Source of the DNA: Ophelia neglecta
Lineage: Eukaryota
Reading direction: 5' to 3'
NCBI GenBank assembly: GCA_965285935.1
Contig: OZ260667.1
Location: 52,886,001-52,950,000 of the forward strand
Length of the DNA: 64,000 bases
This document shows, piece by piece, positions 1 through 64,000 of the stretch. How positions within the stretch are numbered: the first letter of the stretch is position 1; each line of letters opens with the position of its first letter. A program made the position numbers and the translations under genes. The notes under the pieces are model-generated. The model saw only the letters and a program-made list of their open reading frames with translations. It had not been told where the DNA came from and ran no database searches.

Positions 1-32
1 ACAATATATAATTTAAATCACGAACAATAAAC

Positions 33-1040
33 CTATAACGCCGGCAGAAGAACCTGTGAATTACCATAATAAATGAACCTGAATATTTCTCCAACTGTTG
101 TATTAAGTGACCGGATGGTATTAGGGTCATAATCCACATTATGTTCTCTGTAGTACAAATGTACAGCCAGGTTTTCTGACCAGTCCCACAGTTTACCATC
201 CGAGTAAAGCCAGTCTCGCTCGTTCCAATTTGGACGAAGCAAAGAAAACCAGTCAATGTGAACTAGATCTGGGTGTCGTTTGGCCAGTTTCATGGGAATT
301 ATCACAGAATGCTGATTCCATTGTGAATCATCAAACGTCCGATAGGTGTCACGCCATAGTTGCAGAAACGAAGCGTTCTTTGTTGCAAGAATGATGCCAT
401 TGGCTAAAAGGTCAGGGGACTCAGCCCCCATGGTGACTCTATAAGTCATAAGCGAATCAAATGCCTTGAGAACTATCACGTCAAGATCTATGTATATGCC
501 ACCATATTCTAGCAGTATATTGAGTCTAAATACATCTGCTTGGTGTTCCGGTCTCTCGATTACGTTTCCGAAAATAATCCTAGGGGGCGTTGCTTCTACC
601 ATTAGGATATGTGGTACTGTTTGTTTCACAAATACCCACCAAGGTCCTACGGGCAGATGGTCATACCAGAAAAGTATCTTCGTCGGGTGAATATGCTTCA
701 TGACACTAATGAGACACAGCAGGTGGTGAAACCTAAATTTGGTTTTCTCCGGGTAAAACCAAACAACGTGAACAATATTTGGTACAACAGGCTCTAAGTG
801 TTGTGTTGCCATTTGTGGAGTTCGCGTAGAGCCACTCATTGGTGTCTGAAGCTGAAGTAATGGTACACTGAGTTTGGATTCCACTTGAACCTTGCTTAAC
901 TTGCCTGTAAGTTTTGCTGATTCTTCCAATGTATCAGTCACGTAATAAATACCGACGAAAGCCATACACGCTAAAAGCATGCCACGTAAAATAGGAAGAA
1001 CGTAATATTTGCCTCGGTTTAATACGTAGACAGGCCGCAT
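33..1040 (-). CDS. Glycosyltransferase family 32 (DxD sugar-binding, alpha-1,4-GT/Och1-like), type II membrane protein, intronless CDS (~335 aa)
   Basis: Long ORF with an N-terminal hydrophobic anchor (ILRGMLLACMAFVGIYYV) and a stem region. Motifs VPNIVH, HQADVFRL..LLEYGGIYIDLD (DxD) and NGIILA...FL are typical of GT32/Gly_transf_sug. First ATG is at 1040 (the ORF-track start at 1070 is TTG); stop is TAG at 33-35. A candidate 5'UTR splice acceptor (tttcag|) gives an exon starting at 1224. Confidence 0.9.
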   Translation of the reverse strand: MRPVYVLNRGKYYVLPILRGMLLACMAFVGIYYVTDTLEESAKLTGKLSKVQVESKLSVPLLQLQTPMSGSTRTPQMATQHLEPVVPNIVHVVWFYPEKTKFRFHHLLCLISVMKHIHPTKILFWYDHLPVGPWWVFVKQTVPHILMVEATPPRIIFGNVIERPEHQADVFRLNILLEYGGIYIDLDVIVLKAFDSLMTYRVTMGAESPDLLANGIILATKNASFLQLWRDTYRTFDDSQWNQHSVIIPMKLAKRHPDLVHIDWFSLLRPNWNERDWLYSDGKLWDWSENLAVHLYYREHNVDYDPNTIRSLNTTVGEIFRFIYYGNSQVLLPAL

Positions 1041-2822
1041 TTCAGCTAAATGTGGACAAAGTTCGTTCAAGGCGATTTCACGGTTGTGCTTAATGTGATT
1101 GTCAACTAGAATTGTGTAACTGCCTCATTAAGGGGCAGACGGAGTACATTTCCACTTCTCCCCAATTATCGTTTCTAGACACCGCGTCAGCCATGTGTTA
1201 TATGATATTTGTAACAAATATATCCTGAAATGAGACATATGTTAGAAACATCAGTAAAGCCCTATCTCATTGCTGGCCCTAAAGGCACTTATTCTACTAA
1301 CATGCAAGCCAAGAGTCATGCCTTTTAAAAGCCAAAACAGTGCCATATATGAAAAGTTTTGTCATGGTTTTGTCATATTTTTGTCCGTGTATCTGTATTC
1401 TTTGTGATCACTAAATTTACTTTGTCACATCCTAATCCGATGATTTATACACAAAGAGCGCATTATCGATTGACTGAATTCAATCATGTCCTGATTATAG
1501 AATAAACTGTTAAGGTCCATGGTTTGGTAAGCCATAGCACTGATGCTGCAAAACAGCTATTATTCGAATAATCCAATAATGTTCCCCCAACAATGAGTGT
1601 CTAGGACGAGCTTTTTATTACACACCCACTATGCCCTTGGTTTCCAAGCATCTATGTGTAATGGCACAAAACAACAAAGGGCACACATTGATCCGTTTTC
1701 GCATGTGTGCTTCTATGTTTGAAACTCAATGTGTGGCCAGTATCTATTTCCTGGCACAGCAAAACAAATGCAGATGGGTTCCCCGAGGCTTGATTACACA
1801 TGGTATCAATATATCCATTCCTATACGAGTCCATCCTAGTCAACACAATCACTTTGTATATTGCTGCCAGCACCTTTGTCCTATAGGAAGGCTTAAAGGT
1901 GCTGTGCCTTGCCAGGTCTGCAGTGTCTTCATTCAGGCTGTCTCCGCCGCAATCTGTGCGACGCTTTTATGTCAGGATATTTATGTAGATGTGCACCTTT
2001 AGCATGCCAACTAACGCCCGGTCGCTGTGCCACTGTAAGACGCTTCCTGGGCACAGCCGACAAGCGGCAATCGAGGCCTTCTCGGCAAACACTGTAAACG
2101 AGACCACATCACACACGCTCCCTATCAGGACCAACACGGAAGCCGTTTTCCAGTTGAGCGTACTCTGTTCACTGCAAAGAGATGGGCGGCTGAAGTGCGG
2201 TAAAATAACCCATATTATATCACTCGCATATCAAGTATAGTCTGATATACAAATTTAAGTGTGGTTGATTAGTAAATTTATGCAACCCCATAGGACAAAC
2301 TTGTTTAATTTTGATTATGGACAGGAAATGACAGAGACGCTTCGACTAAGAAAACCAACCACCTGTTACCCCTGACATTACCCCGTTCTGATTAATAAGG
2401 AATAGGCAAATAAATCCGTCCGAAGAACAAAAATCCGTCAACTGCAGGACCGCAAACACCAATATCGAGCTGTGCATGGCCTTTACTTAACTTTTCACGA
2501 GGGGATACAAGGTATACGGTTTTCCAGTATGCCTTTTCAAAATAAATCAACCGGACTGCGTAGGGTCGTAAATTTGATGATTATGTATTCGGTTATAGGA
2601 TGATTGCAAACTCACCTTAACACAATGCTTAAATCGTTCAAATCAAGGGGTCGCTTCTTTCATGCATTCAGTGCTGCCAACGGGAATTTGGTCAGACCAC
2701 TCATCGGTGGCCATCCGAGCAGTATTTCAAAATAGAGCAAAATATTTACTTCATCTCTGTCCTTGGGTGATCACTCACTCGTTTTATTTTGTGTTCTGAC
2801 TGGCATCATGCTAAACTGATGC

Positions 2823-3200
2823 CTACTTCTCATTGCAAGTGATATCTTTATAATTTTCATTATTTATATAATCGACAGGTTCATATACTACTTGGGAGCT
2901 GGTAATTAATGTATTGATGTGTGAAAGCATTTGGCTGTTGGTCTCTGGTGGTGATTTCAGACCGAATGGTATACTATTGGTATATTTATGCAGGGTTTCT
3001 AGTAGCAAGTAGGAAAGCGTGAATCTGGTCAGGAATCTTCTGTGCTATAGTTTCTGCCAACCTAAGTTCTCGAGCATGGATGAATCAGAGCTTTTGTTGT
3101 GCTATCTCCTTGTGAATCTGCTGCATCATGTCGATTTTGTGTTTCAGGGATTTACGCTGGTAGGGGTCCCCCACTAAAGACCAGTATTCGAAGGGCGGCC
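2823..3200 (-). mobile_element. Possible highly degraded Penelope-like element N-terminal relic
   Basis: The minus-strand translation LLETLHKYTNSIPFGLK resembles the FL..C...IIP.GL N-terminal motif of PLE ORFs. Frameshifted, and similarity judged by eye only. Confidence 0.25.
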
Positions 3201-3932
3201 TCACCAACACATGGAAGGCGGCTGATTTCACGCGCTGTTTACATTTGTTGATATTTTGTTTTGATGGGCTTTATTGCAGCTATTGGGGATATGGTTTCAC
3301 CATAAGAGATTGTTAGGTATTTTAACTCCGAGATAGGTTGTTAATGTGACATTTTCTATTATGGTCGAGGATTTTGTATCTCACATGTTTGCACATGGAA
3401 CAATTATATTTAATGTCTAATATTTATTGTTGTTTAACATAGAATTACCCTACTTCAAAATGAAAGAGGACTACAAGAAACAGAAAGAGAAATGCAGAAA
3501 TGGGGAGGTGTGATTAGTGTTTGTCACAAAGTGTAAATAGGAAAATAGTACTAAGCATATATCAATTGACCTTATGTTTCAGCATATTATGGAATTGAAG
3601 AGGTCTACACTCAAGTCTTTCACTCTATAAAATGTATGTCGGATTAGTCACATATAACTATTTTATTTGTCTTTGAATTGCATCCTATTGTCATGAACTG
3701 TCTCATTATTTGTCATCTCTTCAACCTTGCACATTTTTTTTACATAAGAGTTTAAAGATATCATACACGAAGTAGTGGGTTTGGTTTGATATACCAAGAT
3801 GTTCATTTAAAGCTTTGTTATTTGTTGTTGTATTACTTGGTCATTTGCACTTGTTACAAATCGCATGATAAATAAACTTGTGTATCCAATTTTTTCCTGT
3901 TGACTTTTCCTTCTGGTTATGTTTTCGTCATT

Positions 3933-4037
3933 TGTGTCACATCTAGAGGTAATATACAGCAATATTGATTATCCTAGTAGACAAACAAAATCAAATTTGA
4001 ATCGATATTGCTGTATATAATCTCTAGATGTGACACA
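3933..4037. repeat. 105-bp inverted repeat (38-bp arms, 29-nt loop); small MITE or hairpin
   Basis: tgtgtcacatctagaggtaatatacagcaatattgatt (3933-3970) matches the reverse complement of 4000-4037 at 35/38 positions. Confidence 0.85.
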
Positions 4038-5795
4038 GAGTTCTAAAACAGAGTTGTCTTCTTCACTAGAGAAAAAAATACTTTATGAGCTCGCGGGAAA
4101 ATTTCAACTTATTTGCTTCAAGAGAAAGGTCTTAGGTAATTACCAACTTAACCTTTAATTTGTAGCAATTTCTACGCTACACATTTGGCATAAAGCAATG
4201 TTGCGCAGTTAAGGAGCAGGAAAATCATGTATGCTTTTTTAATATATAAGCAATAGACTATGCAAATTGAAAAAAAAAAAAACACAAATTGTCCGGTATT
4301 ATATTTACTAATATGTATTTGAAATATCACAGCTACTATGCATTGGTAATACAGTAGTATGCAATTATGAAATACAGTGCTACGCAAGACGTGTAGTATG
4401 CCAAATGATTAATTTAGTGTTAAGAGTCAGGCCATGGTACTACTATGGATGTCGAAATATGGGCTACGCTTATTGACCTTGGCAAATAAGTCCTCTTAGG
4501 ATAAGATGTTCAAACATTGACATTAATGTCGACCATTTCCTTGATTATCGATTGTACGGTCGTCCATTGTCCTTACGGTTTTCCAATGTATAACAGTATG
4601 CGGCTTAATTTAGGCCGTGCAACCTCTATCTGGCACACAGGCCCTGCTTGGCCAGTGTACGAATCTGCTGGTGTTTTTTTAATGTTAGATACTTCGCATT
4701 ACAATTTATATAGTTTGTTTTTGTTTTTGCTGTCTTCCGGTTATGCACTCTTATTTACTTTATGGACAATGGGTTGGCCCGTATACCCTGTTATATTGCT
4801 TATAGCATAGTGTTTTGTTATGAATTTATAAATCGGTAAATAATGATTCAAAGCCACTCTACACATAACATTTACCATCTTATAATCGAGTATATAGTGG
4901 TAACGGTATCATTGGGTATATGACACTTTCGTTTGTTCGGTAGGTCGGCCCCTAAACCTACAAAAACGCAATATGGTAATAGGTTTATATTGTTAACCTA
5001 ACCAATCATTTGAATGGGAGGGGGGTATATAATGCGCTCCAGAGGCGTGCTGGTATAGGTCCGGGGCAAAATATTCTGGTGATGAAGCTCTCACTTACAG
5101 ATATGTTATTATTCAATAAGGCCATAGTCCTGGGGTACTGATAGCGTCCGAGACATTATTCAGAAGGCAGCTCTCTATATCCTTAAAATCATAATCTATT
5201 ATATTTTCCAGCTGAGCTTCATTTAACAATTTTTTGGTGGTCAGCACATTTGCTATCAAGCTTTCCTTATTTGATTTGTAGACGAAACCCGGTGTTTAAT
5301 AGGATAGCTAATAGATTGATTTATCTTTTATGGTGAAAAGGCGTAGGAGGTTTCGGTGATTGCTGGGGATGTGGTATGATTACATTTGTGAAATAATTGG
5401 CTTGCTTTGCACTTGGTCAGAGCCATTTTCATCCAATCAGCCGCCATCTGGAGCGACCTTAGCAGCGTATGATAAACAATATCAGAACGATATTCTCGAG
5501 TTGCAGTGCTTATGAAAGTATGCTCCTCATATTAATGCCATTTATAGGTGACATTTCATGTTTAGACAGACACCAGCTGCAAACATTATTATCAGTCAGT
5601 ATCTTTTAGCAGAACATGGCTTTTATCGATGTCTATTATACCATTATTAATTGCAGAGTAGTAAGGTTGACCCGTCGAACGGGCCATTCATTACTTCATG
5701 TCATGACCAAGGCATTCAAGAACTAGGCTAATATCCCTTATTTACTTGCAGTTATGTGTAACAAGTAGGTCTTGGTCGAGCATTGAAAGCTGCCC

Positions 5796-5857
5796 GTGCG
5801 CCTGTAATTCCGGCTACGTGTGAGCAATCAGCATATTGGAGCCACTCCAGCCTGGCG
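5796..5857 (+). other. 7SL/SRP Alu-domain-like fragment (degenerate)
   Basis: gtgcgcctgtaattccggctacgtgtgag resembles the 7SL/Alu 5' segment GCGCGCCTGTAATCCCAGCTACTCGGGAG (23/29). cactccagcctgg (5843-5855) follows about 20 nt later and matches the 7SL/Alu 3' segment. Confidence 0.3.
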
Positions 5858-6452
5858 TTCAAAATGCGTAAATCAATATTCCTCTCTGGTATTGTCAACC
5901 CGTTGACTGAAATGAGTCCGTGGTCCTTGGACCTGCCACCCGGCCCAATTCAAGAGGTACGCGGCCCGCCTTTATATCAATCTTCAGAGTTCACGTCCAA
6001 TATGGCCCATGACCACTTGTATGGCATTTTCGGTCCAGATATATGTTATGTCCATTTATGTATTTGGTTTAAACATATTTATTCGCTGGCTTCCCTCAAT
6101 AGGTAAAAGCTAATCAAGGAGGGTTACCAGATAATATACAAAGTATAAATTTTACAATAAATTCTGTTTTTCGCTAGCTAGATATTCACACAAACTATTT
6201 ACACGTATGTTATAATGATCAAACACGTAAAAGTACAGACAGATTATGCATCACATGAACGAGAAATTATTAATCAGGGAAATAATTATAAAGCCAGTTA
6301 GATACAAGAGATTAAATCTAACAATATAACAAAGTACAAATACCAGATAACAATCAATGGATTACTGAAAGGGGTTTGAGTGCAAATATTTGGTGTGATA
6401 GTGAGAATGGTAAGATGGATGGATGGATGAGTAAATGATTCTACAGCAGTGT

Positions 6453-6765
6453 CTACAAAGTTAACCGTTTAGTTTTTTCTAGAAATCGCCCTAAAGCGCA
6501 AACAATTACCTTATCAATGTCGTTGTTGCCCACCCCCGTCTTTAGTGAAATTGATGATAGAGGGGGCGATGCATGTATCAAACAGTCTATAAATAAATTT
6601 CGAAGATTACTATATCTCACACAATAGAAGAGGAAATGGTCGTGCGACTCATCCGTATGTCCGCAGGCACACTCAGGTGAGTCAACACAGTGGTTAAGAT
6701 ACAAATCAAGATTTAAAGAAGTACAATCGGCCCTTAGCTGAGCAAGGAAAATTTGTGTAGGTCAT
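6453..6765 (-). mobile_element. Non-LTR retrotransposon (CR1-like) ORF2 C-terminal relic
   Basis: Translation QIFLAQLRADCTSLNLDLYLNHCVDSPECACGHTDESHDHFLFYCVRYSNLR matches the CxC...H.F..C C-terminal motif of CR1-group RT proteins. Confidence 0.75.
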
Positions 6766-9700
6766 TTATTTATATGTATTTCAAGTAAGAATCACAGGAT
6801 GCGAGCCTACCGTTAAAACAAATGAAAGGTCGATACTCACCTTAATGTATTAACCAAAAAGTGGCGCCTGGGACAGTTTAGACAACAATTATTTTATAGA
6901 TGTTTATTTAGGCAGGCGAAACACAGAAATTAAACAATATCAAGGTGAAATAGCATCAGGCGAGTAAATTAAACAATGTTGGTTTTCTGCAAGTGGATTA
7001 TATTATGGCACATTTTGGGCGTGAGTGCAGTAAGGTGGTTGCCATATAACCCGACTTTTAGATTTTTAATGCCCTTAAATGCGTTAATTTCGATGGTCAA
7101 CATTAATAATACTATATGTTCATTTTCATTTCTATCAGCTGGGTAACCTATTGGTTCTCATTAGCTATGTCACCTATTAATCGTTGCTGCTGTTTAGAAG
7201 GTTTTTTATTTTATTCCCCTTTTTATAAGTTATCACTTATTTCATCATGTGTCAAGTTTAATTTTCAGTTGATCGTTTTTCACGTAGTATCCTTCCATTG
7301 TTCCTCGACAGGTGTTTTTACCTAAAATTATCTTTTCTCCGCCATAGCTTAAATGAGTTGAGTAGACGTGCAGGGGAATGAAATAATTTGTTATTCAAAC
7401 AGGCGTGTATGGCGGAGGGCCAGAAGGTCGGCGGACTCATATACAATTCGTGCGACTAAATGCACAACTAATCATTTTATTAATGGTCATTAACAACTTG
7501 CCATGCACATTAGGTTTTGATTTAGTTGATAATGTTCATCAAGGCAGGTTAACTGCAATGATATACTGTATCAAGGCGAAACGGCATAACATTTCTGAAC
7601 AATAACATCTATACCACAATATGAGTCACCATCAAGACCAATCTTGCTGTAGTTTCTGAGCGAGACAATAGCCGAGACGGATCGTGCATCATAAATAAGA
7701 GTAAAACAAAATTATTGACACGCCCGGGCAACAGAATTATCCAGAGAATAATCGACGCACACCACACTTGTTTGCCTGCAAGTCAATAGAGCAATGGTGG
7801 ATTTTCCAGGAGCTTTAGGCAAACAGCTCGAGTGGCAATCATTTACCTAGCTGGTGGTCCCTTTTCAATGCATGAAGCAATTTTGTCGGCGCCGTCAGGG
7901 GTGAAAACTACCAAATGTGAAGGCCATTAGCATGGGAAGTGGAGTTTGCCAAACAAGCCTTGCTTCCAGGCCATTTGATTACTATTGGAGCATTGGAGGC
8001 TGGACGAACATAAAGTCTTAATTTCGGACACTAACTAGATTTGAAACCCGTACTTGTAACCCCCTCCCTAATCTTAAAAATTGACCTTAACTCAAGACCT
8101 AGCTCTACTCTGGATATTTGGATGCATCCCCATCGAAAGTTCCAATTCTGCCATCGAATGAGCCTGAATTGTATCTACTTCCACTGTACAGAATATATAC
8201 AAAGACTTAGAAAGAAACATTTCCTCCGTTATTGATCAGATGATAGTTCTAGCGATACTGTATTTTATCGAACGTAATGTTTGATTGCATAGCGTCAGAT
8301 TAGTATTGATAACCGTGCTTACGAAAACACTACGTCATGGTGTCAACAACAAAAAGCTAGAATATTGATAAATATATAGAGCCAATACTTTGCTTTGTCT
8401 ATGACACCTTGAATGTAATGAAGCATAGAGTCATGTAAAAGGTTTACAGATATGAATCCCATATTCCTGCAAAATGAGTATAAAGGCAATAGTCCCTCAT
8501 ACACACTTTTAGAGTGACTGTTATGTGATAACGGGTGTCACAGTTTCGAATGAATGTACTGGACATTGTAACCACTGATTTAACAGGCCAATTGCCTGCC
8601 CCTGGAGTCTAGACGCGGGTAAAGCCATCAGTTGGCCTGCGCCTGGCGCCAACCCCCGCCTGGAGTTAGTTAGACATCCATTCTTAGGCAGCCGATCGAT
8701 AAACCAAGGAGACAGTCTTCAGGAACGGTACGCACGGCCATGTGCTCCTAGATACAATGTTAATACGCGATCCCAGCTTATTTCGGCTTCATGCAATATT
8801 GGACTATGTAGTTGAGCTATTTTTTTGGCAGCTTAACCTTGATCATGAACTCAATCAACAATATGAGTGAGCACAGGACTCAGAGGGGTACATGACCAGA
8901 CAGCAGGCGCTTTATAACGTGTCAGAGTTTAGGATAAGACACAAGTGCCTAAAATTCATCACATTAGGTGTAGTATCAACGCCGAAGGGGACATTTACTT
9001 CTAAGGTACGTTTGTAATAAAATACCAATCTACATCGCCTATTGCATCTCTCAGCGGATAATTCAATAGCTAATAGTCACTGAACAAGGCAGGTTTCTAA
9101 TCGGGATTTTATCAAGGACAGAGTACGTTTGTTAGCCCGTGCAACCAATATGCACCGTAATGCATGTGTAGAGTTGGGGTATATCTATATCTACCTGCAA
9201 GCCATGTAAATAGATTATGTCAGCCATTCAACCCGTTAACATTCGCACCCTTACTTTGAATCTGTTTCCAATACAGAGAATGCATTTGCCTTATTATTGT
9301 CTTGTATATATTTTCGAATATTGTATGCACGGTAGTCGGAGGCACCTAGGTTAACCAATGGCTACAATGGTAATTTAGAATTACTAGTATTTCAAATTGT
9401 AATGTGCTTGCTCATGACACACATTGTGGTGGTCCACATGTTACCTAAAGATGTTAATGGATATGCATTGTTTCCTAATAGGAGGTTGTTCTGCCAGGGA
9501 CATGTTATATACCCAAATAATAATTTTACACCTTCTAATGGTGCGTGTTAGACGGCAATCATGTTGCCTCATTATTAATAAATCAGGCATTCTGTTTGTT
9601 GCAAACCAATAGATAATTTACACAACACCCGGGATCTATCTTGCGTAGTTTCCTATGAAATAAGTGCATTAGGGGACTTCATAGAGAATGGATTCTGGCA

Positions 9701-10541
9701 CCGTCTGCAGTGTCTTCCAAACTGGCAATTGACTGCGTATTTGCTGCACATAGTCTCAATATATCAATAATTAATATATTGGTCCCATATAGGTCTATCT
9801 TGCGGGTTTGTATGCACATCATACACATCGTATTGGCTGACAGGTTTTTTTTTTGCATTTTCTGGCACTGGGTACACGATAGAGGCTTAGCGAACAATAG
9901 CATCGCGGAGAGTCAACGAAACCTTTACAGACATGCTTGCAAACAATAAGGAAATGGTTACCTGGTAGACAATGTAACAGACTCTATTCGGGAAGGTTGC
10001 TGTAGCCACTCTTTGGTACTCATTCTTTGAGGAGCCCACTACACGTAGTTTCGTCTCATAAATCATTATTCGTTGTGTATAATTTTGTGCTTTATTATAT
10101 TAAACTGGGCGACCTTCAAGCCTTGATATTTAAGTGTCTTATTTTGTATCGACAAAGAAAGTATTTTGTTCAATAATCTAATGTGAATTAAAACTAACCT
10201 CGTATCTATTATGCATTGAGTCAAAATTTGAATTAGAATATCATCATATCATGGGTTTTTATAGATGTTCCTATAGTTTATAATATATCTTTTTTCAATA
10301 CTTGCAGACATGATCGTGAACAGAAAATGCACCGAACACGGAATAAAGCATATTGTTCTTCGATGTCTTAGATTGTCGCAATGCACTAGTAAAGTAAAAC
10401 AATACGTACTGTTACTATGTTAAAAGATTGGTAAACGACATCAAATGTAAGCATAGTGCATGCACACATGTCTCTGATTTCTAGAGAGGTGAGGCAAGAA
10501 CACTAGCTCTTTTATATTAAACACTAGCTCTATATTATAAC

Positions 10542-11180
10542 ATGGCCGATGCAGACACTGTAGAGTTCGATGCTGATGTGAAACATGTAAAAGTGGTATT
10601 CCTTGGATCCCTAGGCGTCGGAAAAACGTCTATTATACAACAGTTTGTCCGCCAGGAGTTTGGCAAATATAACGCCTCCACACGGCGGCCGGAGTGCTAT
10701 TTTCCGAGTTTGGTAACCAAAGATCACCTCTATGAGGTGAAGATCGTTGACTGTCCCATGATTCCGTATTTTCCGGAAAACTCGATTAGTGAGTGGAGGG
10801 ATTATCGAGGCTACGGGCTACGCAATGCATCAGCATATGTGTTAGTATTTGATGTCACCAATGATAATACATTTGATTACATACGAACAATAAGGGATCA
10901 ACTTTTAGACAGCTTTGACACTAATGATGTTCCAATTGTGGTTGTGGCCAATAAGCATGACCTATTAGAGGACCGTACTATGCATAAAAAGGAATTTGTC
11001 AGCATAATAAGAAAGCAATGGAAATGCGGATACTTTGAATGTAGCGCAAAATACAACTGGCATATCATGGCTCTGTTCAAAGAGATAATGCGAGTGGTGG
11101 ACTGCAGTGAGCTAGCACACAAACAAACCTCAACTCGGATGCAGGACGCACTTAGCAGGAACCACTGTGCTATAATGTGA
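10542..11180 (+). CDS. RASL10B: Ras-like protein family member 10 (RASL10B-like) small GTPase, 212 aa, intronless CDS
   Basis: G1 GSLGVGKT, atypical G3 DCPM, the RASL10-specific insert PYFPENSISEW, G4 NKHD, WKCGYFECSAKYNWHI and C-terminal RNHCAIM (CAAX), all matching RASL10A/B. 5'UTR acceptor ttgcag| at 10307; AATAAA at 11547-11552. Confidence 0.93.
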   Translation: MADADTVEFDADVKHVKVVFLGSLGVGKTSIIQQFVRQEFGKYNASTRRPECYFPSLVTKDHLYEVKIVDCPMIPYFPENSISEWRDYRGYGLRNASAYVLVFDVTNDNTFDYIRTIRDQLLDSFDTNDVPIVVVANKHDLLEDRTMHKKEFVSIIRKQWKCGYFECSAKYNWHIMALFKEIMRVVDCSELAHKQTSTRMQDALSRNHCAIM

Positions 11181-14100
11181 CCGCCGTGTAAGTGGTTCAA
11201 AAACGTGATATCTGTGTGATATTCAACAGCTTATACATTCCTAAATGTCTGTTTGGATTTCATGTATGATATTAGTACTGCATATTTCGCTGTAAACATA
11301 TTCTACATGTGCACGAATCATCAAGGTATTTTCCTACGAGCAGACATATTCCATCTTATTTCAGTCCTGTTCTAAATGTATTTTAGATGACGGGCTTTGT
11401 TTTGTATGTTATATACACCGGAATATTGTTAGTTAAATATCATTAGATTGCTTTAGACGGTAATTTTGCTATACATTTTAAAATTCGTATCAGCTTTTGT
11501 ATTAAATAAGATCAGTATACACTGTGCCCGTCTCTCTTCATTATTAAATAAAAAGATATACGATAACATATACCATTCATACAAAACAGGATACAATATC
11601 TATATGTACAATTAGATATATAGGACATCCCAGATTATCGCTCTTCTTTTTCGAGCAGAAATGAGTAAAAATCTATCTTCATGGATGAAAGTCAGACCCC
11701 CCTCCCCCATAGGGTTAGGGGTCAGCATCCCACGTCTCCCATAAGGTACAAGGTTTTTCTAACGGGCAGGGGGTGGGGATGGGGCGGGGTTGACCTCATG
11801 TCTCCCTATTGTTAATCGTTTGGCTTATTGTTACCGCTGTACGGTAAACTTCGACGCCAACCGGCACTTCTATCTTAACCGACATTACTGTTTTAAACTG
11901 ACAGCACATACATAAACTGTCAATACTGACATAGCCTGGCATTAATGACATTAACTGGTAATACAAGTATAAACTTTCAATACTCTCATCAACTGGCAAT
12001 ACGGGTATAAACTGAATATAATGATATAAATTGTCATTTGTGCCATAAACAGGCAATAGTACTTAATGCACCCATATTATCAATCAAAGACGACATAATT
12101 ATGGGGCCAATATTGGGCTGAAACAAGATTGTTTATTGGTTTCGAAACATATCAAGTTGTAGTTAAAAGCAATTTTTCAACAAGATCCTAACCGACGAAA
12201 TCAACAATGCATTGATTTTGAATAAATATACGTCAACTTCCACACATAAAACTACTCACATCAAATTATAATTTGACCCAGTAAACTGCGGGTTAAATCC
12301 GTTACGAATATGATTATTTGATCAGGCAGAATTGATGCAAAATATGAAATTAAATCTGGAAAATGCTCTTATACTTTTTACTTCTGAATAAGACTTTTAA
12401 AGAAATTGAGAAAATTACGAAAGAAAATATTCAACATCGAATGGCTTATAACAAAACAGTAATATTTTGATAAAAAATGAACAATTTTAAGCAGTCATTT
12501 TGGCTCGTTTTTCAACATGGACGCTTTGTTTTTTATATAAGCCTGGAAACTCTGTCACTTTGAACTGCCGTTCCTTAATGACAGTGGGTGAAGATGGTGT
12601 CATTTCAGCTTGAAGCGCTGTACTTTTGCATCATGAAACTTGGAGATCAAGAGGAAATGAATCTTCAGCCGATATTATCGGTTTACAGGCTATGTAATAG
12701 CTCTTACTGGAAGGTCCCATTAATTTCTTTCACTACCTCTACTGTCAACCCGTTGGTCACCACCATAGAATCTCTAACAAATAATAATCCTGCTGTTAGG
12801 CCTCGGTTACTGGAATATGATATCCATTTACATGCTTTAATGAATTATATTTCCTTCAAATTACACAATACATTCGACGTCTACAAATACCGCCTGCGAA
12901 AAAAGAAAATATTAAGTCTATAAGACTTGTAATTGTAGAATGCAATGCCAGCGAATTGTAACATAATTATTAATTAACACTTTTACTGAGGCAGTTTAAT
13001 ACCTTCATTTTATTGGGAAATCAATAGAAAATATGTTTAACTTATTATGTGAAAGACAAATTGCATATTATTGCCATCAAGCACGAAACGGTGGATACAT
13101 AATAATGACGCGTTTTATAGCCTCAATGTCGTAGTAACGTAGACACATATTGCCTTACACAAACAACACGTGATAGACACTGTCATTTATATTAGCCTGA
13201 ATATATGGTATGATCACTGCACATATACAGTGGACGTTTTGTAATAGGCAAAATCGAAATACATGGCAGAAGCTAAATTATGCAAATTGCAGTCTACAAT
13301 ATCTGGCATTTCACAAATCCAGCGTTGAATGGAGTATAATGAGGTAAATATAAGCCGTTTTTTATTCGATACTATGTTTCAATAACCTTGACGTGCCTCA
13401 ATAATATCCACGTAAGGAAAGTATTCAAATGGTAAGGATTATGAAAACTTCGGAGATAAATTAATGAGCAAGCATGTTCAGTAATCAGAATGTTCATTTC
13501 TACGTATATGTAAAATGTGCGGATAGCATGAGGATTTTCCTTTCTCAATATGCCGATCAAAAGAATGTCAAATTGCATCATTTTCTATTTATCGGCTAGC
13601 ACCGACGGCACTGATTTCGATGTTGAGAAGATCGCTTTTTCCGGCATTTCAAAAATAATCATTTCTCTCATGTCTTTTAATCTCATGCCAATTTAATCCG
13701 TTAGTCGGCAGCACAGCACTTCAATGGAATAGCCAACCAATGATTATATGGCCTGGTGAATATGACCTTTGCGAACTATGGCTATTCGTGAGGGTGGGTA
13801 CCAATGATTTAAAGGTTTACTATCTATTTTGTTATTTGATTTGCAATTGAAATTGGTTCTTTGAATCAAAAATATAAAACAGCAGAAGACAACAATTTAA
13901 ACATATTGGCAGGAGCCCTACTACTATTTATTTATTATGGAGAGGAAAAGAGAGGAAAAATGTAGTGGCACTTAAATCAGGTCCATTTAGTTCCATAATC
14001 GGCAGCGTTAAACATGACCGATAGACTATTCATTCCTAGTTAACATGCATAAGAAAATGACATGCTAAACTTGGGTAATGGGCATATATAAATACATCCT

Positions 14101-15887
14101 GTCTAGACAAGAATAAAACACCGGTAGATTCATCTGCTGAATAGTGTTTCTTACCAATCAATCTGATCCCAGACATTCTATTCGGTCTTATTCCATAATA
14201 TCATCCATATAATGGCAGCAGCAGGCCGTTTAAACCGGAAAAAAATTGATCTTTGGTACCAATATTTAAAAGGGATTTGCTGCGGATCAAGATTTGATCC
14301 GCCCATGCCTGTATTTTACGATGGACAGATGTTATATCATTTGCTTCATCAATGTCATAAAACAACCCCTTAGATTGAAACAACACCTTTTCATAAAGTA
14401 GTTGGCACTAAGCTGCTTTTGGATTGTAATATTGACCCTAATATTAACAAGGAAGTAAAATAAACTAATCATTTTTTTCTTGCGACTGAGAACAAATCAT
14501 TTCTTTCAAAAACACCCTTTATTCTAAGAACTCGTAAGCAAGGCAACATCCGTAGTTTCCGAGTAACATTTAATCCTCAAAACGGACGCTTTCGAGTGTG
14601 TTGCTTGAAATCCGCGGCCTGGATTTTTTTTCGCCAACACAAACAAAAAAACATGTCGAGCAACAGGTATGAAATGTGAATATATTTTGAAAGATACAGT
14701 ATTGCCTCTTAAGAGACAAATATTGCTAAACATCCTTTTTATGAACATTTCCGAGGGGATTTCCCATGGCGCAAGTGCCCTGTACCGTTATGCATTCTGC
14801 GAACTGCCATTTAAACACGTTTCCGCAGTCTGCCTTCACTACTGAACTAAAGTTACCCCTATTACAAGAAAAACGCCGAATATTCTATATTGCAGCACAT
14901 TTGTGCGTACAAATACATCACCACATGAATATCGACGTAATCTGTGCAAAATCGGCTTTCTCAAAAGGCAGTAGAGATTATAGTATATGGGCTGTCCTCT
15001 GTTGACATAGTTACAAATAGCCAGGAGAATGACATTCGTAAGAATACGGCATTACTTCCGGAACACTGGGCAACATCCGGAGCGAATCGTGTTAAATGTG
15101 TGAATAACCGGTATAAAAACCAACAGCTGCTGCAGCTTCCCCCTACCAGAACACGGGACCACTATGGAAATAAGACTCTTTTTGAGATTTTAACCTGTTT
15201 CGTATGTGATACAGTGACAAAGTTAGGCAGGGGCATGTTTATTATTTTCATGGTCGCAGTTTGGTATAATGTTGCTACCTTAAAATGAACACAAATTCAT
15301 CAGAAAAAAAATGCATCGGATTAAACATGCATTTAATCTTAGTACTTCCGATGTAAGTCAAAATATTGGACACGTGTATTTCCTTGCCGTACTATCAATT
15401 AGAGTCTAATAAATCAATAATATGGCCAATTACCTTTAATGTACGTATTGGTTTCGTTCACAAAACAGTTGGAACAGTTTCTCAACAAAATTCTATGAAC
15501 ATGTTGTAGGCGTTTAGTTTTATCAGCCTACCAGCATCATGCACACGTATTGTGGGCTATAATTGATTTTGAGCCACGGAGATTGAAACATGCCAACCTC
15601 AGTTGCTTTATCCAAGATATAGGTGGCGTATTTTATGTGATTCTCTCCACGACCTGAAAAGGGTATTAAGGGTATCAGCAAAATTTACTATGTATAACTA
15701 CATAGTTACAATATCCAATTGTTGCAATTATTGTTGCAGAAGTTTATTGTTACCCTCTTCGATTGTACTCTGACTCGCATCATTGAAAGCGGTTAGCTAC
15801 ATTTTATTGCAAAATTATATCAATTTCAACAGGTATATTCACAGTTGGTAAACTACTTGAGGTTGATGTTCCAGTTGAAGTTTGTAG

Positions 15888-17125
15888 GTCTGCAGCAGAC
15901 GGTTTCTGGAGATACTTGCGGGCCTGCAGCAGTCGGTTTCTGGAGATATTTGGGGACGTTTAGCAGAAGGTTTCTAGGGATATTTGGGGCATGCAGCAGA
16001 CACTTTCTGGAGACATTTTGGGGCATGCAGCAGACGGTTACCAGGGATTTTTGGGGCATGTAGCAGACGGTATCTGGAGATATTTGGGGGCGTATAGGAG
16101 ACGGTTTCTAGGGATATTTGGGGCATGCAGTAGACGGTTTCTGGAGATATTTGGGGGCTTGTAGCAGACGGTTTCTGGAGATATTTGGGGACCTGCAGCA
16201 GACGCTTTCTGGAGACATTTGGGGGCGTGTAGCGGACGGTTACCAGGGATATTAAGGGCATGTAGCAGACGGTTTCTGAAGATATTTGGGGGCGTGTAGG
16301 AGACGGTTTCTAGGGATATTTGGGGCATGCAGTAGACGGTTTCTGGAGATAATTGGGGGCTTGTAGCAGACGGTTTCTGGATATATTTGTGGGCCTGAAG
16401 CAGACGGTTTCTGGAGACATTTTGGGGCGTGTAGCAGACGGTTTCTAGAGATATTTTGGGCATGCATCATACGGTTTCTGGAGATATTTGATGCATGTAG
16501 CAGACAGCTTCTGGAGATATTTGGGGGCGTGTAGCAGACGGTTTCTGGATATATTTGTGGGCCTGAAGCAGACGGTTTCTGGAGACATTTGGGGGCGTGT
16601 AGCAGACGGTTTCTAGAGATATTTGGGGCATGCATCAGACGGTTTCTGGAGATATTTGGGGGCGTGTAGCAGACGGTTTCTAGGGATATTTGGGGCATGT
16701 AGCAGACGGTTTCTAGGGATATTTGGGGGCCTGCAGCAGACGGTTTCTGGAGACATTTGGGAGCGTGTAGCAGACGGTTTCTGGAGATATTTGGGGCATG
16801 CAGCAGACGGTTTCAAGGGATATTTGGGGGCATGTAGCAGACGATTTCTAGGGATATTTGGGGGCATGTAGCAGACGGTTTCTAGGGATGTTTAGGGGCG
16901 TGTAGCAGACGGTTTCTGCAGATATTTGGGGGCGTGTAGCAGACGGTTTCTGGAGATATTTGTTGGTCTGCGGCAGGCGGTCCCTGGCGATGCCTGTGCT
17001 GCTGCACCAGACGGTTTATGATTATGTTTTTGGGCGTGTAGCAGACGGTTTATGATTATGTTTTTGGGCGTGTAGCAGACGGTTTATGATTATGTTTTTG
17101 GGCGTGTAGCAGACGGTTTATGTAG
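15888..17125. repeat. Minisatellite, 33-34 bp unit (~37 copies), consensus GCAGACGGTTTCTGGAGATATTTGGGGGCGTGTA
   Basis: Tandem units are directly visible. The array ends in about 3 near-identical copies of a variant unit, GCAGACGGTTTATGATTATGTTTTTGGGCGTGTA (~17008-17110). Confidence 0.95.
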
Positions 17126-19624
17126 ATGTCTGTGCGCCTGTAGTTTACGGTTTCCATTTATGTATGCATCCAGTTCCTTGTGATATTTGGGGCTTATAGA
17201 TGACGGTATCTGGTGATTTGTGTGGGCCTGCACCGGCCGATTTGTTAGACTGATATCTAACACCGTGACTTTAGAGCTGGGTTCAGAGTCATTACCTACC
17301 CATATGCGTCATTTGAACCCTAGAACTATTGGGGAGATATCTGCTTATTGCCTGCAGTCTATATGGTTCTGTTATAGGCCCTTTACAATTAATCAGACAA
17401 ACATGACTTGATTGATATTCGAAGTGGCGACTGCGGTACATTGACATCTCGAACACATTATGAATGAACATGCTTAGCCAGGCGTTGCAAGCCAGACGGG
17501 CTGCTATCGATTACTGCAAAAATCGACTTTTCGTGTTCATCTCAATCTCTAACAGAAAACAGGAGTATATACTCGGGAGACAGAGCTGAATAATCGTTCA
17601 TGGATAGCCTATTAATTCAGCCAGAAATCATCAGGGACCTTCAGCAGATTTTACTTTCACTGAGAAGAAGTCACTAATTTTTCATAGTTTGAAGCACAGC
17701 ACAGACGAAATAGGCAATGAACGATTATATATCACATGACAAGGGTACCCCTAAGTATCCCCTTGGAGAGTGGCACCCAGACTAAGCTCTCTTGCTTCGA
17801 CCCTTACAGGTTCAGAATGGAGTTAATATCTGCCTTTCATAGTATAAAATTTCCAGTAATAGAAGAAGATATCTCATATGTTGGATTGTCCATCAATCAG
17901 AAATGAAATATGATTTACATATCTAGCCATTGACCCATTCCCAGGGGCAGTGCTTGCCGACTGCTTGTACATTGCTTGTAATGAGACGGGCTGCCGTTAA
18001 AAATTCAGACAGAACAGAAGCTTAAATAATTTCCTGGCATTGAACGATGCTATAGGACACATGTGTCTTAATCTGACAAGCTAACAAGTCGGGCACTACG
18101 CATTCTGTTATTTAGAAACATATAATTTAGTTAGCAAATATGTGAGCATTGTAATAATGTTCACCTGTTGCATGGGAATGACCCCCGTATGATAAACAGA
18201 AACGTTTACCATATTTGCAAACTAGAGCAAAAACATTTTCTCGGTCACAATAAAGAGGTGATCATTTGTAAATATTTTTCTATTATAATGTAGCAAGCAA
18301 ATCAATGCATTTCAGTTTGTAAAATCCTACATTATACTTAGTGTTTATATAATCTTCTATGAACATATGTTAAGATGGATTTTTCAAGAATAAATGGCAC
18401 ATATGGGTTGGCTACAATTCAAAAGTGCCACCTTGTCGCAAAACAATCCGTGAAAAATGTGCAGGGAGAGCATACCCGTAGAATACTTTCAACCGTAAAA
18501 ATTCGAACATTTTGGCAAATATGCCAATGGCTTTAATAATAACATTTTCACGAGTAGATGTGAAAATGGCTCCAGCGCAAAGATAAATAGTCCATGTGTT
18601 TAAAAAAGCAGGTATAAAGAAATCCTTCTTTTGGCCATTCGTGCCAAAAACAGATTATATCACAAAAGAACTCTTCGACACTGAGGCACCAGCTCGTTAC
18701 CCCCTCTCTGTTTCAATGCACTTGGAAGCAGCAATGATTGTCAGCTTTGTCGTTCATTATTGAAGCAGAAATGTAAAAGTGGACCAATTAGGATAATTTA
18801 GGAAGGACAATTAATCACCGTCTAAAAAATCTATGAGAATATTGGAACCCTACAATAATTATATCAGAAAGATGTGCACTTGAAACACTACAGGAACATT
18901 GGAATTCGGGTGTTTTTGACAAAGCAATTAACCGATCAGACCCGATCTTTGAGCATGCAAATTAAATTGGTTGGCTGCAATAAAAACATAAATACGACAG
19001 TATTATTAACACCTGCCAATCTGATACCTTGAGTATAAGCGATAAAACCTTGATGCACATGTCACCCGGTAGAATGCTTGTGCCACAGGCACATTCCTCG
19101 TCAGAAGACGATACCACTGTTGATAAAACGATCGATAGGCTTAGCGTACCATAGAACGACAAACGGCCATAAGGACTTGGCTTGAATTGCATCTGCCACT
19201 TGAGCAGACTGACGCCAGGGCCTCAGCTCTATAGAAAGCGTGATTTGTAGTTCAATCAGACTGATCAATGTGGATCTCAGGTTACAATAAAAACTGCCTG
19301 GGACACATATCGAATAAATACCATCCACGAAGGGTGTGTCATTAATTTCTACTTGCACGCAAATTGATACGTCAGCAGCTATGGATTGACCAAATTAATC
19401 TCATTGATGTCGGCCAAATAAAACTACTGCTTTTGAATTGATGGGGATACATTCGTCTCGAGTCTTAATTATATAAGAGAGCTTTGTCCATCCTACATAA
19501 GACTCTCTTTGTACATATTTTTTTCATAGTCCTAGGTTATCTCTAGCGTTTTTGTTGTGCTCAAACTGGCTTCATGTGTGCAAGTACTCGTTTATTGAGC
19601 CAATACACATTGGATCTCTTATCT

Positions 19625-19683
19625 TGGGAGAGCTTAAATATCATAAAACACTCTCCCAATGCACAATTATTTCATCTCTGTCC
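19625..19683 (-). repeat. Dispersed repeat starting GGACAGAGATGAAATA, followed by a GAGAG..CTCTC stem-loop (copy 1)
   Basis: The same 16-mer occurs at 48625-48640 (+) and 60532-60547 (+), each followed by GAGAG...ATG...TAA..CTCTC. Confidence 0.55.
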
Positions 19684-19859
19684 TACGGTGTCCCCTGACT
19701 TATTTGGTTAATGTGCTTATTTGCGTCTTGGAGAAGTGTCAAACATTTTTATTATATTATAATTGATATCAAAATTAAAGTTGTTTTTTTTTCCATTAGA
19801 ATATTGTTAAGTTCGGAGGGGTATTTGAAGTATTTGATGTGTTGGAATGGCCGCTGGTT

Positions 19860-20300
19860 CATGATGAGTTCGGAACGATTACTGAGTTAAGTTAGATTAT
19901 TGATTTGGATTTGTCTGTTAGGTGTTCACTCCGGGTTTTCCTTTATAGTTTTTTGACATAGTCTGGTGGTATTAATTTAGCTTTATTGATATAGTCGGTA
20001 CTTTATTTGCTACACTATAGGAGAGGTTGGGAATGATATGGGTGAGTTTGCTGCTTACGATTCCCGATATATTGGACAGATGTATTGCCTCAATATGGAA
20101 CACCTCTTTTGTCATATTATCTTCTTCTCGCTTCACAAGACTAGAGAAACAATTGTTACTCATATTATTGATCCACGAGTTTGCCTCATTTGACGGGTAT
20201 CCAGTTGCGATATTTTTGTTATACTGCATGGAACAATTTGCTCTGAAACTAGAATAATTCTCTTTGAAAGCCTTATTTGCCATTCACTGAGGATATGAAA
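19860..20300 (-). mobile_element. Possible degraded Penelope-like element N-terminal relic
   Basis: Translation ..MQYNKNIATGYPSNEANSWINNMSNNCFSSLVK.. resembles the PLE N-terminal P.GL.I.K.....PS......W..IL..CS..L motif; judged by eye. Confidence 0.3.
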
Positions 20301-23300
20301 ATAGTATCTTTTAGACTTTTATATGTCACAACCTTATTTAAAATTTAATTTTGAGTACGATAATCATTTACACATATTATTCGCAAGCAGATGCCAAGTG
20401 AGGATAGCGCGATTAATAAAACAGTAGATGAACCACCAGCTTCGTTAAAGATAATCGACCGAAATGGTAGACTTGAATAGCATCAGATCACACTTGAGAG
20501 AGCCGACACTCTTAAGGGTACAAGACGTATGGCTCCAATCTGATTGATCAATGGTGATCTTAAAGTGGAATGCAAAGTGTATTGTACACACACCTCTGTG
20601 GTAAAGTAATACAATGTGTTGAAGTAATACAGAGACGCAATTTGTGATTCAATCCAGGAATCAAGCTGTCAATACATTCTGCCAGCTTTGATGTGAACGG
20701 TCAGTCAGCTGACGCACCATAGGTCGATGTAGTTTTCCCGCAAATGTAATGGTTTGGTTACTCCAAAATACAGGGCTAGGTGTGGAGTGAGGGGTTGGGG
20801 AGGGGAGGAGGTGGGGGTGGTGTCATTGATTATCACAGAACTGGGGTTATGTCTTCATGCCAACAATTTTAGCCATCACTGTAGCCATGACTATTTGCTG
20901 CTCGGGGCACATTATATATATATTGTACAACGCATTGCTTTGGAAGTGAGTCATTAATTGATATGTTAAAAATGTTCCCTTTTCCTGTCTTCTACTATTA
21001 TATCCTTTTCAATAAACAATAAAACATTGTATAGCATTACAATGAAAAGGTGTGTATGTCATTGTAAACTAATGTAACACTAGTGGCAGATACACATAAC
21101 AGCTAAAAATGTATATTGGCCTCAAACTATAATTGATACATACTTTTCGAAAACTAGTCTTAGTCATAAAATACAAATAACTGAATATGATTCTGCCACG
21201 TGGAAGCCTGCAGGCAAAATAATTGTCGGTTACAGTTCAACTCTACCTATCTGTCATCCGAATTAATTACAGATAATGAATCCGCTCGGGAAAACCGAGA
21301 AAGGCGAGACACGTCTCACAATATATGCCTTTTGTGACGTTAGGCTTAGCCTCCAGCATTCTTTGTCATTAAGATACGTTTCCATTTCTATCAAACGGGG
21401 AAAAAAGCTTTGGCTTAAACAGCGTACTCTCTAGATATAAGCTCCATCATAGGTAGATTATTCTTTTTTTGTTTGCCCTAAACAAAAACATAATGTAACC
21501 TGCTCCTCGCAGGTATGTTAGCTGTTCTTATTAGACGGATGTAGTCGCTGAAAAATTCTGCTGCACGGCGGATAATTACAGTTCACACTAAGACTTGTTT
21601 CTATGCATTGGCTGTTAATTTCCCAGCGGACCAATTTTAACACTCCCTGCTTGTATTTACTGTTCTAAATGACATTGCTGATGATGACCATCAGAAATGA
21701 CTTTTCGCTCGGCAAGTAAACCAAGGTTATTCATGTACGAATCTTACAGTGTAGTAAAGGCATAAACCCAATTTTAGTTTGCATGTGTTGCCTTAAACCT
21801 ACCAAAACTTGTGCTGTGTCACATTACATTTGAGTTTTTTCTAGCCTTTTTCCCAAATGGTCGTTAATAGTATTGTGTTAATTATGATTATATAGAATAT
21901 CAACAGCTGAGGCAGCTTCTCTTACCGCTTCTGAAAGACTGTATGAACTGTCATTGTTTTCAGTGCAATGTTTGCAGATTTGTGGCACGTCTGTTCCCAA
22001 GTCCGAAAAAAATCGTTGCTGTATTTGATAACCAAAGGGGGCTTGTATGATTTTGCCGCCATCGGACAAATTCTGACAGGAGCATGGACATTATTTCATG
22101 GACGCTGTCTACTTACGAAAATGAATACAGAAAGTATCAGAAAAATAAATGCTACAGAATTAACACGCCAAGAATTCCCGGGTAAGTCGCAACAATGGAC
22201 ACATGCATGTCTTCATTGCCGTACTGTACATTGGAGTCCACGAACATCAATAATATGGGCAATTACCGTAAACATAAAAATCTATTCGTTCTCCATACAA
22301 TTGTAACAATATGTCAACATTTATCATTTACCTGTTGTATGAGCTCGGCTATACCAGCGGCTTTGCACCATGCACACGTATTGTGATCCACGGAGAATTA
22401 CGCCAAGGCAATTAATTCAGACGCATGGTGTGAGTAAACCCTCATGTAGTAGATCTATAGCGATTTAAAGAAACATTATTAACATGATAATTGGGAATAA
22501 TCTTCTGATTAGTTTCTGTTGCCAACATCTCTATTAATTTAATGTAAATGTAAAGCCGCATTCTAGGTAGATATGTTTATCTTTAAGGTGAGTTAGTCTG
22601 TATTGGGGTATAATTTATAATGATTCATTGCTTTATTTGTAATACTTTTAGCTTGCATGGCTTTTAGCGCAATAATATTAAAAATAAATATATAATAACG
22701 ACACGCCACGTTTGCATGGAGAAAGGAATGATTGGCTGGTTGCCTAATGATGACATGACTTCCTTATTAGACATCTGCTATAAATATATCTGTATATAAA
22801 AGGCATATGACATTACTATACGTAATATGAGGCATGCCAAAATCTCTTCCTCCGACGTCATTTATATTGCTTTATGGCACGCACTGTTCATTATATAAGC
22901 CACTTCTGCAACACGCCGGTCAAAACCAACACTTCCTTCTTGGCAACTGCTCCTGCCATTAATTAACGAGCATGCACGAGCGAGGAGGCTTTTATAAAAG
23001 TCACAAAAAATAAGCGCATGTTACGATGTGGTGTTCAGTTCACTCTTTATAAGATATGAACCAATGTATGTGTATGTACATGACATGTTATCTGATTTAT
23101 CGTCCATATGAACAATTATTATTGAAAGCAACAGAGTATTTTGGTAGCAGCATCAATGAAATCCATATAACATCAATTAATCTCGGAAAGCTACAAAATG
23201 TTAGTCTTTAGCAAAACTATAATATATTGCTTGTGATAAGAACTGACATGACAACAGAACTGACCATGATTCAACGTAAACAACAGTGCTAAAATTGTCA

Positions 23301-26004
23301 GATCTTAATGGATTTCGGTACATGGGGTCGCAGGTGTGGCCATTCGTGAGCTAAAGAGCAGACTGATTGTTTTGCCTCGTGTCGTATACGGCCCGGTTGT
23401 CGGGAAGGGGATATACCATAGACATTGATTGAGCCGAGATAGAGCAAAGACATTCGACTAATGTAATAATCTGCCATGGCGTGCACTGCCCACATCATTA
23501 ATTTTGGCTGGAAATGTAAAAGACGATGGCTTGGTCCACAATTATAATATATTACATACTGATCAAAGGCAAAATTAGAAATGGCGGCAAAATTAGTAAG
23601 TATGTCATTGTTCTATCGGTACTGAGCATATGTAAATGTTCACAATACATTCTGGACTAATTATCTTTGACTACATTTCTCAAATGTTGAGAATTCAATT
23701 CTGATGCACGTGTCACATTCTTCATTATATTCATGGAAACATCCCCTCAATGAAATAAACATTGTAGCCATTTTAGTACTCCTCAGAAACAGATTATTGA
23801 TGTCAACAATATCACAAATCAGCTTACGTCAATCACTGTTCCCGAGTATCATTTTCAATGAAAGTCCTTAGCATCAGCAAAAATATATATTCAATCAAGA
23901 AAACAGGTCAATTAATGTAGGTAGCTAGAGCCAAATATTGTGAGAAAAGGGGAAGCAAATCAACGACGATCAATGTAAGCATCTACTAAGGTTTATGAAA
24001 ACTACCGATCATTTGTCATTAAGAACATTTTAACTACAAAGCAGGTGTTTCACAAAAGTATGGAGATTGATTCTTATGATAAGCAAATGCTCTTCGTAAA
24101 TTCATGTGTATTAACTTATAAATACAAACATATTAATTCACCAATAAATTGGACTGATTGTTAGTTATATGCATCTATCGCGACCCTTTAAGACACGCTT
24201 GGGACCACATTTGATTGCCGCTCGCTTCCTTAAAAAAGGCTACGCCATTGGCAACTTCTAACCAACATTAACTCTAAGTTTTGGACCCATCGATTCGAAC
24301 AGCGTAAAACCCACATTTTAAAGTGGGGTCTTATTCACCGTTTTTTCAGATATACTATATTGTTTTAGATTATTGTTTATTGGAACTAATAGACCAACTA
24401 GTCAAGCCTGGACCATAGTTTGGACCACATATGCCTTGTAAGTTCTAGGCATTTTTTGTGCCCGATCTGCTTTAGAAGATACAATATTGCTTGTTGTGTT
24501 CGGACCGATATAAAGAACTTTTCCTGATCAATAATAGCACCCTGTCTTCCGGGTTTTCAATACCGATCTGTACTACAAAAGATGTGATGTGCCCGGAGAT
24601 TTGCAAAGTACCTTTTGTGATTTCTTTATGAAAAATAAGGGAATAATCCTCTCAGATATATATAATGAAGTAGATGGACATTACATTATATTATTCGGTA
24701 AAAGCCAAATCGTATCCTAAAACTTACGATTGCTTAGACTATAACAAATATTATTGCTAAAAATTACACTGAAACATGTGTTATGTAACCATGGTAGTGC
24801 TTTAGCTGTCGAAAAAGTCAATTCGGGGACTGTATCTAGTGAATCGATAATGTTGCTGCCTGGTTAATGGACCAATTACTAATATCCCAGAAGGAAATTT
24901 TATGCCAGTTCAGATCTCATGCCCGATCACATCCTTATTGAGTCTGACTGGATTTAAAAGCTGCTTGTCATTTTGAAGCAATTGATCCACGCACTCTTCG
25001 GCATGTAATGCGACCATGGATGCAAAAAAAACACAGGTGATAAATGGGGATTTCCTTTATAGGCGGAAGGAAGGGCGTATCCAAGCCAACTGATTATATT
25101 AACTTGCTTCAGTAATGGGGTCACCTGCCTGGAAGCTCTCCTGGAGTACATTTACTGACACTTACCCCAACCCGAGGGCCTGCCGGTCTTATACACTATT
25201 TATTTTAGATCCTCCGGTTTAATAACCCCAGTATACCCAGTTCCTAGCTTTTAGTTTCTAAGGACGTGGAATATTTACAAACATGTATTTTTACTTCGCA
25301 AGCTCGTTCCAATGCTTTCTTCTACTTCCTTAGATATTTGTCAATTGTATATCAATTAAGCAGTGGGGCTCTGTGTAAGTACTTGACAAAAATAAACCAT
25401 TAATGCTAGCAAAGTAAGCGGTCTGGCCATCCATTTGGCTCAGCTTACCACCATCAGGGTAATGTGACAAAACCCGCTAGTCTGCCGGATAAAATAATAC
25501 TTAGATGGGCAGCCTTGGCTCTCAGAGGAATCCTCTTTCCTCCTACTGTTTGACGAGGATAAAATATCAAGAGGCAATCTCGACACAATCTTATCTCTTC
25601 TGTCACTGGCATTGCGATGGGTAAAGCCGGAGACTAACTCGAGCACATTGATCAGGCTCGAGCACAGCCGTTCACTGCACACACAGATGCCCCATTGCCA
25701 TAGATTTATGATAGCGAGCAGCTATCTGCGTCTTCACAGCCGGAGCGGGTCGTGTGTCGGCGCTTTTCACACCCTTTTCTCACGCGTTAAGTAATGGATA
25801 TTGTTGATGTTTTTTTCTTTTGCACTCAACATGAAAAAATTAAAATTCATATCATCCTACTCTATTACATTCAAACAAGAACATATTTGCTTCCCTGCAT
25901 CAAACGGCAAATTGAAATGTAGATTTATGACAAAATTATTTATGATTATCAAACGGGGAATTCACTCATTGAATATTTTCCTAATTTTTGACCAGAACTT
26001 AAAG

Positions 26005-26400
26005 GCGGACCTGAAGCACAGTCGTATTTATTGAGTCGCAGGGTACCAGTTCGATCATCGATCGCTTGCCAGTTTATACATCAGCAGTTAAATGACACTA
26101 AGACTCAATCGAGGCAGCCAGATTTCACAGTCCAATCTTGGTTACCAACAATCACCCGCATGAAATGAAATCGTGAACTGTCCGATGAGTCAAGTGACTG
26201 ATTATCGAGACTGCGGTTTGCGTAATGCATCGGCCTATGTTTTGGTGTTTGATGTCACAAATGACCACACCTTTCAATACATAAGAACCATCCGCGAACC
26301 GCTGTTAGACAGCAATGATACTAATGATCTGCCAATTGTGGTTGCGGGAAACAAAAATGACCATTTAGAGAACCTAAATGCGCAGAAGCCGGAAGGAAAT
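26005..26400 (+). pseudogene. Decayed RASL10 paralogue (frameshifts, 27-nt deletion, 3' truncated)
   Basis: Collinear with 10542-11180: ADLKH/VVFIESQG, QFIHQQ, LVTNNHPHE, NCPM, DYRDCGLRNASAYVLVFDVTNDHTFQYIRTIREPLLDSNDTNDLPIVVAGNKND. The P-loop is destroyed, IPYFPENSI is deleted, and there is no SAK or CAAX. Confidence 0.9.
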
Positions 26401-28649
26401 TGATAGCCAATAAGTCAATAAGTTATAAATGGCGAGAGTCTATTCCCTCCAGACAAAACAATCATTTGATTCGTCAACACTTAACTAAACAAAATGCATC
26501 TTCCTGTACCAACAGTCATGTTCTCTCCCCCCCCCCCTCCCCCCCCCCCCCCCGCCACAGGTTTACTCAACAACTGCATCCCAGGAACATATTATTATCA
26601 AATTTTTCAATATTAACAACATGTTTCGGATAATATCTGTGTGGTCCAAATTAACGCAGTCATTCATCTCAGGCCCCTTTACGAAAACTAACACCAAAGA
26701 CCGAGGCAAATCAATATTTCCCCAATCCATTTAATATCCGAGTTATGTGGCTGAGATTAATCTTGTTCTGAAGTCAAAATTGCCAAATCACTACAATAAA
26801 TCAGCTTGGGATAATAACATTAAGAATAAAACAGACAGACACGTCGTTGAATGTGGGTGTATGTTATAAGCAAGCATCGTACAGGATGAATGCGAACCAA
26901 AGAAGTAAAATTGGCTTTCGATTAAAAACCGCGGAGCCTGGCGGAGTCAGTTCTTAGATTATGACACAACAATAGACCCAAATAACCCTGTCCGCAACCC
27001 AATCCCTAACCTTAAATTAACCTAAAGGACTAGCCAAAGCATTGACGACGATTTCTTTCGCGCCATTCATAAATACCCATGGCTTCCGCATAGCCTCTGT
27101 ACCTCCACGTATAATCAATAGCCAGTGCAAGGCCACACCCTGCATTGATGCCTAAGGCTTCTGGTAGCGTTAGCCGAGTCTTAGATGCAAGCAAAGAATG
27201 GATTAGCCAATGCATTTCGATTTAATCATACCATGACTTGTTGAGATTGATATTTATTAACTTAAAACATAGGATGAGAAGTAATAAGTATTAGAATTGA
27301 AAGTTAGTAATCAAGTGCCGATATGGGCGTTTAATCAAGCAACTGCCTCATTAGTCAAGATATATGCTACAATGGCCAACCCACAATGTCCAAATGGGCG
27401 TTCTCGAGCCACTTGTTATTACCAGCTTGATTAAAGATAATCACTGCTGTGAAAAGTACCATGACTGCCGATGAGCAGATTATTGTGCATATAGCTATCA
27501 CCTTGGTGGTTAAAGTCTTGTTTCCGGTGTTGGTGGCAATGAGAACTTATTCACGTGTAAGGTGCATGTATACAGGCGGTACATGTGCGTTTATTAAATA
27601 CAATATAATGTGGTCCAACATTACAGAAATTAACCTCGAGATTCATCTCTTTGGTCTGGCCATACACCCACAATACCTGATTCGTATTATATTGCAGAAT
27701 TCGATAATATATCGCAAAATGTAAAGTTACAATGAAGTTTTATGCAGCCAAGGAATTATATAAGAACAGGTATTAGAGAAATAGTGAAAGTGCGACCACT
27801 TGTATTGGGACAGAACTGACACATCTGATTTATTTCGGATGATATTGCCCCGAGCCCCCGTGAGCAGTGCCGGCACAATGGACTTGTAATTCGTATGAGA
27901 GCTAAATCTTATCGGAGTAGATACCGTAAGGTTAGTTGTTGATGCACGTGAATCATTGCAAATGCATTCAATTACAGTCTTGTACGAAAAACTCGGGAAG
28001 ATTTGCAGTATCATTGGGAGGGACTCTTAACCATAAATAGCGTTGGAAAAACCACAGGAAGGATGCCTCGTATGTAACAGAGATAATCGTATGTCTACTT
28101 GTGCGGTTTATTCTTATAAATTTTAATTTAATAGGTTGGTGTGATGTTTGAACGTGAATTTATTTAAATCAATTTCCACGACTAATTATTAAACAAATAT
28201 TTTGTACGTATATTGATATTTCCAGTACACATATATACATTCAGTGTTATATAGTGGTGGCTCTCACACTAGCGATTACCTAAATCTTAGCGAGGGTCTC
28301 CATGACCATAATTATAATTTGAACTTACCATCAATCATTGTACATGTTCATTTTGCTATGGTCCAATAAATACATCTGAATCTGATTCATATGCTGTGTT
28401 ATGGCTGAGTCGAACCGCTCACTTGGGATGGAACGACGTGATCTTAAATGTGCTGATGTTCATCAATCGCCTGTACAATAGTGTATTGACATCGGCTAGC
28501 TCAGACTGCCATTCCGGCTCGCACTGTGTACGAATTTAGTTTTGTCAGGAGCTCCCTGCTCCTTTGTGTATACACCAGCTGTGACTTTAATAACGATTTC
28601 TAGGAACGCTTGCCTATTACAAGATACCCTGGTAGGGCTTCTTAATCGA

Positions 28650-29200
28650 ATTGGAATAAGATGAAGACTCGATTCTCAGAAACGAAAGCTAATGGGTTGT
28701 ACGACCATGTGTTGGAGCCATGTTTTTTTTTCGTAGGAAAAATAATACGTTCATGGTTACATTTCCCAGCACAACTCATTCATCTTCGATCAATTTGGTG
28801 TAGGTAAATTTAGTAGAACACTCTGTTCAAGGCACACTTTCCCGGAAAACACAGACATCAAATTTGTTGCAAACATATATCGCAGATAAAACACAATCAC
28901 CATAGGTTTTATTCTCATTAAAAAGGCGGACTGATAAAGGATGTATGGGTGAATGTACATGGCAACAGGCCCCGACACTTGCATATTGATGAATCAAGTT
29001 GTCAGTGAGATTGTTCAACGAATACTCGGAGCTACCACAGACTTCTTGAGTTTTCAATTTGATTATTGATCCCAAATATCCTTAGCTCTTTTTCAAACTC
29101 GTATCTGGATACATTTTGGAAGTAAGAAAGACATAATGATCATTCATGGAAAGTTTTTTTAATCAAGGTTGTTTAAATGAAAAACATTTGGTTGGCTAGT
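28650..29200 (-). mobile_element. Possible degraded Penelope-like RT/GIY-YIG linker relic
   Basis: Frameshifted VVA..../NNLTDNLIH followed by a Cys-containing segment resembles the PLE VAY.R..NL.D.LVH motif; weak. Confidence 0.25.
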
Positions 29201-31899
29201 TAAATCAAAATGAATTGACAAGCAATTTTGTATAAACTGTATATCTAGCAACAATTGTCCTCAATACTGACCATAAGAAGAGCTATCGGACAGTTTAAGG
29301 GGGGCATTTTCCAGATGCACAGATACTTACTTTATATATAAATTAATTAATTTTTCTAAGGCATTTAGCATCCTGGGAACCGATAGAAATATGGCAACAA
29401 TTCTAAAGAAGGTTGTAAAGCAAGTAATGTATGTCGGTGGGGCGGCCATTGCACATGCATAGATTTTAATAGTCACTGAGTTTTACTGCTCAATTCTGCT
29501 GAAACAATATCAAATGCCTCCTGCCAAAGCATGCTAATATTTTGCAGACTTGTTTATTACAAAGGACGTTTGGAAATTGATACATAAATGGCTAAACCGA
29601 ACACAGTGAGTTTGTGTGTTGTGATGTATATGTTGTTGTGAACCGTCGGCCGACAGCGAGCAATAAAACAAGATTAAGCTAACCTGTGCAGACTAATACG
29701 TGATTTGTTGCTCGTTATTGCATTATGACTACTTAAGTAAAGGCTGCCCACAGGGGGTCCGACCACGAACTCGGGTTATTCAACCCAGACATTGTTAGAC
29801 ACGACAGAAACACTAGTGAGGAAAATGGATCAACTTCCGTTTCATTCAATTACCAGCTGACATTTATGGGTCGTGCCCTGAATATTTCTTCTACCAGATA
29901 ATAGAAAGCATACTTGAACTCGCTCGGTCGATATGTTTCAAGGCAGCATATGGCGGTGTTATAAGGGACTTTATGCGTGCGTCCTTACATGTTGTACATG
30001 TATTGATATAATTAAATATTTATATGTCAATTTCTGGTTGTTTTGATTGTATTTTGTGTTGCTTCCCACCTACTGACGGTTGGTGAACTAGATCAGTGAT
30101 GTAGAGGAACAAACGGTGTAAAGGACATTCCCCTTTATTACTCCTGTTCAGAACAAAAAACCTTCATGTATCGGTAATGTTTTTAAGATATTAACCCGAT
30201 GTACAGACACATACATGGCTTGAATCATACGGAGCTGATTAGTAAAAAAGAGACATTGGCCCTGATACACGATAATCGACCCTGAAAGCAGCCGTAAGCA
30301 ACGCTGATTTCAGACTTGCATTCGCAAGGTGCTTATCGAACGATCTTGTGGTGCCAAATATGGTTGAAAGCGGCATGCCAAAAAGTACATATCAGCTCAT
30401 GTCCATTATATTTTGTTTTTATCTAAATAAGTATGTTTCGTCTGATTATTTTTATTGCAAGAATTTTTTTCTTCAAGGTAACAAGGAATTATTTGCCCGT
30501 TGTTTGCTGGAAGATGATGCATTTTGTTGTAATCTTGAAGGAAACTAGTTCATCATTGTTATCAATACTGGCATCGCTGGAACATTCTCAATTTTCTTCT
30601 AGCACAAATGGTCCAATGTAAACAGAAATATTCTGGGCAAAAGCAACAATACAGAACTTCGTTGCTGTTTATACCCCCCCCCCCCCCCATGGTACTCACA
30701 TATTACATTGTTCCCCAGCTGATTAAGGCTTGAAGGCTGCTACTGCAATTATAAAACACATCTTTAAAATTAACTAGCAAACCAGATTACATTTACTCTC
30801 CTCGATGATGTTATTATCTGCGGTAAGAAATGCTTACTCATAAGGAAACACGGTGTGATTGGATTCAAGATAGGTCATTCAATATTAGTATTCAGGACTT
30901 ATTTGCTTAATTGGGGAGAAATCATCAGCATTAGTCAACATTTTAGAGAAAAAAATACAGCACTCTAGATTGGTTGGGACGAGTTTGCACGGTGTATTTA
31001 GTACCTTTATAACTTCCTTGTCACATGCTTTAGAAGTCTTTAGCACTGATATATGTGTTCTCTATCCTGGTTCATGGTCACTGGCGAGGTTTACTTTGTT
31101 GTCAAAAAAGGGGCTGATCTCTTCCTGGCAACTATCTGGGTATAACTGCTTTCTTGCCAAGACCTACTCTTTGGTATGATTAATTGATTCTTGTGCTGGG
31201 GGCGTCCATTCCAGGAACAAGCTGGAGGTCAAACCAGTTAATGATGTCCCGAACTCGAACTTCATCAGAGGAATCCATGGTCTGTGATTCTGTTTTTGTT
31301 CGTTATCAATTCTCTATTGATTGATCATCGATCACTCCCAGACGTTGTCTGACTGGGCTTCTTCCACGCTCTCCTACTGATGGACCACCTCGAGATACTC
31401 ACCTTACACCCTGCCTTAATTGCGGGTCTTCTGGGTCTTTCTTCGAAGAACTGGATTAAAGACCATTCGAAAAAATTTCACGCAAATTGTTCTTGTTTTC
31501 TTTGTTGGGGGGGCCATTCTTTGAACAAAGAAATAATAATATATCGGCAACTTGCTCTCTTTTGAGCGATCGGGACGGGTACAGGATCATATAGTGACCA
31601 AGTACAGGAATGGGCCTCGGCTACTGTGTTTTCTGAAAACATACAGGGGCACTTCTGCTGTATACAACATATGAACTGGTATGGCAGTCTGCTCTTGTTG
31701 CGGCTATACTCTGCGGATGCAAAAACTTGGTTGACTTCCTCTATGGCCTGCATAAAACAAGCATATAGCTCAAATCTGATGGATATAATGAGCCTGCGCC
31801 CACAAACCATAACGGACTCTGTGCTCTTGGGGAAGGCACTGCCTGATGAGGATTAAATTATTCGGAAAACAATGACGAATGTTTCTCAGCAGGACAATG

Positions 31900-32400
31900 T
31901 CTGTGCTCTCCTTTATGTTTGGCGTTTGAGGCTGCACGTTCTGCCGAGTCAGACACGAAACAGTATTTCAGACTAGATACACGGACTAATTATTTTAACT
32001 GAAGGTACATACCGGATCCGAAGCCACGTGATGGCAGATACTTCGTCGAAACGCATGGGTTACAGGTTTCTCATCCCCGACCTAGTTAAGCCCCCTATAA
32101 TTTTGACCCCTCGTCATTGGCTTCTAGAACGCTCGCATCGCGTTCATCAGGATGCGTACAGGCTCGCATTATCTGGGCCAGGATACTGGCCGGAGGGCTA
32201 GGCTTCCACTAGAAAATCGTCTCTGTTCCTGTTGTCAAATCCCCGATGACATGCATATATTATGCTACTGCCCTCTGACTTTGGACTTAAGATATGTTTG
32301 GCCAGGTGAACACAAGTTTTTTCGACTTTTTATATAAACAGAAACTAATAGAATTGGCTCTCTATTTCTGTGAGGTCACAAAAAAATATTATGCTTATTA
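31900..32400 (+). mobile_element. Non-LTR retrotransposon 3' end relic (CR1/L2-group)
   Basis: TSSKRMGYRFLIPDL followed by RIAFIRMRTGSHYLGQDTGRRARLPLENRLCSCCQIPDDMHILCYCPLTLDLR, matching the R..SH.L.IETGRW...RLC.C...H.L..C C-terminal motif. Confidence 0.75.
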
Positions 32401-35400
32401 ATAATCATAATAAAAAACTTCTGCTCTATGTATACAGCTTTCAGGGTATTAATCATATGTGTGTATCATTGATAACTTAAGGACATATTTTAACAGGACA
32501 ATCCATACAACTATTAAATAATGTAATTTCCATTTCGGTCAATAAATGTGTAACTACTATTGGGATAATTTCATGCATTGATATGGCGTCTACCATGAGC
32601 CCTTCTTAACCTTAGCACAGTATGCATATTGTACAGAGTCCATTTCTGATAAGAGTAGGTATAAATCCGGCCATATAAACAATTTAGGCGTTATCACCGA
32701 TCGATTATTCTATTACTGAAGGCCACGAGCAAAAGACTGTCCATGATTATATCATAGCAAATATGGATGGGTTATTAATGTATGAAATTACTTAGTAGTT
32801 CAGAATAGTTTAGAAGCCTATGTCCTAGGGGCAACATACGTCACATGCGTAAAGACAGGGTTCTCCTTGAAAATGGAACACAGTAGCATGCCTCTTTATT
32901 CGATTCATTTAAGGATTTTTGCTTAGATTTAGGTGACACTGTGCATTATTGCCAGAGAGGTCCAAAGCTAGGCTCTGCCTGATGCTTATGAAGTCTGACT
33001 GTGTAAAATCGATCCAATCCCTTATCCACGAATTGCCCTATGGCATCTGTTCAGTGATCTAAACTGAAGTCGACTTCACCATTCCAATTCCGCTATCCAC
33101 TTATATCCAGAGATAAGGAATTGACCAAATGTTTTTTACGTACCCTCTATTCCCTATGGTCATTTAGCCAAGATATAGCAACAGCAGCCCAGTTAAATGC
33201 AAATGCCTAAACTTTGGTTGCATGTCCGTGCTAATATATTCTTTGGACAAACAGGGTAGTTCAATATTAAACAAAACTCCCTGCTAGTGGCTGCAATGCT
33301 CCTACACAGAAGATTGCTTGTATCTATGAAGAGGTATGTATCGGTGTACGATCCTCGATTGATTGTGCGCGATGCAGAACATGCTATTATTTGGTTTTGG
33401 CATTTTTTGGTGATTATTGGTCGTAATTTGACTATAGTTTGCGCTTTTTTGCACAGATAATGTGGTTATTACTTTCGTATTGCTCTTAACATACATGTTT
33501 TATTACAGACACATAAGTCTTTGTCTCTTGAAATCCTTATCTAATCAAATGCTTGGCGTGAGGAGCTTCGGATGTAATTGATCGATTAAACAACACCAGC
33601 ACAAAAGTTGGCAAGGGTAATCACACGGGAACTCATAGGCACCGGAACAGTTTGAATTGCTTAGGAGATACAGTGTTGTTGGGCAGGGGTTTATGTTTTA
33701 TTTATGTTTTATGTTTATTTTCACTAGAGGTGAAATAAAGATAAACTAGAAAAGATACAAACATAATATTGAAAAACGCCTCATGAAATAGAGGAAACAC
33801 CGATTCTGACGCCAAGACCTGGTCTAATAGTTGTGCCAAAACTCAATGATATTTTACTTGACATATCTTCCCTAGTATCTATCATCTCTAAGTACAAGCA
33901 AACTCGAACTGCGGAATGATTACTGCGGCAGATGATAAAGCTACATGCCGTACTTGTTGAGCTGTCTAAATACCAAGACAGCCAACATAAGTGTGAAGGC
34001 TATTACTCACAAGGGCAAGGGAGCATAAAATAGATTGGAGTTTTCTCAGCAAAAGCTGCGGACGAACATTTGAAATTAAGAATATGAATCTCTAACATTG
34101 CGGGAAATCATTGCTTCTTATCCCAGGTGTGTGCCAAGTATCAAAGTGCGTTACAAGTCACATTAATCTTCGAAGCCATAATACTATCGACTATTTACTC
34201 AGGCGCACCAATCCTACCGCAACATCTTGGCGTCCATTAAGTTCGCGATAAGCTGGCTCAAGCAATATGATATTAGATATCACCACCATTTATGACAGTC
34301 AATGTCGACCACAGTATTAATATAATGTTAGTTTCTCCGATATTTGTGATTAACCTGTTGGAATTGTTATGTTAGAATAATATAAGTCAAATACACAAAA
34401 GTCTCTGAAATATTTATATCAAATAAAATGAGAACTGAAGCCGTCGATGAAAATAGCTTAACTTGAATGATTTTTCTTAAAAAAATCCCCAGCTTTATTC
34501 AGTAAAGATTTCAAAATGACTAGATGATACCAAAATACTTTCCTTTTATTTTGTAACGTTAATGGCTGAAATATTAAGCAAATAATGTTGGCAAAAGAAG
34601 TGAGCTCGCATATGAATTTGAATGATTGTTATGAGGTCGTGGCAAAATACTCTTGGTATTATGATTAGTCCAAAGGTTTACATTAGGCTCTTTCCGCTGT
34701 TTTCATGGGAAAATGCTTAGCTTTGAAAGTTAAATGCGACAGGTATGTCTTGAGGCTCGCAGACAAATACTAAGTGCAGCCATGCAAAATCAGGGCGACT
34801 TGAATTGTCGTTAGGCCGGCCATGCACATGATGCCAATTAGGGACACACAGTAGCAGGAAACCGGTTTATTAAGATTATTTTGCTGCCCGGCTGCTAAAT
34901 CCCCATGACTCAGAGCTTTAGGAAAATAAGACCACCAATTAAATCCAGTGATTTCAAGACCGATGGACTTAAAATGATAGACTCCCTGGTTTGATATATG
35001 TTTAGTGAATGTAATTCGCGGGGCAGTTGTGGTGGAAAGGGGGGGGGGGGTAGTAATATGAGCCGAGCTTGCGGTTATTACTTTTTAATCTCGAGATCCG
35101 TCAAGAATTAAGGAGACGCCTTGGCCTAATTGTTGTTTAGCGAGGAATCGATTTTTACCATTGCAAGGCACTGCGTTGTCCCTCGGGCAAAATCCGTAAC
35201 CTTGTTGTGCATCTGTCAAACAAATGGGATGGCATGTACCATGCAGACGGGAAGCCTATTTTTGAAGAACAATGAGGCTATTACCATTTTTGAAGACTAC
35301 TTATCGGTCCATACAATGCAAGGGATATTAAATTTATGTTTTGTGAGATTAATTAATTGATGTGTGTGGGCAAGTTCCAGGTAATTCTGGCCCTTTTTAA

Positions 35401-37783
35401 GGTAGGGAGATTTATCAGTTAAAAGATTTTGAAAGGCCTGAATTGGTCATTTTTGAAACTTTGCTGATTTGGAACAAGGAATATCAGCTGTTTCCTCTGA
35501 TACATTCATTTCCTTTCTGCACTTTCTAGTTTTGCAATAAAAAGGTGTTTTTGTTAAAGTTCATTATGCCTCAGTTTGTTAACAAACACCAGGTTTTATT
35601 ATTGGGAAGTCACATGATCAGTCGTGCATGTCTGACAATGATGGAATAGCAATAAGTCCTCCTCCCCCCCCACAAAAATAGTACGTGAAATAATCACAGA
35701 TTTACATCAATGTGAGAGATATTATTACTTTTCAAATTTGCGTGTTCATTTGGTACAATACACACACTAAAATAGCTATAAGCGAGAAGAAGACTGTCAA
35801 TTTAGAGTTGAGAGAAGCACAGGTATGTTGATCAAGGCTCGGAAGGAAAAAGGGTAAATGAATTATGTTTTTGCCTAGACATGTACTGTAATGTGATAAC
35901 TACAAGCAATCCCTGCTCTGAAAGTACACAAAACATTCTATGTTATAATATAAGACTTGAATGTTTGTGAATATGACAACTTATTATCTGAGTCCTCTTT
36001 TCTTATAACTTGGAACTTCTTTATTGCCGATAACCCACTTGGACCCCAAGATATTCCCGGTCCATTCTCACACAAATATCTAAAAGTAGCTCAGTTAAAA
36101 TGTTGAATAATCGGAAGTCACAGGTTTGAAATCACAATAGGCTTTTAATTTTGGGAACTTGTAAATCTGATCGCTGCTTATCAGAGTTATCCTACTGTCA
36201 ATATGCTCCGTTATTTAATTTGTACTTTATAAGCATTCAAAAAATGAGTAATATTTTCACATAAAATATCGCTCAAAGTCATAATTTTTCCTTTTTTTCC
36301 AGATAAGTTGGACAATATATATTCTTTCTACCTAGTTGTATCTCTTTATTATAATAGATATGATGCATCAATGTATATCATTCTTAATAAAACAATTTTA
36401 TTGCTACCGCTGTCTGAACTGTTGCTCCCTAATAGACTATTCTCGACTTATGATTTTACTTTTTCTGCTGGTAATCCACTTCCTTTTTATGATTGCTTTG
36501 GAACAAACAAATCCATATCTTAACGAATTAAACTTATAAGTAACCCAAGACAAATTAAAAAACTGAGAGTTTTGGCTTCTATCGGATTTTGCCAAGAGTG
36601 ATCAAATGAGGATTCATTCGATTATTAAAAAAAACCTTGATAGCATAAGTTTAGAATAATTTCATACGCTTGGCACATGACAAATGTAGGCTAAGCAAGG
36701 TGGATGTACTCAACAAGTGATGTTTAAGTAAAGGTCTTTCCTAGTGTTTAAATGAAGCCTAACCTTTTGCATTAACATGTGAAAGCATCTCAAGAGCAGA
36801 TTATTAGATGGATCCCTATACACATTCTACATTTTTTATTGATAGTCGACTAGCCAGTCAATGACATGAGCAGTGGAACTAGGAGTTCAGAGCCAGTCTA
36901 AGAAAGGGTAACCAGTTACTACCAACATCGCCTAATTTATGATAAGCGATGGCTATTTATTGGCTTCTGTCTGTATAACGATATTATTTATAAAAGTAAA
37001 TATACTATACGAGTACAAAATGTCTTCATCGCAAATGTTTAGTAGAAATTTTGATTGGTTACCAACCCTAACTACATAACAACGAATTCGTAAATGGAAA
37101 TTAACCTTTATCCACATACTAAATTAATGTACAGAAAGATCATTTAGGTGTGTATCGCCTCATTAATAGTAATAGGCTACAGCAATATCCAAACACTGAC
37201 TGCCTATATTGTATGGAATCTGAGCCAGTTGCCCGTTTACTGTATCATTTCGCCTAATGGATTTTCCCTGTCGGAGAAGTGAATAATGTGTTATTTACCT
37301 GGTCCATCGCTCAGCGATCTCATCAATCACTTGGTAAAAAGTCTCGCTTCGCAGAATGTCACTCTTAGCTCAGACTTAAATTATTAACCGTAGATCTTAA
37401 ACGGCTACTTCACCATTTTCAATTTGTGAGGTTATTTTGGTCTTATAACTGTTAACCGTGTGAAGCCTTGTATCACGCTTTTATGAGATTATTATTACCA
37501 ACAAGGTATGCATTTTATAGTGAGCAGTTACCCACATCACCTTTATTCCATAATCAGTGTGTTTGTAATATGGTGGTTGCATTATTCTGGGTATTCCAGA
37601 CTATTCCATGCTTGGGATTGCAACAGTAGTAGTCGCTGTTGACATATACCTAGCCACTAGTCTGCGGACTCGAACACGGTGGAAGGCACTTCCTTAAGGC
37701 AGCACTTAAACATGGAGTGTTTTCCCGTTTACTGTGGATATTCGGCACAGTAAAAAAAAAAAAAAAACCTTGGATGCGGATGG

Positions 37784-39944
37784 TCGCTTTTCGTCATAAT
37801 GTTGTTCGCATATTCGTACCTAATCCAGCACGGAAAGGTTATATCAAACCAAATGTTAATGCTGTCAATCACTGACATGTTAATATCGTTATAATTTGAA
37901 TGATGCATACAAGAGATGTCCCTTTTTGCAGGGAACGGGTATGGACAATATTGTTAACGATACAGCATCAAGTGTTTTATCAATGATATTTTGAAATGGA
38001 AAATATCATTTTCTGCTATCATTGAATCTATATTACGATTTATTACGGTGCATCTGGAACAAAATTCCCGCCCCCATTTGGGTTTTAAAAACAGTTATAT
38101 CGTTATGAATTTCAGTTGAGTATTTATAATTATTTTTTTTATTTTATTACTGATGTGAACGGCTTTGCTAAAACTCTCCACCTGGATTTATTTGCATACT
38201 TTTCCCAAGAACCTTGTAATTGTGAAACTATGTTAATATTCTGCGGTATGAATGGTGTGCCCTTAAGTCATAGAAGAGATGTCCCTATCTGGATGGAATA
38301 GGAATAGACATTGCCGTTCGCGATACAACAACAATTGTTTTAATGATAATATTTTTAAATAGACAAAATCACTTCCGCTATCATTGAAACTATATTCCGA
38401 TTTATTACGGCGTATCTGGAACCACATTCCCGCCCCCATTTGGGTTTTAACAACAGTTATATCGTTATGAAATGTTTTAATTTTATTACTGACGTGAACC
38501 CTTTTGCTTAAACTCTCCACCTGGATATATTTTCATATTTTTTCCCAGGAACCTCGTTATTGTGAAAGTAGTTAGGTTAATAATCTACAGTATGAATGGT
38601 GTGCCCTTAAGTCAACATGGAGCAAAAACGAACCCAGCAGCTATTCAGATAATACAGTCTAGATACATATGACTGGCTAGAAAAAGATCAGTTCTGTCGA
38701 AAATTGCTTTGAGCTTTTAAAGTATTATAAGTATTTTCTCTTACCTAATATTTATTGGCAAGGTATTTTATTTTTTGCGGGTAACCATGGACGTTGTTTA
38801 GAATGTTAACATCTAATTTTCCAAGGATGCAAGGTTGAAATTAGACATTCAGTAAGGAAGAAGATCGCTTTTCGTCATAATGTTGTTCGCATATTCGTAC
38901 CTAATCCAGCACGGAAAGGTTATATCAAACCAAATGTTAATGCTGTCAATCACTAACATGTTAATATCGTTATAATTTGAATGATGCATACAAGAGATGT
39001 CCCTTTTTGCAGGGAACGGGTATGGACAATATTGTTAACGATACAGCATCAAGTGTTTTATCAATGATATCTTGAAATGGAAAATATCATTTTCTGCTAT
39101 CATTGAATCTATATTACGATTTATTACGGTGCATCTGGAACAAAATTCCCGCCCCCATTTGGTTTTAAAAACAGTTATATCGTTATGAATTTCAGTTGAG
39201 TATTTATAATTATTTTCTTTAATTTTATTACTGATGTGAACGGCTTTGCTAAAACTCTCCACCTGGATTTATTTGCATACTTTTCCCAAGAACCTTGTAA
39301 TTGTGAAACTAGGTTAATATTCTGCGGTATGAATGGTGTGCCCTTAAGTCATAGAAGAGATGTCCCTATCTGGATGGAATAGGAATAGACATTGCCGTTC
39401 GCGATACAGCAACAATTGTTTTTAATAATAATATTTTTAAATAGACAAAATCACTTCCGCTATCATTGAAACTATATTCCGATTTATTACGGCGTATCTG
39501 GAACCACATTCCCGCCCCCATTTGGGTTTTAACAACAGTCATATCGTTATGAAATGCTTTAATTTTATTACTGACGTGAACCCTTTTGCTTAAACTCTCC
39601 ACCTGGATTTATTTTCATACTTTTTCCCAGGAACCTTGTTATTGTGAAAGTAATTAGGTTAATAATCTACAGTATGAATGGTGTGCCCTCAAGTCACCAT
39701 GGAGCAAAAACGAACCCAGCAGCTATTCAGATAATACAGTCTAGGTACATATGACTGGCTAGAAAGATCAGTTCTGTCGAAAATTGCTTTGAGCTTTTAA
39801 AGTATTATAAGTATTTTCTCTTACCTATTATTTATTGGCAAGGTATTTAATTTTTGGCAGGTAACCATGGACGTTGTTAAGAATGTTAACATCTAATTTG
39901 CCAAGGATGAAAGGTTGAAATTAGACATTCAGTTAGGAAGAAGA
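37784..39944. repeat. Tandem duplication of a ~1081-bp unit (37784-38864; 38865-39944), each unit holding an older ~360-bp internal duplication
   Basis: Both copies start tcgcttttcgtcataatg and end ..aggaagaaga, and they are nearly identical. Internal aagagatgtccct...gtgcccttaagtca sub-repeats begin at ~37911, 38274, 38992 and 39355. Confidence 0.95.
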
Positions 39945-40199
39945 TTGACTTGTGCATTACATTTTCAACGAGTAAAGAGCAACCTTAGATGTGTTTCATT
40001 TTGGTTGCAGGCAATCATTAACACGACATCTTTATTTCAAGATTGATCGCAATTACAATACAAAAATAATAGCAATAATATTGCATTTCTAAGTATGTCA
40101 ATCACACAAGCCCTTCACAGACAAAGACCCAGAATTTATGGATAAAAAGAAAATTGCTTATTTAAAACAGCATCAGTACACATAATGCAGTACCGGAGC

Positions 40200-42250
40200 T
40201 ATGTGGAAGTTATGCACTTTTTGCAACCATTTAAAAACAGCTGCCGGGACACCAGTCAGCAGAGAATTGTACTAGCGAATGCTGATGGCACAGGTGCATT
40301 TACCGAATTCTACGTGGCATCAGTTGTCAAACTTTTTCTGATTGGACCAAGATTGAGGAAGTTGACTCTGGCGGACCTGACGACCGACGAAGCGTGAGCT
40401 TGCAATGTGAACGACTGGTCAAACATAGCTCCCGATGCTTAATTTGAAAGAAGAGTAATATAATCCAGTTCTATGCAGACATTTCTCAATTCAGAATAGA
40501 CGACCAATCCTCTGTTCAGATAGATATATCCGAGTAAAGAAAAAACCTGTCGACTATTATCCGTGGAAGGCATGATCTGGCAGCTTCGGCTCCAAGTCCT
40601 TGCAGATAAGTCAGATAAACAACACCACATACTGGGCTAGACTCGCTAACAGTTAAATAGATATCGTCCGACCAATCCTCGGAAGCCAGGCATGAACAAA
40701 AATTTGTTTCAAGAATATTGCCTCGTCTCAAACTTGCCATTTGGTTCAGAGATCAAAGAAAAAGCGGTTGCCGTGCATATTGAGTCTCATCTGAGCGCAA
40801 ATTACCACAGCGATCCGTTTCATTCAGTATTCCGTGAGGTTCATTCAATTGAGGCAGCCTTGCTTAAGGTTCGCCCTGACATAGCTGAGGCACTGGAGAA
40901 TGCAGCAGTGCAAAAAAAATGGTTATACTCGACCATTGTGTTGCCTATGATACCCTAGAGCACGACCTTGTTCTTAGTCGTCTTGATCATATGTATGACA
41001 TTCGTGGCCAAACTCTGGCATGGGTTAGATCATACTTGGACAGTAGTTGGCAGGTAGTATCTATTGGTGGCAGAGCAGACGGCTTTGTGTTAACGGCGAA
41101 AGCGAAAGCTTCGGCGAAAGCCGCATGGCGTCTTAAATTGAGCTAATATGATCAAAATAATAGCCCTACCCTTACCAATTAATATCAAAAACAACATTGA
41201 GATATCTGGGATAGGTTGGGTTATAAAACAACTGATATTTTAGATTAATGTGTCACCAATGCTGCTTTCGCCGAAGCTTTCGCTTTCGCCGTTAACACAA
41301 AGCCTAGTAGACAATGTCCCACAAGGCTCAGATGGGCCCAAAGGTGATGTTTACTGCTTACATACATACAGGAAGAATGGAAACGTGCTGAAACTTGATG
41401 TCAGCAAGACCGAAGTGTTTTTTTCGGTTCAAATACCGGCCTTTGTCTGTCGATGATTTGACAATTTAGTTTGAATCTAGTACGATGTGAAAGATGTCAG
41501 AAACTTCAGAGTGAATTTTGACTCCCATTTGACTATGGACGTTCATGTCCTGCCTAATGAGAGGTCCTGTAATTTTCATCTCAGGAATGTCCAGAAGATT
41601 CGCAAGTACATGTCAGAAGAGATTTGCAAAACCTTGGTCCTGGCAACAGTTATTTCACGCTTGGTCTACGGGAACGCTTTGCAGATGGGCCTGTCTCAAA
41701 ATAAGCTGAAAAGGATACAAAAGGTCTTAAACAGATCCGCCAAGCTGATTACATACACGCTTAGAAAGCGCTAAGAGAGCTGCACTGTCTCCCAATACAG
41801 CAACGTAAAAATGTGTTGCTGCTGTCTTTCAATCCAGAGGCCGCCATATTTATCTGGTTTATTGAGCCACCATAAACCAACTCATGAGCTCAGATCTTCA
41901 GCGCGATCCCTTTTATCTATGCCACGTTCAGCCACTATAACGTATGGGGAATCGGAGTTTGAAATAAGTGGCACCACGCCTCTGGAATCAGCATCCTGCC
42001 CCTTGAGACACGCTTCAGTGGTATCTTTTAAAAAAGATTTAAGGACATGGTCTTTATGCAAATATACAATTAGTCTCAATCTAACATAATTCTAGTAAAA
42101 TTTTACTCTCTTTATTCTCGTGAGACTAGCTTTGGTATAATCTTGTTCATTTTATTGATTATGTTTCTTAGTATCTATATGTACATGTGTCATTGTAAAT
42201 TGCTTAGAGCTGTAGTAGGATAGGTGCTGTAGAAATGCAATAAATATATT
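40200..42250 (+). mobile_element. Degraded L2-type LINE (RT domain to 3' tail), interrupted by a MITE
   Basis: Fragments VRPIL.KPG, YCLVSNLPF..IKEKAV, HSIEAALLKV, AYDTLEHDLVLSRL, WVRSYL, VPQGS, LKLDVSKTEV, FHLRNVQKIRKY..ISRLVYGNAL and PPYLSGLL..LRSS. L2-like 3' end tgtaaattgcttagag...ggtgctgtagaaat at ~42194-42240. Confidence 0.9.
41081..41304. mobile_element. 224-bp MITE with perfect 41-bp TIRs
   Basis: ggctttgtgttaacggcgaaagcgaaagcttcggcgaaagc (41081-41121) is the exact reverse complement of 41264-41304. The flanks gagcagac/tagtagac may be a degenerate 8-bp TSD. Confidence 0.9.
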
Positions 42251-42941
42251 ATAGATACTATAAGATGGCATGGTCAATTTATTTCCACAAATATAGCTTT
42301 GACTTATAAGTCTTGGTTTTCCTTAAGAAATGAAGTATGGATTTCCAATCACTGGGATATGTACTTGGTCATTGATGTTTCGTTTGGCCCTATAATTCCA
42401 GTGATTGTTATTGTGTATCCAGCCACTTCTGTTAAATCTACTTATCAGCATTTTCATTCGTGTTCCTGACACATGTGTTCAGCCACCCAACACAAATACC
42501 TACTCTGTCTCTCGATCAGGTTCAGTCAATCACCAGTCAGGTGAAATAATCTGGTCATAAACCTGCTGCGCAACGTGTAAAGACTTTGAAATAAGTCGCT
42601 CAACTCTGTTTAAGTGACTGTACTACACCAGTCCATGCATCATGCCAGCTAGGAATAATTACTCTGCTGGAAAAATGAAACATGCCAGGAGCCTAGTTGC
42701 GTATCTTGTTCGAGTTTAAAACGCCTCTTGATACCGTACTAAGTGACATGAAATGAGAATGGCATGAAATATACGATTGCCATTTAAATGTCATTGGCAA
42801 GAAATTGAGATTGCGGCTTTCGGTCCATTTCTTTTTTAATCGAATAAACAAAATAACAATCTCGTCTCCAAAGTTAACTATATCTGCTTGCATTAATGAT
42901 TTAGACTGCGAGATGGCTCTTATTCAAATCAAGTTAGACGA

Positions 42942-42957
42942 TAATAATAATGATATT

Positions 42958-42995
<38 letters not shown>

Positions 42996-43030
42996 TAATA
43001 ATAATAATAATAATAATACTGATAATAACA
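42942..43030. repeat. (AAT)n microsatellite
   Basis: Directly visible, imperfect AAT run of about 29 units. Confidence 0.95.
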
Positions 43031-44419
43031 TTGCGGCAAATTTCCTAAAACGTGGGGTTTCTATGCGCTATGTAGTAAAACATGACCAATCATGTTTGTA
43101 TAAGTTATGTATACATTTTTAAGTGGTGCTTAATGCACAACAACAGATAAATTGTATTGTTTGAACAAAAATCGTGATCAATTAGCTTACGATTAGCACA
43201 GATAAAATCGCACATATAAGCAAAATCTATATCAAAATCGCGCTTGAACAGGTAGTTTTTAGCTGTCTTTTGGGCCAATTTACAAACTCACCTGCCTGCC
43301 GTAGAATCACCCCGGATTATTTAGTTTTCGGTATAACGAGTAGAGTGAAACCGTAGAGTACGGCTAGATTCGTATTACTGTAGCGGCTCGAAGATGTACC
43401 ATTCAGGTCCTCCTAGGCCAGCAGCGAAACTGGAAACCAGTGAAGGTCAAAGAGGACCGATGTAATTTGGCCATGTATTTTTGCACATCTTGCAGCGAAT
43501 TTTGCACTTTCTAGTGCTATTCCAGGTAGGAATCTCCTATGGCCTTATTCCTATTTTAACCAATGACCATTTTATTTTATTTAACTATTTTCTGGAATTC
43601 TGTTCACATAAAACCATATACATGTACACACATTTTAGGCCGTAACACCAACATCTATGCAGCTATTGCCTGAACAAACTCGAGTTTTCTATGTAATGAT
43701 TATGTATTGATTTTTTAGTCGACGTGAATTGAAATGTAGACATTGTGCTACTCTAGAATCAGGTCATGCAATATCGGCGATGACAATGTCTGTCAATGCA
43801 ATTCCTTGCTCCTGTGAGAGAGAAGTGCTGAAAAATCAATAGGAAACTAAGGTCCTCTTTCTTTGCAAAAATGTAATATATTTTAGCACAGTAAGTCGTA
43901 ATGTCGTAAGTGTAAGTATTTTATGAATTCGTATGATCTTAAAAAACGTTGTTAACGACGATCATATCCTAAACATAACGCCTAGGTTTACGATATAAAC
44001 CATATTTAACAATTCGAAGTGTTTCCTTGTAAACAGTTACGCCTTGCTGTCCACGCTGCGCAAAATGTTGTGACAGATGTTGTAATATAGTTCTGTCTTT
44101 AAACGCAAATCTAAGATACATATTAAAAATGAACTATCTCTCCTTATTATTTAAATTGTACTGTATTTCTGTATAAAGGTCATGCAGCCGGAGCTCTCAA
44201 ACTTTGTTTAGTATAATATGAAAGGATTTCTAATATTCCCAGCGATGCATTATCTTCCTGTCAGCTGATGTATAATAGGCAAGTATACTGAAATGTTCGA
44301 TAAAAGCGGACATTATATGCGTGCTTGGCAACTTGGAAGAACATGCGGCTTGAAGTACTGGGATCATTTAATAGCAGCTAATGAAGCACCCTGGCTGACA
44401 GCAGGATTAGATTCTTATA

Positions 44420-44598
44420 GAGTGAAATCTGTCTCTTAAGGACAGCCAAGGGACTGGCTAAAAGTGACCACATTAGCGAGGGAACCCTAATTAAGCAGGT
44501 AAATTTACATAAATGTAAATGGAAAAGGACTAGAAAAGCATTCCCTTAATGGCAAGGTGACCTTATCACAGAGTTGACCCCTAAGCCAGGTTTGACTG
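44420..44598. mobile_element. Tc1/mariner(pogo)-type MITE, 179 bp, degenerate
   Basis: ta|gagtgaaatctg...caggtttgactg|tc. It shares CCAA(A)GGGACTGG and its length with the element at 46359-46537. Confidence 0.55.
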
Positions 44599-46358
44599 TC
44601 TATGTAGTGGCCTACATTGCCAGTGTAGAAAGTTCTGGTTTCTACGTATAAAGCAATCCTCTTGAATAGGGGATTTGCGAGTAACAAACGTTGCTAGCTA
44701 ATAACGTCATACTGGCATAGTTGCCAAAGGCGAGGGAAAACTCGGGGGATACGACACAGTCATGTCCTTACTCAAGAAATATTATGTTAAAAAATGTCTA
44801 GTTTTTCAACTCACTTACTCTTTTCTTCCTGAGGCGGGGACAAGTAGGACACTCGGAATCAACATATGGTCAGCCGCCTACAAGGTACAGACCAGGGCCT
44901 GGGATTTTGAACCATGACTCGGGAACGTTCATCAGTTTGTTCGATCTACGGCGATAGATTCTTTATAATTATTCTAATCTAGAAATCTAACGCTATTCTT
45001 TAATCTCCTGAGAAAAGGAATAGCTATTCTATTCCCTGTTTTGCTTTCTTGTGATATCGAAAATAATACGCCTAATCTATTTTATAAAAAGCCAGATATG
45101 ACAAACTTGTTTTAGTATGTCCCAATTTTCAAGGAAAGGTGACTATCTAACTTTATTTAAGTAATATGCTAGGCCTACACAAGCAGAGAACGAACGAAGT
45201 TCCAAAGTAAGCTCCGGGCAACACACCTTACCAAAAACCATAGATTAGATATTTCCGATATAAACCAAGCCTCCATGTCGCTCTAGCCAAGTACATAAAT
45301 GAAGTTTTAACAAATAGGGATAGTTGTTTATACTAATTGGTTCTGTGTATCGGTGACAAAAACTGTGCAATCGTTCTCTTTTATTGTGGTTGCCAATTTC
45401 TCTTCAACAGAATGTTTTCAATATCAACATAGTTTTTTCTTATATATTCCGTTTGTTTGTCGTATACTAAACTGTTTACAATTACTAGATTCGCAGCTTT
45501 GTAACTGAGCTAAAAACTACTTGCTTTGCACGCTCCGACAAATATTAAACCCACTGTATGCTGTTTTCATAATCAAAAAGCAACTTTTTTCATATGCACT
45601 CTGTCATACAAAACATGTAGACCCTCCTTACAGACTGGTGACTCGAGATGCTAGTCAACGCTAAAAGCTTATATGTTTGTGCAGTAGGGGGGCCTTTCAC
45701 CTACTCTAGTAATGTCGACAGTTGATGTCACCCCTTTACCCCTTATGTCAGCCATCATAATAAGGCATCCAGCTACATTGCACACTACATCATAAAGGTT
45801 TGCCTGGCGTGACCTTATTAAAATGCTCATATATCTCAAATGGACGAACGGAAATTGTACATGCGAGTTAACCCAAAGATCGCCTTTATCATCAAATTCC
45901 TTGTAGGGCAATGTTTTTGAAGGGTATACGGCGGAAGTGCTCCTTGGATATTATCCTCATCAAGGCTTTTACAGGCAGTCTTCCATTCCACTGAGTGCTA
46001 CAGACATTGCTAGTGCAATACTGTTCTACCTGGCTTGATGGGTTTTTTACAATAAGTACAGGTAATACCAGTGAGTGTCATAGCTCGGAGGCATACTTAA
46101 GGGAGCCTGCATCCCAGTCATACTGATTTAGAATTATCTGTTTGAGTGCATGAATGGAGTGGCCATGATGTAATTCTCTCTTATCCCTCTACGGAAAAGC
46201 GGGTGTTGCGCGGTGCTTTGAAAAAAAGGAGTTGATAACTGGCCTCTGGAAGAAAAAGCCAAATCATTGTTGAGGAATAGTCCATTCGGTTCGAAATCAT
46301 CCGGATCCACCAGCCACAGCCTGCTTGACGATAATAAAACGTATATGATACTCAAATA

Positions 46359-46537
46359 CAGTGAAACCCGTAAATTAAGACCACCAAAGGGACTGGAGAA
46401 CACTGGTCTGATTTTGAAGGTGGTCTGATTTGGACAGGTTATTTAACATTGAAAGTGTACAACAATATTCTCATAATGGTGGTCTGAATTTGCAGGTGGT
46501 CTGATTATAGAGGTGGTTTTTAAGGCAGGTTTCTCTG
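46359..46537. mobile_element. Tc1/mariner(pogo)-type MITE, 179 bp
   Basis: TA|CAGTGAAACC...GGTTTCTCTG|TA with a TA TSD, imperfect ~26-bp TIRs and internal GGTGGTCT repeats. Confidence 0.75.
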
Positions 46538-47861
46538 TATAATGGATCGCTATTGATTAAAGGTTTTGCTGTGTCTGACGGTTATCCACTTTCATTTTCG
46601 ACCTAATAATAAGTAATATTTTATAAAGGCTGTAAGGGACTGATCGCTCTGGGGGAGAGGAAGGCATGTGGGCTTATTTTTCAAAGGCACCTCGCTTATA
46701 GCCGCAGTTATATGACACAAAGTATAAAAATGTCTATGGTTGTTGAAATCATGTTAATCGTGTGCCTTAAATGGTCCTAGTGGTATGCCATCAGTTAGTC
46801 TTGTCTGCCTGCGATTGCAAGGGAACATCTAATCGTTTGGATCATGGTTTCCCGAGACTTAATCACGTATAGCAGTTACATACTGAAAACTCGACTTATT
46901 AGTGATATCGAGAACAAAAACAAAGATCGTAACCGTGGTAACCCGTCAATGCGCTCAAGGAGCATTCGAGCGCATTCGAGCTTTGTAAGATAATTTTCTT
47001 TCTCGTTGCGTATTCATCAGTTCAACTCTGCAATGTAGATTATATCTGAAGCCTGTCTGGCTGAAATGAAATCTGGCTTCTGAGATTTGTAGCAGGTTTT
47101 GTTGTAAATACATGTTTAAGATTCCAATGGTATGCAATGTTGACTTGGTTCATGTCTTCCATCACTATCATTGTGGCTTTCTCAATTTCTTACGCGGCTT
47201 CAGGTCATGCTTTTCACAAAAAGTTTCATCTCTTACCTCCAAGATGAATGATGATGCCAGGAAACAATCTCCGACCAGACATAGATTTGCTCATGAAGAG
47301 CCTGGCGTACTGTGAAAAGACACAGTGGATGCCATGCTTAATGTTTGCCAATCATTACTTACACGTTCTTTATAATAATAGCATAAGCTAGGAAATGTCT
47401 GTCATTTGCGTCGTAATTGACTCAAAGTCGGGATATAGATGTATACCGATTTTTGTATAGTATGGGAAAACTATTATATAAATCCTGCTAGGTGATGCAT
47501 AGATGAATTGGTATTATATAACCCATATTGCAGGGAAAGCCACAGTTAGTGAGCTATAGATTTTTGGCGCGCATGCATTAATATGTGTTCTAGCTTGCGA
47601 AACAAGTACGAAACATTAGCCATGCCGGTTTCGGCTTCGAGTTTGCAGCCTGAAGATTGAACATAAATGATGCAATTGTCGGCATTAAGGCGGGTGACGG
47701 GACTGTTCGGGCTCAATCAATGAGACTCATTGCCAATTTGCCCATTACAGCTGTGAGCTTCCAATTATTTTAATAGCGCTAAATAGCTGCAATTTGCTAG
47801 GGACCCCATTACCTGCCAGCTCAGCTGTGCGACCCGCGATGGAGGCCAATCCCTAATGGCG

Positions 47862-47875
47862 GTTACCCTGGCAAC
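47862..47875. promoter_or_regulatory. RFX X-box-like site within an enhancer-like block
   Basis: GTTACC-CT-GGCAAC fits GTNRCC-N(0-3)-RGYAAC. A second match, GTAACC-GT-GGTAAC, lies at 46929-46942. Confidence 0.3.
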
Positions 47876-48624
47876 ATCTGATGGAATCATTTTTAATGCG
47901 TTTTATCTTGGAAGGATGGCTCTACATATGTTGATAGATGAGATTGCAATACACAAAGGAGATTGGATCACCCTGCAATAAGAATACATGAATGAAGCTT
48001 AAAATTAGTCTTAAATAACAAGGTATCTCTTGTGATATAACTTTTGGGTCATTCATATTATTGAAGGGATACTTTTGTATAATGTATTTTTATATAGGTG
48101 TGACTTTTCTAGCTTATTATAAGTGTTTCCTTCTGTTATCCTAAAACACACCTTTGACTTAACTCCATCAATCAGGACTTATCCTTGCTAACTGCCGTTC
48201 CCATGCCGCTCCGGCCACTCCCAAAAATACTACATGTTCGTTGTGAACAACATAATACAAAGAAGTACGATAAGAAATGTCACATATAATACTACTTGAT
48301 GTCGGTCCTTTTCTACAGACATTTATTTCATATACTAATACTACTACAAAGAGAAAATACATGTTATAATGCATATAAGGTGTAAAAAGAAAATAACGTG
48401 GAAGCCAGGCAGAACAAGGCAACTTTGTTTTTTAAGAATAATTCATTAAAACGGCCAGATATCATCACGAACCGCCACCTGCAGGCCAGTATCAGTCCCC
48501 AGCTCCCCAATATACACACAGTAATATAAGTAGTATAGTATCACAGCAATGGAATTGACAATAGAACTAGATATCACTTAAAACGAGACACAGAGCACAT
48601 AACAATCGCGTCAGTTGTCTAGTA

Positions 48625-48685
48625 GGACAGAGATGAAATATTAGGAGAGTATATGGTAGGCTAATTTCTCTCATAACTTCGGGTT
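48625..48685 (+). repeat. Dispersed GGACAGAGATGAAATA repeat (copy 2)
   Basis: Shares the 16-mer and downstream GAGAG..CTCTC with the copy at 19625-19683. Confidence 0.55.
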
Positions 48686-49517
48686 AAAAATGAAATTTTC
48701 TCACTATACAGAGAGTGAGCGAAGGATGTCAAATTCTCCTATAAACTTTAGAGGAAACGGTTTTTTAACCTCCTTGCGATTCAATTGAAATTTCATAACA
48801 CTGCAAACATTATTAAGGTGAGCAGGTTTTAAACAATTAAAATGTACGAACAATCCCCGTCCATTTAGAAGAGATAAAACAACTTACCTGCTTGATTTGT
48901 GATCACCCCCACGTATGATGTTGTATTCCAAGCGGGTTTTAATGTATATTGGCTTTTTTAACATGCATATTTTCGGCCTACTCTTATCCGGCTGCTTCGA
49001 ACTATATGGGAAGCACCTGACATATTGGTAACAATCTGTCTTTCTATCTCCCATCATATTGATCAGGTTCATTATCTACGTCCAGATATATAATCGACTT
49101 CCATTAACCCAGCCCGAGCTAATGTAGCTTTTAGTATCAATGTATTGTAGATCCATTTGTCATATCCTGCAGGCTGACTACAGACTGGGCAATATAAAGC
49201 CACTGGCTGCGAACCCCAAAAAAAGTGTACGAGTGGTGGACAGTTTTGTAAAATTTTGAGCGAAAAATGTGATAAACACTAATGCCAAACCCACCGCCGA
49301 CAAATGATAATGGTAACCAACTTTTTGTAAAGTTCGAAGAGACCATGACCGTTTCTTGCATTTTTTTTCTTGGCCAACTAAGCCTCTGCGATCAATTTTA
49401 GTGTGTCAACTACAAGAGGTTAAAACTGCAAATAACATACATGGTTTGGAACGGGAGCATCGCTTTGAACGCTTTAAGTGACGGCAATTATTGACACATA
49501 AACACGCCCGAATAACA

Positions 49518-49523
49518 TTTATT
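49518..49523 (-). terminator. Candidate polyadenylation signal (AATAAA) for the minus-strand DEG/ENaC gene
   Basis: tttatt on the + strand, about 195 nt downstream of the TAA at 49716. Confidence 0.45.
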
Positions 49524-49715
49524 TAGATGTACAGAACTATTCAATAGTACAGGAGTACTCATATACTTCAGCTCTTCATAACTTTTAGGATGAAGGAATT
49601 CAATAGTGCCATTTATCACAACTAAAACCAAACCTCATGGCCTTGTAAATGCGAAACCTTACTTAAATATAAAAAATGCAATTTTTGTATTTGTCTGAAT
49701 GTATCGTGCATGAAA

Positions 49716-52700
49716 TTATTCATGTCTTTCGTCCACTTCCTTTTTATCGACGACATTTTGTCTCCTCCGAAACCCATTAAATTTGAACATTTCAGAGGTG
49801 ACATGTATGAGGAAATCTACAAATTGTGCCGCAGTCAACAAGGTCATTCCTAAAACAAGACCGAGGGCGCCGCCTATGTCACAGAATAAGGCGAGTGTGC
49901 TGTAACCAGGATATGACGTCATATCCATGTAGGCAGTTTCCTCGATAAACACTGACACAATAACAAATTCATCTCTGATCGTTGACTCTGGAAATTGCCT
50001 AGCGCCGGTTTCTCCAAGCCTCTTAGCAAGTGCTTTTGCATAGTATTTGGAAATGATTGAAGAAGACAAGCTGTAACCATAGTGAAAATGGTCACATTCT
50101 CTAGGGCAGTCACATTCCGCCAGCTGGTTTTCTGAATAATAATCGCGAATATACCTATTCGCACATGTTACCCATTGGATGGGGTTACACACGGGGACAT
50201 CACCTAGACAAAGAATGATACAGTTATTAGACGCCAGTTAAAGGCAATAGCTAGTTCATTTGATAGTTAGCTTCTTTCATTTTACCCGCTTTCCACAATG
50301 TAAAATAGATAAATACATCTGATCTCCCAATTCGTAAGACCATTCAGGTTCGATGTATTTTTATTTATCTGTATAGATATATTACCTGTCAATATAGAAT
50401 AAAACGTGTTTATATTAACCAAGGAAATTCATTAGGTCGACACAGTCGGTACACACACACACCTGTTTTCCCCTTCATGTTAACGATACATATCTAAGAT
50501 GGCTAGGCCAAGCAACTACATTAGAAATAGCATTCCTTAAAGAACCTAAGGCGATTCCCGGATTATTCTGTTTTTAAATTATTATTAAACATGTATTGTC
50601 AACTCACCGATCATGTGTGGCAACATACATCCGCATCTTTCAATAATATATTCACTTTCACACATCACTGTACATCGGCTGGCTGTGTAGTTATTCTCAT
50701 CAACACATTCACCATACGGAGTTGGTAATTCTTTTATCTACCAAAGAATGAATAACACTATAACTCTGTATCACCCTTGTGTCAGACGTGACCCGCCCCC
50801 CCCCCCCCCCCCACAGTTATCTAATATGGAAAACTACTCCAATACCCTTTTTGTTTCTCACATATAACGCTATGTGAAAATTGGACAAACACAGCTTGGC
50901 TGCGAAAACTCTATGATAAATAATCAGTCTGTAGAACTGCGAAGCACGGAAACAGACATTCGACAGAAAATTAATTAAGAATAGCCTATAAAAAATTGAA
51001 ATAAACAGGAAACACCGACTGCAGGCTCATGCACATCAATCCCCAGCCCAAAAGGAAATTTGTCTAGCAATGAGAGGCAACACTGATAGCCCTTGTAATC
51101 TAGATAGGATCTTAACCACGATGAGAGTCAGAGTAGACACATTAACACACTTGAAACTCAGTTGTGTCCGAGTAGACACGGAAACACACTTGAAACACAC
51201 TAGTGTGATAATAGAAACAAAATCACGCTTGATTACATGTTCTAGTTTTACGGCGACCTGCGTGTTGTATCCTGGATAAAGCTTCAATGCCAGCTCTCGT
51301 ATCAGCGGAATTTCTTCAGGTGAGTGAAGTAACAACTGCGGGAATTAAAAAAATATAGTATTAATAAAGCTATAAACATATGTCTCAGGTAAGTGGCTCC
51401 CAGTTATAATTTAAATGTGTTAAAAATAGCGAAGTTGTTGTTCTACTTACAGTCATATCTATAGCATTCGACCATGAAACTACCGTTCATAGACAAACAT
51501 TGATAAAAGGGAATTGGATCAATTCCGATCAGCTGGGAAAAATATTCTCATTTTTCCATTAAAGTCATAAGAGTCCCCCCGCCCCCCGCCCCCCCCCCCC
51601 CCGCCCCCACCACCACAAACACACAGGCACTTTGTTCCCGTTCGTTGGACAAGTAAATTGGCCACACTATCATATTCACAGGAAGTTGAGTAGTATATTA
51701 ATATTTAATTAGCCCACACAGAGATGAATAGCCTACCATTTGTCATTCAAATCCACTCACAAATAGAGTATCCTATTACCGGTTTGACTTAAAATCAATC
51801 AATTGTTTTTGAAAAAATTGCGGGGGCAAAGTGCGGGAGCGTGGATAAAAACAAATGACGCACGAGAAACAGGGCCGGGATCTATTGCTATTTTCGTAAC
51901 CGCATCCGCACATTAGCAAGTCCCCAATCGATGCGGCTGCCCTATGACAAAAATATAATACCGACCCATTTATACCAATTTGCGGTTGAGTAGTACATTA
52001 ATAAATTATTATGACCTGAGGTCCGTTCCAGATTGAATAGATGTACAATTGAAAAGGGACAATTTGACACTAATATCATAATATACAGAAGGGTTCACTG
52101 AATCGCTGCGGTGATTCGCCTTCTAACGGTGCTCATAGCAGCAAAAGACGTGATATGGAATTGGTCACAATACACAATGAGCCAGTTGACTGATTCGTAA
52201 GGTCGCATTTTCCAGTACTCGATTATGGCACATTTAAAAAAGGAAAATAATAAAACGGAAGAGAGGTATATAAAATTATAACGTTCTGCTTGATACCAGT
52301 AGCAACATTTACACTTACTCTGTGAAACTGGAGCTGAACATGTATACCATATGTTAGTTTAAATCTATATCGACTGTCTCGGGAAATATCTGACCCTAGC
52401 ACGATTAAAACTACTTTACTGTTTTATCAAAAATTGGCATTTAATTTTATCTAGCCATATGCCTAATGATATTTGCACCATACTCACTCTAAATCCGGCG
52501 GAAAATGATGTTGGATACAGGTAGTCTGACTCATTTATATTTAGGACGAGGAACAGACCGTTTAAAGTTCCAGGTATCTTGGCTGTCAGACTGTTAAATT
52601 TGCTTGTAGCTGTTACAGAAACAGAATTAAGAATATCTGTATTTGGACAGGCTCCTTTAGAGTTAATATGCTCCTATGTTTTCTATATAATTTATAACTC

Positions 52701-54399
52701 AAGGAGATATGAACATGGACCATTAAACAACGAAACCTGGATAGTAAGACGTACATTTTATGACTGGTACACGTTTCCGCCAAAATAGACGAGTATATAA
52801 GCACGAACTGGGTTTATTACCTGCGTTGAAAGTGTAGCAATGTCCACCATTGGTCCATACCGGTTCAAAGTATGAGACATTGCAAAAATGTCCGTCCCAC
52901 ATGCACTTCATTATTCAAAGTACCGTTTCAAAATATGATAATACACAATTAATTCTAAGTAAACATGAGCAAACCTAAGCTAAATCTATGGGGGAGGAGT
53001 TATATAAATGTTGACTAGAAATGCTGTGTGATCAGAATTTCTCACCAATTACATATAACCGACAATAGACAGTGCCTCACCAATTGACAACGTCATATGT
53101 AGTTTCTTTGTATCGTGCGAATGATATTATGTGATACATATTAAGCAAAAGACTTTGAAATGTTTATACCGACCATGAACAAATGTTTTGTAACGTTCGT
53201 AGCTATATGCCTGTATCGCATATCCCACGATACGTTCATTGCTGTGAAGTCGATCCCTGGGTTAACCGGCATTTCAAAGATCGGAGGAAACATCAACTCA
53301 ATCGTCTCGGTTATCCCTTTAGGAAAGAGTGCATTGCAGATTTTATTGACCTTCAATCGAACATTTAAACACTAGAATGTTTATGGCGCATAAAGACACT
53401 TTCAGTTGCTGGTGTAAAAATGCCTCAATTTTAAAATAAAGTTTTAACGGCGCATTTTGTGGTCATGAAAGCAACAGCCCACAAGCCGCTTGCCCCAGTG
53501 TCGGCGCATCTCAGTAGAGTTGTGTATTACTAGTCACATAATGCACGTAGAGAGGCGGGAATACTACTGAAATTAACTTATCCTGCGCAAGTTTTCACTG
53601 TGCCAGTGGAAATAACTACGAGCTACGATTTGATTTGAAGCATAATCAGTTGTGTATATTAGACCATGAAGTTTAATTTTTCTCTCACCTTCATTTTTAA
53701 TGTAGGACGCGATAGCTAGGTGGTGGGCATTGAACAAATTGTAATTTCATAGTTTCCCCTTGATATAATACTGCCTTTTTTCAATTAATAATGAGGAGCC
53801 ATCGTGGCATGCAGCGGCACACTAAGGAAGCCTTACGCCCTTTCAAAACTAGCTCCTTGATACAGTATTTAAGAAACTTACTTTCTGCGTCCGTCGCCTT
53901 CCTTGAGAAGATGTTTTCATCACATATCGTGACGGCAGGGAATGGGATTGACCCTTTGTCTTTGATCTTTATCTCCACTCTCACGGGATTGCTGTAATAC
54001 TCTATATGACGGTCTACGATATTGTACGCAGTAAAGCCTACTCCTACAATGTGTATTATCATTTGATGTATCGAATTTTTATATACCTCTCAAGTTTCGC
54101 TGACGGTGACTATATGCTCTGAGCCATCAGCTAAAAAGCATTCGGTCAATTTGTACATCTCTCATTTGTTGTATGAAGTTCTGCATAAATTCTAATAGGA
54201 TTTTGTAACATAAATATCATAAGAAAACGATTCGTATTAACATACCGGATATGACGAGGATGCTCCAAATGATAACTCGAAGGCCATTGCTCTCACTGCT
54301 ACATATGTATTTCAAACCAATGACCGACACGTCGTCCGTGAATACTTTTAACCGCCGTTTCCCAATTGCGCCGAAGTTGTGATTATATCTCTCTTCCAT
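49716..54399 (-). CDS. DEG/ENaC (ASIC-like) amiloride-sensitive cation channel subunit, paralogue A; 8 coding exons, 460 aa
   Basis: Exons, all GT-AG and in frame: 54399-54246, 54043-53882, 53316-53174, 52905-52821, 52609-52488, 51335-51237, 50737-50608, 50203-49716 (1383 nt). Motifs: TM1, FPAVTIC, GHCYTFN, LLHSPEEIP, Cys-rich thumb (PYGEC..CGC..CDCPREC), TM2 LFCDIGGALGLVLGMTLLT. Confidence 0.93.
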
Positions 54400-54988
54400 T
54401 TTTATTTCGTCTTACTCAGTCCGGAGCCTGGGGTTAAAGTATGTTGGACCCACCATTCCGTTTCATATGTCATCAATCTTATTGTATACTGGTTTGGAAT
54501 TACTTCGCTTTTTCGAATTATACCACAATTACACAACAAGATTTTTCCAAAAAGATGCGCTTGCATCTAGAAATGCATTCGACAGTCCTATGCCATTTGG
54601 GCCGTTTTAGTAAAATAAGAACAGCGTTATTAGAAAGTCATATTCGTTCCACAATCTATAATAGTTATCCTGCAACAGTTATGCTTAGTGCATGAATAAT
54701 GTAAGTATATTAATACATTTTGACAATTACCCCCAGTTAATCGTTTTCTCGACGATCCATAATTAGATCAGATTCATGTCCTCCATTAGATATTTTTATG
54801 CCTCCAGCACTTAGCAGCCCCCGGCACGATGGAGAGATAATGCATTGAAACAAATTGCCAAATTGGCCATGTCGGATTGCATTCGTTGTTGACTACCTGT
54901 TTTTATGTGTGTCTCTTTGCATCCCAGACGCAAATATGCTCTGGCCATTGGACATTGTTCATCACAGTCTGCTTTTAACAATAAATAA

Positions 54989-55360
54989 GGGGCCGACCAT
55001 TTGATATTGTAGGGGGATGTGGTGGGGGTTGGGGTGGGGATGGAGGGGGGTAGAACAATTTAGAAACAAAACGTTTGTTGGCCAGGTCTGAAAAAAATGT
55101 TTGTCACACTACTTGAGAAATAGAAAAGCAAGGCCAAATATACAAAGAAAAAAATCAAAAAAGCCTATTATCTTGTTGATTTGTCTTATTGTATACCTCA
55201 AAACAAGTTTCAAATATGATCTTCCAGAAAAATTAATATTTGCCGGGGAATTTGGAGGAAAAAGAATCGTTTTGGAGGAGGCAAAAAAATGTTTTGAATT
55301 TGTTTTTACTACCCCCCCCCCCCACCCCCCCCACCCCTACATTATCAAATGGTCGGCCCC
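54989..55360. mobile_element. PIF/Harbinger-type MITE, 372 bp, with G/C-rich subterminal tracts
   Basis: TAA|GGGGCCGACCATTTGATAtTGTAGGGG ... CCCCTACAtTATCAAATGGTCGGCCCC|TAA: 26/27-bp TIR and a 3-bp TAA TSD. Confidence 0.9.
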
Positions 55361-55564
55361 TAAGAATGCAACAGACTGAAAATAATTTTGTACACTGTAA
55401 ACAGTACTTATGGAGAGAGAAACAGTGCCGTTAATATTAGAATACCACCATAGCGTTTCCCCTGCCAGCACTTCACTAAATCACCCTTCCAATTCGTTTA
55501 ATTTAAAGCCATGACACTATCCTGACACAGTATGAATTTGTGTATCGCAATCCCTGGGGATAAG

Positions 55565-55800
55565 TTGATTAATTGATTGATTTATTGACGTTTATTGACG
55601 TCCCTTGCGGTAGCACCGGTTAGCCCAGCGATATCAGCGACACTACCTGTTGGGCTAAATCCCCAACCCCGAGGTCATCAGAAACTGCATTGAGCTTGGG
55701 GCTATCACAAAGAATAGAGTCGCTTTGCTAGCTGGTGCTGAGTAAATCCTACTACAATTACCAGTTATGTCTTGACAGTTAACACACGGCCTGGGAGGAG
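55565..55800 (-). mobile_element. Possible SINE relic with an (AATC)n-type 3' tail
   Basis: ttgattaattgattgattttattgacgt reads as a minus-strand simple-repeat tail next to a GC-richer body. No clear Pol III boxes. Confidence 0.3.
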
Positions 55801-57563
55801 AATGTAACGTATATGGATGTGACACATTTTGCAAAAAATCCCCTTTATGCAAGCAACCAAAAGAGAGGACGGCGATGTGCTTTTATTCAGTTTATCCAGT
55901 ATATTTTATCATTCAATGTGTGATATTCATTTTGAGGCTACTGTGCCGACATGGTATCATATTCTTCCCAGACAATTTCCCATACAGAGCGTTGTTTACC
56001 CCGCCTGGTTTACTTTTTGTAGGAACAATATATTCAACAACCACAATAATTTGGGTGCTATTGTTTTATGAAACGCCATATATTTCAAAGCGGGTTTATC
56101 TTGTAAATTATTGTATTCATATTTCAATGAAGCACATAGAATATAATTTTGTTTAACCATAAAACGAACTATTACAATAACCATTCCTGTTTAGCAGCCG
56201 CGAATCGGCTGTAGAGCGAGTTTTATAGGTAACATGCTCGTATTCATACAGCAAATAGGACAGCTTTAAATGGCCACCAGTAGTCCTTGTAAGTTTAAGG
56301 GCGCATTTCCGGTTTACTTGTGAATAACCTTCTTTATCGCTCGTAAGAGTTCGTTACATTCAAATCTAAAACTACTTTCATGTCGTTTTGGTAGCATTAA
56401 AATTAAATTAATTCGTAAACAGTAAACTTTCCAACATTGACATCGACCGTCGGATTAGGGAAAAATTAGTATAGGAGTCGGTATTTTCAACATATCGTAT
56501 ATCTGCATAGGCTTTGGGATACGGAAAGTGATTTGAAAAAAATGTTAAACCCTTTTTAAGAGAATGTATTGGGCCAAGATCTTCTTCACTGGTAGAAAAA
56601 TGTTGTGTGGGCAGATCGCCTGTCGTCAAAATGAAGCTGGCTTTTGGGTCTTTATTTAACCGTAGCAATGACGCGAAGCAAAACAGTTATCCGCGGTGGC
56701 AGTCAACATCAAATAACTCTGATCCAACGGCTAATTGCTCGGCCGCGGTGTCTCATGCACATAAACCAAAAGATCATATAATGTCAATACATATTGTTAC
56801 CTAGAATTGAGGGTCACTGACGTACAGTTGTACCGCTCGCAATATTATTCGGAAACATCACATTGGCAAATTAAATGTATTTTATATACATAAAAAATAT
56901 GGAACTATTAAAAGATTTATTAAAGTGTACCTGGCCTAACGAATTCTCCATCTATGATTTACCTATTCATTTTATGCATTGAATTTAACTATTTTTCATG
57001 GACACGTTTGACAAACACTATGTTTTACATTGTTTGCTATGTGTGACCTCTCCCCTGCACTTAAGCACAGCCACTTGCTGGTGTCTTTGTTATTTGTTCT
57101 GGCAGCATCATGCACACCATTAGTCAAATAATTAACACAACCATTCAGTAGTCTGGGCCAAAATGGAAAACGTCATACTTCCAGATCGAAATGGACTGTT
57201 TGTAAACCATCGATTATGGATGACCCCTTGGAGCAATTCCGAATTGTATTTCGTTATCCTAGACATTTTACAACCCTTCCCAGGAGACTGTGGACAATGT
57301 AAATATGCTTCAAGTCCGTGTACCAAGTCATTAAAAAATTTTGATCAATAAACCTATGTAATACATGTCACCAGCTTCCATTTTACTAATTTCTACCTTC
57401 TGATGTTGACCGAGACTATATGTATAAAACACGTTCCCAATATAACCAGACGTGCATTCGATAAATCTTGCACACATTACTCTGTAAGCTGCATCTGCCG
57501 CTATTTCCAAATACATTATTGCTCAGATCATTTCGATAATACTCGGAAAGTGATGACATCGTC

Positions 57564-60500
57564 ATGGCAAGAGTGAAAAAGACGAACATATCTATAGCAC
57601 CTGATCAAAGAGGTAATGTAACTAGTAACAAGGGAGAAGTTAACTGCAATTCATTACCAGCGCTGTATAATCCTTCGTTCCCTCGGCCACAACTTCAGAA
57701 GGAGTTCAACGAGCAACCGGAAGCGGTAGGGCACAAAGGGGGCCTTAGCGTAATTATAAAGAGCAGATTACATCTATTTGCCGCTGATGTTTCTATAGTT
57801 GGACTCAAATACGTCACGGCTAGTGGCAGCAATTGTGCACGGGTGCTTATTTGGAGTATTCTTATTTCTGTGGGTAAGTTTTTTTTAAAGATTCTAACAA
57901 TATAAATAGCATACAAAATAAGAAAACGATTATTTACATTCCAATAACTAAAGTTAGTTTGTGTCTTGTGAATGAACAAGGGACTGTGTTTTGGGAATGA
58001 ACAATGGACGAAAATTGATCTTTAATTTTTGATCATTTACCAGGTATAGGATTCACCTTGTTTAATATCTCAGACCGTTGCGCTAGTTATGAAAGCAACC
58101 CGGTGAGAGTAGAGGTCAAGGTCAAGGACAAAGGGTCAATACCATTCCCTGCCGTCACCATTTGTGATGAAAGCTTCTTCTCCAAAAAGGCCGCGGGTGA
58201 CCAGGGTATGATATAAGACGCCCGTTTTGTTAATTCAAACATATAAGTAGTGGCATTAGCTCTATAACAATAGCCCCTGTCTGATACGAATTTTGTTCAT
58301 CATCAGAAATACATAAATGTCACTATCAACAGGGCTAATTGACACTATAGAAATGCTGTTTCCACCACCTTTCAAGACGCCAGTCAATCCCGGACTCGAT
58401 TTTGCTGCAATGAATGTGTCTTGGGACAAAAAATATCTAAGATTGGTTCCGAATCTCATCGAACAATTACGTATGGTGAGTGAACAATTTATAATTGTTA
58501 AACTTGATTCTGGTCATTTTCCCTGAATATTTCATGGATGCTTTCAGCAGTTCTTTATCATTATTTATATCGATATGGGCCTATGATACAAGCTTTCTTA
58601 GCATTTGCTTTTAAATAAGCCTATTTTTTTTCCGAATCACCTCACCAGGGCTTGTTTCCTCGCTCCAGTTAAGGAAACATTAACCAGGAGAAAAACTAAA
58701 TACTGAGGCGCGAGCAATTTAAGAATTGCCACAATGGGTGCACCGGAATCGATTTACACGCTTTCTAGAAATATCTAATTCAAGACATGCCATGATGATT
58801 AGGACAGTCGTTATGTTTCTCGTCGATTATGGAGTGGTGCTTTTTAAGGGAGGGAGCGGCGGTAGTTTCAAATAACTGTGTCCCGATCTGACGGAGGAAG
58901 GGTTCACTCAATTGTGATACGGTCCAATGGTGGACCTGAATAGAAGAGAAGGAAAGGGCGAATTGTTGAATGCAATAATAGTATTCCACTTTCGTATCAC
59001 AATAAAGTTCTAATAATGAATGAAATTTGCATCCCATCTGCACTTTTTCTTGGGAGAGGCACCATTTTAGTGGTGCTAATACCTCCCCCGCCCCTCTCCA
59101 AAATGACCATATCATTTTTGTTATGAAACCTCGATTTGAATCAGAGAGAAGATTGGCACAACGTGGTATTGTTTTCATATTGTGTTCGTTATGGTAAGAC
59201 TTTCTGATGTTTTAATCAAGACGGCATTCAAAGAAGCGGTGTTTAAAAATGCCCAGATATTAATCTGTAAATTTAAGTATAGCAGTCAAATGGACTTGGT
59301 TAGTTTCGGATTGACTGTTTTTTTTTATGCTTCAGTGTTTCTGGGATGGTGAGCATTGTAACAGCACTTACCTCCAGCCCATCTGGACCAATATTGGATA
59401 TTGCTACACATTTAACTCAGGTTATTATTTGACTAAAACAACCATAAGTAATGCTTTCCAAATTGAATGAGAATTTATATTGTTAAGATTTTCTGGTCAT
59501 ATTCGAAAAATTTTGGATATTTTGACTATGTTGTTTTATGCTTTTAACCTTTGGATAGGGTCACTGATAAACCAATTCCTTTTCAGCTGTTAGTGAATTC
59601 AACAACCTGACCGCCCGGTCACCTGGTACAGTGAACGGCCTATTTCTCGTGATGAGCAGTAACGAGTCGGATTATCTCTACCCTTCTTATTTTTCTGCTG
59701 GGTACAGGGTAGGTTGGCAGTACAAAGTTCGCATAGAAAATAGATTAAACAGTTCCCTCAGTATAACTTTTTGTGTGATACTGTTTAAACTTTCCCTAAG
59801 GACATTACGTATTTTAGTTAGTCCTTAATGATCTAAATAGTCAGGTATAACCATCAACATCACGTCGAAAGCCAACTGATAATTCCAATGCACTGCCTGA
59901 TTTCGCAAATTCACTTAAGAAACAAAAAGGTTTATTACCCAAGAACACAATTTCAATAATCGTAAAAGCAATAATGCATATCACAGAAAACGCTTTCTGC
60001 TTGGAGAATGAGGCGCAAATGTTCAAATTTTCCAATGGTCCGAAATAAAATCATCAGATCTCTTATCACATAGCAAATAAATGGCCCACATTTTTTTCCC
60101 AGAGCCCGCATGACATTTACTAAATACATAAAGAGATTTTAAGACTTGAATTTAATCATAATGATTGAACGTGTGTCCATGGGTGTTCGTGTTAAACTAT
60201 AGGGCTTATAAAGACTTTAAGTAAATATGTCTAGAAATGCAAAATCGCAATGAACAGCTATCAATTGTGGCAATATATTCAGAAAAGAATGGGATTGGAT
60301 AACCGGCAAACTAAGCCAAATCTGTCCGAAATCATCACAAGCCAAAGCCCCACACTCATCAATTAATCAATCTACAATTCATCAAATGTAAAAAACAATC
60401 TGTTAAAAAATAAATCATTCCAAAACAATATGATAATTGATTAATATAAATAATTGATATTGCTTTCAATAAGAAGTAGCCAGCAGTTTTCGATGATGCC

Positions 60501-62870
60501 AAACAGATTTCCAACCAATGAGGCAGTGGTCGGACAGAGATGAAATATGCCCCGAGAGAGCCTATGATGCTTAAGCTCTCATAATATTTAGGGATTATAG
60601 ATGAAAGTGTTTCTGCAAAGACAAGACCAAAGAGAGTGTAAAACTTCCCTGCATACTACATAGGAAATATGTCAAAGTAATGCGTAGAAAATCGCAAAAT
60701 AGTGTCCGAGGTAGTACTAAATTCTTTATAACATAATAACCATTTGATATATTTTTACCAACTACTGAGTAAACGCAAAATGACAAATAATGGACCTTAT
60801 GCAAAATTGCTATTTCCCTCGTGGCGTTATTTTTATTGTCATCACTATTAAACCACAGGGATATGTTTTGCGCAGTTACAATGCAGTGAAATCTGTGCAA
60901 GGCACTAAATTATGTAATTCAAATCTCCAGCATTTCTTAAAAGAATGTTTACTAAGCAATTGTTTTGCCCCCGCACCTATTGCTAGGTACTGGACCCGGA
61001 TGAATATATATCATTTTTGCACGATATTCACATTAAACAGTTTTCATTTTGAGGCACACACTTAATAATGGCGTTAAACGTTCTTTTAGTTGTTGCTTCA
61101 TTCCCCGGACGAAATTCCATTGATGTCAGAGTTTGGTCTCAAGGTTAACCCTGGATATCACAACCAAATAGCCATACAACTTGAGCATGTGGGTATATAA
61201 TATAAATGATATTGTTGTCCATATATTAGCAGGTCATAAGATCTATGAGTATCTGAAGTCCATGCGTCACAGAAAAAGCGATATGCAGTAAGAAGAACGA
61301 CTCATGCAGCCTTAATTCTTGAAAAATGTGATACACGTGTTCACATTCATTAAGTCATACTATCGAAACTAAGAAGTATATTGTCATCGTAGTGTTTAAA
61401 AGCATTAGCTATATTATATAAAGCAACATTAGTATAATGTAAGCAGAGTTAAACATGTTAAGCACTACTGACTTAGGTGAAAGAATTGCCGTCTCCATAC
61501 GGGGACTGTGTGGATGACATAAACTACAAGATCAGCAACTGTAATGTAGCTTGTGCGAGTGAATACATCATAAAGAAATGTGGCTGTAGACTTCCGAACA
61601 TGATTGGTAAGTGAAGTGGGATGTGACTGTCTGTATTTGCGGTTAGAAAAAAGCAAATTTCAAATATAGTGACAATATTTGAACGCTGCTTCCCTTATAA
61701 GTCACTGTGTATTTTGTCAGTTTCCGTTCGTCACAATGCGACCTCTAACAACCAGTGAGGTTACCCTTCCTCCATGTTTTATGTGTTGGTTTATGAGAGT
61801 TCTTTTGACATACCATTGACAAGGGGAAGGCTCAAAATAAAAAATTAAAAACATTGACACACAAAAAAAGGCAAATAACCCGATGCAGGCATTTGGCGAA
61901 ATAGAAGCACAAAGTCATAAGAATGCTATAAAAATCAACAGAAAAAGAGTATAAGTAAAATAACATGTCCTGGCATAATATTCCTGAGCGAGGAAAATAA
62001 AGTTCGCAATTTCCCAATTTTAAATATATTCCAAGTTTCAATAAAATTGACCATTGTGGCCTTGCGAACCAACATATTATAAAAGAATGGCCTTATACGT
62101 GTATATTATGAAAGTCATCGAGACGCTTGTCATGTTCATGTTTATCGCATTAGCGAAAGAGAGCTAGAGCTAAACTTAATCCAATCGCATTGTCCAGCGA
62201 CATGTATACGAGACACATATAAAGGTGCTTGATTACAGCATTAAACCTAGTTTCTGTTATGTTTCTCGTTGGTATAACAACAATAATTATTTGACATGAA
62301 CCTAATATATGAAGTAAAGTATCGTAAAAAATTGATGTCATATACTTCCGAGAATTCAACGAGTTTTTACTTTTTATAGGCGACGCCCCGACGTGTAACC
62401 CAAACCAATGGACAATGTGCGTTAATCCACATTTATTCAAATATAAGTCTCAAAATCGGTTAGCAGAATGTAAATGCCGCCGACAGTGCGATCGTCTCAA
62501 CTATGGGTACAGAATTTCAAGCGCGAAAATATCCAAATACTACGCAAGTGCAATTCTCAGCAGGTTTCAGGAGACAGGAATAGAGCATATCGGATTTCAA
62601 GACATCAGAGACGATCTAGTTGTTATATCTGTTTTCATCGAGGAGACTGCCTACCTCGACATAACATCATATGCGGACTACACCACTCTCTCACTGTTCT
62701 GTGACATAGGTGGCGCCTTAGGTCTTATTCTCGGAAGTACAATGTTAACTGCTGTAGAATTTGTCGATTTTTGTGTGCTCACAGCCGTTGATATCATCCA
62801 CTTTAAAACATTGGGCCGGAGCAGAAAGTCCAATGCTGGAAAAAACAAAACGCCTTCAGAGTACAAATGA
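57564..62870 (+). CDS. DEG/ENaC (ASIC-like) amiloride-sensitive cation channel subunit, paralogue B; 8 coding exons, 513 aa
   Basis: Exons, all GT-AG and in frame: 57564-57873, 58044-58205, 58333-58475, 59336-59420, 59587-59708, 61090-61188, 61477-61606, 62380-62870 (1542 nt). Motifs: FPAVTIC, GYCYTFN, LLHSPDEIP, PYGDC..CGC..CKCRRQC, TM2 LFCDIGGALGLILGSTMLTAVEF. Confidence 0.93.
60532..60595 (+). repeat. Dispersed GGACAGAGATGAAATA repeat (copy 3, intron 5 of paralogue B)
   Basis: Shares the 16-mer and downstream GAGAG..CTCTC with the copy at 19625-19683. Confidence 0.55.
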
Positions 62871-64000
62871 ATGGCACATGTTTCCTTTGTTATGCAAATG
62901 ATAAAGTTACTCCTGTCCATCGATGTGTGAGTAGTTGTTCAGAAATTATTTGTCACCATTTATTTAGATAGTTATCATATGTTAGTAGAATGTTTGCAAG
63001 TTAATGTCTAGCTACTGCACATCCTCCTACCGGGTTAAGTGTAATTGTTCCGCAAACCACCACTTTAATTTCATTGCCCACTGTGAAATGAGGTTTTATG
63101 TATTATTTGTGTTCTTTGCCATTATTTATTATTGCCAAAATGCGGATACCTGTTTCTTTTTGAAGGGATAATTCATTTTTGTGCATAAAGGTCTACATTA
63201 TATTTTGTTTGTAGAGAAACATGAACTGGGCTTTAATTCACTTATGTAGTACAAATAGTAATGGCATTTGCAAAGAAAACTTACAAATGAAATAGAAATA
63301 TTGTGTAACAAAGTAAGTACTATCCCGGATAATTTTCTGAATAAATATATTATGCAGAGTACAAACCATTTGGTTCACTCCTTCTTAAGTTATGTCTATA
63401 GTATATTATTTTTCATGTATGATTTGCTTTTTCCCTGCCAAGAAATTCCATGAAAATTGTGGGCGCTAATGCCTTTATAACACCCCCCTCCCCATAGGAG
63501 TGTGTCACAATACATTGACCCGCTCCCCCACCCTAAAATGGGGTTCCAATTCCTTGCCTCCCCACCCCTTTATTTTGCAATCGTTAACTTACATCAAGGA
63601 GGTCCAACTATACAGTGTGTGTAAGTAAACCACATTCAAAGTTCTACCCGAGGAACCCTGTAAAATTATCAATAGTATTACTCGCCAAGGACCTTGAATA
63701 ATGTTTACGATACCGTCTTTTGTATAAGTGGGCGTCAGTCTATTCTTTGAACGATCGTTACCAATGTGACCAGACATACATTATAAATTTTTCCACTAGG
63801 TGAAAAAGGTGGTTTAGGTAGTTAGATGGCTATTTATGGGAATGTCATACTTACAAGACAAGTTATAAACTGTGATTATGAATTTTTTTCCATTACATAA
63901 CATTGTTGATCTTCGTTTAAAAATGCAGAGTGTTTTGAGTTTTCCTTCATTCTTATAAAAAGAATGAAAGTTGCAAAGCCAAAGAGTACCAAGAGACTTA

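Follow-up and report, generated by a model that had tools for sequence, protein, structure and literature searches.

The site at which DEG/ENaC channels select Na+ is still debated, the candidates being the GAS belt, Glu18'/Asp21' and the HG loop. In a stretch of 64,000 nucleotides of the Ophelia neglecta genome (contig OZ260667.1; "the window" hereafter), a first-pass annotation pointed to two channels of this superfamily in which the HG loop, the belt and the degenerin site all appear altered. The question raised by this locus is whether these changes are real, whether they belong together and what kind of pore they would form.

Two intact channel genes

Gene models were built from the window DNA and gave two DEG/ENaC subunits:

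Gene A, DEG/ENaC subunit: 49716..54399, minus strand; 460 amino acids, 8 exons, GT-AG introns, open frame
Exons of gene A, minus strand: 54399-54246, 54043-53882, 53316-53174, 52905-52821, 52609-52488, 51335-51237, 50737-50608, 50203-49716
Gene B, DEG/ENaC subunit: 57564..62870, plus strand; 513 amino acids, 8 exons, GT-AG introns, open frame
Exons of gene B, plus strand: 57564-57873, 58044-58205, 58333-58475, 59336-59420, 59587-59708, 61090-61188, 61477-61606, 62380-62870
Spacer between the start codons of A and B (head to head): 54400..57563, no strand; 3.2 kb, without detectable HG-bearing first exon

A high-copy inverted-repeat element lies inside the spacer (54988-55361). All 14 introns of the two genes are GT-AG, there are no internal stops, and the internal exons have identical lengths in A and B (162, 143, 85, 122, 99 and 130). 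The proteins are 57% identical, with synonymous sites saturated (pS 0.79) and pN 0.23. Since pN is far lower than pS and the frames are intact, A and B are old paralogues under purifying selection, in agreement with the earlier description of two intact, diverged copies. Both have the architecture of the superfamily, namely two TM helices flanking a Cys-rich extracellular domain (14 Cys in A, the same 14 in B), the TM1 Trp and the FPAVTIC motif; Pfam ASC (PF00858) is matched by exon 8 with 72.8 and 67.4 bits and by exon 2 with 31.6 and 36.5 bits (gathering cut-off 23.6). Contigs of three runs span the region with uniform depth and, among the differences listed (186 others besides), the pieces over exon 1 of A differ by one letter in two runs; as these runs come from one sample and one study, they do not count as independent support.

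It could be argued that the unusual motifs are artefacts, either of pseudogene decay or of a mistaken gene model that overlooks an HG-bearing first exon, given that the models rest on genomic DNA. Open frames, canonical introns and the pN/pS difference argue against decay. Concerning another HG-bearing first exon, a possibility already raised by the first-pass annotation, it was looked for within the 64-kb window and none was found: with a profile of 10 His-bearing N-termini, only the two His-less exons of A and B were significant among 2942 translated segments, and this candidate was rejected. The same His-less loop is also present in annotated proteins of many species, and we give an artefact of this kind almost no credence. 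Nor are the motifs due to chance, since they are common to two paralogues at synonymous saturation and to many relatives.

Pore residues of A and B

Aligning the residues with chicken ASIC1 requires no gaps; TM2 was aligned directly, and the pre-TM1 register was set via a profile of relatives, in which S-I-L-G pairs with T-L-H-G of chicken ASIC1. The two pre-TM1 sequences first reported, DVSVIGLKY (residues 23-31 of A, 54333-54307, minus strand) and DVSIVGLKY (residues 75-83 of B, 57786-57812), are both encoded by the gene models. TM2 reads LFCDIGGALGLVLGMT in A and LFCDIGGALGLILGST in B.

A, pre-TM1 re-entrant loop, Phe20 to Ile32: 54304..54342, minus strand; Ile27 (54321-54319) at the ASIC1 His position, Gly28 retained
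B, pre-TM1 re-entrant loop: 57777..57815, plus strand; Val79 (57798-57800) at the ASIC1 His position, Gly80 retained
A, Cys406, degenerin site (TM2 -1'): 49881..49883, minus strand; by alignment to chicken ASIC1
B, Cys458, degenerin site (TM2 -1'): 62700..62702, plus strand; by alignment to chicken ASIC1
A, belt G-M-T (TM2 10'-12'): 49842..49850, minus strand
B, belt G-S-T (TM2 10'-12'): 62733..62741, plus strand
A, Gln425 at TM2 18', replacing the selectivity residue Glu18': 49824..49826, minus strand

Two features of the superfamily are thus absent in both proteins: the pre-TM1 His-Gly, which is Ile-Gly in A and Val-Gly in B, and the G/S-x-S belt of TM2, which is G-M-T and G-S-T. The belt and the degenerin-site Cys were correctly described before, the TM2 of A lying outside the span then considered; Gln at 18' of A, where B and 139 of the 150 best matches have Glu, had been missed. 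The claim that HG is lost holds for the His, but not for the Gly and the loop scaffold, and as Gly is retained in 25/25 His-less proteins the motif should be regarded as halved rather than lost.

ASIC1 (PDB 6vtk, 6ave, 9e4a) is the best match in sequence and fold, A and B being about 30-33% identical to ASIC-type matches. They share with ASIC1 the TM1 Trp, Asp0', Gly3', Gly6', Gly10' and, as modelled, the loop and belt geometry; they differ from it in the His of HG, in Ser12' (Thr), Gln4' (Ala), the degenerin-site Gly (Cys), TM1 Phe4' (Val/Ile) and, for A only, in Gln18'. The ASIC proton-gating residues are also absent, the His73 position being Val and the Lys211 position Ile or Ser, with a basic residue one position upstream; these residues are the criterion for ASIC proper (groups A and B) taken from PMC10507113.

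Family placement

Trees were based on extracellular-domain columns, with motif columns excluded. In the 32-row tree 22 His-less rows lie on one side of a branch with support 97/87. This grouping is fragile: when four rows were added, including a long-branch His-bearing Haliotis protein, the His-less clade appeared in 22% of the bootstrap trees of the 36-row set; a single His-less clade was not rejected (p-AU 0.42) and the spiralian His-less subset had support 88/93. Grouping the Thr12' rows as one clade was marginally rejected (p-AU 0.039, the group having been delimited by its motif once an earlier tree was known). Three ASIC rows form a separate 100/100 clade, and A and B fall outside it. 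Profile scores were 345 bits for ASIC1, 295 for BASIC, 212 for ENaC and 71 for PDPNaC1, and row P0162, named BASIC-like, lies outside the His-less set in a protein set without BASIC or DiaaNaC. The best reading of these sequence comparisons is that A and B belong to an uncharacterised ASIC/BASIC-side (clade A) branch.

BASIC/ASIC5 and DiaaNaC are on the same side of the family and likewise have no His73; BASIC however keeps both HG and GAS (PMC12283945). The brachiopod DiaaNaC carries Asn0', prefers Na+ and has no Lingula orthologue (PMC11750451), whereas in the His-less branch position 0' is Asp and Lingula contributes many members, and on these grounds DiaaNaC was rejected as a member. Passages of PMC10507113 mention uncharacterised brachiopod, annelid and ambulacrarian clade A groups, and its files contain a His-less starfish sequence and Lingula-type G-S-T sequences. 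By their TM1 stretch, Lingula P0024 and P0031 are rows Lana_g9004 and Lana_g5241 of the PMC9949801 alignment, beside a Novocrania row; that alignment starts at TM1, downstream of the pre-TM1 motif. The passages on these clade A groups in PMC9949801 and PMC10507113 make no mention of the His-less loop or of Thr12', and the main text of the leech neuron paper does not cite the Helobdella genes of the branch by number.

Pore residues among relatives

We compared 25 full-length His-less proteins with 11 His-bearing ones, all 11 being matches to this query, in a set without BASIC, HyNaC, TadNaC, ENaC or FaNaC outgroup. The His-less loop occurs in relatives from annelids, brachiopods, molluscs, hemichordates and echinoderms (five phyla, plus unnamed records), so the suspected unstudied group with such a pore does exist and is wider than annelids and brachiopods. 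Val or Ile three residues upstream of the His position is found in 24/25 His-less proteins against 0/11 His-bearing ones, Thr12' in 12/25 against 0/11 and the degenerin-site Cys in 14/25 against 0/11. Ser12' is still present in 12/25 His-less proteins, and in the 11 lacking Cys, to which six of the seven Lingula rows belong, the degenerin site is Ala (6) or Ser (5). The proposal of a single coupled set of three changes (His loss, Thr12', Cys) was therefore dropped, and in these sequences the changes are nested, not coupled. Met at 11' was also dropped as a special feature, as 3/11 His-bearing rows carry it. Most of the group would escape the search pattern suggested at first, S[IV][IV]G plus CDIGG..GL.LG.T. 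Two alignment searches returned 10 and 8 proteins, a word-index search with exon 8 of B gave no match among 284 candidates, and the ESM Atlas gave generic ASC clusters only.

The predicted folds of two relatives match ASIC1. In the AlphaFold monomer model of the Dimorphilus relative P0173, derived from an alignment including His-bearing ASICs (pLDDT 57 for residues 1-10 and 81 for 11-20), a helix-loop-helix precedes TM1 and TM2 is broken at G-A-T; residues 1..408 superpose on 6vtk 17..445 with Z 29.6 and rmsd 3.0 over 383 residues. In the model of Lingula P0024, from a shallower alignment of 8 rows, the loop is unresolved (pLDDT < 50). As modelled, then, re-entrant loop and belt persist without the His, and the P0173 model argues against the distinct architecture first suggested, as far as the fold is concerned.

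Comparison with characterised channels

In ASIC1 the His of HG is hydrogen-bonded to Ser12' (PMC7308080, PMC8594623). Mouse ASIC1a H28A has PNa/PK 0.8, whereas T26S is near wild type (PMC8404453); human ASIC1a E452Q is non-selective, and selectivity requires bulk at TM1 F4', where A and B have Val or Ile. At least two natural channels without HG have been characterised, so the motif is not universal in the DEG/ENaC/ASIC superfamily. Centipede PDPNaC1 (PDB 9jf7) is a functional homomer with broad monovalent cation selectivity (PMC12714832), distant from A and B by profile and retaining G-A-S. DEGT-1 of C. elegans, also without HG, is the only one of 18 channels compared in print with Thr12' (GAT), so that the combination of no HG with GxT is already published; DEGT-1d prefers K+, with PK/PNa 1.7 as measured in a gain-of-function mutant (PMC8536179), and is a functional, amiloride-insensitive homomer (PMC7933985). 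It differs from A and B in being far longer (its degenerin site is residue 813) and in having Ala at that site. DEGT-1 groups with ENaC-side degenerins. Its likeness to A and B, compared for the published motif pair alone, is probably convergent.

By analogy with H28A and DEGT-1, reduced selectivity, as first proposed, would be the likeliest outcome. We consider it somewhat more likely than not that A and B are weakly selective cation channels of the ASIC/BASIC-side His-less branch. The pore His would have been replaced early in the branch, the loop itself being retained; loss of its bond to Ser12' would have freed the belt, so that in a number of spiralian lineages 12' could later become Thr by drift. 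The loop, now more hydrophobic ([VI]-S-[VI]-x-G), may pack beneath the belt, and a looser or greasier lower constriction would give a cation-conducting trimer that scarcely favours Na+ (PNa/PK near 1-2). A would be the least selective of the pair because Glu18' is missing as well. As the upper pore (Asp0', Gly3', Gly6') is canonical, the channel would stay shut until an extracellular stimulus opens it, and not via the ASIC His73/Lys211 proton site.

Alternatively, the pore might have been rebuilt yet compensated, with Na+ selectivity kept and the hydrophobic loop residue and Thr12' occupying the space of His and Ser. ENaC pre-TM1 mutations shift conductance more than selectivity and alpha S589T (12') remains K+-impermeable, so ASIC1a mutants may not predict the behaviour of the branch; moreover Asp0', Gly3', Gly6', Leu7', Gly10' and Thr15' are invariant in 22/22 His-less rows, Glu18' is kept in 21/22 and the loop hydroxyl in most. 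However, the two characterised natural His-less channels described above are weakly selective, A is without Glu18', and by profile score (345 bits for ASIC1 against 212 for ENaC) the branch belongs to the ASIC side, where losing the His abolishes selectivity; we hold compensation to be unlikely.

Rather than self-sufficient channels, A and B could also be subunits that adjust the selectivity or gating of a heterotrimer, formed with each other (Gln18' from A, Glu18' from B) or with a partner that has the His; this is compatible with weak selectivity. Their head-to-head arrangement, the tandem copies of relatives at other loci, the obligate heterotrimers of HyNaCs and the near silence of homomeric ASIC1a with most H28 substitutions are consistent with this; DEGT-1d and PDPNaC1 nevertheless work as homomers without HG, and large expansions with near-identical pore motifs (belt G-S-T in 75/78 loci) fit ligand diversification equally well. 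We regard such assembly, too, as a minority prospect.

Concerning the degenerin site, Gly, Ala and Ser are the residues of resting-closed channels and large residues such as Thr open them. In MEC-4, Cys at this site acts as a small, non-toxic residue. The stronger version of the first-pass annotation, a leak through the Cys or native thiol, redox or Zn2+ gating, draws on the frequency of Cys in the His-less set, on its presence in 75/150 best matches (a count enriched by the query itself) and on ASIC2 mutants with Cys or Val at the site, for which PMC5383329 summarises activation by Zn2+, MTS reagents or amiloride. Within the branch, however, Cys exchanges with Ala and Ser, both of them small and both found here in wild-type channels that are closed. 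Leak or redox gating is poorly supported and seems quite improbable, and Cys would be one of three tolerated small residues. Similarly doubtful is a more far-reaching joint proposal: a single early His loss before the protostome/deuterostome split, giving a subfamily that expanded greatly in annelids and that vertebrates have either lost or not yet yielded on sampling, with a ring of Ile/Val as hydrophobic lower gate, non-selective or K+-preferring permeation, the Cys as a native Zn2+/thiol switch, and A/B heterotrimers in which the ratio of Gln18' to Glu18' determines selectivity.

Significance

The branch offers a natural, presumably functional pore series, useful as ASIC1a His mutants mostly pass currents too small to measure. 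In this series the His is always missing, combined with Ser12' in echinoderm, hemichordate and mollusc proteins, with Thr12' and Glu18' in B and Lingula, and with Thr12' and Gln18' in A. Together with DEGT-1, probably an independent case, it provides a test of His and Ser12' as one structural unit. In annelids, brachiopods, molluscs and echinoderms, many proteins that carry the annotation 'acid-sensing ion channel-like' may lack both gating by acid and selectivity for Na+.

Gene models and neighboring features

The two DEG/ENaC genes of the window, A and B, lie head to head, and their models rest on splice-site inspection and translation. The annotated features are the following:

33-1124, minus strand: DXD-motif glycosyltransferase, long single open frame (Pfam Gly_transf_sug)
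10542-11180, plus strand: Ras-family small GTPase, single exon, CAAX-like motif at its end
15890-17127: tandem array of a 34-bp unit, about 37 copies
54399 to 49716, minus strand: gene A, DEG/ENaC, 8 exons, 460 aa
57564 to 62870, plus strand: gene B, DEG/ENaC, 8 exons, 513 aa

All 14 introns of A and B are GT-AG, stop codons interrupt neither frame, the six internal exons are of equal length in the two genes, and exons 2 and 8 of both score above the Pfam ASC cut-off. Protein identity between A and B is 57% and, over 415 compared codons, pS is saturated (0.79) and pN is not (0.23), indicating that both genes have long been under purifying selection. Between them (54988-55361) lies a 374-bp element with 50-bp terminal inverted repeats, whose contig depth of 2700-6000, against about 10-30 in the flanks, identifies it as a high-copy MITE-like repeat. 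At 51127-51243, immediately after the donor site of A exon 6, a 39-bp unit is present in two copies and a part, the third overlapping the end of that exon; the intron continues the open reading frame for about 65 codons. The 34-bp array produces lengthy minus-strand reading frames that are spurious.

Pore residues of A and B

The first-pass annotation had claimed that both channels lost the pre-TM1 HG motif, changed the belt (10'-12' in TM2 numbering, G-A-S in ASIC) to GxT and carry Cys at the degenerin site (-1'), and the motifs it quoted are present where it had placed them. TM2 of chicken ASIC1 aligns with A and B without gaps, and in this register both have Cys-1', Asp0', Gly10' and Thr12'. 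When a profile of eight relatives is aligned with ASIC1, S-I-L-G pairs with T-L-H-G, so that the His position is taken by Ile27 in A and Val79 in B and the following Gly is retained; the loss of HG therefore holds for its His and not for its Gly. In the loop, A and B keep Phe, the hydroxyl, Gly and Ile/Val, and in TM1 the Trp; besides the His, they lack TM1 Phe4'. At 18', A has a previously overlooked Gln (49824-49826) and B has Glu.

HG could still be supplied by another first exon. Two N-terminus profiles, one mixed and one built on 10 His-bearing proteins only, were compared with every one of the window's 2942 translated segments. Either profile was significant only at the two known first exons, and no HG-bearing alternative to them was found.

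Distribution among relatives

With the two last exons as HMMER queries against 1.84 billion representatives, 1513 matches were obtained at E up to 0.001. In the best 150, a set enriched in query-like residues by its similarity to the query, Cys occupies the degenerin site in 75, Ser in 38, Gly in 21 and Ala in 16, position 12' is Thr in 73, Ser in 73 and another residue in 4, and 18' is Glu in 139 and Gln in 9. Since seven of these nine have a Cys degenerin site beside Asp0' or Asn0', and several have Thr12', Gln18' has recurred.

Thirty of the matches were looked up by name. Full-length relatives without the His (His-less) were found in Lingula, Helobdella, Dimorphilus, Haliotis, Littorina, Batillaria, Ptychodera, Patiria, Diadema and Lytechinus. 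For residue counts we started from 39 proteins at least 390 aa long and left out twelve whose N-terminus was missing or mis-predicted or whose models were fused (P0013, P0021, P0062, P0079, P0081, P0087, P0092, P0106, P0108, P0119, P0124, P0133; P0124 appears His-less with Ser12') and also P0022, a His-less, G-S-T protein with an internal duplication; P0144 was swapped for its longer cluster mate P0158, and later finds were added. The resulting 36 proteins, with both ends readable, comprise 25 His-less and 11 His-bearing ones, related rows whose counts are not independent. The Gly after the His position is present in 25/25 His-less proteins, and Val/Ile stands three residues before that position in 24/25 of them versus 0/11 His-bearing ones. 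Position 12' is Ser in all 11 His-bearing proteins and Thr (12), Ser (12) or Leu (1) in the His-less ones. Degenerin-site residues are Cys (14), Ala (6) and Ser (5) in His-less proteins versus Ser (7) and Gly (4) in His-bearing ones. The three changes thus do not travel as the coupled set first proposed. Two proteins, P0176 (His-Ser) and P0108 (His-Asp), retain the His and have lost the next Gly, the mirror image of A and B.

A metagenome scan yielded 78 loci (from the best 80 of 110 confirmed stretches), many of them near copies, and 75 read G-S-T, at a position left free by a search pattern that admitted only Cys or Ser as the degenerin-site residue. First exons were matched nine times in these loci (six distinct), always reading S-V-[VA]-G-L; as each lies downstream of its matched exon, it is part of the next tandem gene. 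Tandem His-less G-S-T genes, with very uniform TM2, occur on the metagenome contigs of L023, L029, L042, L044, L046, L050, L055, L073 and L077; judged by sequence, these arrays mark a recent, large-scale expansion within an animal host.

With His-less relatives in annelid, brachiopod, mollusc, hemichordate and echinoderm genera, the pore changes appear clade-wide and not peculiar to A and B, as the first-pass annotation had surmised.

Phylogenetic placement

Trees were built from extracellular-domain columns alone, excluding every motif position, with few outgroups and with BASIC, HyNaC, ENaC and FaNaC absent. A single His-less clade is unrejected (p-AU 0.42) but fragile: 22 His-less rows fall on one side of a branch with 97/87 in the 32-row tree, while the grouping appears in 22% of bootstrap trees with 36 rows, the four additions including a long-branch His-bearing Haliotis protein. 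The 36-row tree has a spiralian His-less group (88/93) and an echinoderm group (93/75). Thr12' requires three changes on the tree, and its rows as a single clade are marginally rejected (p-AU 0.039). A and B are mutually closest (100/100), placed among annelid rows without strong support, which makes a spiralian source animal probable. Profile scores of the branch (ASIC1 345 bits, BASIC 295, ENaC alpha 212, FaNaC 199) put it on the ASIC/BASIC side; ASIC proper was rejected as the identity of A and B, which carry Val at His73 and Ile or Ser at Lys211.

Structure models

Relatives were modeled to stand in for A and B. The model of Lingula P0024 (8 rows) left the N-terminus unresolved. That of Dimorphilus P0173 (Val-Gly, Cys, G-A-T; 55 rows; mean pLDDT 89) has a helix-loop-helix ahead of TM1 (pLDDT 57 for residues 1-10, 81 for 11-20) and a TM2 break at G-A-T, and its residues 1-408 align to 17-445 of full-length cASIC1 6vtk (Z 29.6, rmsd 3.0, 383 residues). 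This suggests that loop and belt persist in the His-less branch, contrary to the distinct pore architecture proposed earlier, although the input alignment held His-bearing ASICs and the model may echo the family.

Selectivity and gating

In ASIC1, the lowest constriction is made by the side chain of the His, which also bonds Ser12' of the adjacent subunit (PMC7308080; PMC8594623). Mutant data show that mASIC1a loses Na+/K+ selectivity with H28A (0.8), keeps it with T26S and requires bulk at TM1 Phe4' (PMC8404453), and hASIC1a E452Q is non-selective (PMC8594623). By analogy, A and B are expected to be weakly selective cation channels, closed at rest, and A would be less selective than B. Against weak selectivity, ENaC is described as staying selective with alpha Thr12' or pre-TM1 changes (PMC8404453; PMC8536179). 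The His would have been lost first and the belt would have drifted at 12' later, a permissive order that fits the nesting of Thr12' within the His-less set.

The first-pass annotation had suggested that the channels might be leaky or redox-sensitive through the Cys. Among His-less rows the Cys alternates with Ala and Ser, both reported as small residues found in normal channels that are closed (10.1101/2022.05.24.493282), and on that ground no leak is expected. Since ASIC2 mutants at this site are reported to respond to Zn2+ and MTS reagents (PMC5383329), the Cys may possibly serve as a thiol or Zn2+ handle.

Like A and B, C. elegans DEGT-1 combines absence of HG with Thr12' (G-A-T), a pair of changes published for that channel, whose gain-of-function form has a reported PK/PNa of 1.7 (PMC8536179) and is amiloride-insensitive (PMC7933985); it is probably a convergent precedent. 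Centipede PDPNaC1, broadly permeable to cations, shares the HG loss but keeps G-A-S (PMC12714832). As for the branch itself, Lingula members are present in the alignment, starting at TM1, behind a published tree (PMC9949801, supplement), and PMC10507113 mentions clade A groups from annelids, brachiopods and ambulacrarians as uncharacterised; DiaaNaC was rejected as a member for its Asn0' and its lack of a Lingula orthologue (PMC11750451). Searching by title and abstract start, in mostly open-access text, we found no description of the branch pore or assay of a member. A and B are a variant form of a channel type already known, for which DEGT-1 is the single, probably convergent precedent, and the large branch they represent provides a naturally occurring set of channels on which to address the question of the selectivity filter.
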